Below are positions 1 to 59,757 of a stretch of 59,757 nt of DNA, piece after piece; position 1 is the first letter of the stretch; each line of letters begins with the position of its first letter. Below the pieces are notes generated by a model. That model did no database searches, had not been told where the DNA came from, and worked only from the letters and a program-made list of their open reading frames with translations. Made by a program: the position numbers and the translations under genes. Origin of the DNA: Candidatus Melainabacteria bacterium 17Bon1m (GTDB lineage: Bacteria; Cyanobacteriota; Vampirovibrionia; Obscuribacterales; Obscuribacteraceae); assembly GCA_032128875.1 (NCBI GenBank), contig JAVLKG010000019.1, positions 1 to 59,757 of the forward strand, in the 5' to 3' direction.

Positions 1-74
1 TGCTGTCTGCTGCCGCAGCGGAGCCGTAGCCGTTGCTAGGCTGCGGGCTAATTGACGTCCGACAGGAAATCTAC
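1..74. repeat. Left copy of 74-bp inverted repeat at window ends
   Basis: 1..74 is the exact reverse complement of 59681..59754; identity breaks at position 75/59680. Confidence 0.97.
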
Positions 75-143
75 AAACATCGCATGCGGCTCCCCTACGA
101 GTGAACTGGTTGTACACTATGTGAGTCATGGCGGGGACCGATC

Positions 144-1622
144 ATGGACCTTGGTTTTCTAAGCGAATTAAAAAACAAGAAAGAGCGCATCACGAGCAAG
201 GACCTCGTGGCTGCGGTTTCCCATGCAATCGACAAAGGACTGTTGAAGCCGGGCGACCGCATTCCATCAATGCGCGAATTGTCGTTGTTTCTCAACATCG
301 CAAAAACAACAGTTGCTCGCTCGTTTGACCAACTGATCGCAACAGGTCAACTGACTGCGACCAAAGGATCAGGAACATTCGTAGCGGGAAACGCTTCTGA
401 GCGAGCTGCTGCAAACCCTCGCGAAACGTACGCTAAGCCTGACAGTTCATCCGAGTTCGAGTGGGAACCACATTTCTCTCCAGTTGCGCAGCGTCTTTTG
501 AGACAGTCTCCTGAGTTCATCACCTCAGGAGATTTGAATACTATCAATTTCGGAAGCACACCCGCCGAATTCTTGCCGATTGGCGAATGGAAAAGCCGCA
601 TCATTGCTCAGTATCGCGCAGACGAAATTGTGCCCGGTGGCAACAAAACCGAGCCGCTCGGATTTCGCCCGTTAAGAGAAGCGCTCGTGGGTTTCCTCCG
701 CCGCACCAAAGGCATTCAATGCGACGCGTCGCAAATCGCACTATATTCCAGCTCTCAAAACGCGCTCAATCACGTTTTGACACTACTGTCAAAACCCGGA
801 CAGAAAGCTCTTTGTGAGAACCCAGGCTTTGCCGGTGCACGCGAACATTTTCGTATTCACGGCATCGAAACCGTTGATGTTCCAATCGACTCAAACGGCA
901 TGATTGTCACGAAGGAACAACTCGAGAAAGCCGATGCTGATTGGGTTTACACAACCCCCGCCTGCCAGGATCCAACTGGTGCAGTCTTGTCTCAAGAACG
1001 TCGAGATATATTGCTAAAATGGTGCAACAAGCATGAAGTGGCAATCATCGAAGATGGCTGGGACTCTGATTTCCACTACGGCACAAAGACTTCGGCGACT
1101 CTTTTTGCGCAGGATGAAACAGGTTCTGTCCTTTACCTCTATACGTTTTGGCGCTTGCTCTATCCTCTCACATCGATAACAATGCTCGTGCTTCCACCGG
1201 CATTGGTAAACGTTTTCCACAGATCAAAACGACTTTCAGATCCGCCTTTTGCCACAGCAGACGATGTGGTTCTTTGCGAGCTTTTAGAAAACGGTTCACT
1301 GGAAAAACACATCAGACAAGTGTGGAAAGAATATAGAAAACGCCGTCAGGCTGTGATTTTTGAACTGACGAAACAGCTAGGCAAGTCAGTCATCGTCCAG
1401 CCATTTACAGCCGGCATGCATGCCATTGTCCGCTTCGACAGCTCGTGGAACGTTGAACACATTGTCGACTGCGCGGTCAGAAGTGGACTTCAGATAGCCC
1501 CTACAGCGTCCTATTATGCGGATGATGCGACAGCTAATGAATTTATGGTCTTCTTCGCCGGGCTGGTAGAAGAGCAAGTAGAAGCCGTTATAACGCGCTT
1601 TACGACTGCATTGCAAAATTAG
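144..1622 (+). CDS. MocR/GabR (GntR-family) regulator with PLP-dependent aminotransferase-like domain
   Basis: N-terminal wHTH LKPGDRIPSMRELS...GSGTFV; C-terminal ENPGF, YTTPACQDPTG, IIEDGWDSDF. Confidence 0.92.
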   Translation: MDLGFLSELKNKKERITSKDLVAAVSHAIDKGLLKPGDRIPSMRELSLFLNIAKTTVARSFDQLIATGQLTATKGSGTFVAGNASERAAANPRETYAKPDSSSEFEWEPHFSPVAQRLLRQSPEFITSGDLNTINFGSTPAEFLPIGEWKSRIIAQYRADEIVPGGNKTEPLGFRPLREALVGFLRRTKGIQCDASQIALYSSSQNALNHVLTLLSKPGQKALCENPGFAGAREHFRIHGIETVDVPIDSNGMIVTKEQLEKADADWVYTTPACQDPTGAVLSQERRDILLKWCNKHEVAIIEDGWDSDFHYGTKTSATLFAQDETGSVLYLYTFWRLLYPLTSITMLVLPPALVNVFHRSKRLSDPPFATADDVVLCELLENGSLEKHIRQVWKEYRKRRQAVIFELTKQLGKSVIVQPFTAGMHAIVRFDSSWNVEHIVDCAVRSGLQIAPTASYYADDATANEFMVFFAGLVEEQVEAVITRFTTALQN

Positions 1623-1792
1623 CCGCATCGTGCCAAGACGCGAAGAACGAGACATCATCACGGTTTGCTGAAGTCATATCTAAAACAAAAGTCCTGCTAC
1701 AAGGCTTAGTAGAACTATCACCAAGAACAAAAGCGGATCAGTCGAGGCGCCGTGAAGCGACCTCGGTGACCCGCCTTGCTCTTGTCGTTCGC

Positions 1793-2308
1793 TTACCAGT
1801 CGATGTTGACGACCGGCGTGCCTTCGGGAAGAACGACGCTGGTGAGCTGGATGAACTCGCCGTTGTCGAGCTGCCGATTGATGTACTCGAATTCTCGAGT
1901 CACCGGTTCGGCAACGCGCGCAGCGGCAACGAAGTCCAGCTTGATGTCCGCCTTCTCCGCAGCATCGAGCAGATGCGCATCGAAGGAGTTGTGCACGTGC
2001 AGAGGCAGCTTGAGAGCCGCCGCGACGACGAGCGCATGCTTGAGCACCTTGTCGTAGTCTCGACTCCAGTACTCCCAACCAGTCGTACCTTCCCAGGTGA
2101 ACTGATTGAAGAGCGAGGAGAAGAACTTGAACGGCTTGTTGCCCAGCTCACGGTTGGCGGCTTGCACAGCGGCATCGGCGCGGATTCGCTCCGAGTCCCA
2201 ATCGCGAGCCGACGGGCGGCAGGGGTCGTGACGCTCATCACCAGCGAGGTCGCGGATGAAGAGTGAAACGCCCTTGTCACCACCGGGAATTTCCAGCGAG
2301 ATGAACAT
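1793..2308 (-). CDS. Hypothetical protein
   Basis: 171-aa ORF with GAGG SD upstream of ATG; last gene of the cluster. Confidence 0.7.
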   Translation of the reverse strand: MFISLEIPGGDKGVSLFIRDLAGDERHDPCRPSARDWDSERIRADAAVQAANRELGNKPFKFFSSLFNQFTWEGTTGWEYWSRDYDKVLKHALVVAAALKLPLHVHNSFDAHLLDAAEKADIKLDFVAAARVAEPVTREFEYINRQLDNGEFIQLTSVVLPEGTPVVNIDW

Positions 2309-2404
2309 GTTTACCTCAAGAGTCTAGAGGTTGCGAAAGGGCCTCTCGAGTCTCATCGCCAGGCTTTGCGGCCTATTGACTCTAACCCGAGAAACCCGCC
2401 TACA

Positions 2405-2737
2405 TCAGACGCCGTCAGCGTCCCCGTGTCCGTGACCGTGGGACGCATCGTGCGTATCCTGCACATGCGGGTCCATCCCATAGCCGGAGGCCTGGGGATA
2501 GAGGTGCCGTCTGCCGCCGCCATTTCCAGTTCGAATCACGACCTGGGATAGCATGCTCGGAAGCGGCTGTGAAGAAGGAGGCGTTGCCGGCTGCGCATCC
2601 AGAACCACGGACGTGGACCTGGCGGGCACAGGGGCGAAGCGTTCCTTCATGCGTTTTCGCACGCCGCGGCTGAGCCACACGGGCAACAGCACGACGGCTG
2701 CGACAAGCAGCAAGAAGCCAATTCCAAAATCAGGCAT
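2405..2737 (-). CDS. Small membrane protein with His/Gly-rich tail
   Basis: N-terminal TM GIGFLLLVAAVVLLPVWL; C-terminal HDASHGHGHG; AAGGAG SD. Confidence 0.7.
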   Translation of the reverse strand: MPDFGIGFLLLVAAVVLLPVWLSRGVRKRMKERFAPVPARSTSVVLDAQPATPPSSQPLPSMLSQVVIRTGNGGGRRHLYPQASGYGMDPHVQDTHDASHGHGHGDADGV

Positions 2738-2771
2738 TGTTTGTTTCTCCTTGACGGATTTTCAGCCGAAG

Positions 2772-3155
2772 CTAGATCAACTTCTCACGCTTCGCCCGCT
2801 CCACGGCACGTTCGTGCACGTAGTGAGCGAAGTTCCAGTTCTGCGTGCCGTGATACTGGATGTCGCCGACGACATCCATGTACCGAAGCACGCGCCGTTC
2901 GATGCCGCGGAACTGACGCGTGGTGAGCGTCACCGCGACACCGGCAGCGTAGAGCGCCAGGGTCACCAGCGCTTGCGGCTGCCGCTGAACCCGCTCGGCA
3001 TGAGCCTGCAACGCCATCATCGCGATGGTGGCACAGACATGCGTGGGTTCACCTTGGAGGAAATCAGACGGCAGCCCGACGCCCATGGGGTCGAAACCCG
3101 GCTGGCCATCGAAGTCCGTCGCGATGTTGATCTGAGGACGATTTGCTTGCGACAT
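2772..3155 (-). CDS. Hypothetical protein
   Basis: AAGGAG SD before ATG at 3155 (MSQANRP). Confidence 0.7.
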   Translation of the reverse strand: MSQANRPQINIATDFDGQPGFDPMGVGLPSDFLQGEPTHVCATIAMMALQAHAERVQRQPQALVTLALYAAGVAVTLTTRQFRGIERRVLRYMDVVGDIQYHGTQNWNFAHYVHERAVERAKREKLI

Positions 3156-3285
3156 AACGTTGCTCCTTTTCACTAAAGGTTGTTTCGTTGAATTGCACGG
3201 CATGTGCTATGCCGTCCGAGATAAGGTCGCCACCATCGCTGATGGCATTACAAATGTCAGCGAAGTGGTTAGCTTCACCCTTGGT

Positions 3286-3666
3286 TTACTTCTTGTTGCG
3301 CCGAGAGCGGTTCTGGCGCCGCTCCCTGCGACTGCGGTTCTCGCCCGTAGCCGCCTGGTCGAGCCATCTGCGCACGCTGGAGACGTCGGCGACGTGGATG
3401 TCCGGCAGGACGACGAGACGCTTGCCGGTGAGGTCCGGCATGGCAGGAGCTGCGCCGTCCAGGAAATCGCCGAGCATCACTACCTCCACGCCAGGCATAC
3501 GTCCCGCAGAGAAGGATGCCGCAACGGAGCCAGCGGAAACACCGCCGGAATCCATGCGGACGCCGAGCTCAGCGAGGCCTCGCTGCGCACCGGCGTGCTG
3601 CAGAATTCCCGAAGGAATCTGCGAGGAAACTGCCACCTCGAGCTTCTGGTTCGAATTATGCGACAT
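3286..3666 (-). CDS. Hypothetical protein, similar to C-terminal part of 3817..4623
   Basis: Start MSHNSNQ; shares AELG..MD and PGVEVVMLGDFLD motifs with neighbour. Confidence 0.6.
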   Translation of the reverse strand: MSHNSNQKLEVAVSSQIPSGILQHAGAQRGLAELGVRMDSGGVSAGSVAASFSAGRMPGVEVVMLGDFLDGAAPAMPDLTGKRLVVLPDIHVADVSSVRRWLDQAATGENRSRRERRQNRSRRNKK

Positions 3667-3816
3667 AGCTTCACTTCCTTCATGATGCGTTGCCGCCACA
3701 TGTGGTGCGACGACAACTTGTTCAAATCAGTTAGAAACTACACACGCCACGAAGCGGCGGCACATCAGTCCGAGAACCGATGCGCCATCGCTTCCGCCGA
3801 AGAACCGTGCTTGCGC

Positions 3817-4623
3817 TCAGTCCTTCACTGCTTCCGTCGGGCGGTGGCTATGCCCGTGGAAGAACCGTGAGCCGACCGGGTTTGAGAGTTCGTCATCGAT
3901 GCCAGCGTCCTTGCCACGCCAGCGGCTGACTGCGAACAGGTCGACTGCATCTCCCAGCACAACAACCGCTACACCCGGCGCAGGCCAGGGAAGCGGTTTG
4001 CCGGGGAAGTTGCCGACGCCATAGCCGAGCAAGGAACGCTCCGGGTCGACCAGATGCCCCAGCTCCACAGCACTCAGCCCGGAGGCGAAATCCGCACGGT
4101 TTTTCTTCCGCTCGGCTGCGAGCGCCGCCATCTTCGCGTCGTAGGCAGCACGTTCGCCTTCGTCCATGTCTTCGTAGTCCTTCTCGGGCTCGTTGACATT
4201 GGAGATGGCGGCGGCTTGCTCGGCGCTCAGCTTGGTGACAGTGAGACGCGACTCGCAGTGGTAGTGCGCCCCGCAATGCGGGCAGTCGCACTCGTAGGCG
4301 AAGTCGCGCGCGATTTCGAACGTCTTGCTGCAGGCGCAATGCGCCGTCATCACGACATCCGAGCCCTTCCACTGGATGAAGGCATGCAATCCGACTTCGT
4401 CGTCGAAGTTTTCCCGCTCGCTGAGCAGGTTGACGTCGGCTCCGATGCTGAGCACGTCTTTGCAAAACGGACAGCGAATGTGCTGCGTGGAAGGCCCGTT
4501 CTTGCGACCGTGGACATGGAAGTCACTGCCGCAAGGGCAGGTAACGTCCATGCACGTGTCGGGTGTTCGCTCGAAATCGATGACGGCGAACGGTTGGTTT
4601 GGCTTGCGATTCATAGGTTTCAT
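3817..4623 (-). CDS. Cys-rich protein with duplicated zinc-ribbon domain
   Basis: Two units CMDVTCPCG..CPFC and VMTAHCACS..CPHC; GGAG SD. Confidence 0.75.
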   Translation of the reverse strand: MKPMNRKPNQPFAVIDFERTPDTCMDVTCPCGSDFHVHGRKNGPSTQHIRCPFCKDVLSIGADVNLLSERENFDDEVGLHAFIQWKGSDVVMTAHCACSKTFEIARDFAYECDCPHCGAHYHCESRLTVTKLSAEQAAAISNVNEPEKDYEDMDEGERAAYDAKMAALAAERKKNRADFASGLSAVELGHLVDPERSLLGYGVGNFPGKPLPWPAPGVAVVVLGDAVDLFAVSRWRGKDAGIDDELSNPVGSRFFHGHSHRPTEAVKD

Positions 4624-4781
4624 TTCTCCAATTGTTAGTTTTTCTTATCAATCCCTTGGAAGCCGCCGAAGCGGTTTCGCCATTTGTTTTTGCCTTGGGA
4701 AACCTTTGAATTTCCCCCCGAAGGCGGCGCCACATTACGCTTGCGCATTGATGCAACGCCGCCTTAACCTCGTAAAACTGC

Positions 4782-5360
4782 TCAGGCAGCCTGCCGACTT
4801 GCGTAGGCAGGAATGATGCTGAACAGCTTCTCTTCGCAAGCATCCAGGTCGCCGGCTTCGATGTCGGCGAAGAACGCCAGTGCACGCTGCATGGCGGCCG
4901 GAGCACCAGGCTGCCGGTCTTCATGCTCCCAGTCCGGTACTCCGTACGCGACCACCGTCCACTCCGGACCGAGCACCTGACTGAAGATGTACAGGGCGCG
5001 CGGCATGTGGAAGTCGGAGGTGACCACGTAGAGGGTACCCTTCTGAAACTCCGACAAGTGTCGGCGCGCCGTGAAGACGGCATTGCCGAACGAGTCGAAT
5101 GACCGGTCCTCGATGAGAATCCGGTCGGCGTCGATGCCTTCCGACCTCACGATTTCAGCCATCACTTCAGCTTCGGTCGAGCCTTGTGTTCCGTCGTCGT
5201 CCGGAGGACGGCTGCCGGAGCAGATGAGCTTGACAGGTTGGTCGCGCAGCAGCTGTGCTGCGGCACGGGCACGCATCGCGGTTACGGGGTGAGCGCTACC
5301 GTCAGCTGCCAAACCGCTGCCGAGAACGACAGCAATTGTAGTTGCATTTTTATTTGGCAT
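4782..5360 (-). CDS. YdcF/DUF218 (ElyC/SanA-like) protein
   Basis: AVVLGSG, ICSG, TEAEVM, ILIEDRSFDSFGNA, VVTSDFHMPRA motifs. Confidence 0.92.
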   Translation of the reverse strand: MPNKNATTIAVVLGSGLAADGSAHPVTAMRARAAAQLLRDQPVKLICSGSRPPDDDGTQGSTEAEVMAEIVRSEGIDADRILIEDRSFDSFGNAVFTARRHLSEFQKGTLYVVTSDFHMPRALYIFSQVLGPEWTVVAYGVPDWEHEDRQPGAPAAMQRALAFFADIEAGDLDACEEKLFSIIPAYASRQAA

Positions 5361-5381
5361 AGTTTTGTCCCTTTCGCGTTG

Positions 5382-5584
5382 GCGGATGTGAAGTCCGCTT
5401 GGCGGTCACGGCTTAACGCCACCACCCGTGGTGAGCACGAATACACTTCGTGCGTTCATCACCACAGGCAGAAGCGTGTGCCATTGTTGTTATCTGGGCC
5501 GGTTTGAGCACAGACGCCGAGCGGCGAAGCCCGGCGTCTATACCCTCACCAACTTAGCTTTCGGCAGTGCCACGCCGGCACCGC
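5382..5584 (-). ncRNA. Candidate structured intergenic RNA (five stem-loops)
   Basis: Stems at 5382-5398, 5400-5421, 5425-5468, 5512-5539, 5564-5584; three A.C mismatches on + become G.U pairs on -. Confidence 0.4.
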
Positions 5585-5602
5585 AGGTACTACCACTGGT
5601 TG

Positions 5603-5866
5603 TCAGCCAGCGTCGGGACGCGTCTGCGTCTCCATCTCCGCAATCAAGCGGAAAGCGTCGTCCCGGTCGACTCCGCACGTGTCAGCCTTGGGCTGAAACG
5701 AGGAGCAGACCGCCGGACGCTCGGGCTTACCGAACAACCCGCAGAGGTTGTCGGCACGCAAGTGCAGGCAACGTTCGCCGGCGCGTTTGCCTTGCGGCAT
5801 ACCCGGAATCGGCGAGCTGATGCTAATCGCGATGCAGCAAGCACCACAATTCATCCTGCAATCCAT
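5603..5866 (-). CDS. YkgJ-family cysteine cluster protein (YeiW-like)
   Basis: MDCRMNCGACCIAISISSPIPGMPQGK..ERCLHL...CGLFGKPERPAVC. Confidence 0.9.
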   Translation of the reverse strand: MDCRMNCGACCIAISISSPIPGMPQGKRAGERCLHLRADNLCGLFGKPERPAVCSSFQPKADTCGVDRDDAFRLIAEMETQTRPDAG

Positions 5867-5928
5867 GTCGGCATCTCCTCTTCTGAGAAGTATTACGGTT
5901 CATTCGGAGCAGCGCTTTTGGCGCCGCT

Positions 5929-6495
5929 TTACGCTGCCACCGCGACCGGCTTGAGGATGTCGGCGAGCGTGGTCTCGCGACCGGCCGCCTTCTCCTCCTG
6001 CCAGAGTTCGAGCGCCGTGACGAGCAGGTCGACATCGTGCATGATGCCGGCGCGCTTGTAGTCCTCGGCGTTGTCGATGCCCGCCATGTACATGAGGATG
6101 ATCGTGCGGTAGGTCGGACCGCCGATCGTCGTCTCGCTCGTGTACAGGTTGAGCATGCCGGGCAGAACCTCGCAGCAGAGCCGCTGACGCAGCGCCTCGC
6201 GAAGTTCGTCGGTGTCGTTGTTGTAGCGGAAGAAGGCTGCGAGTTCCGCGATCTCCTCGGCGGAGCCCTCCAACTCGGCGATCTCCTCCGTCATCGGGCC
6301 CTCGCGCCAGAAAGCCAGCGACGTCGCCGGGGTGGCGGCAGCCGGGTTCAGGTTCTTCGGGTCGAGGCAGGCGGTCATCTTGCCGATGCCGAGGAAACGG
6401 GAAAGCGCACCCAGAGCCGCGAGCCGCGAGAGCTCGGACGTCTTCTGGTTGATGCGCTGCCCGTTCACCATGCCGTACGTGGTCAACTTGGTCAT
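5929..6495 (-). CDS. Hypothetical protein
   Basis: GGAG SD before ATG at 6495 (MTKLTTYG), 188 aa. Confidence 0.7.
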   Translation of the reverse strand: MTKLTTYGMVNGQRINQKTSELSRLAALGALSRFLGIGKMTACLDPKNLNPAAATPATSLAFWREGPMTEEIAELEGSAEEIAELAAFFRYNNDTDELREALRQRLCCEVLPGMLNLYTSETTIGGPTYRTIILMYMAGIDNAEDYKRAGIMHDVDLLVTALELWQEEKAAGRETTLADILKPVAVAA

Positions 6496-6673
6496 TTGGA
6501 TTTCTCCATCAGATTGGATTTTCATATGCGCACGTCGCGTGAGACGCTCGCGCGTGACTGTCGCTTTCGCGACTGCGGGACCGCCTGCTGCCGGTGGAGA
6601 AACGCTTATTGAGAGCGTCTCCCCACCGGACAACCGGGCGGCGTTTTGAAGGATTTGTCTTCCAGGCTTGCGC

Positions 6674-7393
6674 CTAGTCGAACAGCTTGCCCTGGTTGGG
6701 GTCTTCCTTCTTGCCACGGCGCCTTCCATTTCTGGATTTGCCGTGACCGCTCTTCGCAGCACCGTGAGCCGTCTTCGCCGGAGTGGCAGTCTCTTGCGGT
6801 CGGGTGACCACCTGAACTGACACAGCGACGGTTACGGTCGTGGCACCACCGGTGGGGGCATCGACCACCACCTTCTGCTCCACAACGGCGGGTGCCGGTG
6901 CGGGTTCCACAACGGCCGGAGCCACAGTGGTTTTCGCCACAGGCGCAGGTTTGGCTGCGACTGCGGGCTTGGCTTCTGCCGGCGGGGCGTACGTCGGGAC
7001 GACGCGGCTCGAGTCGTAACGGACGAAGTAGTACTTCGCACCTTCACGCTTCGTCGCCATCGTTCCCTGGAGGGCAGCCAGGTGATTCATCACCTCGCGA
7101 GCCTTCTCCTTCATTAAGATGTCGCCGTGATAGATGGCTTCGGTCCCGGCTTTCTCGCGGATTGCGAGATTGCGCCAGTTGCCACCTTTGCCGGTACTGT
7201 TGCTCTGCCAGATCCACGCCCGGATGAAGCCCGAGTAGCCATGCCCTTTTCGGTCGGGCACAGCAATGAGCTTCAGGTCCCCCTCACGGAGTTCCCGGAC
7301 ATTTTCCAGCGCATAGTACGGCAATTTCTCAGCGAGCAGCTTGTGGACGAACACCCGACCGCTGAGGCGGATCGGAATGTTGTTCGCTTTCAT
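6674..7393 (-). CDS. Hypothetical protein with Pro/Ala-rich linker and basic tail
   Basis: AAGGAG SD; globular N-terminus, low-complexity C-terminus. Confidence 0.75.
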   Translation of the reverse strand: MKANNIPIRLSGRVFVHKLLAEKLPYYALENVRELREGDLKLIAVPDRKGHGYSGFIRAWIWQSNSTGKGGNWRNLAIREKAGTEAIYHGDILMKEKAREVMNHLAALQGTMATKREGAKYYFVRYDSSRVVPTYAPPAEAKPAVAAKPAPVAKTTVAPAVVEPAPAPAVVEQKVVVDAPTGGATTVTVAVSVQVVTRPQETATPAKTAHGAAKSGHGKSRNGRRRGKKEDPNQGKLFD

Positions 7394-7504
7394 GTTGCTC
7401 CTTTCTTTGAGTTAACGCACTACAGGTAGTGACACTGGGGTATGGTTGAAAAACGCTCCCAGCCCCAGCGCCAGGAACGTTTTTGTTTGCTCGGTTCGCG
7501 GCGA

Positions 7505-8143
7505 CTAGGCTTTCGCTTCGTCTTCCTCGAGCCGAACGCCATAGCGTCCGCACAGCTCCCGCAGCCCCCCTTCGACGGTTTCGCCGTCGCTGACGAACTG
7601 CCAGTTGCCGTCGACGCGGGTGAACTCGCCGAGCACCACCGCACCATGACCGCGGTTGAACTCGCGGTAGATGTTGATGCCGACGGGCTCGAGGTCGCCC
7701 TTGCAGACGTACGTCGTCATCACGCCGAACATGCCGACGTGATGATGCTTCGTGTCATGCACACTGGAGACCAGCGCGATGCGCTGAACTTCCGCGGGCA
7801 TGGCGCCGAGACGCAGGCGGATGGTCGAGTGGAAGCGCGAGAGCGGGCCCACCGGAAGCAGCTCCGCCACGCCGCCGGCGTAGTGAGGCTGACCGTAGAA
7901 CAGGAAGCCCGACTCGGCCACGACCTTGCCGCCGGCACCGAGCATGAACGCCTGCACCGAGGCATCCAGGGGGTGCTTCTTGCTGCGCGCGGCGATCGCA
8001 TCCTTGTGCATGCGGTCCATCTTGCGCAGCGCGAAGTCGACGCCGATGATGGTCGCTTCGTTGGAGGAAGCAGCGGCGATGAGAATCGGTCCCACAGGGA
8101 CGATCTTGTCGCCGGCAACCTGATCCACTTTCGATTTCGACAT
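7505..8143 (-). CDS. Divergent TerD-family protein
   Basis: LDASVQAFMLGAGGKV...FLFYGQ, PAEVQRIALV, AVVLGEFTRVDGNWQFV...GGLRELCGRYGV. Confidence 0.8.
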   Translation of the reverse strand: MSKSKVDQVAGDKIVPVGPILIAAASSNEATIIGVDFALRKMDRMHKDAIAARSKKHPLDASVQAFMLGAGGKVVAESGFLFYGQPHYAGGVAELLPVGPLSRFHSTIRLRLGAMPAEVQRIALVSSVHDTKHHHVGMFGVMTTYVCKGDLEPVGINIYREFNRGHGAVVLGEFTRVDGNWQFVSDGETVEGGLRELCGRYGVRLEEDEAKA

Positions 8144-8312
8144 ACCAGTCTCTCCTATTTGCGGGCAATGCCGCGATCGATGGAACGCTCTCGTCACGCG
8201 CCATCGAATGGGTTTGGCAACGACCGGCTGGATTGTCGAAACAACCCAACCGCGTCATCGATTGCTCGATGCCGAGAAATTGCCGTGACACAACGAAGTG
8301 AGTAGTTACTGC

Positions 8313-9542
8313 TCAGGCGATCAGTCTGACGAACTGACGCCTGCCGTGCGACAACACAGAGCCTTCAGCGCCCGGCACTTCGACTTGCATCTCCGTGTCG
8401 GACACCTTGACGCCATCAAGCTTGACGCCGCCGCCCTGGATGAACTTGCGAGCCTGCCCCTTGCTGGGAGCCAGGCCGCAAGCCACCATGACGTCGACCA
8501 GCCTGGTCGGCGCTGCCACCACATGTGACGGCATGTCGACGGGGATTTCCCGCTGACGATGCACGCGATCCCAGTGCTCGAGCGCTTCCACCGCCGCGTC
8601 GTCGCCGTGGATGAAACGGACGACTTGCGTGGCGCATTCGCGCTTGAGTACCATCGGGTTCTCACCGTCCTCTTCGAGACGCTTGCGGGCAGCCTCGATT
8701 TGCGACGGTTTGAGCACCGTGACCAGCCTCGTGTACTCGAGAATGAGCCGGTCGGGAATGCGCATCACCTTGCCGAACACATCGTTCGGTTCGTCGTCCA
8801 GCGCGATGAAGTTGCCGAACGACTTGGACATCTTGGTCTCGCCGTCCGTACCGGTGAGGATGGGCGTCAGCATCGCGAGTTGCGGCTCGAAGCCGAACGC
8901 GCTCTGCATCTGCCTTCCCATCAGCACGTTGAAGCGCTGGTCGCTGCCGCCCAGCTCGATGTCCGCCTTGACCGAGATGCTGTCGTGCCCCTGGAGCAGC
9001 GGGTAGAGCATCTCCAGAATCGCAAGCGAACCGCCGCCTTCCATGCGCTTGCCGAAGACGTCCTTGGCGAGCAGCTGGTTGACGCTGGATGCTTGCAAGA
9101 CCGGAACCAAGTCATCGAGCGTCATCTTCCCGAGAGGCGTGTTGTAGAACACCTCCAGAGTCGCGACATCGAGAATCTTGCCGGACTGCGCGATGAACGT
9201 GGCAGCATTCTCCTCGACTTGCTCTTTGCTGAGCCGCGGGCGAGTTTTGTCTCGCCCGGTGGGGTCACCGATGGTGGCAGTGAAGCCGCCGATGACCAGC
9301 ACAGCCTGATGCCCGAGGTCCTGGAAGCGGCGCAGCAAGCGCAGCGGCACCGCGTGTCCGAGATGGAGCAGCGACCCGGTCGGGTCGACGCCCAGCTTGA
9401 CGCGCAACTTGCGCTTTTGCTCGTGCGCCGCATGGAGCCTGGCTGCCAGAGCATCGACGCCGGGGACGACGTCGACGAAGGCAGCCAGCTCTGCGGCTTG
9501 CGTGGTGAAGGCAGGAGGAAATCCCGCTTTGTCATTCGCCAT
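8313..9542 (-). CDS. tyrS: Tyrosyl-tRNA synthetase
   Basis: KLGVDPTG..LHLGH, IGDPTG, YPLLQGHD, ELGGSDQRFN, KMSKS, C-terminal S4 domain; start MANDKAG at 9542. Confidence 0.95.
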   Translation of the reverse strand: MANDKAGFPPAFTTQAAELAAFVDVVPGVDALAARLHAAHEQKRKLRVKLGVDPTGSLLHLGHAVPLRLLRRFQDLGHQAVLVIGGFTATIGDPTGRDKTRPRLSKEQVEENAATFIAQSGKILDVATLEVFYNTPLGKMTLDDLVPVLQASSVNQLLAKDVFGKRMEGGGSLAILEMLYPLLQGHDSISVKADIELGGSDQRFNVLMGRQMQSAFGFEPQLAMLTPILTGTDGETKMSKSFGNFIALDDEPNDVFGKVMRIPDRLILEYTRLVTVLKPSQIEAARKRLEEDGENPMVLKRECATQVVRFIHGDDAAVEALEHWDRVHRQREIPVDMPSHVVAAPTRLVDVMVACGLAPSKGQARKFIQGGGVKLDGVKVSDTEMQVEVPGAEGSVLSHGRRQFVRLIA

Positions 9543-10473
9543 TGGGAGCCTCCTTTTCACGGTTGAGGAAAGCGAACAAGCCGCCCTCCTTCTGCTTTGC
9601 CGCCTTGACGCGGGTGACGAACTCGTCCACGTCGTCGCCGTGGATGAGCAGGTCGTGGTAGTCGCCGGGGTCGCCGACGAAGCGCAGCTCGCGTCCCAAG
9701 CTCGGGTCGCTGCCGCAATTGGCATGGTCGCTGTCGCCACGCACGTAGCGCGAGGCGTACTGCGACTGGATGCCGATTTTGCGGGCAGCTTCGCCGAACC
9801 CGACGTAGCCCCCTTGGTCGTTGGTCTTCATGACGGTCTCCTTTCGGGGCTGCGAATTGGGTTTGCCTCCACCGGCGTAGGCAGCAGCAAAGCCGCCCAC
9901 GTTGTAGGTGTGAGGCCGCGGTCCGGGACGCACGATGGTCATGCGCCCTTCCTTGCCGGTCGGCCACTCGCTGGTGCTCAGCTTGAAGTGCATGTGACGC
10001 ACCTGACGCGTGGGCACCACCCGGTCGCGAGCGCGGTTGCGCTGCAGACAGACGGGCAGAGGGACCTTCATCACCACGAGGTGCACATCGGTGACTCCAC
10101 ACTCGCGCGCGATGTCGATGATGTGCGTCCGCATGTCGGTGAGGAAGTTGGTGTTGTCGACGAGCACGGATTTGCCCGAAGTGAGTGCGGCGCGCAGTTC
10201 CTCGCGGAACGTCTTGCCGACCTCGCCTTCGTGCCCGTGCTCGCTGGCGTCACCGTAGAGGCGCTGGCGAATGGCGTCGTAGCTGAGACGAACGTATCCG
10301 CCCGCCACCTCGATGCCATCACCGATGGTGCTCTTGCCGGAGCCCGGAACACCGACCAGAAGCACCAGCCGCTGCCGTCCCTTGTAGGGCGCGAGCAGCT
10401 TGCCGATTTCTTCGACGGTGAGCACCACCGGAGCCTGGCGCTGCTTGCTCGACTTGTCGTTGCGATTCTTCAT
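9532..10473 (-). CDS. AAA_33/polynucleotide-kinase-like P-loop kinase with fused C-terminal domain of about 99 aa
   Basis: LLVGVPGSGKST, SYDAIR, VLVDNTN, CLQRNRARDRVVP; internal AAGGAG+ATG at 9831. Confidence 0.85.
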   Translation of the reverse strand: MKNRNDKSSKQRQAPVVLTVEEIGKLLAPYKGRQRLVLLVGVPGSGKSTIGDGIEVAGGYVRLSYDAIRQRLYGDASEHGHEGEVGKTFREELRAALTSGKSVLVDNTNFLTDMRTHIIDIARECGVTDVHLVVMKVPLPVCLQRNRARDRVVPTRQVRHMHFKLSTSEWPTGKEGRMTIVRPGPRPHTYNVGGFAAAYAGGGKPNSQPRKETVMKTNDQGGYVGFGEAARKIGIQSQYASRYVRGDSDHANCGSDPSLGRELRFVGDPGDYHDLLIHGDDVDEFVTRVKAAKQKEGGLFAFLNREKEAPNGE

Positions 10474-10548
10474 CAGAACCTCCAATGCTGTAGCCCACTG
10501 CCGATTGCGCAGCAGCGGCTGTTGTGGTTGATACTGAGCCGACTCACG

Positions 10549-10953
10549 TCAGTTCAGGTACTCTTTGGCGGGACGTTCGTTGCGAATCAGCACGCCGAGT
10601 TTGTGGAAAGACACCGTCACCGACGCTTGCCGGTTGAGGATGTCTGCCGCAAATCCGGATACTGCAAGGCGTGGCTTGCCGAAATTGTCCGGCTGACCGT
10701 CCTTGATGTGACCCTCGGCGATGAGCCTGGCATGCAGGTCGTCGTCGTATTCGAGATGCAAGACCGCTGCCAGCGGTTCTTTCACCTCCAGGCTTTCGGA
10801 CACTTCCACCGAGGAGGCGGCGGCATCCGCAAGCACCGTGTGGCACAGCTCGCCCAGAAGGTCATTCAGGGCAGGCAGACCCTTTTCAGGTTCACCAGCA
10901 GACTTGAAGACGTGCATGGCGAGCGCTTGAGTTGTTACCGCATAGAGTTTCAT
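10549..10953 (-). CDS. Hypothetical protein
   Basis: AGGAG SD before ATG at 10953. Confidence 0.7.
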   Translation of the reverse strand: MKLYAVTTQALAMHVFKSAGEPEKGLPALNDLLGELCHTVLADAAASSVEVSESLEVKEPLAAVLHLEYDDDLHARLIAEGHIKDGQPDNFGKPRLAVSGFAADILNRQASVTVSFHKLGVLIRNERPAKEYLN

Positions 10954-11196
10954 TTTTGACAATCTCCTAAACAAAGACTTTGGTCATGAGCAATCAGCGT
11001 TAGCCGATGAACTCAGAACTAACGACGCGCGCCTATATATAGATATGGTTAAGCACAAGTCGGTAGATCTGAGTCCACCGACCGGCGACAGCCAGAACCG
11101 AAGCTCCACCTGCCGCCAGCCGACGACTTAGACCGAAGCCACCCGCAGGCACGGAACGTTGCCGTATCCGCCGCCCGCGAGCACTTCGATAGGCGC

Positions 11197-11757
11197 TCAG
11201 CGCGCCGGGTTGGCAGCGAACAGAGCCTCGAGATGCGCCCACAGGGGAGCAGCCTCGATGTCGTCCGCCCGGTAGCACTCGTGCCGGAAGTGAGCTTGCT
11301 CACGCCGGTACTTCTCGAGTTGCTTCCAGTTGCCACTGCGGATGCACTCTTCGACGTTGGCGATGCGGTCGCAGAGCTTCAGCGTGGTCGCGCGCGGCGT
11401 TGACCTGATCTTGGGATAGGTCTTCGCTTTGCGTTCTTCGCGTGTGGCTCCGTCCTCATCGGTGACGCCGAAGATGAGACTGCGCGCCTCCTTGCACATG
11501 CCGATCAGCCAGAGCAGCCATGCCGGGGTTTTCTGATCTTCGGGAAGATCGTGACCCAGGCAGGAGCGCAAGAATGGCAGGTCGGTGATGCGGAAGCGAA
11601 CAGCTACCCCGACTACTCGGTCGAGGTGGTACTGGTACGGGTACGTGCCGTAGAGCTGCCCCCAGTGGAGGAGGATGGCGCACAGCCGCGTGTACCAGAA
11701 CGACAACCGTTGCCACCAGTTCGGCAGCGCACGGTATACACCGTTGTCGTAAGGCAT
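11197..11757 (-). CDS. HD-domain protein, RelA/SpoT-hydrolase-like (small alarmone hydrolase/Mesh1-like)
   Basis: HWGQLYG..PY.YHL, GHDLPED, LKLCDRIANV match HxGQ..PY..H, HDxxED and KLADR.xN motifs. Confidence 0.85.
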   Translation of the reverse strand: MPYDNGVYRALPNWWQRLSFWYTRLCAILLHWGQLYGTYPYQYHLDRVVGVAVRFRITDLPFLRSCLGHDLPEDQKTPAWLLWLIGMCKEARSLIFGVTDEDGATREERKAKTYPKIRSTPRATTLKLCDRIANVEECIRSGNWKQLEKYRREQAHFRHECYRADDIEAAPLWAHLEALFAANPAR

Positions 11758-11820
11758 GGCATATACTTCCTCTCGTTGAAACAGCGCTCTCTTTATGTTT
11801 GCGTCAGAGAGCGCGTTAAC

Positions 11821-12186
11821 CTAGACGCAGTAGGGGACGAGGTTGAACGGTGGCGGCAGATCACGCACCCAGGAGGCGAGCTCCTTGAGGTGCGCATACT
11901 GCTCGGACCGTTCCACCTGCCGGCAAATGCGGTCGTTGGCGCGATTGCCGCTGACCGCCTGAGACGGCGTGTAGAACCTGCCGCGCATCGCGTCGCTGTA
12001 GAGCAGCTTGGCGTACGTCGCGACAGTGTGGTTGCCGGCGATTCCGTCTTTCGACTGCAGCGCCTGGACCACAAGGGAGCGAACTCCGTTGTAAATCCAG
12101 TAGCTGTAGACGTTGACGGCGACGGCGACCACGAGCAAGATGAGCATCAGCCCACCCGGCCCACTCAGTGCAGATTGGAAGTTCAT
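11821..12186 (-). CDS. Hypothetical membrane-anchored protein
   Basis: TM LMLILLVVAVAVNVYSYWIY; GAGGAG SD. Confidence 0.7.
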   Translation of the reverse strand: MNFQSALSGPGGLMLILLVVAVAVNVYSYWIYNGVRSLVVQALQSKDGIAGNHTVATYAKLLYSDAMRGRFYTPSQAVSGNRANDRICRQVERSEQYAHLKELASWVRDLPPPFNLVPYCV

Positions 12187-12271
12187 CTCTAAACTCCTCA
12201 CAGTTTGACCGCGACCGGCTCAGGCAGCCAGCTTTCGCCAACCACCCGAACCGGTTGCAGTCGTGCACGCA

Positions 12272-12871
12272 TTACGCGACGCCCTTGCGGGTGAGCGTGA
12301 TGCTGTTCTCGGTGACGTCCAAGAACTTCACCTTCACCGTCACGCCCTTGCGGAGAGATTCGGGGCTGACGCCCGCGAGTTCTTCCCGTGAGAGAATGGC
12401 GATGAACTTGCCGATGTCCACCCGCTTTCCGCCGCCAGGAGCGTCGCCGACGACCGTACCGCGAACGGTATGACCGAGGGTCTTCTTCTGACGAGCTGTG
12501 GCGAGAACCTCCGCCGGCACCAGGTTGGTGGGGACGACTTCGGATTCGGCAGTGTTGTGATCCACGTGCTGGTGAAACACGCGGTCTTCCACGGCGCGCT
12601 CGCTGACGAGAATCCGGCGACGGGAACGGCTGTCCGTGTACGCATCCAGGACGCGCACATTGAACTCCGACCCGCCATCCGAACCAAGCGGCTCGCGCAG
12701 GCTGTCGAGACGGTCCTTGCCCAGTTGTCCGAACGGGAGCACGCAGCCTTCGCCGGTGTCCAGATCGCCGATGACCAGGCGCCGCTCGTGGTTGATCACC
12801 TTCACTTCGAAGCCCATGATGTCGCCGACTTCGGCGTACACCTTGAACTGTTTCGTTGATGTAGTACTCAT
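12272..12871 (-). CDS. Divergent two-S1-domain RNA-binding protein
   Basis: VRGTVVGDAPGGGKRVDIG...LRKGVTVKVKFLDV..NSITLTRK; N-terminal S1-like unit ending RRILVSER. Confidence 0.7.
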   Translation of the reverse strand: MSTTSTKQFKVYAEVGDIMGFEVKVINHERRLVIGDLDTGEGCVLPFGQLGKDRLDSLREPLGSDGGSEFNVRVLDAYTDSRSRRRILVSERAVEDRVFHQHVDHNTAESEVVPTNLVPAEVLATARQKKTLGHTVRGTVVGDAPGGGKRVDIGKFIAILSREELAGVSPESLRKGVTVKVKFLDVTENSITLTRKGVA

Positions 12872-13132
12872 TTTCTTCTTAGCCTCTTTTGATGACCGCC
12901 TAGCTGAAAGCGAGCTATGACGGCGCGTTAAATCGAGACAAGTTGTTTGCTTGTCTTGCTTTCGATTCCCTTCACTGGCGTTGGCGTTGTCGCCGCCTTG
13001 CCGAAAGCGTCGGCTCAAGAGGTTTTTCACCTCAAGCGTTGGTTCACTGCGCACGCGCGCAGCATCCTTGCCCGGATAGCTTTCGCCCTCCGAGTTTGTC
13101 CTGAGCTCGCATCACCAGCGATGCTTCGCTCT

Positions 13133-13597
13133 TTACCGCTTCTTCTCGAGCGCCTGAAAGTGACTGCGCAAGCGCATCAGGCGTGAGCAGAACTCACGCT
13201 CAGTCAGCACCGTCTCAGACTCTTTCTTCTTCCCGATTGAATGCGTCAGCGTCGCGTTGCCCGTGGCAAGAAGCGCACGGCGAGCCCCCTCGTTCTGAGT
13301 GAACATCGCCATGTAAGCCTCATCGAGCAGTTGCTGGTATTCGGCGCCATGCCGATCCAACTCCTGCCCCTGCCAGTAGAGCGTCTGGTCACGCCGCCAG
13401 TTGCGCTTTGCACCCCGCTTCTTCGCTGCCATGCCGAACAGAGTGCAGACGTGAATCTGCATGTGCGGCTTGTCGAACTTGAACGCTTGCAACAGACCCT
13501 CCATCCCCGCGATTGTGATACCGCGGAAGATGAAGGCGTTGGGCGCGAAGTTCGCCAGCTTGGAAGCCGGGTAAGCGCCACCCGAGTGGATGTCCAT
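13133..13597 (-). CDS. T4 gp30.3-like NADAR-superfamily protein
   Basis: YPASKLANFAP..F.F.G...MEGLLQAFK, WRRDQTLYWQG, QN..ARRALLATG..LTHSIG. Confidence 0.85.
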   Translation of the reverse strand: MDIHSGGAYPASKLANFAPNAFIFRGITIAGMEGLLQAFKFDKPHMQIHVCTLFGMAAKKRGAKRNWRRDQTLYWQGQELDRHGAEYQQLLDEAYMAMFTQNEGARRALLATGNATLTHSIGKKKESETVLTEREFCSRLMRLRSHFQALEKKR

Positions 13598-13657
13598 TGT
13601 CGGCCTCCTTTCTCAATTAGGGGCTGCTTTGTAAAGTCGACGCCATGCGTCGACCGT

Positions 13658-14464
13658 TTAGCTCTCCTCCGGCCGGGTGTCCGTCCTGTCCAGCACTGTC
13701 ACCGGGAGAGCCTGGGGCTTCGTTTCCGGTTGCAGCTGCCGTTGCAGGATGAAACCACCGGCGATGGCATCACGCACAGCCTTTCTGGAATCAGGCTCCA
13801 GCTCGGACAGTGCGTAGTCCAAAGTTCCGGATTTGAACAGGTCCTGCAAAACGCTCTGCAGTTTTTCCGCCGCCTTGTCCAGGCGCGTACGACGTGTACG
13901 CACCATGTACCAGATGGCGTCCGCCAGCCTGTCATCAGCATCGCGAGGGTCGTCCTGAGCAATGGTGCCCAGGAGTTGACGCATGACACTGACTGCTTTG
14001 GCGAATACCTCAGGAACACGGAAGCCCTCGGTCTCTTCGGCAAGCCTGCCGTCAAAACCTTGAGCCCCCTCCTGCTGGCGAACGACGTTCAGGCGTTGAG
14101 CCGCATCCAGGTTAGTGGACGCTGCGCGCCATCTTGTCACCAGCGTGTCCAGGTCGTTTCCGCCTGAGTCTTCAACGAGACTGAGCATGCCGCGCTCTGA
14201 GAGCAGGTGTTGGAGCACCCGCGCATCTTCACGCGACACATCTTCCATCTCGTCTTCCAGACTGCCATCGTCGCCGAGCGACTTGAGCAGCTGGAAAAGC
14301 TCCTGCACTTTTGCCTCATAGGCATCGTCGAGACGCAGGTGTTCTTGGCGTGCCGCAAAGTGACCATCGTCACCTTGACTGAGGAGCGCTTGCCAGCGCT
14401 CGCGAGCCGCATCGCGCTGTTCTTTCAGCGAGACGAGCTCCTTCAACTTCATGTTGAGCGTCAT
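13658..14464 (-). CDS. Hypothetical coiled-coil protein
   Basis: AAGGAGG SD; helical E/L/Q/R-rich composition. Confidence 0.75.
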   Translation of the reverse strand: MTLNMKLKELVSLKEQRDAARERWQALLSQGDDGHFAARQEHLRLDDAYEAKVQELFQLLKSLGDDGSLEDEMEDVSREDARVLQHLLSERGMLSLVEDSGGNDLDTLVTRWRAASTNLDAAQRLNVVRQQEGAQGFDGRLAEETEGFRVPEVFAKAVSVMRQLLGTIAQDDPRDADDRLADAIWYMVRTRRTRLDKAAEKLQSVLQDLFKSGTLDYALSELEPDSRKAVRDAIAGGFILQRQLQPETKPQALPVTVLDRTDTRPEES

Positions 14465-14734
14465 GGTTTACCTCCTTTTCTTTTTTGTGAATTAGGTCAA
14501 CTTGACCAAATCCCGATGGCACGCCAGCCGGCAAGAACACCTCGCCGAACGATGCGGTCGGCTGTTAAGCCGCCGCCAGAGAAAGCGCGTACTCAGGGGG
14601 AAACGACCCGGCGCGCCGATGCGTGAGAGGGAGTTTGGAAACGCCCTGCCCATGCACCGTGCGCGAGGTCACTGTGTTGATGTCGCAAAGGTCGACGAAT
14701 GGCGTCCTCACACGGTGGACGCATGGCGTCGAGC

Positions 14735-15199
14735 CTACTTGGCCAGTTCGACGAACGTCGGAGCGTACGCCCCGTGCATCCAGTCGGCGGCTTCGTCGAG
14801 CGACATCGGTTGCACCGCTTCGGCGTGGGCGTCGAAGAACGCTTCCACCGATTCGCGGGTGTTGCCCACCGACGCCATCTTCATGACCAGTCCGGTCAGC
14901 TCCTCGTTGGAGGCGTTGACCTTGTAGCCATTGATGGCGAGGAAGATGAGCGCAGACGCCAAGCCTATCCGCTTGTTGCCCTGCTCGAAGACGTGGTCCC
15001 GGACGAGATACGTCAGGTAGCCAGCCGCCGCCGCATTGAGCGAACCAGTCAGATGGTGCGTCATGGCGGGCAGCTCGACGGCAGCAGCCAACTGACTGCT
15101 GTCGCGAATTCCCGGCACACCGCCCTTGTACTTGGCGAGTTGCTGTTCCTGCTGGGCGACCACTTCGTCGACCGTCAGGAAGCGGATTTCCTCTGTCAT
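14735..15199 (-). CDS. Fic/Doc family (death-on-curing) protein
   Basis: FLTVDEV, GGVPGIRD, HVFEQGNKRIG, FLAINGY. Confidence 0.9.
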   Translation of the reverse strand: MTEEIRFLTVDEVVAQQEQQLAKYKGGVPGIRDSSQLAAAVELPAMTHHLTGSLNAAAAGYLTYLVRDHVFEQGNKRIGLASALIFLAINGYKVNASNEELTGLVMKMASVGNTRESVEAFFDAHAEAVQPMSLDEAADWMHGAYAPTFVELAK

Positions 15200-15222
15200 A
15201 GAGAGTTCTCCTCGTCTTGAGA

Positions 15223-16329
15223 CTAGTCCAGCACCGGATACTTTCCGAGCAACGCCTTCACCTGGAGAGCGTCCAGGTTGGGGTTGTCTTCGAGAATCCG
15301 CACCACTTTGACGACGACTTCGGGCAGGCGAAAACTGATGGGTCCTCCGCCGTCGATGAGGACATCAGGCTTGCAGCCAGGCATCTTCTGCGCCGATGAA
15401 TAGCTGCCGGCCTTGAGACCGACCGCAATCACCGATGGAAAAGCCGCCGGCTCGACGATGTACGTGTCATCGATGTGGTCGAGAAAACGAGCGTCGCCCG
15501 TCGCCAACCAGCATTCGAAGCCGCGTTCACCGACTGCTCCGTCCTTGAGCTTGACGACGAGTGTCACACGACCCACGCCTTCGAGCTTGAACTGGAGCTG
15601 CTTGCGCCCGTTCCAGAAGTTGACCGGAACATGCGCGCCGTCCTGCCGCAACACCAGAGAGTCGCCGCGCCAGACTTCCAGAATCCAGTCGTCTTGCGCG
15701 TCCGATGAATTCTCATCGACAGCGCCGGCGACCTTCGTCCAGAAGTTGTAGCTCGTCGGCTCCTTCTGCTCCACTGCAATTGCAGTCGCCGTGTTGTCGA
15801 CGACGCTGAATACTGCGTGGGCGCAACGTCCGTCACCGGGGCCGGCAGCCGCCACGATGACGTGTCCGGGCTTGCCTTCGCCGACTACTTTGGCGAACTG
15901 GAACGCATCCCAGCCCGTGCCATCGGCAGCGTGGAAGACTCGCCCGAATGAGAAGTTGGCGACGGACGCCAGACCATGCAGTTGGCACAGACGCACCGCC
16001 CACAGGTAAGCTTCCGTCCATCCGTCCGACACTGGCTTGCCTTCGCTCCAGGTCGTGCGGATGATGCCTTCTTCGGGGTCATGCGAGCGGATGAGCACCA
16101 CCGGCACATCGGAATCCAGAGCCGTCAGCGCCTTGAGCACGAATGTTCCGTGCTTGTGCGGGTCGCCGGCAATGGCACCGAGGTCGGTGGCATCCGTCAC
16201 ATAGGGATTGCCGATTACGCATCGGCGTTGCACCAGGTCGTACACCCCGAGGATACGCGTGGCACCCGCCAGCGAATCCGGGGAGAACCCGGTGTCTGCG
16301 ATGATTACCGCAGCTTTCCGTTTTTCCAT
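15223..16329 (-). CDS. Divergent S8 subtilase-like protein
   Basis: IADTG (Asp), HKHGT (His), NFSFG, AAAGP, EPA..VIAVG, KPDV, ISFRLP (Ser). Confidence 0.75.
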   Translation of the reverse strand: MEKRKAAVIIADTGFSPDSLAGATRILGVYDLVQRRCVIGNPYVTDATDLGAIAGDPHKHGTFVLKALTALDSDVPVVLIRSHDPEEGIIRTTWSEGKPVSDGWTEAYLWAVRLCQLHGLASVANFSFGRVFHAADGTGWDAFQFAKVVGEGKPGHVIVAAAGPGDGRCAHAVFSVVDNTATAIAVEQKEPTSYNFWTKVAGAVDENSSDAQDDWILEVWRGDSLVLRQDGAHVPVNFWNGRKQLQFKLEGVGRVTLVVKLKDGAVGERGFECWLATGDARFLDHIDDTYIVEPAAFPSVIAVGLKAGSYSSAQKMPGCKPDVLIDGGGPISFRLPEVVVKVVRILEDNPNLDALQVKALLGKYPVLD

Positions 16330-16383
16330 GGTTCCTCCTAGATTTAGTTAGCAAGTGCGCCACAGCAAGGGTTGAACCTGCTG

Positions 16384-16611
16384 CTACACAGGCTCGACCG
16401 TTGCCGTCAGCGTGTACCTGCCCTTGCCTTCGTCGTAGAAAGCGCCGGAGAATGCGTCGGCATGCCGTTCGCAGAACGACGCCCGCTCATCCGCCTCTTC
16501 TTTCGACTTGAAGTGACGCGCATCAGCCTTGCTATCGGCTTGAGTGCGCACGGACAGGGTTTCGTACCACTCCACATGACCGCGGCCATTGGAGAGTTTG
16601 ATTGCCCACAT
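16384..16611 (-). CDS. Hypothetical protein
   Basis: GAGGAG SD, 75 aa. Confidence 0.65.
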   Translation of the reverse strand: MWAIKLSNGRGHVEWYETLSVRTQADSKADARHFKSKEEADERASFCERHADAFSGAFYDEGKGRYTLTATVEPV

Positions 16612-16742
16612 AAAGGCTCCTCAGCAAGCGACTTTCGCCACCTGCGTGGATTTTGACAATGGCATCAGCCCAGCATCAGAAGCCGAAGCTACCGATGCCG
16701 GGCGCTGCCGCCGTATGAGTCACGTACGTGAGAAGGGGCGGT

Positions 16743-17216
16743 CTAGTTGCTCGCCCACTTGTCTCGTACGTGCTCCACCCTCACCGTCGCGGGCTCTTCC
16801 CAGCTCGAGACGATGTCGTGCACCATCAGCGCCGCACGTTCCGCGAAGAACTGCGAGCGATGCTTGCCGCCGGTGCAGCGGAAAGCGATGGTCACCGTAC
16901 CGTGGTTGTTGCCGCGCGCCTGATAGCTGTTCAGCAGTACGCCGAGCTGCTCCACGACACTGTCGAGAAGCTGCAAGGTTTCCGGCTGCTGCATCAGGTA
17001 CTCGGCAATCGCGACGTCACGCCCGGTGAGCGCGCGAAGCGAGTCGATGTAGTGCGGATTGGGAAGGCCGCTCACATCGATGACGAGCTGCGCATTGGCG
17101 ATGCGACGGCAGAGGCTGTTGACCTCGTCCTGCACATCGGCGCGCGCGTCTTCGAGCTGTTTGAGCCCGAAGGACATCACCACGACTTCCGTCGTATTCG
17201 GTCCGATTTTCGTCAT
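16743..17216 (-). CDS. Stand-alone RapZ C-terminal domain protein
   Basis: VMSFG, VIDVSGLPNPHY..LRALTGRD, TIAFRCTGGKHRS; no N-terminal P-loop domain. Confidence 0.88.
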   Translation of the reverse strand: MTKIGPNTTEVVVMSFGLKQLEDARADVQDEVNSLCRRIANAQLVIDVSGLPNPHYIDSLRALTGRDVAIAEYLMQQPETLQLLDSVVEQLGVLLNSYQARGNNHGTVTIAFRCTGGKHRSQFFAERAALMVHDIVSSWEEPATVRVEHVRDKWASN

Positions 17217-17294
17217 AGCTATTTCCTCCTGCTGAAACAAGAAGGCACGCCTTTCGGCATGCCCCTTGTCGTTTCGTTCAGGCGTTTGTGGCGC

Positions 17295-17609
17295 CTAGTT
17301 CACCGCTGCCGGGCTGTCGTCGTCGAAGAAGACGCACGGCTGATCGCCGCGCTGCATCTTCCCGAGAGCGAGCATCGCCAGCAGCCCTTCCGGCGGATTG
17401 CGGTCGTCGCCGTGCGAGACGTAGCCCGCCGGATGACCGATCAGCCGACCGATGTGCCCCTGCGGAACGCCGTAGTCGGCGCAGTTGAGGACGAGCATCT
17501 GGTCGCCCGTCTGGCGATGCGCTTCCGCTTCGAGAGCGGCAGGCATCTCGCTGCGCCCGACCGACGTCACGCCCAGTGCCAGCACCATTGCAGTTTTGCC
17601 GTTTTGCAT
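17295..17609 (-). CDS. Degenerate ClpA/B second AAA+ domain fragment
   Basis: LGVTSVGRSEMPAAL resembles LGPTGVGKTELAKAL; RLIGHPAGYV resembles RLIGSPPGYV. Confidence 0.65.
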   Translation of the reverse strand: MQNGKTAMVLALGVTSVGRSEMPAALEAEAHRQTGDQMLVLNCADYGVPQGHIGRLIGHPAGYVSHGDDRNPPEGLLAMLALGKMQRGDQPCVFFDDDSPAAVN

Positions 17610-17749
17610 AGCTTTCACTCCGTTTCGTTGTTGAACAACCACACCAAAACGACCGTGCGTCGTCATGACGCACAGCCGTCCGGTGTTTGTGAGCAAGACC
17701 GCAGGCAGCGCTCTTCGGATTTCTCCGTCCAACGCCGCCTACACCAAGC

Positions 17750-18901
17750 TCACGCCGTTTTCTCCGCCCCACCCTTCGCAGGCACAGTGACCCGCAGAGG
17801 AATCAGGTTGGAGCCTCCGTTGCGCGCATCCTGCCACGCCTTGAAAGCCGGGCAAGAGTCGCGGTAGTCGCAGTCGAAGCAGTGACCGCCGGTGGTCGCA
17901 TCAGCATCGCGCTCCGCCCGCGCTTCTTCCATCACTGGAATCTGCGCAAGGTAGTGCTCCAACGCTTCCGCTCCCAATTCGGGCTTGTACCAGAACTCGA
18001 ACCCGTTGGAATCGGGCTCGCGATCCGGCTGACCGAACTGCTTCCGGTAGTCCGCCTTCAACTTCTCCACATTGGCACGTTCTTCCTCAGACACTTCGCC
18101 GAGGAATTGCGCAGCCAGCCTAGAGGCCTGGTGGAAGTCCCGAGTCTGCTCGGCCACCATTGCGAAGAAGAACAACTGCGTACGCACACGCTCGTACTTG
18201 CGAATCTGCCTTTTGAGCTTCGACGCAAGCTTCTTCACCACGATGAGCGCTTCTTCCGTCTTCGCGACTTCCTTGACCAGCACTTCGCGCTGATAAGGCA
18301 GCTTCTTCTCTGCAGCAGCGCGTGCGCTACCTTCGAGAGTTGCTACCTCCGCTTCCAGTTTCGAAACGCGAGCCGCAACAGCGTCCCGGTTCTTCTCCAG
18401 TCGCGCAAGTTCCATGCGAGCGAACGACAGCTCCATCTTGGTCTTCCAGACCACCCAGTCAGGATTCAGTCCGCTCTTGCGGTCGGTGATGCGCAGGTAC
18501 TGGCGACCGAGGTCGTCCTGTCCCCACCCAATCTTGTCCGACTTCATGACGAACTCCCGGTCAGTACCAGGAACGCGCCAACGCTCGAGCTTTTCCTTCT
18601 CCTCACCGATGACCGGTTCTTCTTCCTCGTCCTGCTGGTCCGCAACCTTGATCTGCGACTCCATCATCTTCTTCGCTTCCGCGCGCTGCTCTTCCGGCAG
18701 ACGCTCGACATGCTTTTCGACGATGGCGGCGCGCTCGGCGACGTCCTCAACAGCAACGGCTTCGTGAGTCCCATCACCGACCACCTTCTGCAGTGACGGC
18801 TGAGACTTGCGGGTTCCGATGCTCCGATACAGATACCGCAGGTGGCACACGAGCCACGCCGCGAAATCCGATTCAGAAACTGTGAATGGCTTCTTATTCA
18901 T
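17750..18901 (-). CDS. PD-(D/E)XK nuclease, Cas4/AddB-like Fe-S type, with coiled-coil insertion
   Basis: S.S....WLVCHLRY, GDGTHE, KSDKI, ITDRKSG, QLFFFA, CFDCDYRDSC. Confidence 0.8.
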   Translation of the reverse strand: MNKKPFTVSESDFAAWLVCHLRYLYRSIGTRKSQPSLQKVVGDGTHEAVAVEDVAERAAIVEKHVERLPEEQRAEAKKMMESQIKVADQQDEEEEPVIGEEKEKLERWRVPGTDREFVMKSDKIGWGQDDLGRQYLRITDRKSGLNPDWVVWKTKMELSFARMELARLEKNRDAVAARVSKLEAEVATLEGSARAAAEKKLPYQREVLVKEVAKTEEALIVVKKLASKLKRQIRKYERVRTQLFFFAMVAEQTRDFHQASRLAAQFLGEVSEEERANVEKLKADYRKQFGQPDREPDSNGFEFWYKPELGAEALEHYLAQIPVMEEARAERDADATTGGHCFDCDYRDSCPAFKAWQDARNGGSNLIPLRVTVPAKGGAEKTA

Positions 18902-19088
18902 GGCTGGTTACCTCCTTTCGGTCTGTTTGGTTGTTGAAAACGAAGCCCGTCGCAGCACTTCGGAAGACCGGACCGAAGCTGTGTGCGGGAATCGTGGAAA
19001 CTCTTGTTGCATGGTCACGAGTTCGTCGAGCTTGGCTGTTACGCCACGCCGACATCTGATGACCAGCAATCGTGCTGAATGCATACAT
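18894..19088 (-). CDS. Small hypothetical protein, first ORF of cluster
   Basis: AAGGAGG 7 nt before ATG at 19088; stop overlaps nuclease start. Confidence 0.45.
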   Translation of the reverse strand: MYAFSTIAGHQMSAWRNSQARRTRDHATRVSTIPAHSFGPVFRSAATGFVFNNQTDRKEVTSHE

Positions 19089-19764
19089 GGCGTAACCTCC
19101 TTTCGTTTTTGGTTGAACAAAAACGTGCTCGACGAACATCGCCGAATCACGCGTATTTACTCTCCACTACACACACCGCTGTGCTAACCGTTGCCGTTGC
19201 TATTGCGCTGGCTTCAGTGAGTCGCGGATTGCCGTTTCGTCAGCGATGGTCTTGTCCTCAGCGCGAGCGCTGGAGAGAAAACTACCGATAGCCGAATGGC
19301 AATGAGGTTTTTGGGTTGGACGAACTCTTGTGTGATGTGGTGAAAAGAAACTATGAACTCAGCCTAATTAAACACGTGGTTGTCAAGCAATACCTGGTAA
19401 TGAACTTATGGGGGATCTGAATCTTTGCTAAAAACCTGGCCAAGCTGTTGATCAGATTTGAAGACCCTCACCAAATCAGGCTTCTGAAACTTGTTTTTAA
19501 GAGCTTATGTAGTCACGCGAGACTAAGACTTGATGTCGCGTAAGTGGGGCAAACCGCATTGTGAAATGGCAGTAATCTCTAGCGCGATTCTCGTGAGCCT
19601 TGTTTAATCTTCCTGTGTTCGACAGTTCATGATCTAATACCTGAAGAAACACCTCTTACGAGATCATGTAGCAATTACAAGAATCAAAAAAACGCGCGTC
19701 ATTTATTACGCGCGAGATTAGAGGCTATGCCAACTCGCGGGAGTTAATGGCAAGCTGATTCAGC

Positions 19765-20472
19765 TCAGTGTTTGGCAATCAGTCCTTCCGCAAAGTGACC
19801 GACGGTATATGTCAGCGCTAGCGCAAGGGCGCTCCAAATAGTAACCCGCGCTACTGCTGGGAAAATTGGAGCGCCGCCAACTTTAGCGGCCAATCCTCCC
19901 AAAAATGCAAGCAGGAGAAGAGCGCTAACGACAATCGCAGGTGTAAGCAGTTCATGAGGAGTAAGAATCGCGATAATCAGAGGCAATAACGCACCGGCAG
20001 AAAAACTGACCGCAGACGCCAATGCAGCCTGCAAGGGGTTGGCCTGACTCGACGGAGTAATCCCCAACTCATCGAGCGCATGTGCACCAAGCGCATCTTT
20101 CTCCATTAACTGGTCGGCGACCTGCTCGGCAAGCGCCTGGTCGAGTCCTCTGCGCATGTATATGCGAGCAAGCTCGAGCCGCTCGCCTCCCACGTTCTCA
20201 GCAAGCTCTCGCTTCTCTTCAGCAATCGCGGACTTTTCAGTGTCAGACTGCGAAGAGACCGAAACATACTCACCGGCAGCCATGGACATGGCACCAGCAA
20301 CCAAACCCGCCAAGCCCGAGATAAGAATGCTCGATTGCTCCGCGCCGGAAGCAGCAACACCCAGAAGGAGGCTGGCAGTAGAGACGATTCCGTCATTGGC
20401 GCCGAGGACAGCCGCACGCAGCCAGCCGATGCTCTGCATTTTATGAGTTTCGCTATGAGAACGCTTCGACAT
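19765..20472 (-). CDS. VIT1/CCC1 family Fe/Mn transporter
   Basis: WLRAAVLGANDGIVS, AGAMSMAAGEYVSVSSQ, ELG, NPLQAA. Confidence 0.95.
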   Translation of the reverse strand: MSKRSHSETHKMQSIGWLRAAVLGANDGIVSTASLLLGVAASGAEQSSILISGLAGLVAGAMSMAAGEYVSVSSQSDTEKSAIAEEKRELAENVGGERLELARIYMRRGLDQALAEQVADQLMEKDALGAHALDELGITPSSQANPLQAALASAVSFSAGALLPLIIAILTPHELLTPAIVVSALLLLAFLGGLAAKVGGAPIFPAVARVTIWSALALALTYTVGHFAEGLIAKH

Positions 20473-20650
20473 TCGCCTCTTTTTCTACGCTTTTTCTTTT
20501 TCCAGAACACTCGGACTTTCCCGAAATCAGCATGCCTCAAGATTTTACTGTGGAAACATCAGTGGACGACTGCGATGTTATCTTGGGCAGGCGGAATAGT
20601 TTGCGGCGGCACTGTAGTCGAGCTCTTAACGAGGGTAAAGTCCGGTAGAG

Positions 20651-21505
20651 CTAAAGAAAAAAGTCCAGAATCGCCTGACTCGCATTGAGTTGGCGGCTGG
20701 TTGTGCCGATGTAGCGCTCACGATAATATTGCCAGCCCATCGGCCAAGCGTGCCCTCCGCCTTCGACTATATAGGCAGCGACAGGCTTTCCATTATTCGA
20801 CGGAACATACACACGCTTCAAAACACGAGTGGGATCATCTGGTTCCAGAACAGGCAATTCAAGCTCAATGCAATGGGGATCGGCATGATTAGCGGACACC
20901 CAATAGTTCAAACTTTCTTCCGCCGATACCACAAGTCCTGCTTTCCGTCGGGCAAGTTCGATTTCTCCGCCGGCAAACGGTATGACAGGGTCGTCTTTGC
21001 CCAGGATAAAGACGATGGGCACGGGCTCAGGCACGAGCATGTTCTTATACATCGGTTCGTGAACCGTTGCGGCAACTGAGCCGACACCGGCTAAAAGACC
21101 TGGCGCACGCACCGCCAAGTATTGCGCAAAAAAACCGCCGTTGGAGATGCCGCACGCGAAAACCCGCTTCCTGTCTATCGGATACGATTGGCAGAGGTTA
21201 TCGATGAGTTTAATCAAGAACTCTACGTCATCAATTTCTCTTCTGCCAGGACGATCTCTGCCGTCGTTCCAAGCCCGATTTAATCCTTCGGGATATGCGA
21301 CGAAAAAGTTCTGCTCCTTCGCAAGTGAAATGAAACCGGTCAGTTTTTCCATCTGTTCCGGCTGACCAGAACCCCCATGGAAAGCAATTAGCAGAGGTTT
21401 CTCAGTCTCTAATGTGTTTTCGGCGCCTTCGTAAAACAACGTTCGCCGCTTGCGCGAAGAACATTCCAACTCAATATTTATCCAGGGGACGCCAGTTGAA
21501 GACAT
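20651..21505 (-). CDS. LpqC/PHB-depolymerase-family esterase
   Basis: IAFHGG, VAYPEG, DDVEF, GISNGG, GKDDP, GGGHAWP. Confidence 0.88.
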   Translation of the reverse strand: MSSTGVPWINIELECSSRKRRTLFYEGAENTLETEKPLLIAFHGGSGQPEQMEKLTGFISLAKEQNFFVAYPEGLNRAWNDGRDRPGRREIDDVEFLIKLIDNLCQSYPIDRKRVFACGISNGGFFAQYLAVRAPGLLAGVGSVAATVHEPMYKNMLVPEPVPIVFILGKDDPVIPFAGGEIELARRKAGLVVSAEESLNYWVSANHADPHCIELELPVLEPDDPTRVLKRVYVPSNNGKPVAAYIVEGGGHAWPMGWQYYRERYIGTTSRQLNASQAILDFFL

Positions 21506-21585
21506 CAAAATCTCGCTCGAGGTAGATCGAGTTTTCTTGCGCTTTGATCAAGCATTCGTATTGGCGACATCAGGCTTTCGTGAGA

Positions 21586-22230
21586 CTAGATGCTCACACC
21601 CATATCGCTCAAAGCTTTGATGATGTAGAAGTAAATGTCGCTGCCGTAGTTGATTGCGATGTATGTTCCAACGATCGCGGCAACTGCGTAAATGACTAAT
21701 TGCTGGACTGTCTTAGCACCGGAAAGGTCCAGCTGGCGGGCTTTACTCTTTACGTCTTCTACTGTCGTAGCTGGCGCACCTGTTGCGTCTTCAGAGCGAT
21801 CTGTTCTGATGTCGATGCGTCCGATCGGCGTATGCTCTACCTTTTGCGCAAGTGACTCCGGATTTGCATCGAGCAAATCATCAACGGATTCGGGCAAATT
21901 CGGCAAGCGATCGATAACCTTTTCGCCTTTGATCCACAAACTCTGATTGACCTCGGGGACATACGTGCGACCGGGATCGAGGATGGCGTAGTTGCCCTTG
22001 CGCACTTCCAGAAGTTTTTTCACCGCCGCATAACCGGTCTCACCAGATTCCGCGACTTGACCGCCAAGGATATATCCACCTTGCGAAAAGGCGACTCTGC
22101 CTTGCAAGTCGGAGTCCGCACAGGTTACCCGCAGTATTGCGTGCTGCACCGCTTTCAGGTCGATGACAGTCTGAATGACTTCATCAATTCCCTCTTCCGG
22201 CGTGATTTTTCCTTCAACAATTACGTCCAC
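21586..22230 (-). CDS. DUF4388/PatA-N-like domain protein with C-terminal TM
   Basis: ILRV...QGRVAFSQGGYI...TGYAAVKKLL...GNY pattern; hydrophobic C-terminus. Confidence 0.6.
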   Translation of the reverse strand: MDVIVEGKITPEEGIDEVIQTVIDLKAVQHAILRVTCADSDLQGRVAFSQGGYILGGQVAESGETGYAAVKKLLEVRKGNYAILDPGRTYVPEVNQSLWIKGEKVIDRLPNLPESVDDLLDANPESLAQKVEHTPIGRIDIRTDRSEDATGAPATTVEDVKSKARQLDLSGAKTVQQLVIYAVAAIVGTYIAINYGSDIYFYIIKALSDMGVSI

Positions 22231-22418
22231 GTCAACCTCTGGCTATAAGACAAAAATAACTGAGATCAGTTGCCACGAGTCTATCAGATTACAGCCCCCG
22301 TGGTGGTTTCCATATAGTTCATTGCCAATTCCCAGCTACTTACAACGCCAGTGTTTCGATTGGTTTTCAGTCTGGCCGAAACCTGAAAATGCCTTTGCCA
22401 ATGGGTTAGAATCCTGGC

Positions 22419-23546
22419 ATGAAAAGGCGCGTGATGTGTGTGTTTGGAACGCGTCCGGAGGCTGTCAAGCTTGCTCCGGTCGTCCATGCTTTGCGCAAAT
22501 CAGAATTTTTAGAGCCAATTGTCACTCTAACAGCGCAACATCGAGAGATGCTCGACCAGATGTTGAAGTGGTTCGGAATTACTGCTGACCACGATTTGAA
22601 CTTGATGAAGCATGGGCAAACTCTTGCCGAATTGACTTCACGGGTTATCAAGTCGATGGATGAAGTACTTGAGGAGTCGAAGCCGGATCTACTTCTGGTA
22701 CAGGGCGATACGGTCACGGTAATGGCTGCATCACTGGCGGCTTTCTACAAGAAGATCCCTGTAGGCCACGTTGAAGCGGGGCTGCGTACGGAAGACCGGT
22801 ACAACCCATTTCCGGAAGAGATGTCCAGACGCCTGACAGGGCGCCTCGCCAGCTTGCACTTCGCGCCTACACCGTTAGCGGTGGAGAATTTGAAGAAGGA
22901 AAACATTGTCGACAACGTATACCTGACCGGTAATACGGTTATCGACGCTTTGCTAGATACTTCGTCCCGGCTGGATGAGTCGAAAGTCGATCACAGCCTC
23001 TTTGCAAATGTCGATTTCGAGCGCTACAGAGTTCTGCTAGTTACTGCGCACAGGCGCGAGAATTGGGGCGACAGCATGTCCGAGATTGCGCGCGCTCTGA
23101 GAGTGATTGCAGAAGAGTTTCCAGACGTCCAGATTTTCTATCCGATCCACAAAAACCCTGTTGTTCGCAATTCGATCGAGCCTGTTTTTGCGGGGCATGA
23201 GCGCCTCATCTGCGTCGAGCCCCTGGACTATGTTCCGTTCGTATATGCGATGCGCAAGTGCAATTTCGTACTGACCGACTCTGGCGGTATTCAGGAAGAA
23301 GCACCATCTCTTGGAAAACCTGTTCTGGTTATGCGCACCAATACCGAGCGCCCCGAAGCGGTCAGCGCCGGAGCTGCAAAACTGGTCGGCGTTGAACAAG
23401 AAGGCATAGTAAGTGCAGCCCGTGAGCTTTTGACGACACCTGACAGCTACAAGCGAATGGCAACAGCTGTCAATCCGTTTGGAGACGGACAAGCCTCCAA
23501 GCGCATCGTTGAGGCAGTTGAAGAATTCTTCGGTTATCGCAAGTAA
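22419..23546 (+). CDS. wecB: UDP-N-acetylglucosamine 2-epimerase (non-hydrolysing)
   Basis: FGTRPEAVK, VQGDT, GHVEAGLR, PFPEE, TAHRREN, TDSGGIQEEAP, TERPE. Confidence 0.97.
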   Translation: MKRRVMCVFGTRPEAVKLAPVVHALRKSEFLEPIVTLTAQHREMLDQMLKWFGITADHDLNLMKHGQTLAELTSRVIKSMDEVLEESKPDLLLVQGDTVTVMAASLAAFYKKIPVGHVEAGLRTEDRYNPFPEEMSRRLTGRLASLHFAPTPLAVENLKKENIVDNVYLTGNTVIDALLDTSSRLDESKVDHSLFANVDFERYRVLLVTAHRRENWGDSMSEIARALRVIAEEFPDVQIFYPIHKNPVVRNSIEPVFAGHERLICVEPLDYVPFVYAMRKCNFVLTDSGGIQEEAPSLGKPVLVMRTNTERPEAVSAGAAKLVGVEQEGIVSAARELLTTPDSYKRMATAVNPFGDGQASKRIVEAVEEFFGYRK

Positions 23547-23731
23547 TCAAGACAGTAGTGAAAAATTAGTAAATCCTGGCAGTTTCGCGTCATTACACGA
23601 TAGGATCTGGGCATCCCTTTTACGCTGCTGCATTTTTACGCTGCTTTGTTTCGGCGTTATCGCGTAAAGGCTCTGCAAATCGCTTGTAGCTGTTGACGAG
23701 CGCCATTTGCACTAATTCAAGGAGAACCGCC

Positions 23732-24907
23732 GTGACCGCGACCCTCAACTCCTCCGATGTTTTGCCATACGGAGAGTTCTTAGACCAAGAACATCACGAC
23801 ATTCGCGAAGCCATCAGAACTTTTGCGACCGAGAAAATCGCTCCCAAAGCACAAGAAGTCGACAAGAATGCACGCTTCCCAGCCGAGACATTTGCAGAGC
23901 TAGGCAAACTTGGTTACCTCGGCGTTCTCGTTCCTGAAGAGTACGAAGGTCTCGGACTGGACTATAGAAGCTACGCTATTGCTTGCGAAGAAATTGGTCG
24001 CGCCTGCGGTTCAACCGGTTTGAGTTATGCAGCTCACTGCTCTCTTGGCACAAACCCAATCAAACTCTTCGGCACAGACGAACAGAAGAAGAAATACTTG
24101 CCAAAACTCGCTTCCGGCGAATGGATCGGATGCTGGGCATTGACCGAACCAGGTACAGGCTCTGATGCAGCAATGCAAAAGACAACCGCCAAACTGGAGG
24201 GTGATCACTGGGTTTTGAACGGCACCAAGCAGTTCATCACCAACGCCACTGATGCACATGTGGGCATCATCATGGCAATGACCGACCAAAGCCTCGGACG
24301 CAAAGGCATTTCGTCCTTCATCGTTGAGCAGGGCACACCCGGATATTACGTCAGCAAGGTCGAGAAGAAGATGGGCATGCGCGGCTCGCCGACTGCCAGC
24401 ATCACTTTCGACAACTGCAAAATCCCGAAAGAAAACCTGATCGGTGAAGTCGGCGAAGGCTATAAGCAAGCGCTTACAACACTCGAAGGCGGACGCATCT
24501 CAATCGGTTCGCTCGCTCTGGGTATCGCCCAAGCAGCTTTCGATTCGGCTTTGACCTATGCAAAACAAAGAGAGTCGTTCGGTCAGCCCATCGGCAAACA
24601 CCAATTCATCCAGGGCTACCTGGCAGACATGGCAACGCAGATTCATGCAGCCCGTTTGATGCTGTACCATGCGGCTTGGATGAAGGACCACGGTAAGCGC
24701 GTCACTATGGAAGGCTCGCAAGCTAAGCTATTCGCTTCAGAAATCGCCAGCAAGTGCTGCAACCTCTGCGTGCAAATTCACGGCGGATACGGCTATATCG
24801 AGGATTTCCCGGCGGAGCGTTTCCTCAGAGACGCAAAGCTTTGCGAAATTGGCGAAGGCACCTCCGAAATTCAACGCCTCGTCATCGCCAGACAGCTCGG
24901 ACTCTAA
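23732..24907 (+). CDS. Acyl-CoA dehydrogenase
   Basis: [54 protein letters not shown] before GTG. Confidence 0.96.
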
Positions 24908-24950
24908 TCCTGGAGCTGGCGAAAAACAGCGCGAGAGCGACAAGACATCA

Positions 24951-24980
24951 AAGGGTGGGATGCATTCCCGCCCTTTCTGT
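24951..24980 (+). terminator. Putative intrinsic terminator
   Basis: aagggtggga-tgca-ttcccgcccttt hairpin followed by T-rich run. Confidence 0.55.
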
Positions 24981-25266
24981 TTGCGATTTCGCGCGGGTTT
25001 TCGATGGAATGAAATTGAAAGAAATGCACTACTAGCACTGCACAAATCGTCTGCCGTCGCTGGCGCATGCCGGCGCGCACTAATGCACAGCGAAAGCGTG
25101 ATGATGCGGGAATCTAGAAAGTTGCGTGATGTTAATTGCGAAACGGCGAGTCATGCACTTACCGTAAAGACCTATCATTCGCAATTTCATCTCGGAGAGG
25201 AAACAACACACAGACAAATCCAAAGGTCAGTTCCACACACTCTCGCTTTCTAAAAGGAAAGGCAGG

Positions 25267-25773
25267 ATGTCACCGGCTATCTACGACGAGAATTACGGAA
25301 TCTTCTTCGACAGCGAGGAGGAAAAACAGCGAGCACGAATAGAAGGTGTCGCACGTTGGCGCAACACTATGCTGACGATGCAAAACATCGAACACCTTCT
25401 TCAATTCACAAATTACGTCGTTCAGATGCAACGCCCCGAGGAAGACGAACTCTACGAGCGCTGGCGCGACAAGGCTGATTGGACGTTCCAAGAAAAGAGC
25501 TGGACTCTCGATGTAGGCTCGGTTTCGCTCAAACCTGTTGAGGGCAGGTTGCGATTCGCTTTGATCAATGGAAAAACCGTTCTCTTTTGTTCTTCGAGTG
25601 AAGGAGCACTCGGAGCGTACGTGTTAAACCTTTGGCTTCGCTCGCACTGCAATCATTCAACAGCTGATGGGCAGCGGGCGTACTGCAGCACGGATAACTT
25701 TCAACATTGCATGGAGCAGCTTGCAATGCAGCCGGAAAGCAGCGACAAGTCGGCTGCAAAAGAAAGGATTTAG
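25267..25773 (+). CDS. Hypothetical protein, paralog of next gene
   Basis: Shares INGKxVLF, WLxSxCN and NF motifs with 25777..26247. Confidence 0.75.
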   Translation: MSPAIYDENYGIFFDSEEEKQRARIEGVARWRNTMLTMQNIEHLLQFTNYVVQMQRPEEDELYERWRDKADWTFQEKSWTLDVGSVSLKPVEGRLRFALINGKTVLFCSSSEGALGAYVLNLWLRSHCNHSTADGQRAYCSTDNFQHCMEQLAMQPESSDKSAAKERI

Positions 25774-25776
25774 ACA

Positions 25777-26247
25777 TTGGACAGCATTACCACTCCCGAG
25801 CCGACCAGTGCGACAACCCGCTACAGCAGCGGACTCGAAGCGAGCGGCTCGCCGTTCGCGGCACGAACAATCGCCCAGCAGGCAGAACGCGCCTTGATTC
25901 GGTGGCTGCTCGACGACACGGTCTACGTGGTGGAAGCTGACGAGTACGCACAGCATCAACTCTACACAAGCTTCCGCAGCGAGATCGACTGGGACTTCGA
26001 ACCACGATGCTTCACCGTCAACATCGGCACTTTCGCCGACGCGCCGGTGACGTTGCGGCTGCTCTTCAGCAAGATCAACGGCAAGCGCGTTTTGTTCTAC
26101 ACCCCGTCGAGCCGCGTGGTCAACCACGACATGGTGGATAAGTGGCTGCTGAGCTACTGCAACCCCACGCGCTCCGGCGGCTTGCAGCGCGCTCACGCGA
26201 ATGCTATGAATTTCCACCAGGTGATCGACTTCTGCCGCCGGTCCTGA
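25777..26247 (+). CDS. Hypothetical protein, paralog of previous gene
   Basis: IGTFADAPVTLRLLFSKINGKRVLFY.PSSRVV...ANAMNFH. Confidence 0.75.
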   Translation: MDSITTPEPTSATTRYSSGLEASGSPFAARTIAQQAERALIRWLLDDTVYVVEADEYAQHQLYTSFRSEIDWDFEPRCFTVNIGTFADAPVTLRLLFSKINGKRVLFYTPSSRVVNHDMVDKWLLSYCNPTRSGGLQRAHANAMNFHQVIDFCRRS

Positions 26248-26266
26248 CGAGAAACATAGTTTGAGC

Positions 26267-26306
26267 GAAAGAAGGGCTGCTGCACCGGCAGCTCTTCTTT
26301 TCTTCA
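26267..26306 (+). terminator. Putative intrinsic terminator
   Basis: gaaagaagggctgc...gcagctcttcttttc hairpin after 26247. Confidence 0.55.
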
Positions 26307-26412
26307 AATTTGCTCGCACCTTACTATTTGTTATAAGATAGCGCTTTCGTGGAAAGCGGCTTAAGCGTGCTGCGCATTTCGAACGCGTGTAGAATGGCAA
26401 AGCAGGGAAAAA

Positions 26413-27180
26413 ATGATGCTATCTATAAGAAATCTGCTGACACTCTCGCTTATCTCGACTGGCATTTTTTCTACTGGTCCAGTTCGTTCCCTAGAACTAA
26501 AAGAAGCATGTGCCGGCGCAGATCTGCCAACCAATTTTTCTGCCTACCGTAAAAATATGCTCGACCGTTTCGAAGATAATTTGCCGCTAAACACTCCAGT
26601 CCCGAAAGAACCAGTTATTCGGTTTTTCCTCACAAATGATGGCTTTATCAGGGATCTATCACTACAAAAATCATCGGGACGGCGCGCCACAGATCTGGCT
26701 TGCATAGATGCGATCCTTTGTTCGTCGCCGCTGCCGCCCCCACCTCTTTTGCGTACTGCACTACCACCACCTCCACTAAACGAACTTCTCCCGCCGGACT
26801 CGTACGGCTGGGGCATTTATAAATTCTCCTTTGAAAAAAGAAAGGCTGCAAAGATGGTTCGGGTCTATACCAACGCTGATGGTAAGGTCCGATCAATGAA
26901 AGTGCTTGAGGGAGACAACGCAGCAAAGTTTCACTTCAAAATAATTCCTAATGAGGTTCAATACCGTTATCCTGGACTTTTTACTTCGAAGGAACTCAGT
27001 TCCACATCAAACTTGTTTCCCATTAAGACACCTACGGCAAGCCATCTCGAAGATGCCCGCTTTCAGTGGGCAGTTTTTTACAAGAATCATCCAAGTGCGT
27101 CGAAAGAAGAGGTGACGAGAAGAGGGCGTGAAATCATAGAGCACTACTTCCCTGTCAAGAAAACTACGGCTTCTCAATGA
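26413..27180 (+). CDS. Exported TonB C-terminal-like domain protein
   Basis: Signal-like N-terminus; F.L..DG.I.DLSLQKSSG..ATDLACIDAI..SSPLPPPP. Confidence 0.7.
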   Translation: MMLSIRNLLTLSLISTGIFSTGPVRSLELKEACAGADLPTNFSAYRKNMLDRFEDNLPLNTPVPKEPVIRFFLTNDGFIRDLSLQKSSGRRATDLACIDAILCSSPLPPPPLLRTALPPPPLNELLPPDSYGWGIYKFSFEKRKAAKMVRVYTNADGKVRSMKVLEGDNAAKFHFKIIPNEVQYRYPGLFTSKELSSTSNLFPIKTPTASHLEDARFQWAVFYKNHPSASKEEVTRRGREIIEHYFPVKKTTASQ

Positions 27181-27222
27181 GAGTCAAACTGCTGTCAGGA
27201 TGAAGAGAAATGGCCCAGGCTC

Positions 27223-29364
27223 TTAAAGCCCAGTCGCGTCTCCTTTTTGGAAACCTTCAAGGAATCGAATTTCTGGATGCTTGATCTTCAACAATTGAAT
27301 ATCTCCTCGTTGCAGATACGGCGTCAGCGTGTACATGATGGTGCGCAGTTTCTTATTCTCCAACAACGCCTCGATACCTCGAGCGGACATATTTGTACCG
27401 CCCACAGCAATCGAAAGCAGATTGCGCATCTTGGAGAAATACTTCGCTGCTTTGTCTTCGATGTGAATGCTTTCAACGTTGAGAAACAGTAGGTTTGAAT
27501 CCACCATCGGAGCAAAGCTTTCATCGTTCACCCCGGTCACAGCACGCAGATCGAGATATTGCAGATGCTCATCATCTGCAAGAAATCTGATACTTAAAGG
27601 CGTCAAAGTTGTTCCGGAAATCTCCAGCTTCTTCAGAGAAGGCATGATGGTGAAATACGGAATCGCTTTGTCGGTCAAGCGTTCGCACCAGCTGGCACTG
27701 ATATCATTGACGGTCTTGCACTTGGAGATTGCGGCGGCGCCAACATCATCAAGCTCAGAACTGGTGAAAGTTACGTGTTTTAGCTGCGGTAGCCTTGTGA
27801 GCCAGATCAAGTTGGGATTGTCGATGTCACAACCGGTCATGTCGAGGTGTCTGATCCACTTCGCCCTGGCAATGGCGCGCAGAGCCAACTCGCTCACAAA
27901 GATAAAGCGCATTTGCATTTTGCCGCTCTTCTCTTCAACCTTGAGCAGTTTTAAAATGGTGTCTTTCGCGTCCTCAGGCTTTGGTGAATTGTTCTCCAGA
28001 GTTTTGACAAACTGCTTAGCTTCGGCGACATGTATCAGTTTCAAATCCGGGTAGGTTCTATTCTTTGCGGCGACAGGCGCAGCAAGGGGCTGATCATCAG
28101 TTTTCTTAGGATTCAGGTGTACCGTGATTATGGACGAAGCACTCGCAGAAATTGCCACCACCAGCGCAGTCATCAAATAGAGAAACGGACGGGACACGCT
28201 GACCATCCCATTTTCGACGCCAGATTGGTTTATTTGCTTAACTTGCTTATTCTGCTTAGTTTGCTGATCAACTAAAACGGTGTTGGCGAGCAAAACCGGA
28301 TCAGCCAAAGTACGCTCGACGGCCGCTAAATCAACCGCAACTTGACCGAGATTTTGGTATCTTTCGTTCGCACGTTTGGCGAGCATCTTCGCAATGATCT
28401 GTTCAAGCACAGGCGGAAAGTCTTTACCCATGGATGCTTCTTTCAAGCTGGGCGGTGTTTCACCCATGTGCTGCATCATCGTCGATAAAGCATTAACACC
28501 CACAAAAGGCGTTGTACCTGTGAGCACTTCAAAGAAAACGCAGCCGAGCGAATAGATATCCGCGCGTTGATCCACCGGGCTACCCGAACACTGCTCCGGG
28601 CTCATGTAGAGCGGGCTGCCGAACACCTCTCCAGTGCGTGTGAGCGCCTGAATTTCACTCGCTTCGAGCTGTGTAAATTTGGCGATACCAAAATCAACTA
28701 TCTTGACTCTGCCTTCATCGGAGGCAGACAGTCCATCGACAAGCATAATGTTGCTGGGTTTTATGTCCCGATGTATAACTCCGCGCTCGTGCGCGTATCC
28801 AAGCCCGAAGCAAATCCGCAGAAAAATTGGCACAGCTTCGTCAACCGTGAGCGTGCCGTGCTTTTCGACCAGGTGTGCCAAGCTCTGCCCGCTGACATAG
28901 TCCATGACCAGGAAAGGAACGCGTTGGTCGAGCAAGCCAAAGTCATGAACGGAAATCAGGTTAGGATGGTCGATACCAAATGCAGCGCGCGCCTCGTGTT
29001 GAAAGCGACGCACAGTGACGTCTGTTGCGCTGCGACCATGCAAAATCTTCAGTGCAAGTTCTTTTCCGAGAAAAATTTGCTCGACTTTGTAGACCATGCC
29101 CATGCCACCGTACCCGACCAAAGACTGGACACGATAACGTTCGCCTACAATGTCGCCTGGTTTTAGACACCCAAATACGTCAGCAGCAGGATCGAAAGAT
29201 TCGAGCAGCCCGGCCGGGCCGCCCATCACGAGCGATGAGCCGTTTTGAAAGGACGAGCCAGTCGTAGAATCTGAGGCGTAGGGCGAAGACGAGCCAACAA
29301 CCTGCCCGGACGGCGTCTTGTTCAAAGCCGAAAAATCGGCATTGGGGGTATTAGAACCGGCCAT
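27223..29364 (-). CDS. Membrane Ser/Thr protein kinase with C-terminal leucine-rich repeats
   Basis: GYGGMG, ALK, HRDIKPSN, DFG, GSPLYMSPE; one TM; LxxLxLxxxxI repeats. Confidence 0.93.
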   Translation of the reverse strand: MAGSNTPNADFSALNKTPSGQVVGSSSPYASDSTTGSSFQNGSSLVMGGPAGLLESFDPAADVFGCLKPGDIVGERYRVQSLVGYGGMGMVYKVEQIFLGKELALKILHGRSATDVTVRRFQHEARAAFGIDHPNLISVHDFGLLDQRVPFLVMDYVSGQSLAHLVEKHGTLTVDEAVPIFLRICFGLGYAHERGVIHRDIKPSNIMLVDGLSASDEGRVKIVDFGIAKFTQLEASEIQALTRTGEVFGSPLYMSPEQCSGSPVDQRADIYSLGCVFFEVLTGTTPFVGVNALSTMMQHMGETPPSLKEASMGKDFPPVLEQIIAKMLAKRANERYQNLGQVAVDLAAVERTLADPVLLANTVLVDQQTKQNKQVKQINQSGVENGMVSVSRPFLYLMTALVVAISASASSIITVHLNPKKTDDQPLAAPVAAKNRTYPDLKLIHVAEAKQFVKTLENNSPKPEDAKDTILKLLKVEEKSGKMQMRFIFVSELALRAIARAKWIRHLDMTGCDIDNPNLIWLTRLPQLKHVTFTSSELDDVGAAAISKCKTVNDISASWCERLTDKAIPYFTIMPSLKKLEISGTTLTPLSIRFLADDEHLQYLDLRAVTGVNDESFAPMVDSNLLFLNVESIHIEDKAAKYFSKMRNLLSIAVGGTNMSARGIEALLENKKLRTIMYTLTPYLQRGDIQLLKIKHPEIRFLEGFQKGDATGL

Positions 29365-29490
29365 ACGGCTACCTCAAAACGCGCCTCAAGCGAGGCAGCA
29401 TCTGGTTGTTTCAGTAGTAAGTGGATTATGTGATGGTAGAGGTAGCTTAAGTATACGAATCAAGCGTGACTTGAACGTGACGACCAAAAT

Positions 29491-30030
29491 CTAAAATCGC
29501 TCGCCCCAAACAGTAGGGCGCATAATTCCAATGATAAATCCAACTGGAACGAACAACGAACTGGCAATGTCAGTCAACGCATCTAAAATTCCGTACTGAG
29601 CGCTCATGTGAAATATCGCCTGGGTAAGCGTTTCGACCATTATGAATGGCAAAAAACCATATGGAGAAAACGACATTCCAATCAAAACGCCAAAGACAAT
29701 TGTTGTTCCAACTCCTCTGCCCATCTTGTAATCGATCACTCGCGCCAAAAGGCGGCCAATGATGATGCCCAAGAAGTAAGCGAGGATACAAGTAAGAAAA
29801 GGGACGCCTATAAATGGCAGTATCCAGCCGCCAACAAATCCAGCCACTCCGCAGATGGCCAAAGTCTTAGCAACAATGAGTGGGGTAATCGAGGTAAGAG
29901 GATTCTTCACGTTGCCGCAAGAATCGCACCGAAAGCCGACCGGGCATTGAACCATGCATTTGCCGCAGATGACAGCACTGCAGTCGATGCATGTTAGTTT
30001 CGAATCGCCGCACGAATGTTTGCTTATCAC
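29491..30030 (-). CDS. B-box-like zinc-finger membrane protein
   Basis: CIDCSAVICGKC...PVGFRCDSC followed by about 4 TM helices. Confidence 0.75.
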   Translation of the reverse strand: MISKHSCGDSKLTCIDCSAVICGKCMVQCPVGFRCDSCGNVKNPLTSITPLIVAKTLAICGVAGFVGGWILPFIGVPFLTCILAYFLGIIIGRLLARVIDYKMGRGVGTTIVFGVLIGMSFSPYGFLPFIMVETLTQAIFHMSAQYGILDALTDIASSLFVPVGFIIGIMRPTVWGERF

Positions 30031-30252
30031 GCTGACCTTACTTCTGCGCTAATACAAGGACTCATCATCTCACAAACGATTGCACTCGTCACACTGTTAC
30101 ATGCAATAGTATAAGCAGTTCCAAGCAAATAAACCATGGCGGCTTGCAGACAGAGACGGCGAAGTGCGCTATCTCCAACTGCAAGCCAGTCCAGTTATTG
30201 CTTAGTCGAGACGATGCTGATATAGCAGCATTTAGTGACGGACGGGGGCAGA

Positions 30253-30298
30253 GCGGTGCAGCCGCACTGAATCAGAGACTCAGCGACGACTGCACCGC
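30253..30298 (-). terminator. Stem-loop downstream of the Ubl operon
   Basis: gcggtgcag...ctgcaccgc 9-bp inverted repeat about 20 nt after stop at 30320. Confidence 0.4.
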
Positions 30299-30319
30299 AT
30301 ACTGCTATTAACGACTAGT

Positions 30320-31174
30320 CTACCAGCGACGAGGCCAGAGGTTGACGTAATTGCCAAGCTCGCTGCTGCCCGCGTTTTCGATATGCTGGATTGCCAGATC
30401 GACAACAACGGTAAGCTCGAGGCGGGCGGTCAATTCCGCCATGGGTTGAAGCGTATCGCAGAGGCAAGGGGCGCCATCCGCGAGTACGTTGGGAGCATTC
30501 ATCCCGGCTTTGAAGCCGTCGACGCGCTTGTCGCGGTTGAACCAGCGCACAACGCCGTTCTTTCCGCTCAGGTCGATGAGGATGGTGAAACGACCAATCT
30601 CGTGGTCATGGTTGGTCTTCGGATCGCTTGCCGTAAGGAGATCCGTCCTGACGATGACAGTGCTGCCGACAACGCGCACTGACTCCACATGCGGTGCCGA
30701 CTTGAGCGACTCGAATTCAGCAGCGAGCCGATCGCGACGCTCTGCCACAGCGTTTGCCTCAGCAGCAAAAGCTTCTTTGCGCCAAACGGTGAACATGCCG
30801 GCCGTCGCTGCGAAGAATTTCTTGCGAAGCTTGTCGGCAGCTTTCTCGGCTTGTTTCGTCAGCTTCTCGATGCGCTTCGCGCACACCTTGATGTAACGAG
30901 CGCGCTCGTTGTTGTCGGTTATCGGCGTGCGGCGCGGCGCCAATGCAGGCACACGAATCTTCTCGCTGAGCCGCATGGCGACAATGCCTTCGTACTTCGA
31001 GGCAGTATCCGATTGCACGGCGTCGGCTCCGAGAAGTTCGAGCATAGACTGGAGATGCTGCGAGTCGATGAGGATGGTGTCCGTCTTCTTGTCCAGCAGC
31101 TGGAAAGGAATGCCTGCGTCCGTAAGGCGACGACGTTCGGCTGCCCCGAATTCGGGGAAGGACAGCTTGGTCAT
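30320..31174 (-). CDS. Coiled-coil + prokaryotic E2 (UBC-like) protein, copy B
   Basis: APNVLADGAPCL resembles E2 HPNV..xG.ICL active site; ATGA overlap with upstream paralog; start MTKLSF. Confidence 0.72.
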   Translation of the reverse strand: MTKLSFPEFGAAERRRLTDAGIPFQLLDKKTDTILIDSQHLQSMLELLGADAVQSDTASKYEGIVAMRLSEKIRVPALAPRRTPITDNNERARYIKVCAKRIEKLTKQAEKAADKLRKKFFAATAGMFTVWRKEAFAAEANAVAERRDRLAAEFESLKSAPHVESVRVVGSTVIVRTDLLTASDPKTNHDHEIGRFTILIDLSGKNGVVRWFNRDKRVDGFKAGMNAPNVLADGAPCLCDTLQPMAELTARLELTVVVDLAIQHIENAGSSELGNYVNLWPRRW

Positions 31175-32388
31175 GCCGCACCTCCTCTGACTTTCGGCCA
31201 CTTGTGAATGTACTTGTATGTGCGCGTGTCTTCCGGATTGACCGTTTCGACAAACGCGATTGCCAGCTTGGCGGCGTCGGCGAATTGACGCTCTGCGATC
31301 AATTTCTTGAACCAGGGAGCGGTATTGCCGAGGCAAGCCTTGCCATTTGCATACACGTGCAGAGACATCATCTTGTCGGCATAGCCGTTGACCTGCCGAG
31401 TCAGATTCTTCCAGCGCACCGATTCACCGCTCTTGAGGGGGATGCGGATACGGAAGCGACCCATTTCGTAAACGTCGCCCTTCGCAGGGTCAGTGCAGTA
31501 GAGCGTCTCCGTCTCCAGCTCGATGTACTTGTCGGAGACCGAAACAGACCGAACTTTGCGCACCTGGCAAAGCAGGTCATATTCTTTGCCTAGCTCGTGA
31601 GTCGCCTGAGAGCGCATGCGGACGCTCTCCAGCTCTGCGACGCGCGACTCATCGCTGAGACGCTGCCACGCAGCCAAGGGCTCTTCGCGCTCGTCAGAGC
31701 CCTCTACCTTCTTGGCTTTGGGAGCCTTTTGCGCCAGACTGCGCTCGACAGCTTTGTCCAACTCAGCGACGAAATGCTCGGCAGTGCCGGTGGCAGCAGC
31801 CGAGCGGATGAGGTCGGCGACCTGCGCCATCACGTAAGCGAAAACGCGCGCGCCACCGAAGATTCCGTAGAGATTCGGATCGATCAGAAAGTAGATCGAC
31901 TCGTCTTGATACTCTGCGACAATGTTGCCATTGCCGTCGAGAATCGGCGTTCCTATGCCGGTGAAAGCATAGACTTCGCCGTCCCAGACCCGTTCCTGCC
32001 CGAAGACTTCTTTCGGCGCCTCGAGACACTTTTCGCCACGCGGCGAGTATCCGAGGTAGATGTGAAACTGACCGTAAGCGCGCCCTTCTTTGGGCTCGCC
32101 TCGCCTGATGCCGATTGGCTTGTCCACAACGATCCCAAGAATTTTGCGCGCGTAGGTTCTGTAGAACTTTATTTCGCGCAGCTTGAAATGTTTGCCGTAA
32201 AACTTCGGATCTCGCACCGGCTGCTCGTGCTGAGGGGCCGGCAGCCCGTCGGGATAGAGCCTCTTTATCGTCGAGCTGATCTCGGCGCTAGTGAACAACC
32301 GGCGCGAAATCATGATGAGAAGAGGAATACCGACGACGGTCGAGATTATCCAGTGGGTCGTAATAAATGCCCAGATTGCTAGCATCAT
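31171..32388 (-). CDS. Membrane-anchored prokaryotic E2 (UBC-like) protein, copy A
   Basis: N-terminal TM WIISTVVGIPLLIMI-SRR; C-terminal SLHVYANGKACLGN; colinear with copy B. Confidence 0.72.
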   Translation of the reverse strand: MMLAIWAFITTHWIISTVVGIPLLIMISRRLFTSAEISSTIKRLYPDGLPAPQHEQPVRDPKFYGKHFKLREIKFYRTYARKILGIVVDKPIGIRRGEPKEGRAYGQFHIYLGYSPRGEKCLEAPKEVFGQERVWDGEVYAFTGIGTPILDGNGNIVAEYQDESIYFLIDPNLYGIFGGARVFAYVMAQVADLIRSAAATGTAEHFVAELDKAVERSLAQKAPKAKKVEGSDEREEPLAAWQRLSDESRVAELESVRMRSQATHELGKEYDLLCQVRKVRSVSVSDKYIELETETLYCTDPAKGDVYEMGRFRIRIPLKSGESVRWKNLTRQVNGYADKMMSLHVYANGKACLGNTAPWFKKLIAERQFADAAKLAIAFVETVNPEDTRTYKYIHKWPKVRGGAA

Positions 32389-32461
32389 TACCTCCATTTG
32401 GGGCGATGCAATGCATCAACCCTGAGAGTTGCAGCGACGCAGAGCGCCGCCTGCTCCAGAT

Positions 32462-33160
32462 TTACTTGAACCGTTTGGTGACGATAGTCGGATCGCGCAG
32501 TCCGTAGAGAAGCTCGTTGTCCTGCGGACCTTCGACTTTCTTCTCCTGAATGGCGAACCAGGTGATCAGCTGCCACACGGCAAGTCCGGAGAGGAACTCC
32601 GCCGTCGGACCGACCGAGATGCTGGCGCCGCAAGCGGAAACTTCCGCCACTTCGTCGCCATAATCGGAAGCCGCTTCCCATCCACGAACGTGTGCGGGGG
32701 TCGTCGGATTGATCACGTAGATGCGCCCCTGGTCGGAACCCATACGGGTCTCGATCATCAGCTTGGTGCGCGACTTGTACTTGATGCCGGCGTTCCAGAT
32801 CTGCTTGCGCGACGACATGGAGTCGGTGAGAAGGAAGACCACCTCGCCCAGAACCTGCTTTCCGTCCACGCGTTCGGCGTGTGTGGTGATGTCGATGCCG
32901 GTCTGGCGCTTCACGATTTCCTTCAGCGCTTCGACCTTGAGCTTGCCGACATCGTCCATGCCGAATGCCTGGTTAGGCACGTTGTGCGCCTCGACGGTGT
33001 CGTCGTCCCAGACATGGATGTTCTCGATACCGAGCTTGGCAAGGCTGAGAACGATGCGCGAACCGGACGCGCCGACGCCGATGACGTCCACGCGGCGAGC
33101 GCCGAAATCATCAGGAGAAAAGACATCGATGTGTCTTGTGATATTGAGAGGCATCGTCAC
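32462..33160 (-). CDS. ThiF-family E1-like adenylyltransferase
   Basis: IGVGASGS, WDDDTVEAHNVPNQ, GKLKVEAL, LTDS..SR; single Cys (EVSACG, C177). Confidence 0.92.
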   Translation of the reverse strand: MTMPLNITRHIDVFSPDDFGARRVDVIGVGASGSRIVLSLAKLGIENIHVWDDDTVEAHNVPNQAFGMDDVGKLKVEALKEIVKRQTGIDITTHAERVDGKQVLGEVVFLLTDSMSSRKQIWNAGIKYKSRTKLMIETRMGSDQGRIYVINPTTPAHVRGWEAASDYGDEVAEVSACGASISVGPTAEFLSGLAVWQLITWFAIQEKKVEGPQDNELLYGLRDPTIVTKRFK

Positions 33161-34251
33161 TCTCCTTGCGCGTCAGGCGCTTTGGTGGTTGCGGAATTGG
33201 CGGCGGAAGCGGCGGCAGAGCCCTCCTCGAGCGCGCCACCGCCGGTGGCACCAGGAGGCAGAGCCTCGGGCGGTCCGGGAATCTGCGGCGCTGGCTGCGT
33301 CCCGGATTTCTCCTGCGCACGAGCGCGCGCGAGTTCTTCCAGCAGCGGAACTTCGCCGTAGCCGTTGCCGAAATCGGGCAGATAGCTGATGGTCACTTTG
33401 TCGCGAATCTCGGCTTCCACCTCGGCGCGCAGTTCGGCAGAGATGTGCAGCGGTCCTTTGGTCTGCGTGCGCGGCTTCGATACCGGGTCGGTGGAGAACG
33501 TCTCTAGCAGGCGCTTGGTGCCTTTGACGACCTTGTCTTTGAGGCCGTTCAAGCTCTCGCTCACGGCGGACAAACCGGTCTTCGGCTCTTCTTCTTCGAC
33601 CGCGGGCTGGGGTGACCAGATTTCCCACGGCACGTCGATGAAGTTAACCTTCTGCTCGTAGACGAACACGTCGAACGTCGCGCGCCCGAGCTTGTTCATG
33701 ATGCCGCGGACATACCAGTCGCAGCCCTGCTCACCGAACTCACGCATGGTCTCTTCGTCTTGAGGCGAAGGCGCGGTGTCCATACGCACATGCGAATGCC
33801 CCCAGAAGAACAACCGGCGCGTATCTTCACGGCGACCGGCTTTCATCAAAGACGAGTAGAGCTCGCTTTGCCCTTCGATCGAAATCTTCGCGTGCGCCGC
33901 ACCAGCGGTTTGACGCAGAAGGAAGACGTGCTCGATGTAGTAATCCCCCGTCTCCAGGCGCTCCGCGGTGCCCAGCCAACCGACCTCCAGGCGCGCCAGC
34001 TCAACGTAGAGCTGCATGCGCTTGTAAGCTTCGGGTGAGATGAGCACACGCGGAACCTTGCCCGTGTACTTGATCCGCGTGTAAGGCTGATGGGGAGTCA
34101 GCGGCGCGTCGGGCAAATTGAGATTGTCGAAGTACGCCCCGGCGCGACCATAGCCGCCCCGAGGGCCTCCGGATGTATATGGATACCGGCGCGTGGGTTG
34201 TTCGGCACGTTCGGTTCCAGAGAGTGTTTCATCTGACTTTTCGTCGGACAT
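33157..34251 (-). CDS. JAB/MPN+ metalloprotease (deubiquitinase-like)
   Basis: LEVGWLG (Glu) and HSHVRMDTAPSPQD = HxHx7Sx2D. Confidence 0.9.
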   Translation of the reverse strand: MSDEKSDETLSGTERAEQPTRRYPYTSGGPRGGYGRAGAYFDNLNLPDAPLTPHQPYTRIKYTGKVPRVLISPEAYKRMQLYVELARLEVGWLGTAERLETGDYYIEHVFLLRQTAGAAHAKISIEGQSELYSSLMKAGRREDTRRLFFWGHSHVRMDTAPSPQDEETMREFGEQGCDWYVRGIMNKLGRATFDVFVYEQKVNFIDVPWEIWSPQPAVEEEEPKTGLSAVSESLNGLKDKVVKGTKRLLETFSTDPVSKPRTQTKGPLHISAELRAEVEAEIRDKVTISYLPDFGNGYGEVPLLEELARARAQEKSGTQPAPQIPGPPEALPPGATGGGALEEGSAAASAANSATTKAPDAQGE

Positions 34252-34339
34252 AGGTGTCTCCTATCGGTAAGTCATGCACAGCGCAGCAACGTCTGACCGC
34301 TGCCTGCGCCATGCTTGGTTGCGCAGATAGGAAACGGGC

Positions 34340-34840
34340 TTAGTTGCCCAGAACCGAATTGCCCTGAACCGGCTTCAACAGGAGCACTTCCTGCCCGGCC
34401 TTGACGAGCGTCTTCATCGTGGCGGCGTCGCCGTCCACGCGGACCTCATGACCCTTGGGGTCGATGTTCGCCTTAGCGAGCAGGTCTGCGACCGAGACGT
34501 TGGAGCCCTTCTCAATAGCGATGTCCTGCTTCTTGCCGATCAGAAAGCCGACGGTGACAGTCGACTGCGGCTCGTCGCCGGACTTCTGCAGATTGGCGAG
34601 ATTGCCCTGGACCGGCTTCAGCAGAAGCACTTCCTGCCCCGGATTGACCAGCGTCTTCATGGTGGCATTTTCGCCGTCGACGCGGACGTCGTGACCCTTC
34701 GGATCGATTTCCGCCTTGGCCAGAAGGTCCTTGACCGACGTGGCGGAGCCCTTCTCGACTTCGACTTCCTTGCGCTTGCCGATGAGGAAACCGACGGTGA
34801 CCGTGGGATTGCCCTTGCCGAGCGAGAGTTTGTCTGACAT
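34340..34840 (-). CDS. Tandem di-ubiquitin-like (beta-grasp) protein
   Basis: Two 68-aa units, 53/68 identical, each SVxDLL..VRVDG..L..GQEVLLLKPVQGN. Confidence 0.88.
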   Translation of the reverse strand: MSDKLSLGKGNPTVTVGFLIGKRKEVEVEKGSATSVKDLLAKAEIDPKGHDVRVDGENATMKTLVNPGQEVLLLKPVQGNLANLQKSGDEPQSTVTVGFLIGKKQDIAIEKGSNVSVADLLAKANIDPKGHEVRVDGDAATMKTLVKAGQEVLLLKPVQGNSVLGN

Positions 34841-35412
34841 GTGAATTCTCCGATGTTTGAGGCAAGCTGAACGCTTGCAGGTTGAAGTTGTCTCGGCCTA
34901 AAGTCGCTTCATAAGGTCCACGAGCTCCAGTCGCTTCACTACCGCCAATGCACCTTCGAATAGTGCATGAGCGCCTGAGTGTACGCCACCACCTGCGGTG
35001 ATGAAACTACACTAAGAAAAGGAGGAAGGAAACGTACTGGTTTGTGGAGACTGGAAGGTAAAGGGGAAACAACTGGACTTTCAGTATTCAAAAAATGAGC
35101 CCACTAAAAACACTTCACAGCCTCTAAGAAACGAGCTACGAAACAGTACTTCATGACGCTATGTTGAGGAATTGATCTGTGTAAAACGGCTTTCACTGGC
35201 CTGCCTTGGTTCTTGCTTTTTGCGGGACGGTCGCGCGAACTAGAGCGAGCCCTCAGGTAAAGATTCGCAAACAGCCGACACCACGTAGAGGTTCATCAAT
35301 TCTGGCTCTTCAAAGTGAGTAAGGGCTAAGAAAGTGGTATGAGTTATTATGACAATAGTGGCTCATTTTGGTGACTGGAAATCCCGTTTTAGACATTCGA
35401 GCCAGCGAGTGC

Positions 35413-36195
35413 ATGCAAATAATTCCACCTATTCAAAAATCCCTTTCGGTTTTTGCCATTTTAATCGCAGCAAACATGCCGGCAAAACCAGCGGCAGCAG
35501 GCGACCCAGGTTGGCGTATCGACCAATACACGAACGCGCAAGGTAACATGAATGTTTCCATGACTGCGCGGGCAATTGAAATACACCTGCCTAAGCAAAG
35601 GTACCGAATTTACAGCAGCGCGCCCAACTGGAATGTCATTTATATCAACGAACAAATGGGCACCTACATGGACTTCCCGCACGACAAGTTCATCGGCTCG
35701 ATTATGGGACGCCTCGGCACTCAGCTAGGCAATGATATCCAAATGCTTTCCCTGCCAAAGCCTGTCATAGTGAAAGAAGGAGAGCTTGAATACGCGACTT
35801 ACGACCGAAATTTAAAAATCACTGACGAAGAACGCCGCAAGCTCAAAATCAAGGGAAGTGCCACGGTTTTGTATGCGCCACGAACGATACGCGCGAAGTA
35901 TTTGCGCTTGCCCAGCATTCCCAACCAAGCAAAAGAACTAGTCTGCAAAGTTGCCTGCGTGCCAATGAGCTTCGACTACCCGATCAGTTTCAATTGCATT
36001 GATGGCTTCAAAGAAAATCTGCGCGTGCTGTCCACGACGCTGACACGCAAGGAAAAAGCTGTGTCGATGACGCCGCCAAGCTTGAAAAGTTTAAGGCAAG
36101 TAAAAACCGAGCACGAACTCTACAGCCACGCGAAAGTAGACGATGTCTTCGAACTTTTCGGCGACACCCAGAACGAAGGGAAGAAAGGCAAATAA
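35413..36195 (+). CDS. Hypothetical exported protein
   Basis: Signal-peptide-like SLSVFAILIAANMPAKPAAA. Confidence 0.7.
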   Translation: MQIIPPIQKSLSVFAILIAANMPAKPAAAGDPGWRIDQYTNAQGNMNVSMTARAIEIHLPKQRYRIYSSAPNWNVIYINEQMGTYMDFPHDKFIGSIMGRLGTQLGNDIQMLSLPKPVIVKEGELEYATYDRNLKITDEERRKLKIKGSATVLYAPRTIRAKYLRLPSIPNQAKELVCKVACVPMSFDYPISFNCIDGFKENLRVLSTTLTRKEKAVSMTPPSLKSLRQVKTEHELYSHAKVDDVFELFGDTQNEGKKGK

Positions 36196-36384
36196 TCACG
36201 GCACCAAGCTCTTCCCATTGCCTTTACCTGCTCGCGTCAAGCACACCTTTTGCGCGCCTACCGAACAACCTCCAGCCGCCCACCAGCCGAGCTTTCCGGG
36301 TCTGTGATGTGATTGTGATGTTGCCGGCTTAGTCTTTCGAAAACCACACGGATTCCCCCGGTGGGTGCCCAACGAGGTCTGCAG

Positions 36385-37095
36385 ATGACTGAAGCAGCAG
36401 CTTCCGCTTTTCACGCACAATATATGCCCCCGTTCTCTCAGCAGCCGATTGCTCCCCGCACGCCGGAAGTTACGCGCGGCGCTGTCCTAACTCTCGAGCA
36501 AGAACTTATCGTGACCAAACATCTCGCCGAGGTCGCACCTCTAGAAACTATTCGCCTGGAAGCTTTCGACAAGGCACTGCGCATAATGCAGAAGCTTTTG
36601 CGAGGAACGACGACAAATTCCATGCCCACAGCGATGAAGCTGAAGGCTTGGGAAGTTCCACTTCTTCAATATGCTCTCGAATATTCGGCGAAATCGCCCG
36701 AAAACAGACGCATTGTCGTGCGCAGATTGGTCGAGAATTTGGAAACCGGCACCGGCTTCTTCTCAATCAATCGCTCAAAGCAAGGGCTGAAAGTCATTGC
36801 GAAGAAAACAGGTTTGTCGACCTTAGAAGACGAGCTGCAATCCGATAAAGACGAAGTACGAAGAACCGCTGCACATCTCCTTGGATGGATGAAGCACGAG
36901 AAATCAGTACTTCCACTTCTTAGAGCATACTGCCAGGGCGCACGTTCTGATCGTCGCATTGTCGGGCGTGTTCTCAAGCTTCATTACAGCCATCTTGCTC
37001 CTTTCTATGCGCACCGATACATGCCCGAATTTCATTCGACACTCGTCGCGCTCATAGAAAGCGAAAAACAATCAGAAGAGTCGCAATTAGACTAA
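36385..37095 (+). CDS. HEAT-repeat-containing hypothetical protein
   Basis: LQSDKDEVRRTAAHLLG...SVLPLL PBS/HEAT-like unit. Confidence 0.65.
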   Translation: MTEAAASAFHAQYMPPFSQQPIAPRTPEVTRGAVLTLEQELIVTKHLAEVAPLETIRLEAFDKALRIMQKLLRGTTTNSMPTAMKLKAWEVPLLQYALEYSAKSPENRRIVVRRLVENLETGTGFFSINRSKQGLKVIAKKTGLSTLEDELQSDKDEVRRTAAHLLGWMKHEKSVLPLLRAYCQGARSDRRIVGRVLKLHYSHLAPFYAHRYMPEFHSTLVALIESEKQSEESQLD

Positions 37096-37171
37096 TTGCA
37101 AGTGTTGCGGCAACGCACACTTAATTGATGCGATGAGACGCACAAGTTTCTAAAGTTAGCCGATCCGAATT

Positions 37172-37210
37172 GAACAGTCGCTCAAAAGGCGGCTGTTTCG
37201 CTTTTCTTTG
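37172..37210 (+). terminator. Putative intrinsic terminator
   Basis: gaacagtcgc-tcaaaag-gcggctgttt followed by cgcttttcttt. Confidence 0.5.
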
Positions 37211-37424
37211 ATAAAACGGCGGAGCGCCGGCTTCCAGCCGGCATAGTCTTTCTATTTGCTTGGAAAACCTTGCGCTTGCTATACCCGCACCTGCTGCTCA
37301 TGCGGTCGCAAGAAGCTCACCGCATGGGCAAAATACGAAGACAAAAGACGTGAATGTGATGTGAATGTTATGTGCTGAGTGCAAATTGAATGCACCCCCC
37401 GAGCACATACGGAGTTCATTGACC

Positions 37425-38681
37425 ATGACAAAGTCGTCAGACCCTATCATCTCAGAAGTTTCACGCCTGGCTTCCGAGGGACAACCCAACAGCTATGACC
37501 GTGCATATCAAGCTTTGCAAAACGGTTTTGACAATTTCCTTGAAACCGAACGCCTTTGTTCTCCCAGCAATCAAGTAGATCAAACGAAAGCCGATAACTA
37601 CTGGAAAGACATCAACAATGAACTGAGAGACAGAGGATTTCTCCCCGGACTTTCCGTCGCATATTTGAGAGCAAACTTCGATCGCCTCGATACTCAAGGA
37701 CGCAAAGCGGGCGACCCGTCTGGTCCTGACGGCATGCTGACACACAGCGAAATCAGACAAGAAGAAGGACGCAACCAAGTTTTCGCACGTCAATTCGATC
37801 AGCAAGAAGGCAAGAGAGACTTCTTCTTCGAAGTGGCAAAAATGTCGTCCAATGGGAATACAAGAAAGGTTATCGAACACGAAGACATCGACAAATACGA
37901 GCGCAAGCAAGATAAGACAAACCGCAAACACGAGAAGCAAGAAGCTGCGCGCGAATCCATGACGCCACTTTTCGAAGAAACCGAATGTGGCAAACCCCTT
38001 CTGGAATACCTCAACTCTCGAACCGTGAACGGACGCGTCACCGTGCCCGAGATGGAGCGCTTTGTCAGAGAATGCGATCGCCGTCAAAACGATCAAGATG
38101 CTACGTTCAATGACAAAAACCGCGACTACGTCCAACACATTCTAAACGGCGACATGTCGTGGAACAGAGCCGGTGATGGTTTCCAAATCAACAAACTGGC
38201 GCGCAAAGGCGGCTTCGATGCGCTCAACATGAAAGACTTCAGTGCACATGAAGATTTGAAGACAAACTACGAATCAGCAAAAGAAGTGTTCGCAGAAAAG
38301 ACTGCTCCGACACAAGAAGACTTCACACCAAAGACCAAGTGCGAAGAAATCGAAGAAGAAGCAGCTAAGAACAAAGTAGAAAAAGTGGAAAAGACGGACA
38401 AGGTGGGCGTTGTTGATGTGCCGGATGGCATCTTCACAGTGCGCCAAGGCGAAGGCTACTGGCACGTTGCAAAACGCTTGCTCAGCCTCGACCCGACTCA
38501 CAAGCCAAACAACAACGAAATCATGCACTGCATGACTGCGATGATGACGCAAAACGCTGCTCACATGGCAGAGAAATTCCCGGGCTACACGCCCATGTTG
38601 CGTCCTGGAGATAAAGTGCATTGCGACATCAACTCGCTCTGCGATCAAGTCCCTGCAGCCAAGAAATACTTGCGCAAATAA
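37425..38681 (+). CDS. Hypothetical protein with C-terminal LysM-like domain
   Basis: FTVRQGEGYWHVAKRLL...MLRPGDKV. Confidence 0.65.
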   Translation: MTKSSDPIISEVSRLASEGQPNSYDRAYQALQNGFDNFLETERLCSPSNQVDQTKADNYWKDINNELRDRGFLPGLSVAYLRANFDRLDTQGRKAGDPSGPDGMLTHSEIRQEEGRNQVFARQFDQQEGKRDFFFEVAKMSSNGNTRKVIEHEDIDKYERKQDKTNRKHEKQEAARESMTPLFEETECGKPLLEYLNSRTVNGRVTVPEMERFVRECDRRQNDQDATFNDKNRDYVQHILNGDMSWNRAGDGFQINKLARKGGFDALNMKDFSAHEDLKTNYESAKEVFAEKTAPTQEDFTPKTKCEEIEEEAAKNKVEKVEKTDKVGVVDVPDGIFTVRQGEGYWHVAKRLLSLDPTHKPNNNEIMHCMTAMMTQNAAHMAEKFPGYTPMLRPGDKVHCDINSLCDQVPAAKKYLRK

Positions 38682-38904
38682 AGGGCGAGCGCGGACGACA
38701 ACTACGGGCGTGTTTCCGTTGACAAAGCGCCCGCTCGCACAACCAAACCCAACCTTTCCGGTCTTTCATACGGGGGAGCCCTCTACGCAAGTGGGGGGCT
38801 TTTAATTTGAAAAAAAATCCCGCATGGAAACATCTCACATGAAAACATCGGAGTGAAACCTCGGGAGTTGCTAAAATCTTCGGACTTCCCCTGAGGTTTC
38901 AACA

Positions 38905-39312
38905 GTGCTCAGCCTGCGCGTCAAAACTCAAATGTTTTCCACCGCCCTTGAAGGTGATCGGGAATTTTGTAATGGGATGCCCGGCAGTCAATTCGCTAAT
39001 TGGTTGCGTTCTCACCTGCGCCCACTCGGATACGATTGCGATGAAGTAATCCAAGAAGATTATGGCTGGGGCTTTTGGATAAAGAAAGACAAGCTCACCG
39101 TCTGGGTTGCTGTCGCCTTTGCCGTTGGAGATATGGGAGAGGTAGACGGTGAACCAGAATGGGGCGTAATGGTCGAGTTTGAGAAAAACCCACTCAACCC
39201 TGGACAATGGTTTAAAGGCAAAGACGGAGAAGCATACGCCAAGAAGGTTTTCATCGATATAGACGGATTGATATCGAGGGAGCCTCAAATGGATCGCGTC
39301 GAGTGGAGCTAG
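38905..39312 (+). CDS. Hypothetical protein
   Basis: 135-aa ORF with protein-like composition (QEDYGWG). Confidence 0.65.
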   Translation: MLSLRVKTQMFSTALEGDREFCNGMPGSQFANWLRSHLRPLGYDCDEVIQEDYGWGFWIKKDKLTVWVAVAFAVGDMGEVDGEPEWGVMVEFEKNPLNPGQWFKGKDGEAYAKKVFIDIDGLISREPQMDRVEWS

Positions 39313-39756
39313 TCCAAACCTGGCTTGGTATGAGAATTCCCGGCTGGGGGAGTCCAAACTCGAACATCTATTGTTGTAAGATTTTTCTAGATTTTTATTA
39401 CACTTTCCTCAAACGATTTGCGGCAGCTGTGCGGCTTTCACACAATACCGAAAACCGGCAGATTTTGATGCAGCCTGATGGCAGAGCGTTTAGAGATGTA
39501 CACGATGTAATATTTTTCTAGAAAAATGTTACATGTCTATGATGAGCAAATTGAAGACCAGCCACCGGCGCCATTTCAACACAACCATTAGGCCTGCCAC
39601 AGAAATCGCTGATCAACGAAAAATCTTCCGCTACTCTCGATAGTAGCTCGAATGAAAAAAGCAAAGAGTCCATAGAAAGACTGATGGGAGTGGCTCTTTG
39701 CTCATTTAAAAGTAAATGCCAATGCAATTACATTCATAGAGTTCTACTTTCAGTTG

Positions 39757-40125
39757 TTAGCGTTTGGGTTTCAGCTTGTCGCCGATAAACGCCGTTATGA
39801 TGCCGATTACGATAAAGAATATCGCGGCATATAAGGCGTTTATCTTTAGCTGCGAGTCCAGATAGGACAGCAAAATCGCTTGCAGACAGCCAAGCGCAAA
39901 AAAGCCGTGACCCGAGAAGCGAAAGGCTTTTGCGTAGTCGGACCTCAGCTTAGTTTTGCTAGCCCTGTAGAACTTCACAAGCGCAACGACGAACAAGATG
40001 CACGCCAAAAGCATGACTGAGTAGGAGATGATGGCCAGAGCATAGAAGCGGATGGCGAGTACATCTAAGGTGACGGGCAGCACACTTTTGTTGGCGGCCA
40101 TCAATTCAAAAATTGAACGTTCCAT
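39757..40125 (-). CDS. Hypothetical membrane protein (3 TM)
   Basis: Three hydrophobic segments; overlaps upstream gene end. Confidence 0.65.
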   Translation of the reverse strand: MERSIFELMAANKSVLPVTLDVLAIRFYALAIISYSVMLLACILFVVALVKFYRASKTKLRSDYAKAFRFSGHGFFALGCLQAILLSYLDSQLKINALYAAIFFIVIGIITAFIGDKLKPKR

Positions 40126-40904
40126 AGCTGTCCGTCTTTAAGGTGAGTGTTGATGATGCCTGAAGCAACACCAGCAGCATAGATACGCGCAATTTGAATT
40201 TCCTTGGTCTTGGCATGATACGCAGGATCATTCTCGAAGACACCCGCATCGGTAACCGGCTGATTCAGCATCTTTGCGGTTTCCATAAATACATCGGCGG
40301 AAGTCTTCATCGACACCGCAGCTGCATACGAAGAGATTGAAGGAGTCAAGAATTCTTCAACTGCTTGCGCGCGAGAAGCGTTTGTCGTGGTAAGGCTCAG
40401 ACACTTCTTCAGGTTTGCAATCGCAGAGTTTAATCCTGGCTTGCTGATCTCAGAGCAGGCGACATACAGGTCGACGCCTCCATCATTAGAGAAGAGCGGC
40501 AATCCAAGACCACCGAATTGAGCCAGTGTCAGCTGAGTGGCATTGTTCAGTGCACGTTGAGCACACATGATCAATTCAGCGACAACCATGCCTGCATCGT
40601 TAGCACCATCAAAAACACCAAGGGAGCGCGATAAATTTGCATCTACCGGCGAATCTCCAGCCAATGTTGGAATTTCATTCAGCTCATTTTCAGCAGAGAC
40701 AAGGCGCGAATCCAACTCCTTCTCGATGAACTGCGCGATAAACGCAAGATAAATCGCAGCGTAGCCGAAGATTCTGGATTCCGGGCTGTTGCCCTGAGGT
40801 TGGAAATCATTCACAGCCTCGGTAATCGCGTCAATTTGTTTCTGCCTCCAGTAACGCTGCGCTTTGACCAGCTTCCACTGGTTGAACACATTTTTTTCTT
40901 TCAT
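40101..40904 (-). CDS. Hypothetical helical protein
   Basis: 267-aa ORF. Confidence 0.7.
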   Translation of the reverse strand: MKEKNVFNQWKLVKAQRYWRQKQIDAITEAVNDFQPQGNSPESRIFGYAAIYLAFIAQFIEKELDSRLVSAENELNEIPTLAGDSPVDANLSRSLGVFDGANDAGMVVAELIMCAQRALNNATQLTLAQFGGLGLPLFSNDGGVDLYVACSEISKPGLNSAIANLKKCLSLTTTNASRAQAVEEFLTPSISSYAAAVSMKTSADVFMETAKMLNQPVTDAGVFENDPAYHAKTKEIQIARIYAAGVASGIINTHLKDGQLWNVQFLN

Positions 40905-40993
40905 TTCTTAGAGTTTTAAGTTTGACTAAATCATTTTTTCTTTCAATTCTTAGAGTTTTAAGTTTGACTAAATCATTTTTTCTTTCAATTCTT
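40892..40993. repeat. 42-bp tandem repeat, about 2.4 copies
   Basis: ttttttctttcaWttcttagagttttaagtttgactaaatca unit; cttagag at 40907 and 40949. Confidence 0.9.
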
Positions 40994-41093
40994 CATCACG
41001 TTTAAAAAAACAGCACGAACACAAATGGCTCGTGCTGTCGCTTTTCAATGTTTCTCTTTGCGCTGGTCAGTGTGCTTACGCGACACAAATCAG

Positions 41094-41480
41094 TTAGCTT
41101 TTACCGCCCCCGCCGCTGATAACTTTGATGATGAAATTAAACACCAGAAGCACCAGACCGCCGAGAATCGCATAACCGAAGCCGTCAACTGCAAAGTGTT
41201 TCGGGAACCACCAGGCAAGCACCTGCAAATTGATGGCAGGGATAATCCACCAACCCAGGATGTAGAGGATGACGCCGATGAATGCTCCGATACCACCTGT
41301 TGCAACGCCGAATGCGGCAGTAGCAGCCACAAGAGCGATATTGACTACGATGCTGACGATTCCGAGGAACAAGCCGTAGCAGATGGCATTCCAGAATGAG
41401 CCTTCAAAGTGGATGCCGGGAATGAGGTTGAGAACGTAAAAAGCGATTGCTTGCAGCAAAATTGCGATGATGAGTTTCAT
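41094..41480 (-). CDS. YvlD/phage-holin-4 family 4-TM membrane protein
   Basis: IPGIHFEGSFWNA..LGIV..., IN..L.....FAVDGFGYAILGGLVL. Confidence 0.8.
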   Translation of the reverse strand: MKLIIAILLQAIAFYVLNLIPGIHFEGSFWNAICYGLFLGIVSIVVNIALVAATAAFGVATGGIGAFIGVILYILGWWIIPAINLQVLAWWFPKHFAVDGFGYAILGGLVLLVFNFIIKVISGGGGKS

Positions 41481-41570
41481 TTTGTTTTCTGTTTTTTGTT
41501 TTGAAAAAAAATTGTTTCCTTGGTGCTGGCAAACATCATCAACACACACCGGATGCTGATGATGAGCGAT

Positions 41571-41747
41571 TTAGTGCTTCTTGTGCTCGACTTCTGTTCC
41601 CCAGATGATGAAATTGACGATATGCAGAGCGAATGCAATCATCGCGCCGCCCATGAACTTGCGGGCTGTTTCATCATCGAAGAACAAGTAGATAGCACTG
41701 ACAGCAAGTAAAATCGCCGACAAAATCAAGAAGATTCTGCGTAACAT
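41571..41747 (-). CDS. Small 2-TM protein (58 aa; not in ORF track)
   Basis: MLRRILLILSAILLAVSAIYLFFDDETARKFMGGAMIAFALHIVNFIIWG; AAGGA upstream. Confidence 0.6.
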   Translation of the reverse strand: MLRRIFLILSAILLAVSAIYLFFDDETARKFMGGAMIAFALHIVNFIIWGTEVEHKKH

Positions 41748-41768
41748 GCTGTCGTCCTTTTGTTTTGC

Positions 41769-41797
41769 GTGGGGACGCGTTGCACGCGCGCCTCCAC
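41769..41797. repeat. REP-like palindrome (divergent copy)
   Basis: gtggggacgcgttgcacgcgcgcc, related to 45546 and 52277 copies. Confidence 0.65.
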
Positions 41798-41811
41798 ATG
41801 TTTGCGCTTAC

Positions 41812-42108
41812 CTAAATCATCGATAACTTGATGATCGGGTTCTGTCCTTCCAGCCCCGAATGCCTGGTCACCTTCCAGTTGAGCGCTTTCAGTTCTACTT
41901 CGATGGCGTTCACTGCGTCGGGCAGATACTTATCGATAGGAACTTCCAGCGGCGGGCCGCAGAACCTCCGGATCTTCTTCTGGCAGGCTTCGCGCAGTTC
42001 GTCGGTCTGACGCTTGAGCCTCTTTATCCGGAGTTTTCCGAGCGCCTGTGCCGGCGAGAGGAGGGCTTTGGAGCTTTTGGATGTTTTCTTTTTCTGATTC
42101 TTTTTCAT
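41812..42108 (-). CDS. Small basic hypothetical protein
   Basis: 98 aa from MKKNQKK. Confidence 0.55.
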   Translation of the reverse strand: MKKNQKKKTSKSSKALLSPAQALGKLRIKRLKRQTDELREACQKKIRRFCGPPLEVPIDKYLPDAVNAIEVELKALNWKVTRHSGLEGQNPIIKLSMI

Positions 42109-42221
42109 TGAAAGAAGTTTTACGCCGCAAGGAAAACCGAGCAGCTGTGCTGTTTTCAACCAATGCAAGCCCCGCACCTCGGGCTTGCCGGTCTGCGTCC
42201 GTTGACCGAACGACTTGGACT

Positions 42222-43085
42222 CTAAAGTCCGGCAAGGAAGAGAGTCAGCGTTTCCAGGTATGTTTTTCTGTCGGTCGGGAACACTTCGGTGTGATTCGAG
42301 AGCGGCAGGTAGAGAACGCTTTTAGGGTCCGTGGCAGCGAAATACATTTCGCGCGTATGGTCTGGCGGTATGAAATCGTCTTTCAGTCCGTGCACGAAAA
42401 GAATGATGGGATGCCCGGGTTGGGTGACCACATACATGTTGTCGAGCTTGTGACCGAACAAGAAAGAAGGATAGATCCTTAGAAAAGGAACTTCCTGTTT
42501 CGCGATTTTCTGCAACGAGGCGAAGCCAGATTGCAGCACCACGCCTGCCGCTTTACGCTGCGTAGAACAATATGTTGCAGCGGTCGTGCCGAGCGAAATA
42601 CCAAACAAGACTATCTGATCGGCAGTGTATTTCAGCGAATCAACGACGTAGTCGTATGCTGTCACGCCATCTTCGAGCCAGTGATCGATAGTTGCTTTGC
42701 CACCGCTTTTTCCGAAACCGCGAGGCTCGTAAATAAACACTGAAGCGCCGCTTTCCAGCAGCAATTCGATGATATCCATATGCCTGGCGATATCGCCGGA
42801 ATTACCCTGGTGAACCAGGTAAACGTAGGGACTGACCTTGTTTTCGAAATACCAACCGCGCATCATGTTGCCATCATTTGCTTTGAACGACACGCGACGG
42901 TTTACGTAAGTTGCGTACGCCTTCAGCCTTGCAGAGTCGCCGAGGTTGTGCTTCGTGCGAAACAATTTCTTAGCATAGAGGCCAGGACTAACACGGGGCG
43001 ACAGCACAATGTAAAGCACGATCAGACACGCCACGACCAGGACTGTTACCGGATAGCCGGAAAACAGGTTTAATAGCCATTTCAT
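42222..43085 (-). CDS. Alpha/beta hydrolase (ABHD13/17-like) with N-terminal TM
   Basis: HQGN, YEPRGFGKS, GISLG, HGLKDDFIP, SNH. Confidence 0.9.
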   Translation of the reverse strand: MKWLLNLFSGYPVTVLVVACLIVLYIVLSPRVSPGLYAKKLFRTKHNLGDSARLKAYATYVNRRVSFKANDGNMMRGWYFENKVSPYVYLVHQGNSGDIARHMDIIELLLESGASVFIYEPRGFGKSGGKATIDHWLEDGVTAYDYVVDSLKYTADQIVLFGISLGTTAATYCSTQRKAAGVVLQSGFASLQKIAKQEVPFLRIYPSFLFGHKLDNMYVVTQPGHPIILFVHGLKDDFIPPDHTREMYFAATDPKSVLYLPLSNHTEVFPTDRKTYLETLTLFLAGL

Positions 43086-43192
43086 ATCTTTTGATTTTTA
43101 GTTGTTAAACAATCGGCGCCCGTGCCCTGACCTCAGCAAAAGCAGCGCGGCTCCACAGCATGCGCGCGCTTTCGCTTCAGCAAGTTGCCTCT

Positions 43193-43241
43193 GTAGGGGC
43201 GATGCCATGCATCTCCCGAGCGACGGAATACGTCACCCTAC
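43193..43241. repeat. GTAG-type REP-like pair
   Basis: gtaggggcgatgccatgcatctccc ... caccctac. Confidence 0.55.
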
Positions 43242-43435
43242 AGAAGAACATCAGGGATAGAGATGCCGTCTGAACACTCTGCGCAAGCCATACAGCAAGC
43301 CGAAGAATGCAATTGCCGCCCAAAACGGATGCCCTGCTTTGAGCAGAGTTCCCGCAATGAAAAGCGTGATGCAAACTCCTGCAATTGCTGTCAGCATCAG
43401 ACCAATTGCATGCAGAATTTTCATGGTTTTGTCAT

Positions 43436-43807
43436 TTAACTGATGACACCACCCGCTTTGAGAACCTCTCTTTTCAGTCCACCCGGAATGAGCACGCGGT
43501 CCGACGGCGAGATGCTGTTGTCCGCATCGAACTTCTTGCGAAGCCCGAGCAGCGGCTCGTCGAAGAACTCCGGAGCGAAGTACGCTCCGTTCGCGTAGAG
43601 GGTTCCGTCACTGCGAACTTCCAGACGACCGGAAGGCAGCGGGGAGGAGTCGGACTTATGGAGCATGGAAGAAAGGATTGAATGGATTGCGTTGTTCAAG
43701 TCAGCTTCTGTAGCTGGTGCAACGCAAATAATTGATTTGCCTTCGTTGGTGAAGACGGCGACTGTTTCCGGATTTCCCAGAATGTCGAGACTACTGATCT
43801 TTTTCAT
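43436..43807 (-). CDS. Hypothetical protein
   Basis: 123-aa ORF co-oriented with neighbours. Confidence 0.6.
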   Translation of the reverse strand: MKKISSLDILGNPETVAVFTNEGKSIICVAPATEADLNNAIHSILSSMLHKSDSSPLPSGRLEVRSDGTLYANGAYFAPEFFDEPLLGLRKKFDADNSISPSDRVLIPGGLKREVLKAGGVIS

Positions 43808-43974
43808 TTGTAGTGAAATTATGGAGGAAGGCGCATCTCACCTCCCTCCGGTTAAACATTAGTTCCGCTCAGGCGCGGCTTCCCGTGTGACAGACGACGA
43901 AGTCATCTCTTTCGAGAAGACAACATCATCTGTTTAAGGCGACACACATACCACCTCTGCAATTCGACTGAGGA

Positions 43975-45126
43975 TTAGTCGCGGCTGATCAGCTGCAGCG
44001 CAATGCGCTCGCGAGCCTCATCGACGGTTTTCACCTTCACGGTAACGGTGTCGCCGATTTTGATTGACTTGTCGTCGAAGCCGGCTTTCTTGATGTCGGA
44101 AACGTGCACCAGTCCGTTGATGTCAGAACCGATGTTCACGAACACGCCGTACTCGAAAGAACGCACGACTTTACCGGTGTAGGTGTTGTCTTTGGCGATG
44201 GTTTTCGCAAACTGGATTTTGTCCAGTCTTTTGGTTGCCAACCAAACTTTGCCTTCCTTGTAGTCAACGCGTTTCACTTCGAAGTTGCGCACTTCGCCAA
44301 CCTTGATAATGTCAGCGATGGATTTTCCGGCGACTGAGGTGATGTCACGGCTGTACATAATGCCGGTAACACCTTCGCACAGTTCAACCAAAACGCCCTT
44401 CTCACCGTCTTCCAGGTTCAGGATTTTCTTCACCTTACCTTCAACGATGTGACCGGCTTCCAGCTGAGACACCAGGTCGCGAGTGAACGCAGCAGTTGCC
44501 TGCACGTTGCTCAACACCAGGTCACCGAAAGGTCCGCGGTGTGGGTCGCTTTTAATAACAACCACTTCCAACTTCTTGTCCAGCATTGATTCGATGTTGC
44601 GACGGTCGTTGGTTTCTTTGTACGGAATGAAACCGCGCAGACCCTTCAACACGCCATCATCGAAACACACGCGAAGACCGGCAACACGCTGAGTGCGTTT
44701 GTCTTTTGCCACGAAGAAAGCACGAACAGTCACAACCTCGCGGCTCTCTTGTAATTCCTCAAGATGTTTCCAGCCCAGGTATTTGGTGTGCGAAAGAGTG
44801 GCTGGTTTTTCGTAATCAGCCTGATCAAGCACCCAAAATCCTGCCTTGTCACCCACATTCAATTCGCCGGCTTCCGCAGTCGCACAGAACGCGTCGAACT
44901 TGGTACCGATGCTCACATAGATGCCTTCCTTGGTGCGTTGCACAACTGTGCCAACCACAAAGGATTTCGCCTTCGCCATCATGCCGATTGGGAGGTTAAG
45001 TACCATCTCTGCGAACGCAGCATTTTCTTCGTTTGTCATGCCAAGTTCGTTTGCCAGTTCAGGGAATGCTGCGTTGAACTGAGCGTCATTTGCGGCGATT
45101 GCCAGCGTTTGATTTACCTTTTTCAT
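43975..45126 (-). CDS. Ribosomal protein bS1-like, four S1 domains (divergent)
   Basis: VVGTVV..EGIYVSIGTK, GLRGFIP, GHIVEGKV, YGVFVNIG..INGLVHVSDI..VTVKV...ERIAL. Confidence 0.85.
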   Translation of the reverse strand: MKKVNQTLAIAANDAQFNAAFPELANELGMTNEENAAFAEMVLNLPIGMMAKAKSFVVGTVVQRTKEGIYVSIGTKFDAFCATAEAGELNVGDKAGFWVLDQADYEKPATLSHTKYLGWKHLEELQESREVVTVRAFFVAKDKRTQRVAGLRVCFDDGVLKGLRGFIPYKETNDRRNIESMLDKKLEVVVIKSDPHRGPFGDLVLSNVQATAAFTRDLVSQLEAGHIVEGKVKKILNLEDGEKGVLVELCEGVTGIMYSRDITSVAGKSIADIIKVGEVRNFEVKRVDYKEGKVWLATKRLDKIQFAKTIAKDNTYTGKVVRSFEYGVFVNIGSDINGLVHVSDIKKAGFDDKSIKIGDTVTVKVKTVDEARERIALQLISRD

Positions 45127-45477
45127 TTTTTGAAATTTTTATGCTCCTTTCGAAGCGGTTTAACATTCACGACTCCACACCATGTGGATCGCGTTTCGAA
45201 ACATCGACGTATCGCTCAAGCGATCAGGACAGAGGCTTTGAATTGTGCTGTGGAGCTGGGTTTCTGTGGTTGCTGCTGCCTGGTGCCGAGTGAGAAATCG
45301 ATATTTGAATTCAACCTACGGAAAACGCCCCATTAAACGCAACAAATAATCGCCCGAGACAGTCGCGCAAACGCCCGTTCCTGCGGGCTTCTCAGCTGTT
45401 CGCCCAAAACAGATAGATAAAATCGCTCGGAAAAATTTGAATGTAAACTAACTCACTTGATCGCGGCAAACGCGTGG

Positions 45478-45568
45478 CAGCGCGGGCGGCTCGCCCGCTT
45501 GGCGCGTGGGGGACTGGAAGCGCGGGCGGCTCGCCCGATTGGTGCGTGGGGGCGCGTTGCACGCGCCC
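45478..45568. repeat. Cluster of REP-like palindromes
   Basis: Two agcgcgggcggctcgcccg copies, then gtgggggcgcgttgcacgcgccc. Confidence 0.8.
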
Positions 45569-46046
45569 TAATTTTTTCGTGTTGCCGTATTCCATTTGTA
45601 GAAGCACTGGCTTTTACTGCACGCAGGCAAGCACTTTCGCTTCTCTGCGCCAGCAGTTAAGCCGTTCATGTGCAACGCAAATCCTCAAGCCATGCGCAAA
45701 AGCAGCGCTAGAGTTTAAGGGTTTAATCGCCAAACTCTAAGATCCGTTTGTAAAGCTACTCATCTTTCTCGACTGAAGTGACTTAACAGCTAGACGGTCG
45801 ACGACGCAACTCGATGGTTCAACAATCATCTTTTGCACAAACAATTACACCCTAAAGAATTAGTCTCGCGATTGGAAAAGGCTAGTTCCAACTATGACAG
45901 TTCAATCAGATGGTGTTTCACATAAACACCAAGCTTTTCTGTTCAGCTCCACCCCTGCGTGTTGGTAGCTTAAATGCATTCCGTTCTCACAAAACAAAAA
46001 TCCGCAGGTACACAGACCCGCAATCATCGACCGTTGGAGAAAAACT

Positions 46047-46235
46047 ATGAAAACTAAAAAACGCCGTCTCTGCACGGTCGACGAAATCCGCTTCGACCCA
46101 AAATTCCAAAAACCTTGCACCGACGACATCGGAGAATTTCGGGGCGACTGCAACTTCCCACCGCTCTCCCTGGTCATCACGACATTCCTTGCACTGATAC
46201 TTATCGCTGCCGGCATTGCTGTAATCGCACAGTAA
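46047..46235 (+). CDS. Small protein with C-terminal TM
   Basis: GGAG SD; LSLVITTFLALILIAAGIAVIA. Confidence 0.55.
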   Translation: MKTKKRRLCTVDEIRFDPKFQKPCTDDIGEFRGDCNFPPLSLVITTFLALILIAAGIAVIAQ

Positions 46236-46320
46236 TCCTTCGACGTTGTTGTTATTACCGACGACACAAACATCGGCCACAAGCCGTTTGCAAGCAGGTG
46301 CATTCCTGCAAGGAAACAAT

Positions 46321-46590
46321 ATGATAATTGCAATTACCATTTTCGCTTTGTTGGGCATCGGCGCCGGTGCCTTTTTCGGCATGGCAATCCCGGGAACTAC
46401 CATTACCGGATTGAAGCTCGCAATGATTTACTTTCCGGCTCTCGTCACAGGCGCCATAGCCGGACTTGTCGGTATCGGACTCGCCTTGGCAGGTTTCGGA
46501 ATATTCGCATCCATGATGGCACTAAGCACCATCGCCGCCTCGCTTATCGGCTCATTGCTCGGTTATCTCTGGGCACGTTACTATCGGTAA
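46321..46590 (+). CDS. Small Gly-rich membrane protein
   Basis: AAGGA SD; three hydrophobic helices. Confidence 0.65.
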   Translation: MIIAITIFALLGIGAGAFFGMAIPGTTITGLKLAMIYFPALVTGAIAGLVGIGLALAGFGIFASMMALSTIAASLIGSLLGYLWARYYR

Positions 46591-46863
46591 AACGGAATAG
46601 AAGCAGGCCAGACTAACGTCTAGCCGCCCTTGAAGGAACGCCTCCCAGCTCCTTCATTTCTTACGCGGCACCCTCCTACAGTTTATCGTAGCGCCAGACC
46701 AAAAAAAGGGATAAGCAACAAAGTGCTCCCTTTTCAAAGCCACGCAGACTGCGACTTTTTCATAGAACACACCAGCTGCTAGATGTTTTTCAATTATAAA
46801 GGTCCTTTGAGGCGAGGTGAGGTTGTTAGGAACGAATAGTGAGGCGAGCAGGAGCCCGACAAA

Positions 46864-46928
46864 GTGATGTGAGGTGAGGTGAGGAGAGGAGAGTTTAGGT
46901 GAAGTGAGGAGAAGTGAGGAAACGTAAG
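46864..46928. repeat. Degenerate pentamer tract G(T/A)GA(G/A) x13
   Basis: gtgat gtgag gtgag gtgag gagag gagag tttag gtgaa gtgag gagaa gtgag gaaac gtaag. Confidence 0.85.
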
Positions 46929-46944
46929 GGCAGCCCGCCACGGT

Positions 46945-48027
46945 TTAGTTATAGTCTTCCGCGCGGATGCCGGCATTACAAAAGGCATCGCTCAATGTGG
47001 AAAGCGATTTCGCCGGTGGCAGATATTGCTGGTAGTTGCGCTCTTCGTAAAAACGAGTTGAAGATGAGTTTCTGCCCCGCCCTGCCGAAGCCGCTCTACG
47101 TGCACTGCGCCCGCCGCCACCGAAGTGATTGCGATGACGATTTTGTCCGCCACGATTCTCGCGTTCTGTGAACTCAGCCGGACGAGCAGCGCGAGGAGGC
47201 TGATTCGCAAGACCCAAAGCGATTCTGTTGTTATCAAAATCAAGATCTAAAATCTCAACTTCGACCTTATCACCCGGTTCAAACACCTGCCCGCGCTCCA
47301 ATTCTGACCGATGCAAGAGACCGTCCACTCCGCCCAAATCAACAAACCATCCAAAGCCACCGAACGATTTGCTGATCGCCTCGTTGAGGACAATGCCTTC
47401 CACTGTGAGACCGACTGTCGCCGATTCCCAGAATGCTTTCGATTTGTGCTCTTTGATGCTTGCCTGGATGGAGCCGGTTGTGGGATTCGACGAGACAACA
47501 GTCGCAGTAACAGCTTCACCCACCTCCGGTCTGATTTTGCCGACCTCGCGAAACGGAATGTAAGCAGTAAGTCCCTCAAAAGTCTCCGCGCTTCCCGCTT
47601 CTCCCAACAGGAAACTCTCGCCGGAGATGTCCAGAATAAGTCCGCCACCGACCGTTCTCGCGATTTGCCCGTTTACAGTATCGCCCTTGCGAATCCGCTG
47701 CGCGCCTTTGATTTGCACAAGGTCTTTTAGAGACGCAACGAATTCAAACTTGCCGTTGCGGCGCACGACTTGCGTGATCAAAACGTCCGTCAGCGTTCCG
47801 GCGAGCGGAGCCTGCATATGACCCTTGTGCGAATTGGGAATGAAACCGCGCACGGGATGCGGAAGTTCGGCGGACTTCAGAAAGACTTCAATTCCACCCG
47901 CGTTCGGTCTGCCGATTTCAATGAGAACGGGACGGCGCTGATCAAGGCTGAAATAAAGGTGTTCAGCGACATTACCGGTAAAACGTTGACTGCTTTTTTG
48001 TTCATCGATTTTCGTATTTTTGTTCAT
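46945..48027 (-). CDS. Multi-S1-domain RNA-binding protein (bS1-like) with Arg/Gly-rich tail
   Basis: VRGFIPNSH, KGDTVNGQI, FGWFVDLGGVDGLLHRSEL..PGDKVEVEIL..D..NNRIALGL. Confidence 0.85.
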   Translation of the reverse strand: MNKNTKIDEQKSSQRFTGNVAEHLYFSLDQRRPVLIEIGRPNAGGIEVFLKSAELPHPVRGFIPNSHKGHMQAPLAGTLTDVLITQVVRRNGKFEFVASLKDLVQIKGAQRIRKGDTVNGQIARTVGGGLILDISGESFLLGEAGSAETFEGLTAYIPFREVGKIRPEVGEAVTATVVSSNPTTGSIQASIKEHKSKAFWESATVGLTVEGIVLNEAISKSFGGFGWFVDLGGVDGLLHRSELERGQVFEPGDKVEVEILDLDFDNNRIALGLANQPPRAARPAEFTERENRGGQNRHRNHFGGGGRSARRAASAGRGRNSSSTRFYEERNYQQYLPPAKSLSTLSDAFCNAGIRAEDYN

Positions 48028-48122
48028 AGATTTAAAAAATTGCACAAGCGGACCGCAGCCCGCTTGCGACTTGAATTAAGAAAAAGGGAGTGCTTTCCAC
48101 GCGCTGCGCTCGCAAACGCGCT

Positions 48123-49286
48123 TCAACCGGAATATTTCGAGCCAGGCCCGCCGGAGTCTGAAAGCACATGTTCAAGAAAACGATTCTGCGATTGCCGCAG
48201 CTGATAGGTGTTTCGCCCACGCTGAAAGACAACGAACAGAACTTGCCCGCGAGAAAGTGTGCTCATCTCGCCTACAAGCACGCTTGCACCATTGTCTGTT
48301 TGCTTCAAAGTCCCAGTCTTGCCGACCAGAACACCCTTCAACTCGCTTTCCGCAAAGCGTCTGTAAATCGTCCCATAGTCGATACCGGCAATCGGCAGAG
48401 CATCACTCAAGTTCAGCTTGTGGCCGGCGAGCAATTTTTTGAACCCACGCAGAGCGGCTATCATCGCTTTGGGACTGACGCGATTGACGCCTAATCCTGA
48501 AGACGTGGCAATGGATAAGGCATTGTCGGAGATGGCAAAATCAGTACGGCAAACGCGCGCGACAGCTTGCGTTCCACCGACCACTTCGCCGAAAATCGCA
48601 GCCATATCATTGTCCGAACGCGAAAGCATATCCTTTAGCAAAGCCAGAACCGTCGGGCTCTTCACCTCGGTCAAAAGTTCAGCTTCAGCAGGTGCGGCTT
48701 TTACTTGCGCAACTTTAAGCCTCACTGACAGGCCCGACGTGCGCAGTGCTCTCGCGCGCTTTTTCTTTGCACCGCCGAACAGCCCTTTCACTGCATTCGC
48801 TGATTTCTGCCCAGCGGCATTACCAGCGAATTTGAAATCGGGGCTGACGAAAAGTGAGGCGTCGACCGTCTTTACGCCTTTTGTTTTGAACGCAGCAAAG
48901 ACGGACTGCAAGCACACGACGTTGAAGAACGGGTCTTTGCCCTGGAAGTAGATGTCGCCTTCAAACGCGCCATCATGCGTCGAACCATCGAAGAGGACTT
49001 TGGTCTCGAACCTATAGTCCGGACCAAATTGTTTGATCGTCGCATAAGCGGTCAGAACCTTCACAGCTGACGCCGGATTGTATGCCGTGTCCGCGTTCTG
49101 TTCTTCAATTATTTGACCATCAACTTCCTCTACCAAAAATCCCTGCGAAGCTCGCATTAACTGCTCGTTCTTCGCCTCAATCGAGCTTGTAGATAGTCCC
49201 ATAGTTTTTGAATCGGCAGCAAAAGTGCCATCGGCGCAAAGCGTCCAGAGGGAAGCCATCGCAACAATCCAAGCAAGCATTTTCAT
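48123..49286 (-). CDS. dacB: D-Ala-D-Ala carboxypeptidase/endopeptidase, peptidase S13 (PBP4)
   Basis: Signal peptide; PASAVK (SxxK), SDN, LPIAGIDYGT, KTGTL. Confidence 0.9.
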   Translation of the reverse strand: MKMLAWIVAMASLWTLCADGTFAADSKTMGLSTSSIEAKNEQLMRASQGFLVEEVDGQIIEEQNADTAYNPASAVKVLTAYATIKQFGPDYRFETKVLFDGSTHDGAFEGDIYFQGKDPFFNVVCLQSVFAAFKTKGVKTVDASLFVSPDFKFAGNAAGQKSANAVKGLFGGAKKKRARALRTSGLSVRLKVAQVKAAPAEAELLTEVKSPTVLALLKDMLSRSDNDMAAIFGEVVGGTQAVARVCRTDFAISDNALSIATSSGLGVNRVSPKAMIAALRGFKKLLAGHKLNLSDALPIAGIDYGTIYRRFAESELKGVLVGKTGTLKQTDNGASVLVGEMSTLSRGQVLFVVFQRGRNTYQLRQSQNRFLEHVLSDSGGPGSKYSG

Positions 49287-49400
49287 TCAATTCACCTCCT
49301 TTGTTTTGCTGAAACTCGCCGGGAAAGAGCGATCAGCCACACGTGCGCGAACGCACAGCCATAGGCAGCCCACGCGGCTGCCTGTTGATGCTGACGCCAT

Positions 49401-49829
49401 CTACCGGATAGTTCGGAAGATAAACTCGAAAGCCAACCCCATCAAAAACATCGCAGGAAAGAAATCGAGACGAATCAATCCGTGAATGTTCCAGCGTGAT
49501 TTCAAATACTGCTCCTCAGAGGGCGAAGCGCCGAGAAGGAGCCGAAGCAGCCACATACCCACATACTCGAAAAGCCAGATTACTAAAGCGTAAACGACTC
49601 CTCGTGCGAGCAGCGGCAGAAGAAAGAGATAACCGCCTGCGTAGTGCAAAAACAACGGAGCACAGGCATAAAGCGGCGCGTACCACAGCGAGCTATAGCC
49701 CATCAGAAATCGCCGCTTCTCGCCTTTGAAATCAGTAATTGAAGTGAATAACACTTCAAATCCCAACCCCAAAACCGCAAACAGCGCCATCTCAAAGAAC
49801 AGCTGCGTAAAAGTTTCTGTATTGGTCAT
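49401..49829 (-). CDS. DUF1113-like membrane protein
   Basis: LG..FEV.FT, GYSSLW..PLY, RG..Y..IW.FEY..., NIHGLIRLD. Confidence 0.7.
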   Translation of the reverse strand: MTNTETFTQLFFEMALFAVLGLGFEVLFTSITDFKGEKRRFLMGYSSLWYAPLYACAPLFLHYAGGYLFLLPLLARGVVYALVIWLFEYVGMWLLRLLLGASPSEEQYLKSRWNIHGLIRLDFFPAMFLMGLAFEFIFRTIR

Positions 49830-50191
49830 ATTCGTATTGGCGTCCAGCGACATGGACAAATGCACCGCGCTTGAGCACAGGCAATTTAGCATTGAGAAAA
49901 TATGAAAGGTTGTTGTTTGGTGCGTTTGAGGGATAGACCAGTGAGAGGAAAGAGGGGGAAAGAAACACCTTCAAGCTAGCAAAAGCCAAAGCGCGGACCA
50001 ACAATAAAAATGAACGTCGTTGCGCGTCTCAGCCGCTGCATCCGTGAAATCCGCAGGCTTCAAGATTGAACATGCGTAACTAGTATTGCTACTGGCGGTT
50101 ATCTCCGCGTTTTCAATCAACGATGCGAGTGGGGAAACCTTTGCTCAGGTAAAGCAGTATTGTGAGCAGAGGATACTAGCGTCAATTTTCT

Positions 50192-50273
50192 GTAGGGGCG
50201 GCACAAATGCCGCCCGCGGACGACGCATGGCATCGCGCCTACAAATAAATGGGCGCATGCAATGCGCCCCCAC
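50192..50273. repeat. REP-like palindrome cluster
   Basis: gtaggggcggcacaaatgccgccc; ...gcgcctac; gggcgcatgcaatgcgcccc. Confidence 0.7.
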
Positions 50274-50374
50274 GCTAGCTCACAACCTTTCAGGCAGCAC
50301 CAAGTCAAGATGTTAAAATCCAGTACTAGATACCTTTTGGCGACCTCTCCACGTAAACTCACCAGGAGTGCCGA

Positions 50375-52267
50375 GTGAATCAGCAGACGAGATCGTCTCG
50401 GTTGCCACAGCTCAAGTTAGCGCACAAGGGCGTCATCATTGTTGTGTTGCCACTGCTCGTGCAGGCTGGCTGCTACCTCGAATTGAAGCGGCAAATGGCT
50501 GCCACAGAAGCGCAGGCGCAGAAAGCTGATGCTCGCCGAGATATTGTCACGCTAGTGAATTCGCTGCTGTTCAACGGTTTTGATTCCTTCAATGCGCTGG
50601 TCACATTCAATGCTTATGGTGGTGAGGATCGAAGCAGGTCGCGCGATGAGTACATTCAGCGCGTGAAATCGCAAGTGGGCGATTTAGCTAACCGGCTCGA
50701 GCGAGACGCGAAAGAACCCCAGACAGCAGAAACCTTGCGTGAATACGGACGCACTTACACGAGAGCTTTCGAGGCCTGGCACTCAAAAATCGATCGCGGC
50801 GACAATCAAGCATTCTCGCTCTTCATAGGCATCGAGGAGAACAATAAATTCAAGACCTCGGCACTCCGCTTCATGACGCTATTAAGAAAAATCGGTGAAG
50901 CGCAGCAAGCAAAACTAGCGCCAGAAAGTTCCACCGAACGCCAAACCCGCGCTGAGCTGCAACGCTCTATGGACGTTGCAGTGACGTTTAGCGCATTTAT
51001 AGCCATTTTACTGGGGATATTTTTCCTGCGCGGCACATTGAGTCATTTGCAAATCGTCAAATCCAACGCTGCAAGGTTCGCACACAAAGAGCTTTTACAC
51101 CCACCTTTGGATTTGAACGACGAAGTTGGAGAAGTAGATAAAGTCTTCCACGAGATGGCCAACGCGCTTACGGCCGCACAGGTCAAAGAGCACGAAATGC
51201 TCGACCAGTTGCAGGCTGGCAAAGACAGATTGGATCGAGTCATTGAAAACATTCCGCTGGCAGTTGTAGTAACTGACGAAAAGGGCATCATTCAAGCGTT
51301 CAACGCAACGGCAGAAAAGACGTTCCACTACCAACGCGACGACATCCAAGGCAAGCCGCTTACCATGCTATTCTCCGGCAGCGAAAAGAATGAAGGCGCA
51401 ACACAATTGCTGAATACACTGATCGCTGATGATACGGGCAAATCCTTGCAACTGGAGGCTGTTTCCGCAGAGAAAGAACTTATCCCTGTAGAAGTTTCGA
51501 CCACTCGATTCGACAGCCCTGAAGGCGTTCGCTACCTTGCGACCATAAAAGATATCAGCGAGCGATTCAGATTAGAGCAAATGAAACGCGACTTCTACGC
51601 GATGGTTAGCCACGATATCAGGACACCGCTTTCCTCGATAAACGGGATTCTGCAGCTTGTACAGCGTGGCAGGTACGGTGAAATTCCGGATGAGGTCGAT
51701 GAAAAACTCAACATAGCAGAGAAGAACGTGGACAAGCTCCTAGAGCTTGTTAGCAAACTTTTGGAAATTGAAAAACTCGAATCAGGCAATCTTGATTTCA
51801 GCATTTCGAGCGTCAAGTTAGACGGTCTAATCGCGCAGTCTATCGAGTCGACGGCTCAATTTGCAGAAGCTCACAAAGTCGAGCTGATTGCAAACAAGAC
51901 AGATTTAGCAGTCAACGCAGACTCTCTATACATGGGCAACGTCCTCACAAATCTGATATCGAATGCGATCAAGTTTTCACCCGAGAATTCCAAAGTCTCG
52001 ATCGAAACCAAAGACATGGGTGCGTTTGTCGAAATTTCCATTCTCGATCAAGGACCAGGCGTTCCACTTCGCATGCAGTCGCAAATCTTTGAAAAATACC
52101 GTCAGGCAAAGACGACCCGCGACAGAGCCAAAGGCTTTGGACTGGGTCTTGCCATTTGCAAATCAATCGTCGAGCTTCACGGCGGAACAATCGGCGTCGA
52201 GAGTTCGAATCAAGACGACAACGAGAATCCCGGCAGCCGATTCTGGTTTCGCCTACCGAAAGCGTAA
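50375..52267 (+). CDS. Membrane PAS/HAMP sensor histidine kinase
   Basis: 2 TMs, PAS, SHDIRTPL, NLISNAIKF, DQGPG, GFGLGL. Confidence 0.95.
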   Translation: MNQQTRSSRLPQLKLAHKGVIIVVLPLLVQAGCYLELKRQMAATEAQAQKADARRDIVTLVNSLLFNGFDSFNALVTFNAYGGEDRSRSRDEYIQRVKSQVGDLANRLERDAKEPQTAETLREYGRTYTRAFEAWHSKIDRGDNQAFSLFIGIEENNKFKTSALRFMTLLRKIGEAQQAKLAPESSTERQTRAELQRSMDVAVTFSAFIAILLGIFFLRGTLSHLQIVKSNAARFAHKELLHPPLDLNDEVGEVDKVFHEMANALTAAQVKEHEMLDQLQAGKDRLDRVIENIPLAVVVTDEKGIIQAFNATAEKTFHYQRDDIQGKPLTMLFSGSEKNEGATQLLNTLIADDTGKSLQLEAVSAEKELIPVEVSTTRFDSPEGVRYLATIKDISERFRLEQMKRDFYAMVSHDIRTPLSSINGILQLVQRGRYGEIPDEVDEKLNIAEKNVDKLLELVSKLLEIEKLESGNLDFSISSVKLDGLIAQSIESTAQFAEAHKVELIANKTDLAVNADSLYMGNVLTNLISNAIKFSPENSKVSIETKDMGAFVEISILDQGPGVPLRMQSQIFEKYRQAKTTRDRAKGFGLGLAICKSIVELHGGTIGVESSNQDDNENPGSRFWFRLPKA

Positions 52268-52276
52268 TCAATTAGC

Positions 52277-52350
52277 GTGAGGGCGCGTTGCACGCGCCCA
52301 AGAATCCAGCTTGAAACACCTCTAAAAGGGCGCGTGCAACGCGCCCCCAC
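52277..52350. repeat. Inverted REP-like doublet between convergent genes
   Basis: gggcgcgttgcacgcgccc and gggcgcgtgcaacgcgcccccac (reverse complement identical to 45546-45568). Confidence 0.85.
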
Positions 52351-52373
52351 AAAGATCTACGACTTGCCGACGA

Positions 52374-53444
52374 CTACGACTTGCCGGCTCCTACAGCTTG
52401 GTCCTGCTGAATGCCTTGGCTTTCTTGGGTGAACTTCTCGAACGAATCGACAATGCGCATGCGGAATGCTTCAACAGCCGAGATCTGCTTGCGGGCCTTG
52501 TCCGCAGCCGGAGTGCCGGGAGACTGTTTTGCAGCTTCGTTGTACAGACGCTTCAGCTCTTGATCAATGACTTTGTCGACCAAGTCGCAAGCGTCGTGGA
52601 TGTTCAGCCCATCAACATTTAAATGCGAAATTGCACTCGATGCTTCCGCAGCGGCGGGCGCTTCAGCCACATATCCAACAGCAACGTTCTCGCCTAATTT
52701 CGGCTCGCTGTGCTTGTGAGAATTGAACAACTCGTTCTCATCCATTGCACCGGATGCCACGCGAATCAAATCACCGAACATTTCCTTCGCTAGCGCCGGA
52801 AGCACAGACAAAGGCGCTTCTTCACCCTGAATCACCCAGTTCTTCTTACCGGAATTCGCGCCCGGCTCCGCCACCAGGAATGGTGGCACAGCATCGTCGC
52901 CATAAGTTCCGCTCTTAAATCCAATGGTCATCTCAACAGGGAAGATGTACATCGAGATTTTCTTGTCGTCGCCGCGGACAAACAAGCACCACTGACGGGT
53001 GGCCAGGCGGCCTAAGTATGTTTTTGTAACTGGGTTGTACCAAACCGTTTCATCCTTGGTCTCAACCAACTGAGGTCTTTCACAGGAGACCGAAAGTTTC
53101 GTACCAACAGCATTTTGATTAAACGTATATGTGAGACTGGCGAATTCTTGGAATAGCGCATCGATCCAGCGACGAGCGTCTTCAAAAGTATCGGCGGTTG
53201 CGACCTGAGCTTGCTTGTCTTCTTTCGGAACTGCCCCAACCTCTGCGCCTAATCCACGCAGCCATTTGCCGGTTTCGGCACCTCTGCGTTGCTTGAGATC
53301 GGTGAAAAGCTTTTGCGACTCGTCGGGAATCAATTCACGCAACATACTGGCAGCTTCGTGCTCCGATTGCTTATCAACCACGTCGGCACTCTTTCTGTCG
53401 ATTGCGAATTTTCCGGACACCCACAAGTCCCTAAATCGTGACAT
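52374..53444 (-). CDS. Hypothetical protein
   Basis: 356-aa ORF with GAGG SD, divergent from kinase. Confidence 0.8.
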   Translation of the reverse strand: MSRFRDLWVSGKFAIDRKSADVVDKQSEHEAASMLRELIPDESQKLFTDLKQRRGAETGKWLRGLGAEVGAVPKEDKQAQVATADTFEDARRWIDALFQEFASLTYTFNQNAVGTKLSVSCERPQLVETKDETVWYNPVTKTYLGRLATRQWCLFVRGDDKKISMYIFPVEMTIGFKSGTYGDDAVPPFLVAEPGANSGKKNWVIQGEEAPLSVLPALAKEMFGDLIRVASGAMDENELFNSHKHSEPKLGENVAVGYVAEAPAAAEASSAISHLNVDGLNIHDACDLVDKVIDQELKRLYNEAAKQSPGTPAADKARKQISAVEAFRMRIVDSFEKFTQESQGIQQDQAVGAGKS

Positions 53445-53526
53445 TTGCCAATTCCTCGTCTCATATGTTGAAGTCGCCGCTTTCTATGTATGATGATCAA
53501 GCGGAGCAGCGAGAATAGCATATACG

Positions 53527-55542
53527 ATGGCTGACAACACCCAAGCGATTAGATTCGAACGTAAATTCTGCCCGAAATGTCGCGGACAGTTCGAGCAAAT
53601 GGACACATGCCCTGACGACGGCACAGAGCTGCGCGGGCGGGACAATGACCCACTGGTCGGCAAGGTGTTCGCCGAGCGTTATACGATCACTTCGCTTCTT
53701 GGTTTCGGCGGCATGAGTGTCGTTTATAAGGCACAGCACAAGCTGATGGACAGGACAGTGGCGATAAAAATGCTGCACGCCGGCATCAAAGGCGACCCTG
53801 CTTCTTTGGAACGCTTTCGCCTAGAGGCACAAGCCGCCAGCTCTTTGAATCACCAGAACATCATTGCGGTTTACGACTTCGGCGTTACCCCGCAGAGCGA
53901 GGCTTTCTTTGTCATGGACTTCCTGGACGGGGAAAGTCTGGCAGACATGCTGGAGCGCAAGGGGCGCTTGCCATGGGAGCGGGCAGTCACGATTTTCAAG
54001 CAGATTTGCGACGGGTTGGGCGCTGCCCACCGCAAATCAATAGTCCACCGCGACCTCAAACCTGCCAACGTGGTGCTCATCAAGGACGAAGGCATTGAAA
54101 TCGTCAAACTCGTGGACTTCGGAATTGCCAAGCTGCTGCCCGGCGCCGGAAAACAGCAGCAACAATTGACGAAAACCGGCGAGATCTTCGGCAGTCCGAT
54201 TTACATGAGCCCCGAGCAGTGCCTGGGAAAAGAGCTGGACATTCGTTCGGACATTTACGCCCTCGGTTGCTTGATGTATGAGACGCTGACCGGACAGCCG
54301 CCACTGCTGGGCGAAACCTTCCTTGAGACATTGAACAAACATGTCGGTGAAAAGCCAAAGCCGATGAACGAAGTCGCTCCTGATGCGAACATTCCAGCCG
54401 AACTGGAGCAGATTATCTTCAAATGCATGGAAAAAGACCCGAAGGATCGCTTTCAAACGACCGAAGAAATCCGCGACCAGCTCACCGTTCTCTCGCTTTC
54501 CATCACCAATACCGGTGCGGGCCGGGCGGCGATAAGCGGCGCTATGGCAAAACCACCGGCCTCCGCTTGCCCCGAAACTCAAAAACTGTCGCGAGCGAAC
54601 AAAATTGGCAAGTTTGCACTCATTGGCTTTGCCGGAGCGTCACTTGCACTTATCGGCTTCACCGCCCTCTGGCCAGGACCGGCCGATGATAGAGGCACTC
54701 CGCTGAACAAACTGATGTGGCAGGTCGCTATTTCTAACGGACAGTCAGCGACTCAGTCCAGCAATTTTGAAAGCGCCGAAAGTTCATACACTCAAGCCGA
54801 GGGCATTGCGCGTGGCTTCGGTGACGGCCACGCTCGCCTGGAAGCGACATTGAAAGCAAAGGCAGACTTGTACACGAAATGGGAAGGGCACGCTCAAGCG
54901 CTTGAAAAAATGAACCTGGAGATTTCCAAAATTCAGGGCGATCGGCTTAAGGCTGAACTGGCGCAGCAAATGAAATCTATTGAAAAACTCGACAAAACCG
55001 CGTCGAGCTCACCGGTTGCGCAAACCAACGCCAAACTGCAAGCCGAAGCACAAGTGCCGAGCATCCTTGGAACTGTGGGTCGCCTTCAAGGACGCAAATT
55101 GTATTTCGAGCAGACCCAGCTTCTGGAGAAGGCTATTGCTATCTACAAAAAACTTCTCGACTCGGATTCAACATCGATTGCACGACTCGAGATGTCCCTA
55201 GCAGACGGATACATCGCGCTTTCGAAAATCAGTGAGGTGCGACCTTTGCTTTTGCATGTGTGCCAGGTTCGCGAAAAGAGACAAACAGAAGAACCCTCAG
55301 AGTATTTACATGCAGTTCTAAAACTTGGTCAATTCGATTTAGATCAGAGCAATCTCAAGCAGGCAGAACCGGAATTAGGCAAAGCTTTGAAGCTTTCCGA
55401 GAAAGCCACCGATCCGGATTTGCGACTTGTAACCATTCGCAGCTACGCAAACATGCTTATGCAGACCAATCGCAAAGCAGAAGCGCAGAAATATTTGAAC
55501 GAAGCCAACCAAATTGAAAAACGCTCGTCCGGGCTGCAGTGA
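53527..55542 (+). CDS. Membrane Ser/Thr protein kinase with N-terminal zinc ribbon and C-terminal TPR-like repeats
   Basis: CPKC..CPDDG, GFGGMS, HRDLKPAN, DFG, YMSPE, TM, TPR-like helices. Confidence 0.94.
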   Translation: MADNTQAIRFERKFCPKCRGQFEQMDTCPDDGTELRGRDNDPLVGKVFAERYTITSLLGFGGMSVVYKAQHKLMDRTVAIKMLHAGIKGDPASLERFRLEAQAASSLNHQNIIAVYDFGVTPQSEAFFVMDFLDGESLADMLERKGRLPWERAVTIFKQICDGLGAAHRKSIVHRDLKPANVVLIKDEGIEIVKLVDFGIAKLLPGAGKQQQQLTKTGEIFGSPIYMSPEQCLGKELDIRSDIYALGCLMYETLTGQPPLLGETFLETLNKHVGEKPKPMNEVAPDANIPAELEQIIFKCMEKDPKDRFQTTEEIRDQLTVLSLSITNTGAGRAAISGAMAKPPASACPETQKLSRANKIGKFALIGFAGASLALIGFTALWPGPADDRGTPLNKLMWQVAISNGQSATQSSNFESAESSYTQAEGIARGFGDGHARLEATLKAKADLYTKWEGHAQALEKMNLEISKIQGDRLKAELAQQMKSIEKLDKTASSSPVAQTNAKLQAEAQVPSILGTVGRLQGRKLYFEQTQLLEKAIAIYKKLLDSDSTSIARLEMSLADGYIALSKISEVRPLLLHVCQVREKRQTEEPSEYLHAVLKLGQFDLDQSNLKQAEPELGKALKLSEKATDPDLRLVTIRSYANMLMQTNRKAEAQKYLNEANQIEKRSSGLQ

Positions 55543-55549
55543 AGCGCGC

Positions 55550-56221
55550 TCATGGCTCTAGGCGATAGCCAAAACCGCGGACAGTTTGTATCAGAGGCGT
55601 TTCTGTATCGCGCTCAACTTTCTGTCGCAGACGCAAGATAGTTTGCCGCACGGTTTCAATCGATGCTTCTGAGTCGGTCGGCCAAACTCTGTCCAGCAAA
55701 TCATCTGCAGAAAAAACCTGTTTTGGGTGCAACATAAACAGCTGCAGCAAGGAAAACTCTTTCGGATAAAGCTTGAGTTCTGAGCCCGCCATTTTGACTG
55801 TGTGCTCAACGGGGTCCAATTCTATGTCACGCACCTGAATCGTCTTATAGCCGACCACAGGGGGGCGTCTGAGGATGGCTCTGACCCGCGACAACAACTC
55901 GCGCATGTCGAATGGCTTCGTCAGATAATCATCGGCGCCGGACTCGAGTCCGGTGACTTTATCGTTCATGTGGGACCGTCCGGTCAAGAAAAGCACGCCG
56001 CCTGTACCCTTATTGCGTCGGTATTCCAGACAGATGTCCAGTCCAGTGCCGTCCGGCAACTCCCAGTCGAGAACGAGCAGGTCATAGGTGACCGACTGCA
56101 CGTACGCATTCGCATCTTTCGTGCAATGCACAACATCGACCACATAGTGCGCATCTTGCAAAGCGCCGACCACCAGGGCGGCAAGCTCTTTGTCGTCTTC
56201 AACTACCAGCAGTTTCGCCAA
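55550..56221 (-). CDS. OmpR-family response regulator
   Basis: KLLVVEDD, LDWELPD, GADDYLTKPF, TVRGFGY; probable TTG start at 56221. Confidence 0.93.
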   Translation of the reverse strand: MAKLLVVEDDKELAALVVGALQDAHYVVDVVHCTKDANAYVQSVTYDLLVLDWELPDGTGLDICLEYRRNKGTGGVLFLTGRSHMNDKVTGLESGADDYLTKPFDMRELLSRVRAILRRPPVVGYKTIQVRDIELDPVEHTVKMAGSELKLYPKEFSLLQLFMLHPKQVFSADDLLDRVWPTDSEASIETVRQTILRLRQKVERDTETPLIQTVRGFGYRLEP

Positions 56222-56380
56222 AAGGATGCCCCGGACACTCGTCAGAAGAATTATAGACAAATTTGCTGAGCACTTAGGATTTTGTTTTGGGAATTCAAAA
56301 CCAGTTTGAAACTGAAAAACGCGACCTGGCTCTCGCCAAATCGCGTTTCCCATCGCATCCAAACTTTTGAACACCGCTGT

Positions 56381-57082
56381 TTATGCAGCTTGCCTTCGTC
56401 CGTAGTCTTCAACTAATTCGGCCACACTCTGGTAGAAGTTTTGAATTGCTTTTCCAGGCTGTGGACGCGGCTTGAAAACAGGTGACTCACGATAATTGCG
56501 CATCGATTCTGCATACTGCAAAAACTGGTCATCAAGTTCACTCTTATCAGCAGGCGTCATACTGTTTCGTACCTGCTTGCAGATGTTCTGCTCTGCATCA
56601 CGCAGCATTTGATCCCGCTTTCCGATTAGTGGATAGTCAGCCAGATCCGGCGCCTCGGCACCCCAGCCGAGCCCCGTGCGCAGGCTCTCCATTTGTTTTT
56701 TATGAAACTCCTTTTCTTGTTTTGCAAGCTCCAGTCTCTCAACCGGAGACAACTTGCTTTCCACCGCTTTCTTCAAGCGATCGTTGACAGTATCACTTTG
56801 GCCAAACATCTCTTTAATGTCTTCCCAGAATTTACCAAACTTGGTTTCTGCGCGCGACGGAGCCCCTTGATCGAAGGCAAGAACTTCAGGGCTGGTAAAA
56901 CCAAGTTTTGACCAAATGCTCTCCATAGCGGTTTTGTAAGCTGGTAAACGATCGCCAGTCGCGACGGGATCAAAGTTTTTCTCTGAGAGTACGCCGGCGC
57001 GCGCATGATCAGCCCAGGCAGCGGCGTGTATGTTCGTGTATGACTCGGGTGAAGTGCCATAGCTGGCATTAAGAACAGACAT
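56381..57082 (-). CDS. Hypothetical protein
   Basis: 233-aa ORF with GGAG SD. Confidence 0.7.
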   Translation of the reverse strand: MSVLNASYGTSPESYTNIHAAAWADHARAGVLSEKNFDPVATGDRLPAYKTAMESIWSKLGFTSPEVLAFDQGAPSRAETKFGKFWEDIKEMFGQSDTVNDRLKKAVESKLSPVERLELAKQEKEFHKKQMESLRTGLGWGAEAPDLADYPLIGKRDQMLRDAEQNICKQVRNSMTPADKSELDDQFLQYAESMRNYRESPVFKPRPQPGKAIQNFYQSVAELVEDYGRRQAA

Positions 57083-57469
57083 CGGGGTGTCTCCTCCAGG
57101 GGCAAAGAGGACGCGTCAGCGGAAGGCGTTCGCGCCGCAGGTCGGTTGAATTAGTAAGTTGCTCGACGTTTTTATCTTACGTCGCAATTCTGATCATTTC
57201 CTGAGGAACGCCTGTTGTTGGTTGTGGAAATTTGGCGTTGGTCTAGGATTGCTTCAGGCTCGTTCCGCGGGCAAGGCGGTGAGCTTTCGGCTTGATGGAA
57301 CCGTCTGCGGAAGACTTAGGTACCATCGGATCAAATTGACAGAGGGGCGCAAATGCGCACGATAAATATAAAGTCTGATTGTGGCCGCAACGTGACAATA
57401 CCGATCAAATTCAAATTCTCGCCCTTCATAGGCAATCGAAGCTTCTTTTAGATACTGAGACTCTCGCAG

Positions 57470-58904
57470 TTAAGCATTAAGCGGCAGAGTGATGACGAAG
57501 ATGCTCCCGCCACCGGGATTTTCTTCAACCGAGATACTGCCCTTGTGCTCGGATATTAGTGCACGCGCGATGGCCAGGCCCAAGCCGCTGCCGGACTTCT
57601 CAACCGCTTTGTCGGCTCCAGTCTGGCGAAAACGCTCAAAGATGGTTTGCCGCTTGTCGGCTGGCACGCCGGGTCCATTGTCTGCGATGCGTACTGCGGC
57701 GAAATTGTTCTCCTTTTTAAGGCTAATGGTTACAACTCCATCGACCGGGGAGAATTTGACTGCGTTTGATAGAACATTTGTAAACACCTGCTCGATTCGA
57801 TCAGCGTCAAACACTGCACTTATACTCTGCTCCGGCGTTTTGATGCTGACATTCTTCGCACGCGCCAGGGCGTCGATTGCAGCCACGGCACGATCTATTG
57901 CTTCTAAGACATCTCCTTCTTGAAGGTCAAGTTCGAATCTTCCTGATTCAAGCTTTTCTATATCGAGCAAATCGTTGATCATTTTTATCAGGCGGCTGGC
58001 ATTCTTTTCCGCTACTGTCGCTTCTTTTGACGCGCCTTTCGGAAGATCCCCCAAAGCGCCGGAGTTTGAGCGAAACCTGCACTGACATTAATGGACTTCG
58101 CAGATCGTGGCTGACCATCTCGAGCATTTCCTGCTTGTAATGCGACGCTTCATCGAGCGCTTCGGACATCTCGTGAAAAACGTTATCGAGCTGGGCGATT
58201 TCGTCTTTGCCAGAAACCCTGGGCAGAAGAGGCTCGTGCCTTACCACGCGGCGAGTGTTCGCGATCATTATTTTGATGCGATTGATGATGTCGTAGTTGA
58301 AAAACAGCGCCAGGACTAACCCAAGCAATACACTGAAAGCAACACCAGCGAATAAAAAATATACGACCGTTCTGCGAGCAGCCGTTTGAGCAGCGGGTGC
58401 GCGGTCTTGAACTTCCCGCTCTTTCTGAATCAAATCATCGATGACTCTTAGCAATTTTTCCAAATGCACGCGGCTTTCCACGATGAAAAACTGCCTGGTT
58501 CCTTCCTCTAAGCGCTCACGGCAACGCTCCAACTCTGCGATACCTTCATTTGTCGCCGTTTCCATCTTCTTGTAGGACTCAAGCTCAAAGTCTTCATCCT
58601 TCATCAAGGCGTAGCACTTCTTCAAGTGGTCGGGAATTTTCTGTTCAATCGCCTTGCGATAACGCTGCATAAATGACTCATCACGCGTCATGCGGTAAAA
58701 GGACAGGGCAGCTCCGGCGTCGTAAAAGAGTTTCTGCAAATCGTGCGTAGTGGTAACCACCGCACGCGAATGATTCTCCTTGATCATGCCGTCTTCAGCT
58801 TGTTTCAGCAGCGTGGCAAGGCAAACAACAAAGATTAACTCGAACACAATCGGAACGAGTACGAGAATCAACCCTTTTTGCGACAGTCTTAAATCAAAGC
58901 GCAT
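57470..58904 (-). pseudogene. Sensor histidine kinase split by a frameshift near 58065
   Basis: 57948..58904 frame has TMs, HAMP and SHDLRSPL then degenerates; 57470..58054 frame continues GDLP..., NVLSNAVKF, DNGPG, GSGLGL. Confidence 0.85.
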
Positions 58905-58955
58905 GCTTATGTGCACACCAACACCAGCCTGCACAATATTAGCGCGCTTTGGCGC

Positions 58956-59630
58956 CTAAACGTTTTCTACTTTGTATCCGATGCCGTGCACTGTGCGAAT
59001 AAAGTTGTCTGCGCCCGCTTCTTTGAGTTTCTTTCTGACTGCGCGTACACAGGTATAAATCGTCTCGCTTGATGCCGTGGATTCCGACGACCAGACGCGT
59101 TCCAGAAGAGTCTCGGTGCTTACAACCTGCCCCGCGTGTTTCATGAAAAACTCGAGCATAGCGAATTCTCGAGGCGCAAACTGAACTTCTTTTCCGTTAA
59201 CCGAAATAGTGTGCCCGCCTACATTTAGGTCGACAGGTCCAACGCCAATTGAATTAGTCGTAAATTGCGGAACCCGCCTCAGTAGCGCTCGTATCCGCGC
59301 AGACAACTCTTTTATATCGAAGGGCTTTGTCAAATAGTCATCGGCACCTGCGTCCAGACCTTCTTCTTTCTCGGCAATCTTTCCTTTGCCGGTGAGCAGC
59401 AGAACAGGAGTCACGCCGCCAGCATTGCGAAACTCGCGAAGAACATCGACTCCATTGCGGTTCGGCAACCCCCAATCAAGCACCACCAGATCATACTTCA
59501 ACTGCGCAAGGTAATCGGAAGCTTGCTGCCCATCGGCGATCAGCTCGACGGTGTGATGCTCATGCTTTAGCCACTGGACAATGCGGTCGCCCAAATCGAC
59601 GTCATCTTCGACAAGCAGAATTTTTGCCAT
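58956..59630 (-). CDS. OmpR-family response regulator
   Basis: MAKILLVEDD, LDWGLP, GADDYLTKPF, TVHGIGY. Confidence 0.95.
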   Translation of the reverse strand: MAKILLVEDDVDLGDRIVQWLKHEHHTVELIADGQQASDYLAQLKYDLVVLDWGLPNRNGVDVLREFRNAGGVTPVLLLTGKGKIAEKEEGLDAGADDYLTKPFDIKELSARIRALLRRVPQFTTNSIGVGPVDLNVGGHTISVNGKEVQFAPREFAMLEFFMKHAGQVVSTETLLERVWSSESTASSETIYTCVRAVRKKLKEAGADNFIRTVHGIGYKVENV

Positions 59631-59680
59631 AACCCCTGCAACGCCATGTGCGCATCCTATATTAGCATCGCATCCCGTTC

Positions 59681-59757
59681 GTAGATTTCCTGTCGGACGT
59701 CAATTAGCCCGCAGCCTAGCAACGGCTACGGCTCCGCTGCGGCAGCAGACAGCAGAG
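59681..59757. repeat. Right copy of inverted repeat at window ends
   Basis: 59681..59754 is the reverse complement of 1..74; runs to window end (77 bp). Confidence 0.97.

Follow-up and report, generated by a model that had tools for sequence, protein, structure and literature searches.

Bacterial ubiquitin-like (Ubl) conjugation is a young field, in which the Bil, Bub and Cap2/Cap3 systems are treated in preprints (PMC11601596, PMC11601603); what follows holds for the parts of these sources that are cited. Bil (BilABCD, Types I and II) has separate genes for a Ubl, an E2, a JAMM peptidase and an E1 and no E3, the E2 being presumed to choose the targets, and its E1 is a multidomain protein with inactive and active adenylation domains and a Cys domain (PMC11601596). 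Bub, the class 6E of Iyer et al. [quoted passage not shown] Its domains are fused as Ubl-E2 and as JAB-E1 or E2-E1, it includes a serine protease of the DUF6527 family, and its chemistry is that of Ser/Tyr oxyesters (PMC11601596). In Type II CBASS an E1 adenylation domain occurs with a JAMM peptidase (Cap2/Cap3), Cap2 being an E2-E1 fusion which conjugates the CD-NTase. The PRTRC genes (NCBIfam TIGR03734-03742), which are carried on mobile DNA, bring together a small ThiF-type E1, a Ubl and E2-like proteins.

Candidatus Melainabacteria bacterium 17Bon1m is a non-photosynthetic relative of cyanobacteria. The window, i.e. the whole stretch of 59,757 nucleotides that was analysed, contains an operon of five adjacent genes on the minus strand (Table 1). 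The first-pass annotation had described here five co-oriented genes forming a Ubl conjugation operon, possibly of a class outside the described models, and this description held: all five ORFs were found in place, the folds came out as proposed, that of the E2-like domain at middling scores, PADLOC gave no system match for the cassette and no ThiG, MoaE or sulfurtransferase gene lies in the six flanking ORFs scanned (26413-38681).

Table 1. The five genes of the cassette, with product, coordinates in the window, strand and basis of the assignment.
Tandem Ubl (Ubl2), 166 aa	34840-34340	minus	Pfam ThiS PF02597, E 1.4e-12, 2 stretches
JAB/JAMM (MPN+) metallopeptidase, 364 aa	34251-33157	minus	invariant motif, AF2 model and Foldseek
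Minimal E1-like adenylating enzyme, 230-232 aa	33160-32462	minus	Pfam ThiF, 68.9 bits
Membrane-anchored E2-like protein, 404-408 aa	32397-31171	minus	AF2 model, VIA-align, Cys355
Shorter E2-like paralogue, 284 aa	31174-30320	minus	32% identical to the domain of the E2 (E 2e-16)

Two stop/start overlaps had been reported. The one at 31171-31174 is real (ATGA), while that at 33157-33160 exists only if the E1 gene starts at GTG 33160; a start at ATG 33154, 7 nt downstream of an AAGGAG, is more likely, and would leave the peptidase and E1 genes 2 nt apart. The E2 gene probably starts at ATG 32385, since an orthologue with 92% identity is 404 aa long. A scan of the locus for promoters and terminators gave a number of sites not above that in shuffled sequences. 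Three RNA-labelled libraries were considered as a source of transcription data and rejected, because they hold the entire stretch including intergenic DNA, with contigs which reach 137 kb and are of the same size as those of the DNA run (12,338 bases), and thus show DNA and not transcription.

We consider it likely, with a probability of roughly 0.7, that the five genes are a complete Ubl protein-conjugation cassette belonging to a family for which databases hold no model. Like Bil, the cassette has its Ubl, E2, peptidase and E1 on separate genes and no E3, but its E1 is one 232-aa ThiF domain in place of a multidomain protein, and it differs further in its E2 and UEV-like pair, its Gly-Asn tag end and its membrane anchor. 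With Bub it shares the poly-Ubl and possibly the inactive E2 partner; in distinction to Bub the genes are separate, the cysteines of the E1 and of the upstream E2 are invariant, and no DUF6527 was found among the five cassette and six flanking proteins scanned. It resembles Cap2/Cap3 in the E1 adenylation domain and the JAMM peptidase, whereas it is unfused and has a dedicated Ubl, and a scan of the cassette and its flanking ORFs (26413-38681) gave no match to a CD-NTase family. From PRTRC it is separated by an E1 score of 39.1 bits against TIGR03736 (cut-off 144.75), the other PRTRC models giving no match to the five proteins at E<=1. Of the defence models in PADLOC and NCBIfam, only those of the CBASS/6A-MBL Cap2 type matched, over their generic E1 portion, besides a weak JAB; the comparison with Bil is based on its described E1 architecture. 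By these comparisons the cassette does not classify as Bil, Bub, Cap2/Cap3 or PRTRC.

The analysis shows folds, motifs, conserved catalytic residues and gene linkage, whereas the chemical steps, the cleavage position, an E2/UEV-like complex and the targets are inferred, as follows. The JAMM peptidase would cleave the tandem precursor, and also remove its short tail, at the conserved Gly-Asn, either after the Gly or after the Asn, to give single beta-grasp tags. The minimal ThiF-type E1 would then adenylate the C-terminus of the tag and take the tag onto Cys177, from where it would move to Cys355 of the membrane-anchored E2. The E2 and its UEV-like paralogue would transfer the tag to targets, which most likely lie on the inner side of the membrane or close to it, and the peptidase would probably also take it off again.

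The E2 is composed, from N- to C-terminus, of a hydrophobic helix (Kyte-Doolittle 19-residue maximum of 1.89, at residue 12), a middle domain of about 130 aa (60-195), a coiled coil and a UBC-like domain (260-403), which includes Cys355; the mean pLDDT of its AF2 model is 88.8. The paralogue begins with a small domain, which a helical linker joins to a UBC-like domain with Cys237 kept. The two proteins share this C-terminal domain of about 140 aa, their identity extending over some 136 residues. Pfam, NCBIfam, PADLOC and PHROGs gave no match to the E2-like proteins, and none of 30 sampled relatives (30/30) had a match in Pfam. As to the proposed UBC fold, VIA-align against 48,161 chains gave top 27 rows that were all E2/UBC-like (rmsd 3.5-4.8 A over 104-124 residues) with Z of 5.7-7.0, bearing in mind that a Z of 7 can also be reached by models without a clear match. 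Foldseek found E2 chains up to a probability of 0.87 and nothing at E<=0.001, and a weak profile alignment to UBE2A (E 0.6) placed the family Cys on the column of the E2 catalytic Cys. Taken at these middling scores, the shared domain looks like an E2 (UBC)-like fold with its Cys in register with the catalytic one. Two other assignments were discarded: a glutamine-amidotransferase-like middle domain, whose Z of 4.7-5.7 is too low to name it, and the coiled coils which were the sole PDB output of a profile search with the full-length E2 alignment.

Eukaryotic Ubc13-Mms2/UEV is a precedent for an active E2 that pairs with a paralogous, catalytically dispensable partner of E2 fold. The first reading of the cassette had given both E2-like proteins a Cys motif; the paralogy and the upstream Cys stand, while the second Cys is not conserved. 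The Cys of the upstream domain is kept in all 30 pairs compared and that of the downstream paralogue is missing in 15 of them, for which reason the 284-aa protein is probably a UEV-like partner of the E2, even though the copy in the window retains its Cys and 2 of its 13 orthologues have lost it. In distinction to Ubc13-Mms2, the cassette partner still has the Cys in half of the pairs. E2 and paralogue are fused in four loci (L041, L045, L047 and L054), and a complex predicted from E2 residues 250-408 and paralogue residues 135-284 scored 0.24 (mark 0.32), a result taken neither for nor against the pairing.

The peptidase is scarcely seen by sequence libraries (PADLOC JAB at E 0.0017; Pfam Prok-JAB picks up 7 of 19 members, with an E of 0.026 at best). 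Its motif, annotated as an intact E...HxHx7Sx2D, is indeed present as EVGW...FWGHSHVxMxxxPSxxD and is invariant in the 19 relatives that could be aligned (19/19). In the AF2 model the core, at about residues 60-215, has a pLDDT above 90 and the C-terminal tail is of low confidence. Foldseek confirmed the MPN+ fold with 183 PDB matches at E<=0.001, among them BRCC36, Rpn11 and PfJAMM1 (E 3e-8 to 1e-6, probability 1.00), the best being BRCC36 and Rpn11 at 3e-8. The sole PDB output of a profile search with the peptidase alignment, a similarity to ribosomal S13, was discarded as chance matches.

The same gene set recurs in three loci of the host genome, which holds four E2 pairs, in further loci of the order and on 36 viral contigs, so that the operon goes beyond chance. 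Of twenty further loci fetched from the order, nineteen carry the E2 pair (or fusion), JAB and E1, and a Ubl was detected in 17 of these 19. E2 domain, JAB, E1 and Ubl are found together on 27 of the 36 viral contigs. That many large phages carry the core cassette hints at a function in phage-host conflict or in the development of the phage, and raises the question of what use a virus would have for a tagging system of its own. The E2-like family is neither rare nor private, since an exhaustive profile search returned 2479 representative proteins; such a search was required, word-indexed searches having recovered just 12 and 11 relatives. In a sample of the phylum the E2-like domain is present in 1 of 201 genomes, the host genome only.

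An anti-phage defence of the Bil/CBASS kind, in which phage or host proteins are tagged upon infection, is in our opinion unlikely. It has in its favour that described bacterial Ubl systems act in defence (PMC11601596, in the part cited), that the E2-like domain is patchily spread (34 of 101 genomes from the order), that there are four copies in the host genome, and that the GC content of the cassette is 0.56-0.62 compared with 0.47-0.52 in the flanks. However, PADLOC matches only the generic E1 and JAB domains, the six flanking ORFs scanned (26413-38681) include no informative or defence genes, the downstream neighbour is unchanged in four related loci, and the cassette itself is common on phage contigs, two of the 36 being rated 99-100% complete. 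The anti-phage role suggested in the first-pass annotation thus received no support.

Returning to protein conjugation as the preferred reading, the tag is, as annotated, a tandem beta-grasp protein with two ThiS-type repeats, of about 70 aa per unit, and scores 48.4 bits against PF02597 (cut-off 22.5), i.e. above the cut-off for the ThiS/MoaD type. Both repeats end in KPVQGN, the second being followed by a five-residue tail, so that the C-terminus reads ...QGNSVLGN and the protein is terminated by the Gly-Asn already pointed out. In place of the canonical C-terminal Gly-Gly of ThiS/MoaD-type Ubl, a unit end of Gly-Asn is found in all 35 bacterial units examined and in 24 of 32 phage units. 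Since tags are made as one to three units in a row, or run on for 1-5 residues beyond the GN, they need processing; since they end in Gly-Asn and not Gly-Gly, canonical activation is not assured.

The ThiF E1 with one Cys is likewise borne out. Its Pfam score (PF00899) is far above the cut-off of 28.1 bits, the glycine-rich nucleotide loop (GxGAxGS) and the Asp and Arg columns do not vary among relatives, and the sole Cys, Cys177, is kept in every one of 26 relatives. A profile alignment places Cys177 on Cys184 of E. coli ThiF, which we take to be the reactive residue of that enzyme. The PADLOC 'E1-E2' models match at about 1e-13, over their E1 part only, and the best PDB sequence matches are MccB, PaaA and ThiF.

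The first of these matches (profile, 2.5e-10) brings up a different chemistry, in which the E1 would take the C-terminal Asn as its substrate and proceed by way of a succinimide, as MccB does when it adenylates Asn-ended peptides (PMC4010828, in the part cited), and the product would be a nucleotide-linked tag or an Asn-derived linkage and not the outcome of a standard thioester relay. All 35 bacterial units and 28 of the 32 phage units have Asn as the last residue of the motif, a conservation equal to that of the preceding Gly, and 22 of 43 different tag genes stop directly after the two-residue end motif, both of which fit. Yet the match to MccB does not extend beyond the nucleotide-binding region (residues 12-98), the E1 lacks an additional N-terminal domain, Gly-Ala ends occur in three phage units and a Gly-Gly end in one, and the invariant cysteines of E1 and E2 suit a thioester relay, so that we hold this chemistry to be improbable. 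That the genes serve as a sulfur carrier or in cofactor synthesis (ThiS/MoaD with ThiF/MoeB) instead of tagging proteins is very improbable: the tag does match ThiS and the E1 the ThiF/MoeB models, but the NCBIfam scores for ThiF, MoeB and ThiS are all far under their cut-offs, the tag ends in Gly-Asn, there are linked poly-tag precursors, a JAMM peptidase and two E2-like proteins (19 of 20 loci in the order with E2 pair, JAB and E1, and 27 of 36 viral contigs with all parts), and, in agreement with the earlier statement that such genes are missing, no ThiG, ThiH, MoaE or sulfurtransferase genes were found in the six flanking ORFs scanned (26413-38681).

Protein tagging is coupled to an AAA+ unfoldase in Pup-Mpa and in the ubiquitin-proteasome/Cdc48 system. 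A comparable genetic coupling is present in the sister (type-B) cassettes of the same genome and order, where a dedicated ClpB-like AAA+ gene follows the E1 gene in 15 of 15 loci; the unfoldase is in this case ClpB-like, though under the cut-offs of both the ClpB and the ClpA models, the host genome has three Clp-type paralogues including this one, and the cassette of the window has no adjacent unfoldase. A protease partner was not identified for the type-B protein. Its constant position 3' of the E1 gene suggests that in type B the tagged proteins may be passed to the unfoldase.

It is conceivable, though we give it little credence, that a phage-borne Ubl pathway with a tag activated at its C-terminal Asn (MccB-type succinimide) was domesticated in Obscuribacterales, duplicated to the E2/UEV pair and wired to a dedicated Clp-type unfoldase; if true, bacteria would have here, independently, their own version of the tag-and-unfold logic known from ubiquitin-proteasome and Pup-Mpa. 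As a protein-conjugation system, which is the reading we prefer, the cassette would add a further family to those described. Its new features would be E2 and peptidase lineages of its own, unseen or barely seen by Pfam, NCBIfam, PADLOC and PHROGs, the Gly-Asn tag end, the E2/UEV-like pair, the occurrence on many large phage genomes and, in one branch, an obligate link to an AAA+ unfoldase. The small size of its parts, with an E1 of 230 aa and the short tag units, should make reconstitution easy.

In cultured mobile DNA (72,556 plasmid and 50,697 phage records) tblastn gave no match to the E2 domain, and the E1 had none in the plasmid records at 1e-8. Relatives of the E1 at about 30% identity are present in 48 cultured phage records; in two of the phages, Xanthomonas phage PhiXhv-12 and Flavobacterium phage FpV4, local profiles show no E2 domain, peptidase or tag beside the E1 relative. 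Look-alike clusters in the ESM Atlas are 50-82% viral, an observation to be taken as a lead only.

The five-gene operon claimed by the first-pass annotation is real: five co-oriented ORFs encode a tandem tag, a JAB/JAMM peptidase, a ThiF-type E1, a membrane-anchored E2-like protein (E2) and its shorter paralogue (E2'). Its reading as ubiquitin-like conjugation was essentially right, as a ThiS-type tag, a JAMM peptidase, a ThiF E1 and UBC-like domains were found, and the function and chemistry of the cassette are inferred. The tag and peptidase genes are separated by 88 nt and the E1 and E2 genes by 64 nt, the peptidase and E1 genes either overlap by 4 nt or lie no more than 2 nt apart, and the E2 and E2' genes overlap by ATGA. 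The G+C content of the cassette is 0.56-0.62, versus 0.47-0.52 for the DNA on either side. The genome assembly (G000) comprises 7.55 Mb in 35 contigs and is 93% complete. Added here are evidence on the folds, an interpretation of the second E2 as UEV-like, a division into cassette types, the linkage to an unfoldase, the phage reservoir and the generality of the Gly-Asn end.

Features of the window and of related loci
Sequence	Feature	Coordinates	Strand	Description
Window	Five-gene cassette	34840-30320	-	co-oriented ORFs, type A
Window	179-aa protein	29491-30030	-	290 nt downstream of cassette, co-oriented
Window	713-aa Ser/Thr protein kinase	27223-29364	-	C-terminal leucine-rich-repeat region, predicted transmembrane segment
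Window	17-kb stretch	2000-19000		G+C about 0.60 vs about 0.50 elsewhere
Window	Tyrosyl-tRNA synthetase gene	8313-9740	-	within the 17-kb stretch
Window	PD-(D/E)XK nuclease-like gene	17750-18901	-	within the 17-kb stretch
G000 contig 7 (L016)	Second, larger cluster	3356-16303	-	E2 (620 aa), Cys-less E2' (293 aa), gap of about 1.3 kb, triple tag (253 aa), E2 (634 aa), E2' (286 aa), peptidase (588 aa), E1 (229 aa), ClpB-like AAA+ (821 aa)
G000 contig 8 (L017)	Orphan E2 and Cys-less E2'	7405-12572	-	without tag, peptidase or E1
G000 contig 8 (L017)	1558-aa protein	98-4774		upstream; YD/RHS-like repeats (judged by eye)
Phage contig (L056)	IS200/IS605-type transposase gene	4627-5727	-	phrog_506, E 5e-114

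The 364-aa peptidase carries E89 and H152-S-H154-x7-S162-x2-D165, invariant in 19/19 aligned relatives. It is barely seen by sequence libraries: PADLOC JAB matches with an E of 0.0017, and Pfam Prok-JAB matches seven of the 19 members (best E 0.026). Its AlphaFold2 model (core pLDDT above 90, mean 72) gave 183 Foldseek matches in the PDB at E<=0.001, headed by BRCC36 and Rpn11 (3e-8 to 1e-7); archaeal JAMM1 is among them too. The 232-aa E1 passes the Pfam ThiF model with 68.9 bits and lies far under every NCBIfam equivalog cut-off (ThiF, MoeB, SAMP E1, PRTRC ThiF). Its sole cysteine, Cys177, is kept in 26/26 relatives and aligns with Cys184 of E. coli ThiF in a profile alignment. The best PDB sequence match is MccB, covering the nucleotide-binding part only; in the accessible text of PMC4010828, MccB is described as adenylating peptides with a terminal Asn via a succinimide.

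Two stretches of the 166-aa tag match Pfam ThiS (E 1.4e-12). Both repeats end in KPVQGN, and the second is followed by five further residues, SVLGN. Among 67 distinct tag units (a partial match, L062:10375, was dropped) a Gly-Asn end is found in all 35 bacterial units, and the 32 phage units end in Gly-Asn (24), Ser-Asn (3), Ala-Asn (1), Gly-Ala (3) or Gly-Gly (1). The stop codon directly follows the two-residue end motif in 22 of 43 different tag genes; the remainder have one to five extra residues or occasionally a longer extension, and in phage poly-tags the next unit begins directly past the Asn. Because many tag genes run past the end motif, into tails or further units, processing of the tag would be required. 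Judged by sequence, the mature tag may end in either Gly or Asn.

Neither E2 (408 aa) nor E2' (284 aa) has a match in Pfam, NCBIfam, PADLOC or PHROGs. They have a C-terminal domain in common (32% identity, E 2e-16), and a profile of it built from 16 copies (A2) matched, among 1.84 billion representative proteins, 2479 at E<=0.001, of which 1416 reach E<=1e-10 and 360 reach E<=1e-30. None of 30 sampled matches had a Pfam family at E<=1e-3, and five had chance-level Pfam matches only (E 0.002-0.008, below cut-off). The only meaningful matches of the domain profile to PDB sequences were UBE2A/Rad6 (E 0.6-0.9), and in this weak alignment the family motif '...APHV...G.AC(L)GN' sits on 'HPNV...G.IC(L)' of the E2 enzymes.

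In the AlphaFold2 model of the 408-aa E2 (83 sequences, mean pLDDT 88.8), a helix at the N-terminus is followed by a middle domain rich in beta structure (60-195), a long helix spanning 239-278 and a compact domain of alpha/beta type (260-403). In a Foldseek-independent structure search of 48,161 chains the top 27 rows were all E2/UBC-like (25 are E2 enzymes, and the other two are an inactive E2 variant and an RWD domain), with Z 5.7-7.0 and rmsd 3.5-4.8 A over 104-124 residues. Foldseek itself gave no match to this model at E<=0.001, and E2 enzymes make up most of its weak list, where the probability reaches 0.87 at best. We read the shared domain as a divergent UBC-fold domain, at middling scores, because the top list is consistent and the cysteine is in register; only these two points carry the claim. 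The N-terminal segment of E2 is hydrophobic (19-residue Kyte-Doolittle value of 1.89 at position 12), as is a comparable segment in 33 of 161 proteins (150 hits plus 11 E2s homologues), located within the first 35 residues in 29 of the 33. The middle domain, which has no convincing structural match, occurs one to five times in relatives.

The first-pass annotation had proposed two E2s. We compared 30 different E2 pairs, from the window, three orthologous loci, the three other pairs of the genome, 20 further loci from the order and a single phage pair (L039 was excluded as the same record as the orthologous locus L003); as many genomes are close kin, these are not counts of independent events. 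A cysteine occupies the aligned column in all 30 upstream domains but in only 15 downstream ones, which otherwise have H, G, S, F, L, V or A, and is missing in two of 13 orthologues of the window's 284-aa E2'. At four loci (L041, L045, L047, L054) both domains are fused in one protein. Judging from the cysteine column, the second E2 is probably a UEV-like partner beside a presumably active E2.

The C-terminal domain is present in 34 of 101 genomes of the order, with two, four, six or eight matches per genome except in three fragmented assemblies (1, 5, 7); in a phylum sample of 201 genomes it was found only in this genome. Three cassette types can be distinguished. Type A (the window and its orthologous loci L001-L003) has the order tag, peptidase, E1, E2, E2', with a 179-aa zinc-ribbon membrane protein downstream in all. 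Type B has tag, E2, E2', peptidase and E1, followed in 15/15 loci (15 genomes, at least eight genera) by a two-ring AAA+ ATPase, to which ClpB and ClpA are nearest, yet which is below the cut-offs of both. Type C has a fused E2-E2', peptidase, E1 and tag, with a protein of about 750-840 aa and of no family upstream in two of four loci. This genome holds four E2 pairs, in the window, on contig 7 (two) and as an orphan on contig 8, and the ClpB-like gene is one of its three Clp-type paralogues. The protein preceding the orphan pair is a membrane/coiled-coil protein of 839 aa that matches no family; its relatives also precede the fused genes in L041 and L054.

Cassettes are also found in phages. 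A viral search with the E1 profile (81 pattern matches examined, 37 confirmed) yielded 36 loci, 15 of the contigs being 148-223 kb long; two contigs were rated 99-100% complete, one with a terminase match. E2 domain, peptidase, E1 and tag occur together in 27 of the 36, the other nine having peptidase and E1 only, or no E2 domain, at the thresholds used. Among the neighbouring genes are those for ThyX, a Thg1-like enzyme, nucleotidyltransferases and a kinase-like ATPase. Nearly all phage cassettes encode just one E2; the E2/E2' pair is the form taken in Obscuribacterales. In an E1 tree of 59 rows, built quickly and rooted at the midpoint after exclusion of identical rows and fragments below 150 aa, types A (support 99), B (83) and C (28) are nested within a 31-row group (support 89), which also includes nine phage rows; the remaining phage rows diverge further. 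As this rooting does not establish the root, transfer between phages and bacteria may have run in either direction. In L056 the transposase gene splits the cassette, with the tag gene on one side and the second E2 gene on the other.

The cassette shares features with known systems. As described in the accessible parts of the 2024 preprints PMC11601596 and PMC11601603, Bil also has separate genes, but its multidomain E1 is missing here. Bub (class 6E) has poly-tags and an inactive E2-like partner in the portions available of Iyer et al. 2006 (PMC1779556) and of PMC11601603, whereas its fusions, DUF6527 protease and serine chemistry are missing, as is the E2-E1 fusion of Cap2. PRTRC models stay under their cut-offs on the cassette proteins. 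A search of titles and abstracts found no description of this cassette.

The 179-aa protein combines a Cys-rich segment at its N-terminus, resembling a zinc ribbon, with several hydrophobic helices; it has no match in Pfam or NCBIfam, and has homologues at the matching position in L001, L002 and L003 (E 1e-61 to 1e-82). It may belong to type-A cassettes as an accessory component, or its position may simply reflect synteny. Where the orthologous loci would have the kinase there are ORFs of similar size (714, 671 and 672 aa), compared by size and position. For the region 28500-36500 of the window, runs X2-X4, labelled transcriptomic, evidently contain genomic DNA, since their contigs reach 137 kb and are identical in length to those of the same sample's DNA run. 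The 17-kb stretch may be a foreign island; of 16 ORFs scanned in it, 11 were without a Pfam match.

Follow-up and report, generated by a model that had tools for sequence, protein, structure and literature searches.

Two adjacent genes in the window (the whole 59,757-nucleotide stretch analysed) encode paralogous proteins, A and B, at the end of a putative ubiquitin-like conjugation operon. We consider it reasonably likely that A is a membrane-anchored catalytic E2 and that B is its non-catalytic partner within a Ubl-E1-E2-JAB operon. The system is best read as a new variant of the bacterial Ubl-E1-E2-JAB systems.

Operon layout and paralogy of A and B

The operon has five genes, in the order tandem Ubl, JAB, short E1, A and B (Table 1). 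The E1 gene starts with a GTG that overlaps the JAB stop, and no E3-like gene was found within the operon. The true start of A is probably Met5 at 32385, giving 404 aa, since a GGAGG lies 5 nt upstream and homologues begin with MLAIW or MQAIW. Although the listing starts B at a TTG (31336), translation really begins at the ATG at 31174, giving 284 aa, as indicated by an upstream AGGAGG and a 4-nt ATGA overlap with the A stop. All 12 B homologues compared are 283-289 aa long and share the N-terminus M(T/A)KLSF.

The initial annotation described two paralogous reading frames, and both are present on the minus strand. Their C-terminal domains align colinearly with 43 of 136 residues identical (32%; E 4e-16 in a single BLASTP comparison), and the motifs it quoted were all found in the translations and the alignment, namely EMGRF/EIGRF, VRW.N, V(N/D)G, LAI..(V/I)E and WP. 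The active-site loops differ, with LHVYANGKACLG in A and APNVLADGAPCLC in B. When a B family profile was compared with 32 A-type proteins in hhalign, the homology spanned 192 columns and took in the helix ahead of the domain (probability 100, E 3.6e-47). Homology by profiles thus extends further than the approximately 135 aa described earlier.

Table 1. Features of the operon and of the neighbouring reading frame (positions in the window)
Feature	Position	Strand	Remarks
Ubl precursor, 166 aa	34340..34840	minus	Pfam ThiS 1.4e-12, 2 stretches
Ubl unit 1, beta-grasp, residues 12-80	34601..34807	minus	ends KPVQGN
Ubl unit 2, beta-grasp, residues 93-161	34358..34564	minus	ends KPVQGN, then 5 more residues
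JAB/JAMM-type metallopeptidase, 364 aa	33157..34251	minus	HxHx7SxxD motif intact: HSHVRMDTAPSPQD, read from translation
Short single-domain E1, ThiF type, 232 aa	32462..33160	minus	Pfam ThiF 4.8e-19
Copy A, E2-like	31171..32397	minus	408 aa as listed; probable start 32385
A, hydrophobic N-terminal segment then RR, residues 5-32	32302..32385	minus	read as N-out/C-in membrane anchor
A, middle alpha/beta domain, residues 62-195	31813..32214	minus	
A, long helix, residues 240-277	31567..31680	minus	predicted antiparallel pairing with B helix
A, E2-like core, residues 278-404	31186..31566	minus	
A, His347	31357..31359	minus	
A, Cys355	31333..31335	minus	
Copy B, putative E2-like variant partner, 284 aa	30320..31174	minus	
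B, small alpha/beta N-domain, residues 1-72	30959..31174	minus	pLDDT 83-90
B, long basic helix, residues 88-135	30770..30913	minus	predicted interface with A
B, variant E2-like core, residues 142-284	30323..30751	minus	MNAPNV motif
B, Asn229 of MNAPNV	30488..30490	minus	MNAPNV invariant
B, Cys237	30464..30466	minus	not conserved
Neighbour ORF, 179 aa, Cys-rich N-terminus and about 4 hydrophobic segments	29491..30030	minus	possibly associated

The JAB gave only a weak PADLOC match (0.0017) and none in Pfam or NCBIfam, and 37 of the 41 homologues with at least 200 aa retain its JAMM motif. The E1 consists of one ThiF domain (residues 22-203) and contains GVGASG and a single cysteine, located in SACGAS and kept in 28 of 29 homologues. 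Across the family, 20 of 29 Ubl reading frames end exactly in Gly-Asn.

Such a set of genes could also form a sulfur-carrier pathway, with a ThiS- or MoaD-like carrier, a ThiF-like adenylase, a JAB trimming the carrier, and A and B as accessory proteins. Carrier, adenylase and JAB are arranged in this way in the CysO-Mec and QbsCDE systems. The Ubl does exceed the Pfam ThiS cut-off (48.4 vs 22.5 bits), the E1 matches Pfam ThiF, and ThiF and MoeB models are its best NCBIfam matches. However, the E1 falls below every NCBIfam equivalog cut-off by a wide margin (best ThiF equivalog 60.1 vs 159 bits), and the carrier is a tandem repeat ending in Gly-Asn, not Gly-Gly. Neither the operon nor the annotated related loci hold a rhodanese, sulfurtransferase or cofactor-synthesis gene, and the cassette is also present in two phage-like records. 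We regard a sulfur-carrier role as very improbable.

The neighbour ORF begins 290 bp downstream of B and is present solely in the 7 window-type loci. Seven of its cysteines are invariant in 4 sequences, and its B-box match is non-significant (0.58). Its spacing to B varies, and in one locus (L002) another reading frame lies in between. Scans for promoters and terminators gave chance-level numbers (3 vs 2.4 expected, and 8 vs 6.5) and are uninformative on co-transcription of the neighbour, a putative Zn-finger membrane gene. Three RNA-labelled runs contain the region on the 12,338-base contig that is also present in the DNA run, beside contigs of 72-138 kb; they therefore behave like DNA and give no sign of transcription.

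The shared domain and its active site

The earlier proposal that the shared domain is E2-like is backed by predicted fold and gene context. Since no curated E2 model was reached, "E2-like" is a fold-level call. Foldseek on the B model returned E2 entries, judged by title, in 11 of the 13 top rows (best E 0.039), and the top VIA rows for the B core were E2, UEV and RWD folds, with the UBC13-MMS2 structure 5ojw at row 50. A profile of the window clade searched against the PDB gave E2s as 13 of 15 matches (best E 0.099), with the family cysteine aligned to that of UBE2B. This cysteine sits in the loop after the beta-meander, as in E2s, and it is fully conserved at this place in A but not in B. 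The A and B models are of moderate confidence (mean pLDDT 72.1 and 65.2), with both active-site loops below 50. For the A model, Foldseek ranked glutamine amidotransferases first at a non-significant E of 0.016, and this candidate was set aside.

The same domain could instead be non-conjugating, either as a UBC/RWD-like scaffold that binds Ubl or as another Cys-His hydrolase or transferase, with the E1 alone activating the Ubl. A deeper profile of 66 domains found no E2 in the PDB at E <= 10, and none of these 66 domains matched a Pfam E2, UEV or RWD family at that threshold. Furthermore, the VIA list of B is headed by an RWD domain and not by an E2, and the co-varying His-x7-Cys pair described below would also fit a thiol hydrolase. 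These points are countered by the dominance of E2s in both the VIA and Foldseek lists of B, where they cover the entire domain, and by the E2-like placement of the cysteine. The gene is also tightly linked to E1, Ubl and JAB, in an operon that already has a peptidase. A non-conjugating role is hence unlikely in our view. Other searches returned little for the family: 0 of 65 proteins matched any Pfam family at 0.001, a full-length A-type profile drew only coiled-coil noise from the PDB, A matched no Pfam, NCBIfam, PADLOC or PHROGs family, and the best Pfam match of B was DUF5528 (0.091), under its cut-off.

A lacks the HPN motif of classical E2s. At this place A reads S-L-H and B reads A-P-N, against A-P-H in the family consensus. 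The histidine and cysteine are invariant in all 11 A orthologues, and Cys355 is also kept in 32 of 32 A-type sequences. A profile search collected 2075 cluster representatives of the domain, which divides into two kinds, an "A-type" with His and Cys and a variant "B-type" often without the cysteine. The histidine occupies the HPN Asn position, 8 residues ahead of the cysteine, in 137 of 183 domains, and the cysteine is present in the same 137. The two residues strictly co-vary, as the 22 Cys-less domains, found among 46 non-His domains family-wide, all lack the histidine too. Both domains are fused in 14 of 169 proteins, with the His+Cys type first in 13 of the 14 and a second domain without cysteine in 7.

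B is most likely an E2-like variant that no longer needs a catalytic cysteine. Two of its 13 orthologues have no cysteine at this place, P0020 carrying Phe and P0021 His instead, while MNAPNV is invariant throughout; the DNA of locus L003 confirms the histidine, and the A partners of these Cys-less orthologues stay intact. The B of the window retains Cys237 and might therefore be active in this operon.

The initial annotation had instead suggested two active E2s, working in relay or in parallel and each loaded with one Ubl unit, and had itself named cysteine loss in one copy as what would speak against this. The cysteine at the E2 position in the window and in 11 of 13 B orthologues is consistent with such activity, as is the Pro-Asn of the classical HPN, which is kept in B and absent in A. 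Multi-unit Ubls are also commoner at loci with B (9 of 12 vs 2 of about 14, by reading of loci). Against this, the cysteine is missing from the two orthologues, from the second domain of half of the fused proteins, and from many B-type domains. The pairing of one Ubl unit with each E2 did not hold either: identity is 78% between the Ubl units and 32% between the A and B domains, so the two duplications differ in age. Nor does the number of Ubl units follow the presence of B, as the suggested paired specificity would have it. A and B occur with one unit at L030, L014 and L003, the last a window-type locus with a Cys-less B, and at L015 and L021 two units occur without B. Two active E2s are an improbable explanation, and B is better described as a partner of A.

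Pairing of A and B and the membrane anchor

A and B probably act as a heteromer, as had been proposed, a view that draws on the fusions, on gene adjacency and on complex prediction. A B gene follows A in 27 of 52 cases and an A gene precedes B in 26 of 29, counted over related loci that are not independent of one another. The loci were collected by a pattern built on A-type proteins, so B genes without A are invisible in this set. Homologues of E1, JAB and Ubl were all present in 18 of 27 loci of at least 8 kb.

The predicted A-B complex reached an ipSAE of 0.72 (runs 0.68, 0.72 and 0.74) vs 0.00 for the best control, the score expressing model confidence and not a measurement. This mark was attained by 116 of 157 solved complexes and by 2 of 215 mismatched pairs. 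The prediction runs share at least 88% of contacts, and the partner pLDDT is at least 86. The predicted contact is formed mainly by the long helices of the two proteins, which run antiparallel in front of the cores.

The hydrophobic N-terminus of A and the RR behind it, described earlier, are real and recur in every A-family homologue whose N-terminus is complete. In P0007 the N-terminus was shortened by gene calling, and the DNA of L002 reveals the hydrophobic segment. Basic residues of the A N-terminus lie solely behind this segment, and from the positive-inside rule we read the topology as N-out/C-in. The anchor goes with the presence of B: of 17 A genes paired with B, 15 carry it, and of 12 directly followed by JAB none does, with anchors called by a crude hydropathy window (3 of the 15 reach only about 1.6) in loci that are related to one another. 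Additionally, hhalign against the A-type profile shows the small N-domain of B to be homologous to the one that soluble A-type proteins carry and the A of the window lacks (probability 94.6, E 7.1e-8).

The source genome holds four A-B pairs, and two E1/JAB/Ubl sets were seen in the genome regions retrieved. In tblastn searches with the A domain and two family members, no match was found in 72,556 plasmids, and 50,697 phage records yielded either nothing or a single marginal match (27%) within the coiled coil. There was also no match in 300 other genomes of a phylum-wide sample, mostly genomes of about 2 Mb.

Relation to known systems and proposed mechanism

Among bacterial systems, Bil consists of the Ubl BilA, the E2 BilB, the JAB BilC and the E1 BilD, and occurs as Types I and II (10.1101/2023.09.26.559546, 10.1101/2023.09.04.556158, PMC11601596). 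Bil resembles our operon in having separate Ubl, E2-like, JAB and E1 genes and no E3. In Type II Bil the JAB must take off one residue after the reactive Gly (10.1101/2023.09.26.559546), and a similar trimming might apply to the Gly-Asn end of our Ubl. However, BilD is a multidomain E1 with inactive and active adenylation domains and a Cys domain (PMC11601596), unlike the 232-aa single-domain E1 found here, and Type I BilA ends in Gly (10.1101/2023.09.04.556158), unlike the Gly-Asn of our Ubl units. Bil has one E2 and is not known to have a pseudo-E2 partner or an anchor. Membership in Bil was rejected because of the short E1 with its one ThiF domain, and no solved Bil chain was among the PDB sequence matches of A, B, the domain profiles or the E1.

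The bacterial operon types 6a-6e of Iyer, Burroughs and Aravind (2006) likewise combine Ubl, E1-like, JAB and E2-like genes (PMC1779556). Type 6e joins poly-Ubls with an inactive RWD-like E2-fold domain (PMC1779556); the inactive domain proposed here is instead a separate full paralogue placed after an active one. In type 6e, now named Bub, a DUF6527 protease is present, the JAB or the E2 is fused to the E1, and the chemistry runs through oxyesters (PMC11601596). We rejected this assignment, as JAB, E1 and E2-like genes are separate here and the six operon and neighbour proteins scanned had no DUF6527 match. The 6d E2 is described with a conserved His behind the Cys and a helical partner protein (PMC1779556), and 6d was rejected because the His here lies 8 residues ahead of the Cys. 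The PRTRC cassette (NCBIfam TIGR03734-03742) also places a short ThiF-family E1 beside small partner proteins. It was rejected as well: the E1 reached 39.1 bits against PRTRC_ThiF (5e-10; cut-off 144.75), and no other PRTRC model matched A, B, JAB or Ubl at E <= 0.1.

In eukaryotes, Ubc13-Mms2 is an E2-UEV heterodimer of an active E2 and an E2-fold partner that needs no cysteine, which is the division of labour proposed for A and B. The predicted contact here differs from it in being mainly through antiparallel helices, and the B of the window still has its cysteine. Ubc6/UBE2J are membrane-anchored E2s facing the cytosol; A would likewise be tied to the membrane on the cytosolic side, here by an N-terminal anchor. 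No sequence relationship to eukaryotic E2-UEV pairs or anchored E2s was detected. The fold matches (VIA, Foldseek) also included Knl1 and Spc25, which form coiled-coil-linked RWD domain pairs of the kinetochore. This likeness is architectural only; both are structural proteins with neither a cysteine nor Ubl machinery.

Paralogy, conservation patterns, gene linkage, fusions and the tie between anchor and B are direct observations; chemistry, topology, binding and targets in the following mechanism are inferred. In the mechanism we propose, the JAB would cleave the precursor after the Gly of each unit (between QG and N), the E1 would adenylate the exposed Gly, and the Ubl would be handed to Cys355 of A. 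A would act as the catalytic carrier through its invariant His347 and Cys355, with its N-terminal anchor tethering it to the cytoplasmic membrane on the inner side. B is an ancient paralogue without the middle domain of A that keeps a small N-domain, a long helix and an E2-like fold; it would bind A via the antiparallel helices, play a non-catalytic part like that of UEV or RWD proteins, and may hold the Ubl or recruit a target. The pair could then pass the Ubl to membrane-near targets without a separate E3. Going further, and tentatively, A-B might be a prokaryotic and phage counterpart of E2-UEV with a different build, with B as a built-in specificity or chain-building factor replacing the E3 and several pairs served by few E1s, in a hierarchical Ubl system that marks membrane-proximal targets; we see this fuller picture as rather unlikely.

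CBASS Cap2, Bil and Bub are bacterial Ubl-conjugation systems that were only recently shown to tag proteins, and to our knowledge all use a single E2 module. The present operon is one of a much larger family, for which no model in Pfam, NCBIfam, PADLOC or PHROGs was reached. A Cys-optional E2-like subunit is added in about half of the operons we inspected, and in those the catalytic subunit carries the predicted membrane anchor. In the literature outside subscription-only papers and supplements, we came across neither this E2-like family nor a bacterial E2/pseudo-E2 pair. Two phage-like records, about 190-207 kb in size, carry the cassette as well, so the family may matter in phage-host conflict. 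If our reading is correct, the operon would provide a bacterial case in which a pseudo-E2 partners an active E2, a new variant of the E2 active site with His replacing the HPN Asn, and a directly testable case of E3-free target choice.

The shared domain and its two classes

Copies A and B are paralogous over a C-terminal domain in which 43/136 residues are identical (32%, E 4e-16), and all motifs of the colinear alignment quoted in the initial annotation are present. Profile comparison extends the homology to 192 columns and takes in the helix ahead of the domain (probability 100, E 3.6e-47). A further homology (probability 94.6, E 7.1e-8) connects the first 70 residues of B with the N-domain at the start of soluble A-type proteins; in the window's A that place is taken by a hydrophobic segment and RR. 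Therefore, B reads as an A-type protein minus the middle domain, and the window's A as one with its N-domain swapped for a putative anchor.

Database searches placed neither copy. No Pfam family was found for A, the sole Pfam match of B was DUF5528 (0.091, under its cut-off), NCBIfam and PHROGs gave no family for A or B, and the one PADLOC match, of A to Cas11, was weak (0.032). Pfam families at 0.001 were found for 0/65 family proteins, and E2, UEV or RWD Pfam families for 0/66 domains even at E 10. When a profile of the window clade (four A and four B domains) was compared with the PDB, E2s made up 13/15 matches, the best being UBE2B (E 0.099), colinear over 92 positions with Cys on Cys and the family His at the classical HPN Asn position. 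Foldseek, applied to models with active-site loops of pLDDT < 50, gave E2s by title in 11 of the best 13 rows (best E 0.039, none at 0.001), and these scores, like those of the profile, are all beneath the tools' own caution lines. With a deeper profile of 66 domains the E2 matches to the PDB vanish altogether, and the sequence link to E2 is therefore marginal, leaning on the B stretch MNAPNV.ADG..CL. Because the fold matches are joined by a conserved Cys in the loop that follows the beta-meander, and by tight linkage to E1, Ubl and JAB, we regard the shared domain as very likely E2-like; judged by sequence, it belongs to no known E2 family.

Word-index searches retrieved 10 and 12 relatives only. 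HMMER, run with the domain profile over 1.84 billion cluster representatives, retrieved many more: the protein hits number 2075 at a cut-off of E 0.001, 1061 when this is lowered to 1e-10, and 187 at 1e-30. The consensus of 183 aligned domains out of 169 proteins is M.APH(V/I)...G.ACLGN. Cys is present in 161/183 domains, in 137 of them together with the His, and all 22 Cys-less domains are also without the His. In a tree of 255 domains, a single split with support of just 0.50 sorts 244 into a His+Cys group (188 tips, 8 variants within) and a variant group (67 tips, 3 His+Cys domains within). Most second domains of fused proteins fall in the variant group, as do B of the window and the remaining B copies of its genome.

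Probable pairing, anchoring and catalytic asymmetry of A and B

The initial annotation proposed that A and B form a heteromer, and gene order, gene fusions and predicted structure point to such a pair. The 62 loci compared comprise the window, 3 contigs from relatives' genomes, 2 regions of its own genome, 1/2 phage-like records and 55/56 metagenome contigs; L047 and L055 were left out as duplicates of the phage-like records L014 and L015, as were the short loci L004-L011. For 52 A-type genes whose downstream DNA extends over at least 900 bases, the next gene was B-type in 27, JAB in 19, another A in 3, Ubl in 1 and something else in 2. Conversely, A precedes 26/29 B genes having upstream DNA, in loci retrieved via an A-type pattern, so that solitary B genes are invisible to such counts. 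Single proteins combining both E2-like domains, which the annotation had suggested looking for, do exist (14/169); the His+Cys domain comes first in 13/14 and the second domain is without Cys in 7, and in the metagenome locus L026 an A+B fusion adjoins a JAB gene.

Complex prediction for A 236-408 with B 86-284 gave an ipSAE of 0.72 (runs 0.68, 0.72, 0.74) versus 0.00 for the best control. This mark is reached by 116/157 solved complexes and 2/215 mismatched pairs, a calibration that is rough since custom alignments were used. The runs share at least 88% of contacts, with partner pLDDT of at least 86. In the model, A helix 240-274 lies antiparallel to B helix 90-130, and smaller contacts are predicted between A 285-289/321 and B 221-243/272-275. 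The prediction supports binding of A to B, and we know of no solved complex resembling this helix pairing.

The two active sites differ in conservation. His347 and Cys355 are invariant in 11/11 A-family sequences. Among 13 B-family sequences, the position of Cys237 holds Phe in homologue P0020 and His in homologue P0021; the DNA of locus L003 confirms His at this site, and A is intact there. Because the Cys is replaced yet M-N-A-P-N-V, Asp233 and Gly234 are invariant across all 13, the alignment shows the B loop to be under selection for a property other than thioester chemistry. Loss of a conserved Cys in orthologues of one copy had been named beforehand as evidence against two active E2s, and with 2/13 B orthologues lacking it, the view that both copies are active is not supported.

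The hydrophobic N-terminus with RR in copy A, taken for a membrane anchor in the initial annotation, is recovered in its relatives. Anchors were called with a Kyte-Doolittle 19-residue window in 34 A-type genes whose 5' end is complete and whose downstream DNA is long enough. Among 17 A genes followed by B, an N-terminal segment scores at least 1.8 in 12, and three further genes (A2 type) have a segment of about 1.6 at the start Met followed by Lys/Arg; the exceptions are phage-like L014 and L013, the fourth pair of the window's genome. The anchor thus accompanies the B partner, in 15/17 genes with B versus 0/12 directly before JAB (best score 1.56, internal), and these counts overstate the statistical weight because the loci are related. 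In the library, 38/135 His+Cys-domain proteins pass a 1.6 threshold within the first 60 residues, about four of them judged by eye to be internal strands and no anchors, versus 1/34 variant-domain-only proteins. Since basic residues stand behind the segment and never ahead of it in every anchored case read, it fits an N-out/C-in signal-anchor, by the positive-inside rule, rather than a cleaved signal peptide.

The operon and its products

Ubl, JAB, E1, A and B are five consecutive minus-strand genes in the window. The true start of B is an ATG that follows AGGAGG and overlaps the A stop by 4 nt, and the resulting length resembles all 12 homologues. A probably starts at Met5 (32385), as suggested by GGAGG spacing and homologue starts.

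Operon genes and other features located in this study
Feature	Location	Strand	Remarks
Ubl precursor, 166 aa	window 34340-34840	-	two beta-grasp units resembling ThiS; Pfam ThiS 1.4e-12 in two stretches
JAB, 364 aa		-	JAMM motif HSHVRMDTAPSPQD intact, read in translation; PADLOC JAB match weak, 0.0017
E1, 232 aa		-	single-domain ThiF type; Pfam 4.8e-19
Copy A	window 32397..31171	-	408-aa numbering kept
Copy B, 284 aa	window, start 31174	-	
Cys-rich protein, 179 aa	window 29491-30030	-	Cys-rich at the N-terminus; about four hydrophobic segments; 7 Cys invariant in 4 sequences
ORF, 168 aa	window 25267-25773	+	paralogue-like by eye to the adjacent 156-aa ORF
ORF, 156 aa	window 25777-26247	+	
High-G+C block	window 2-18 kb		second such block, about 60-63%
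L012, own genome	contig 7: 238000-257900		two pairs, three-unit Gly-Asn Ubl, 588-aa JAB homologue, E1 65% identical to the window's, adjoining ClpB-like AAA+ gene
L013, own genome	contig 8: 38000-57900		one pair
Ubl-AAA+ ORF, 647 aa	locus L059: 10568-12508	+	Gly-Asn-type Ubl unit at start, then apparent AAA+ ATPase (GPPGNGKT)

The G+C content of the operon (block 30001-34000) is 57-60% versus 49-53% in the immediate flanks of 4 kb each side, which is compatible with acquisition from elsewhere, though related genomes show synteny at this locus. The neighbours include UDP-GlcNAc 2-epimerase, Ser/Thr kinases, a TonB-C protein and an acyl-CoA dehydrogenase identified by reading the translation. 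These are housekeeping or signalling genes, and the window locus is no defence island. No Pfam family was found for the adjacent 168-aa and 156-aa ORFs. Of runs X1-X4, compared over window 28500-36500, three are labelled RNA-Seq; the 12,338-base contig that they give is the one given by the DNA run, and their contigs extend up to 138 kb, so that they behave as DNA libraries.

E1, JAB and Ubl homologues are all present in 18/27 loci of at least 8 kb, and none of the three in 4. The JAMM motif is intact in 37/41 JAB homologues of at least 200 aa, and the single Cys of E1 is retained in 28/29 homologues. Ubl ORFs end exactly in Gly-Asn in 20/29 cases, in 25/29 a Gly-(Asn/Ala/Gln) pair lies among the final eight residues, and all units of poly-Ubls share the same ending. 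The window Ubl has five extra residues (SVLGN) absent from its closest relatives. In Type II Bil, according to the available part of 10.1101/2023.09.26.559546, JAB must take off a single residue after the reactive Gly. By this analogy, JAB may cut after the Gly of the Ubl unit here, and in tandem Ubls such cleavage would release individual units. An earlier suggestion that two Ubl units pair with two E2s is disfavoured: the two units of the window Ubl are 78% identical and, across loci, unit number is unlinked to B, as L003, L030 and L014 have A and B with one unit, and L015 and L021 two units and no B.

The gene for the 179-aa Cys-rich protein lies downstream of B in 7/7 window-type loci and is confined to these, at variable spacing from B and with an extra ORF between them in L002. 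In Pfam its only match, to a B-box, is not significant (0.58). The protein may be of a membrane Zn-finger type that partners the anchored E2 or is targeted by it.

Distribution and relation to known systems

The closest loci come from records titled as Melainabacteria, Obscuribacterales or Cyanobacteria MAGs and retain the full neighbourhood of Ubl, JAB, E1, A, B, Zn-finger membrane protein and kinase. The window's genome holds four A-B pairs, and no E1, JAB or Ubl was found beside the contig 8 pair within the 19.9 kb fetched. The domain occurs in 8/12 same-genus and 13/36 same-family genomes, in 0/24 of other families of the class and in 0/300 other genomes of a phylum-wide sample. The cassette is also carried by the IMG/VR records L014 and L015 (207 and 188 kb; CheckV 100% and 99% complete). 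L014 combines A with JAB, E1, a single-unit Ubl and a B-type gene without the Cys, and in L015 A-type genes and JAB homologues occur twice each. Neighbours in these records include Thg1-like, thymidylate synthase and polynucleotide-kinase-like genes, with a terminase match in one. The Ubl-AAA+ ORF of L059 lies in a cassette with two A-type genes, JAB and E1; together with the ClpB-like neighbour in L012 it hints at a link to protein unfolding.

The system is of a known kind, a bacterial Ubl-E1-E2-JAB operon, and differs from each named family compared. In the accessible text of PMC11601596, Bil has a multidomain E1, whereas the window E1 is single-domain, and Bub/6e has gene fusions and DUF6527, both absent from the window operon. 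Type 6d, in the portion of PMC1779556 available, combines an E2 His behind the Cys with a helical partner, whereas in the window family the His precedes the Cys, and PRTRC models are not reached by the window proteins. Since type 6e operons already have an inactive RWD-like E2-fold domain, according to the same portion of PMC1779556, the principle of a non-catalytic partner with an E2 fold has a precedent. The novelty lies in an active and a variant paralogue encoded as a pair by separate genes with translational coupling, in the N-terminal anchor linked to the partner, in the His-x7-Cys active-site variant and, as predicted, in the helix-mediated pairing of A and B. A literature search for the E2-like family or a bacterial E2/pseudo-E2 pair found no description.

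Of the heteromeric, membrane-tethered pair first proposed, the paralogy is confirmed, the anchor and the A-B partnership are supported, and the notion of two active E2s is not, as the B Cys is not invariant. Collectively, we moderately favour a reading in which a catalytic E2-like protein, anchored in the membrane, works with a paralogue whose Cys is optional, both being encoded by a Ubl-conjugation operon that belongs to a family not yet catalogued.
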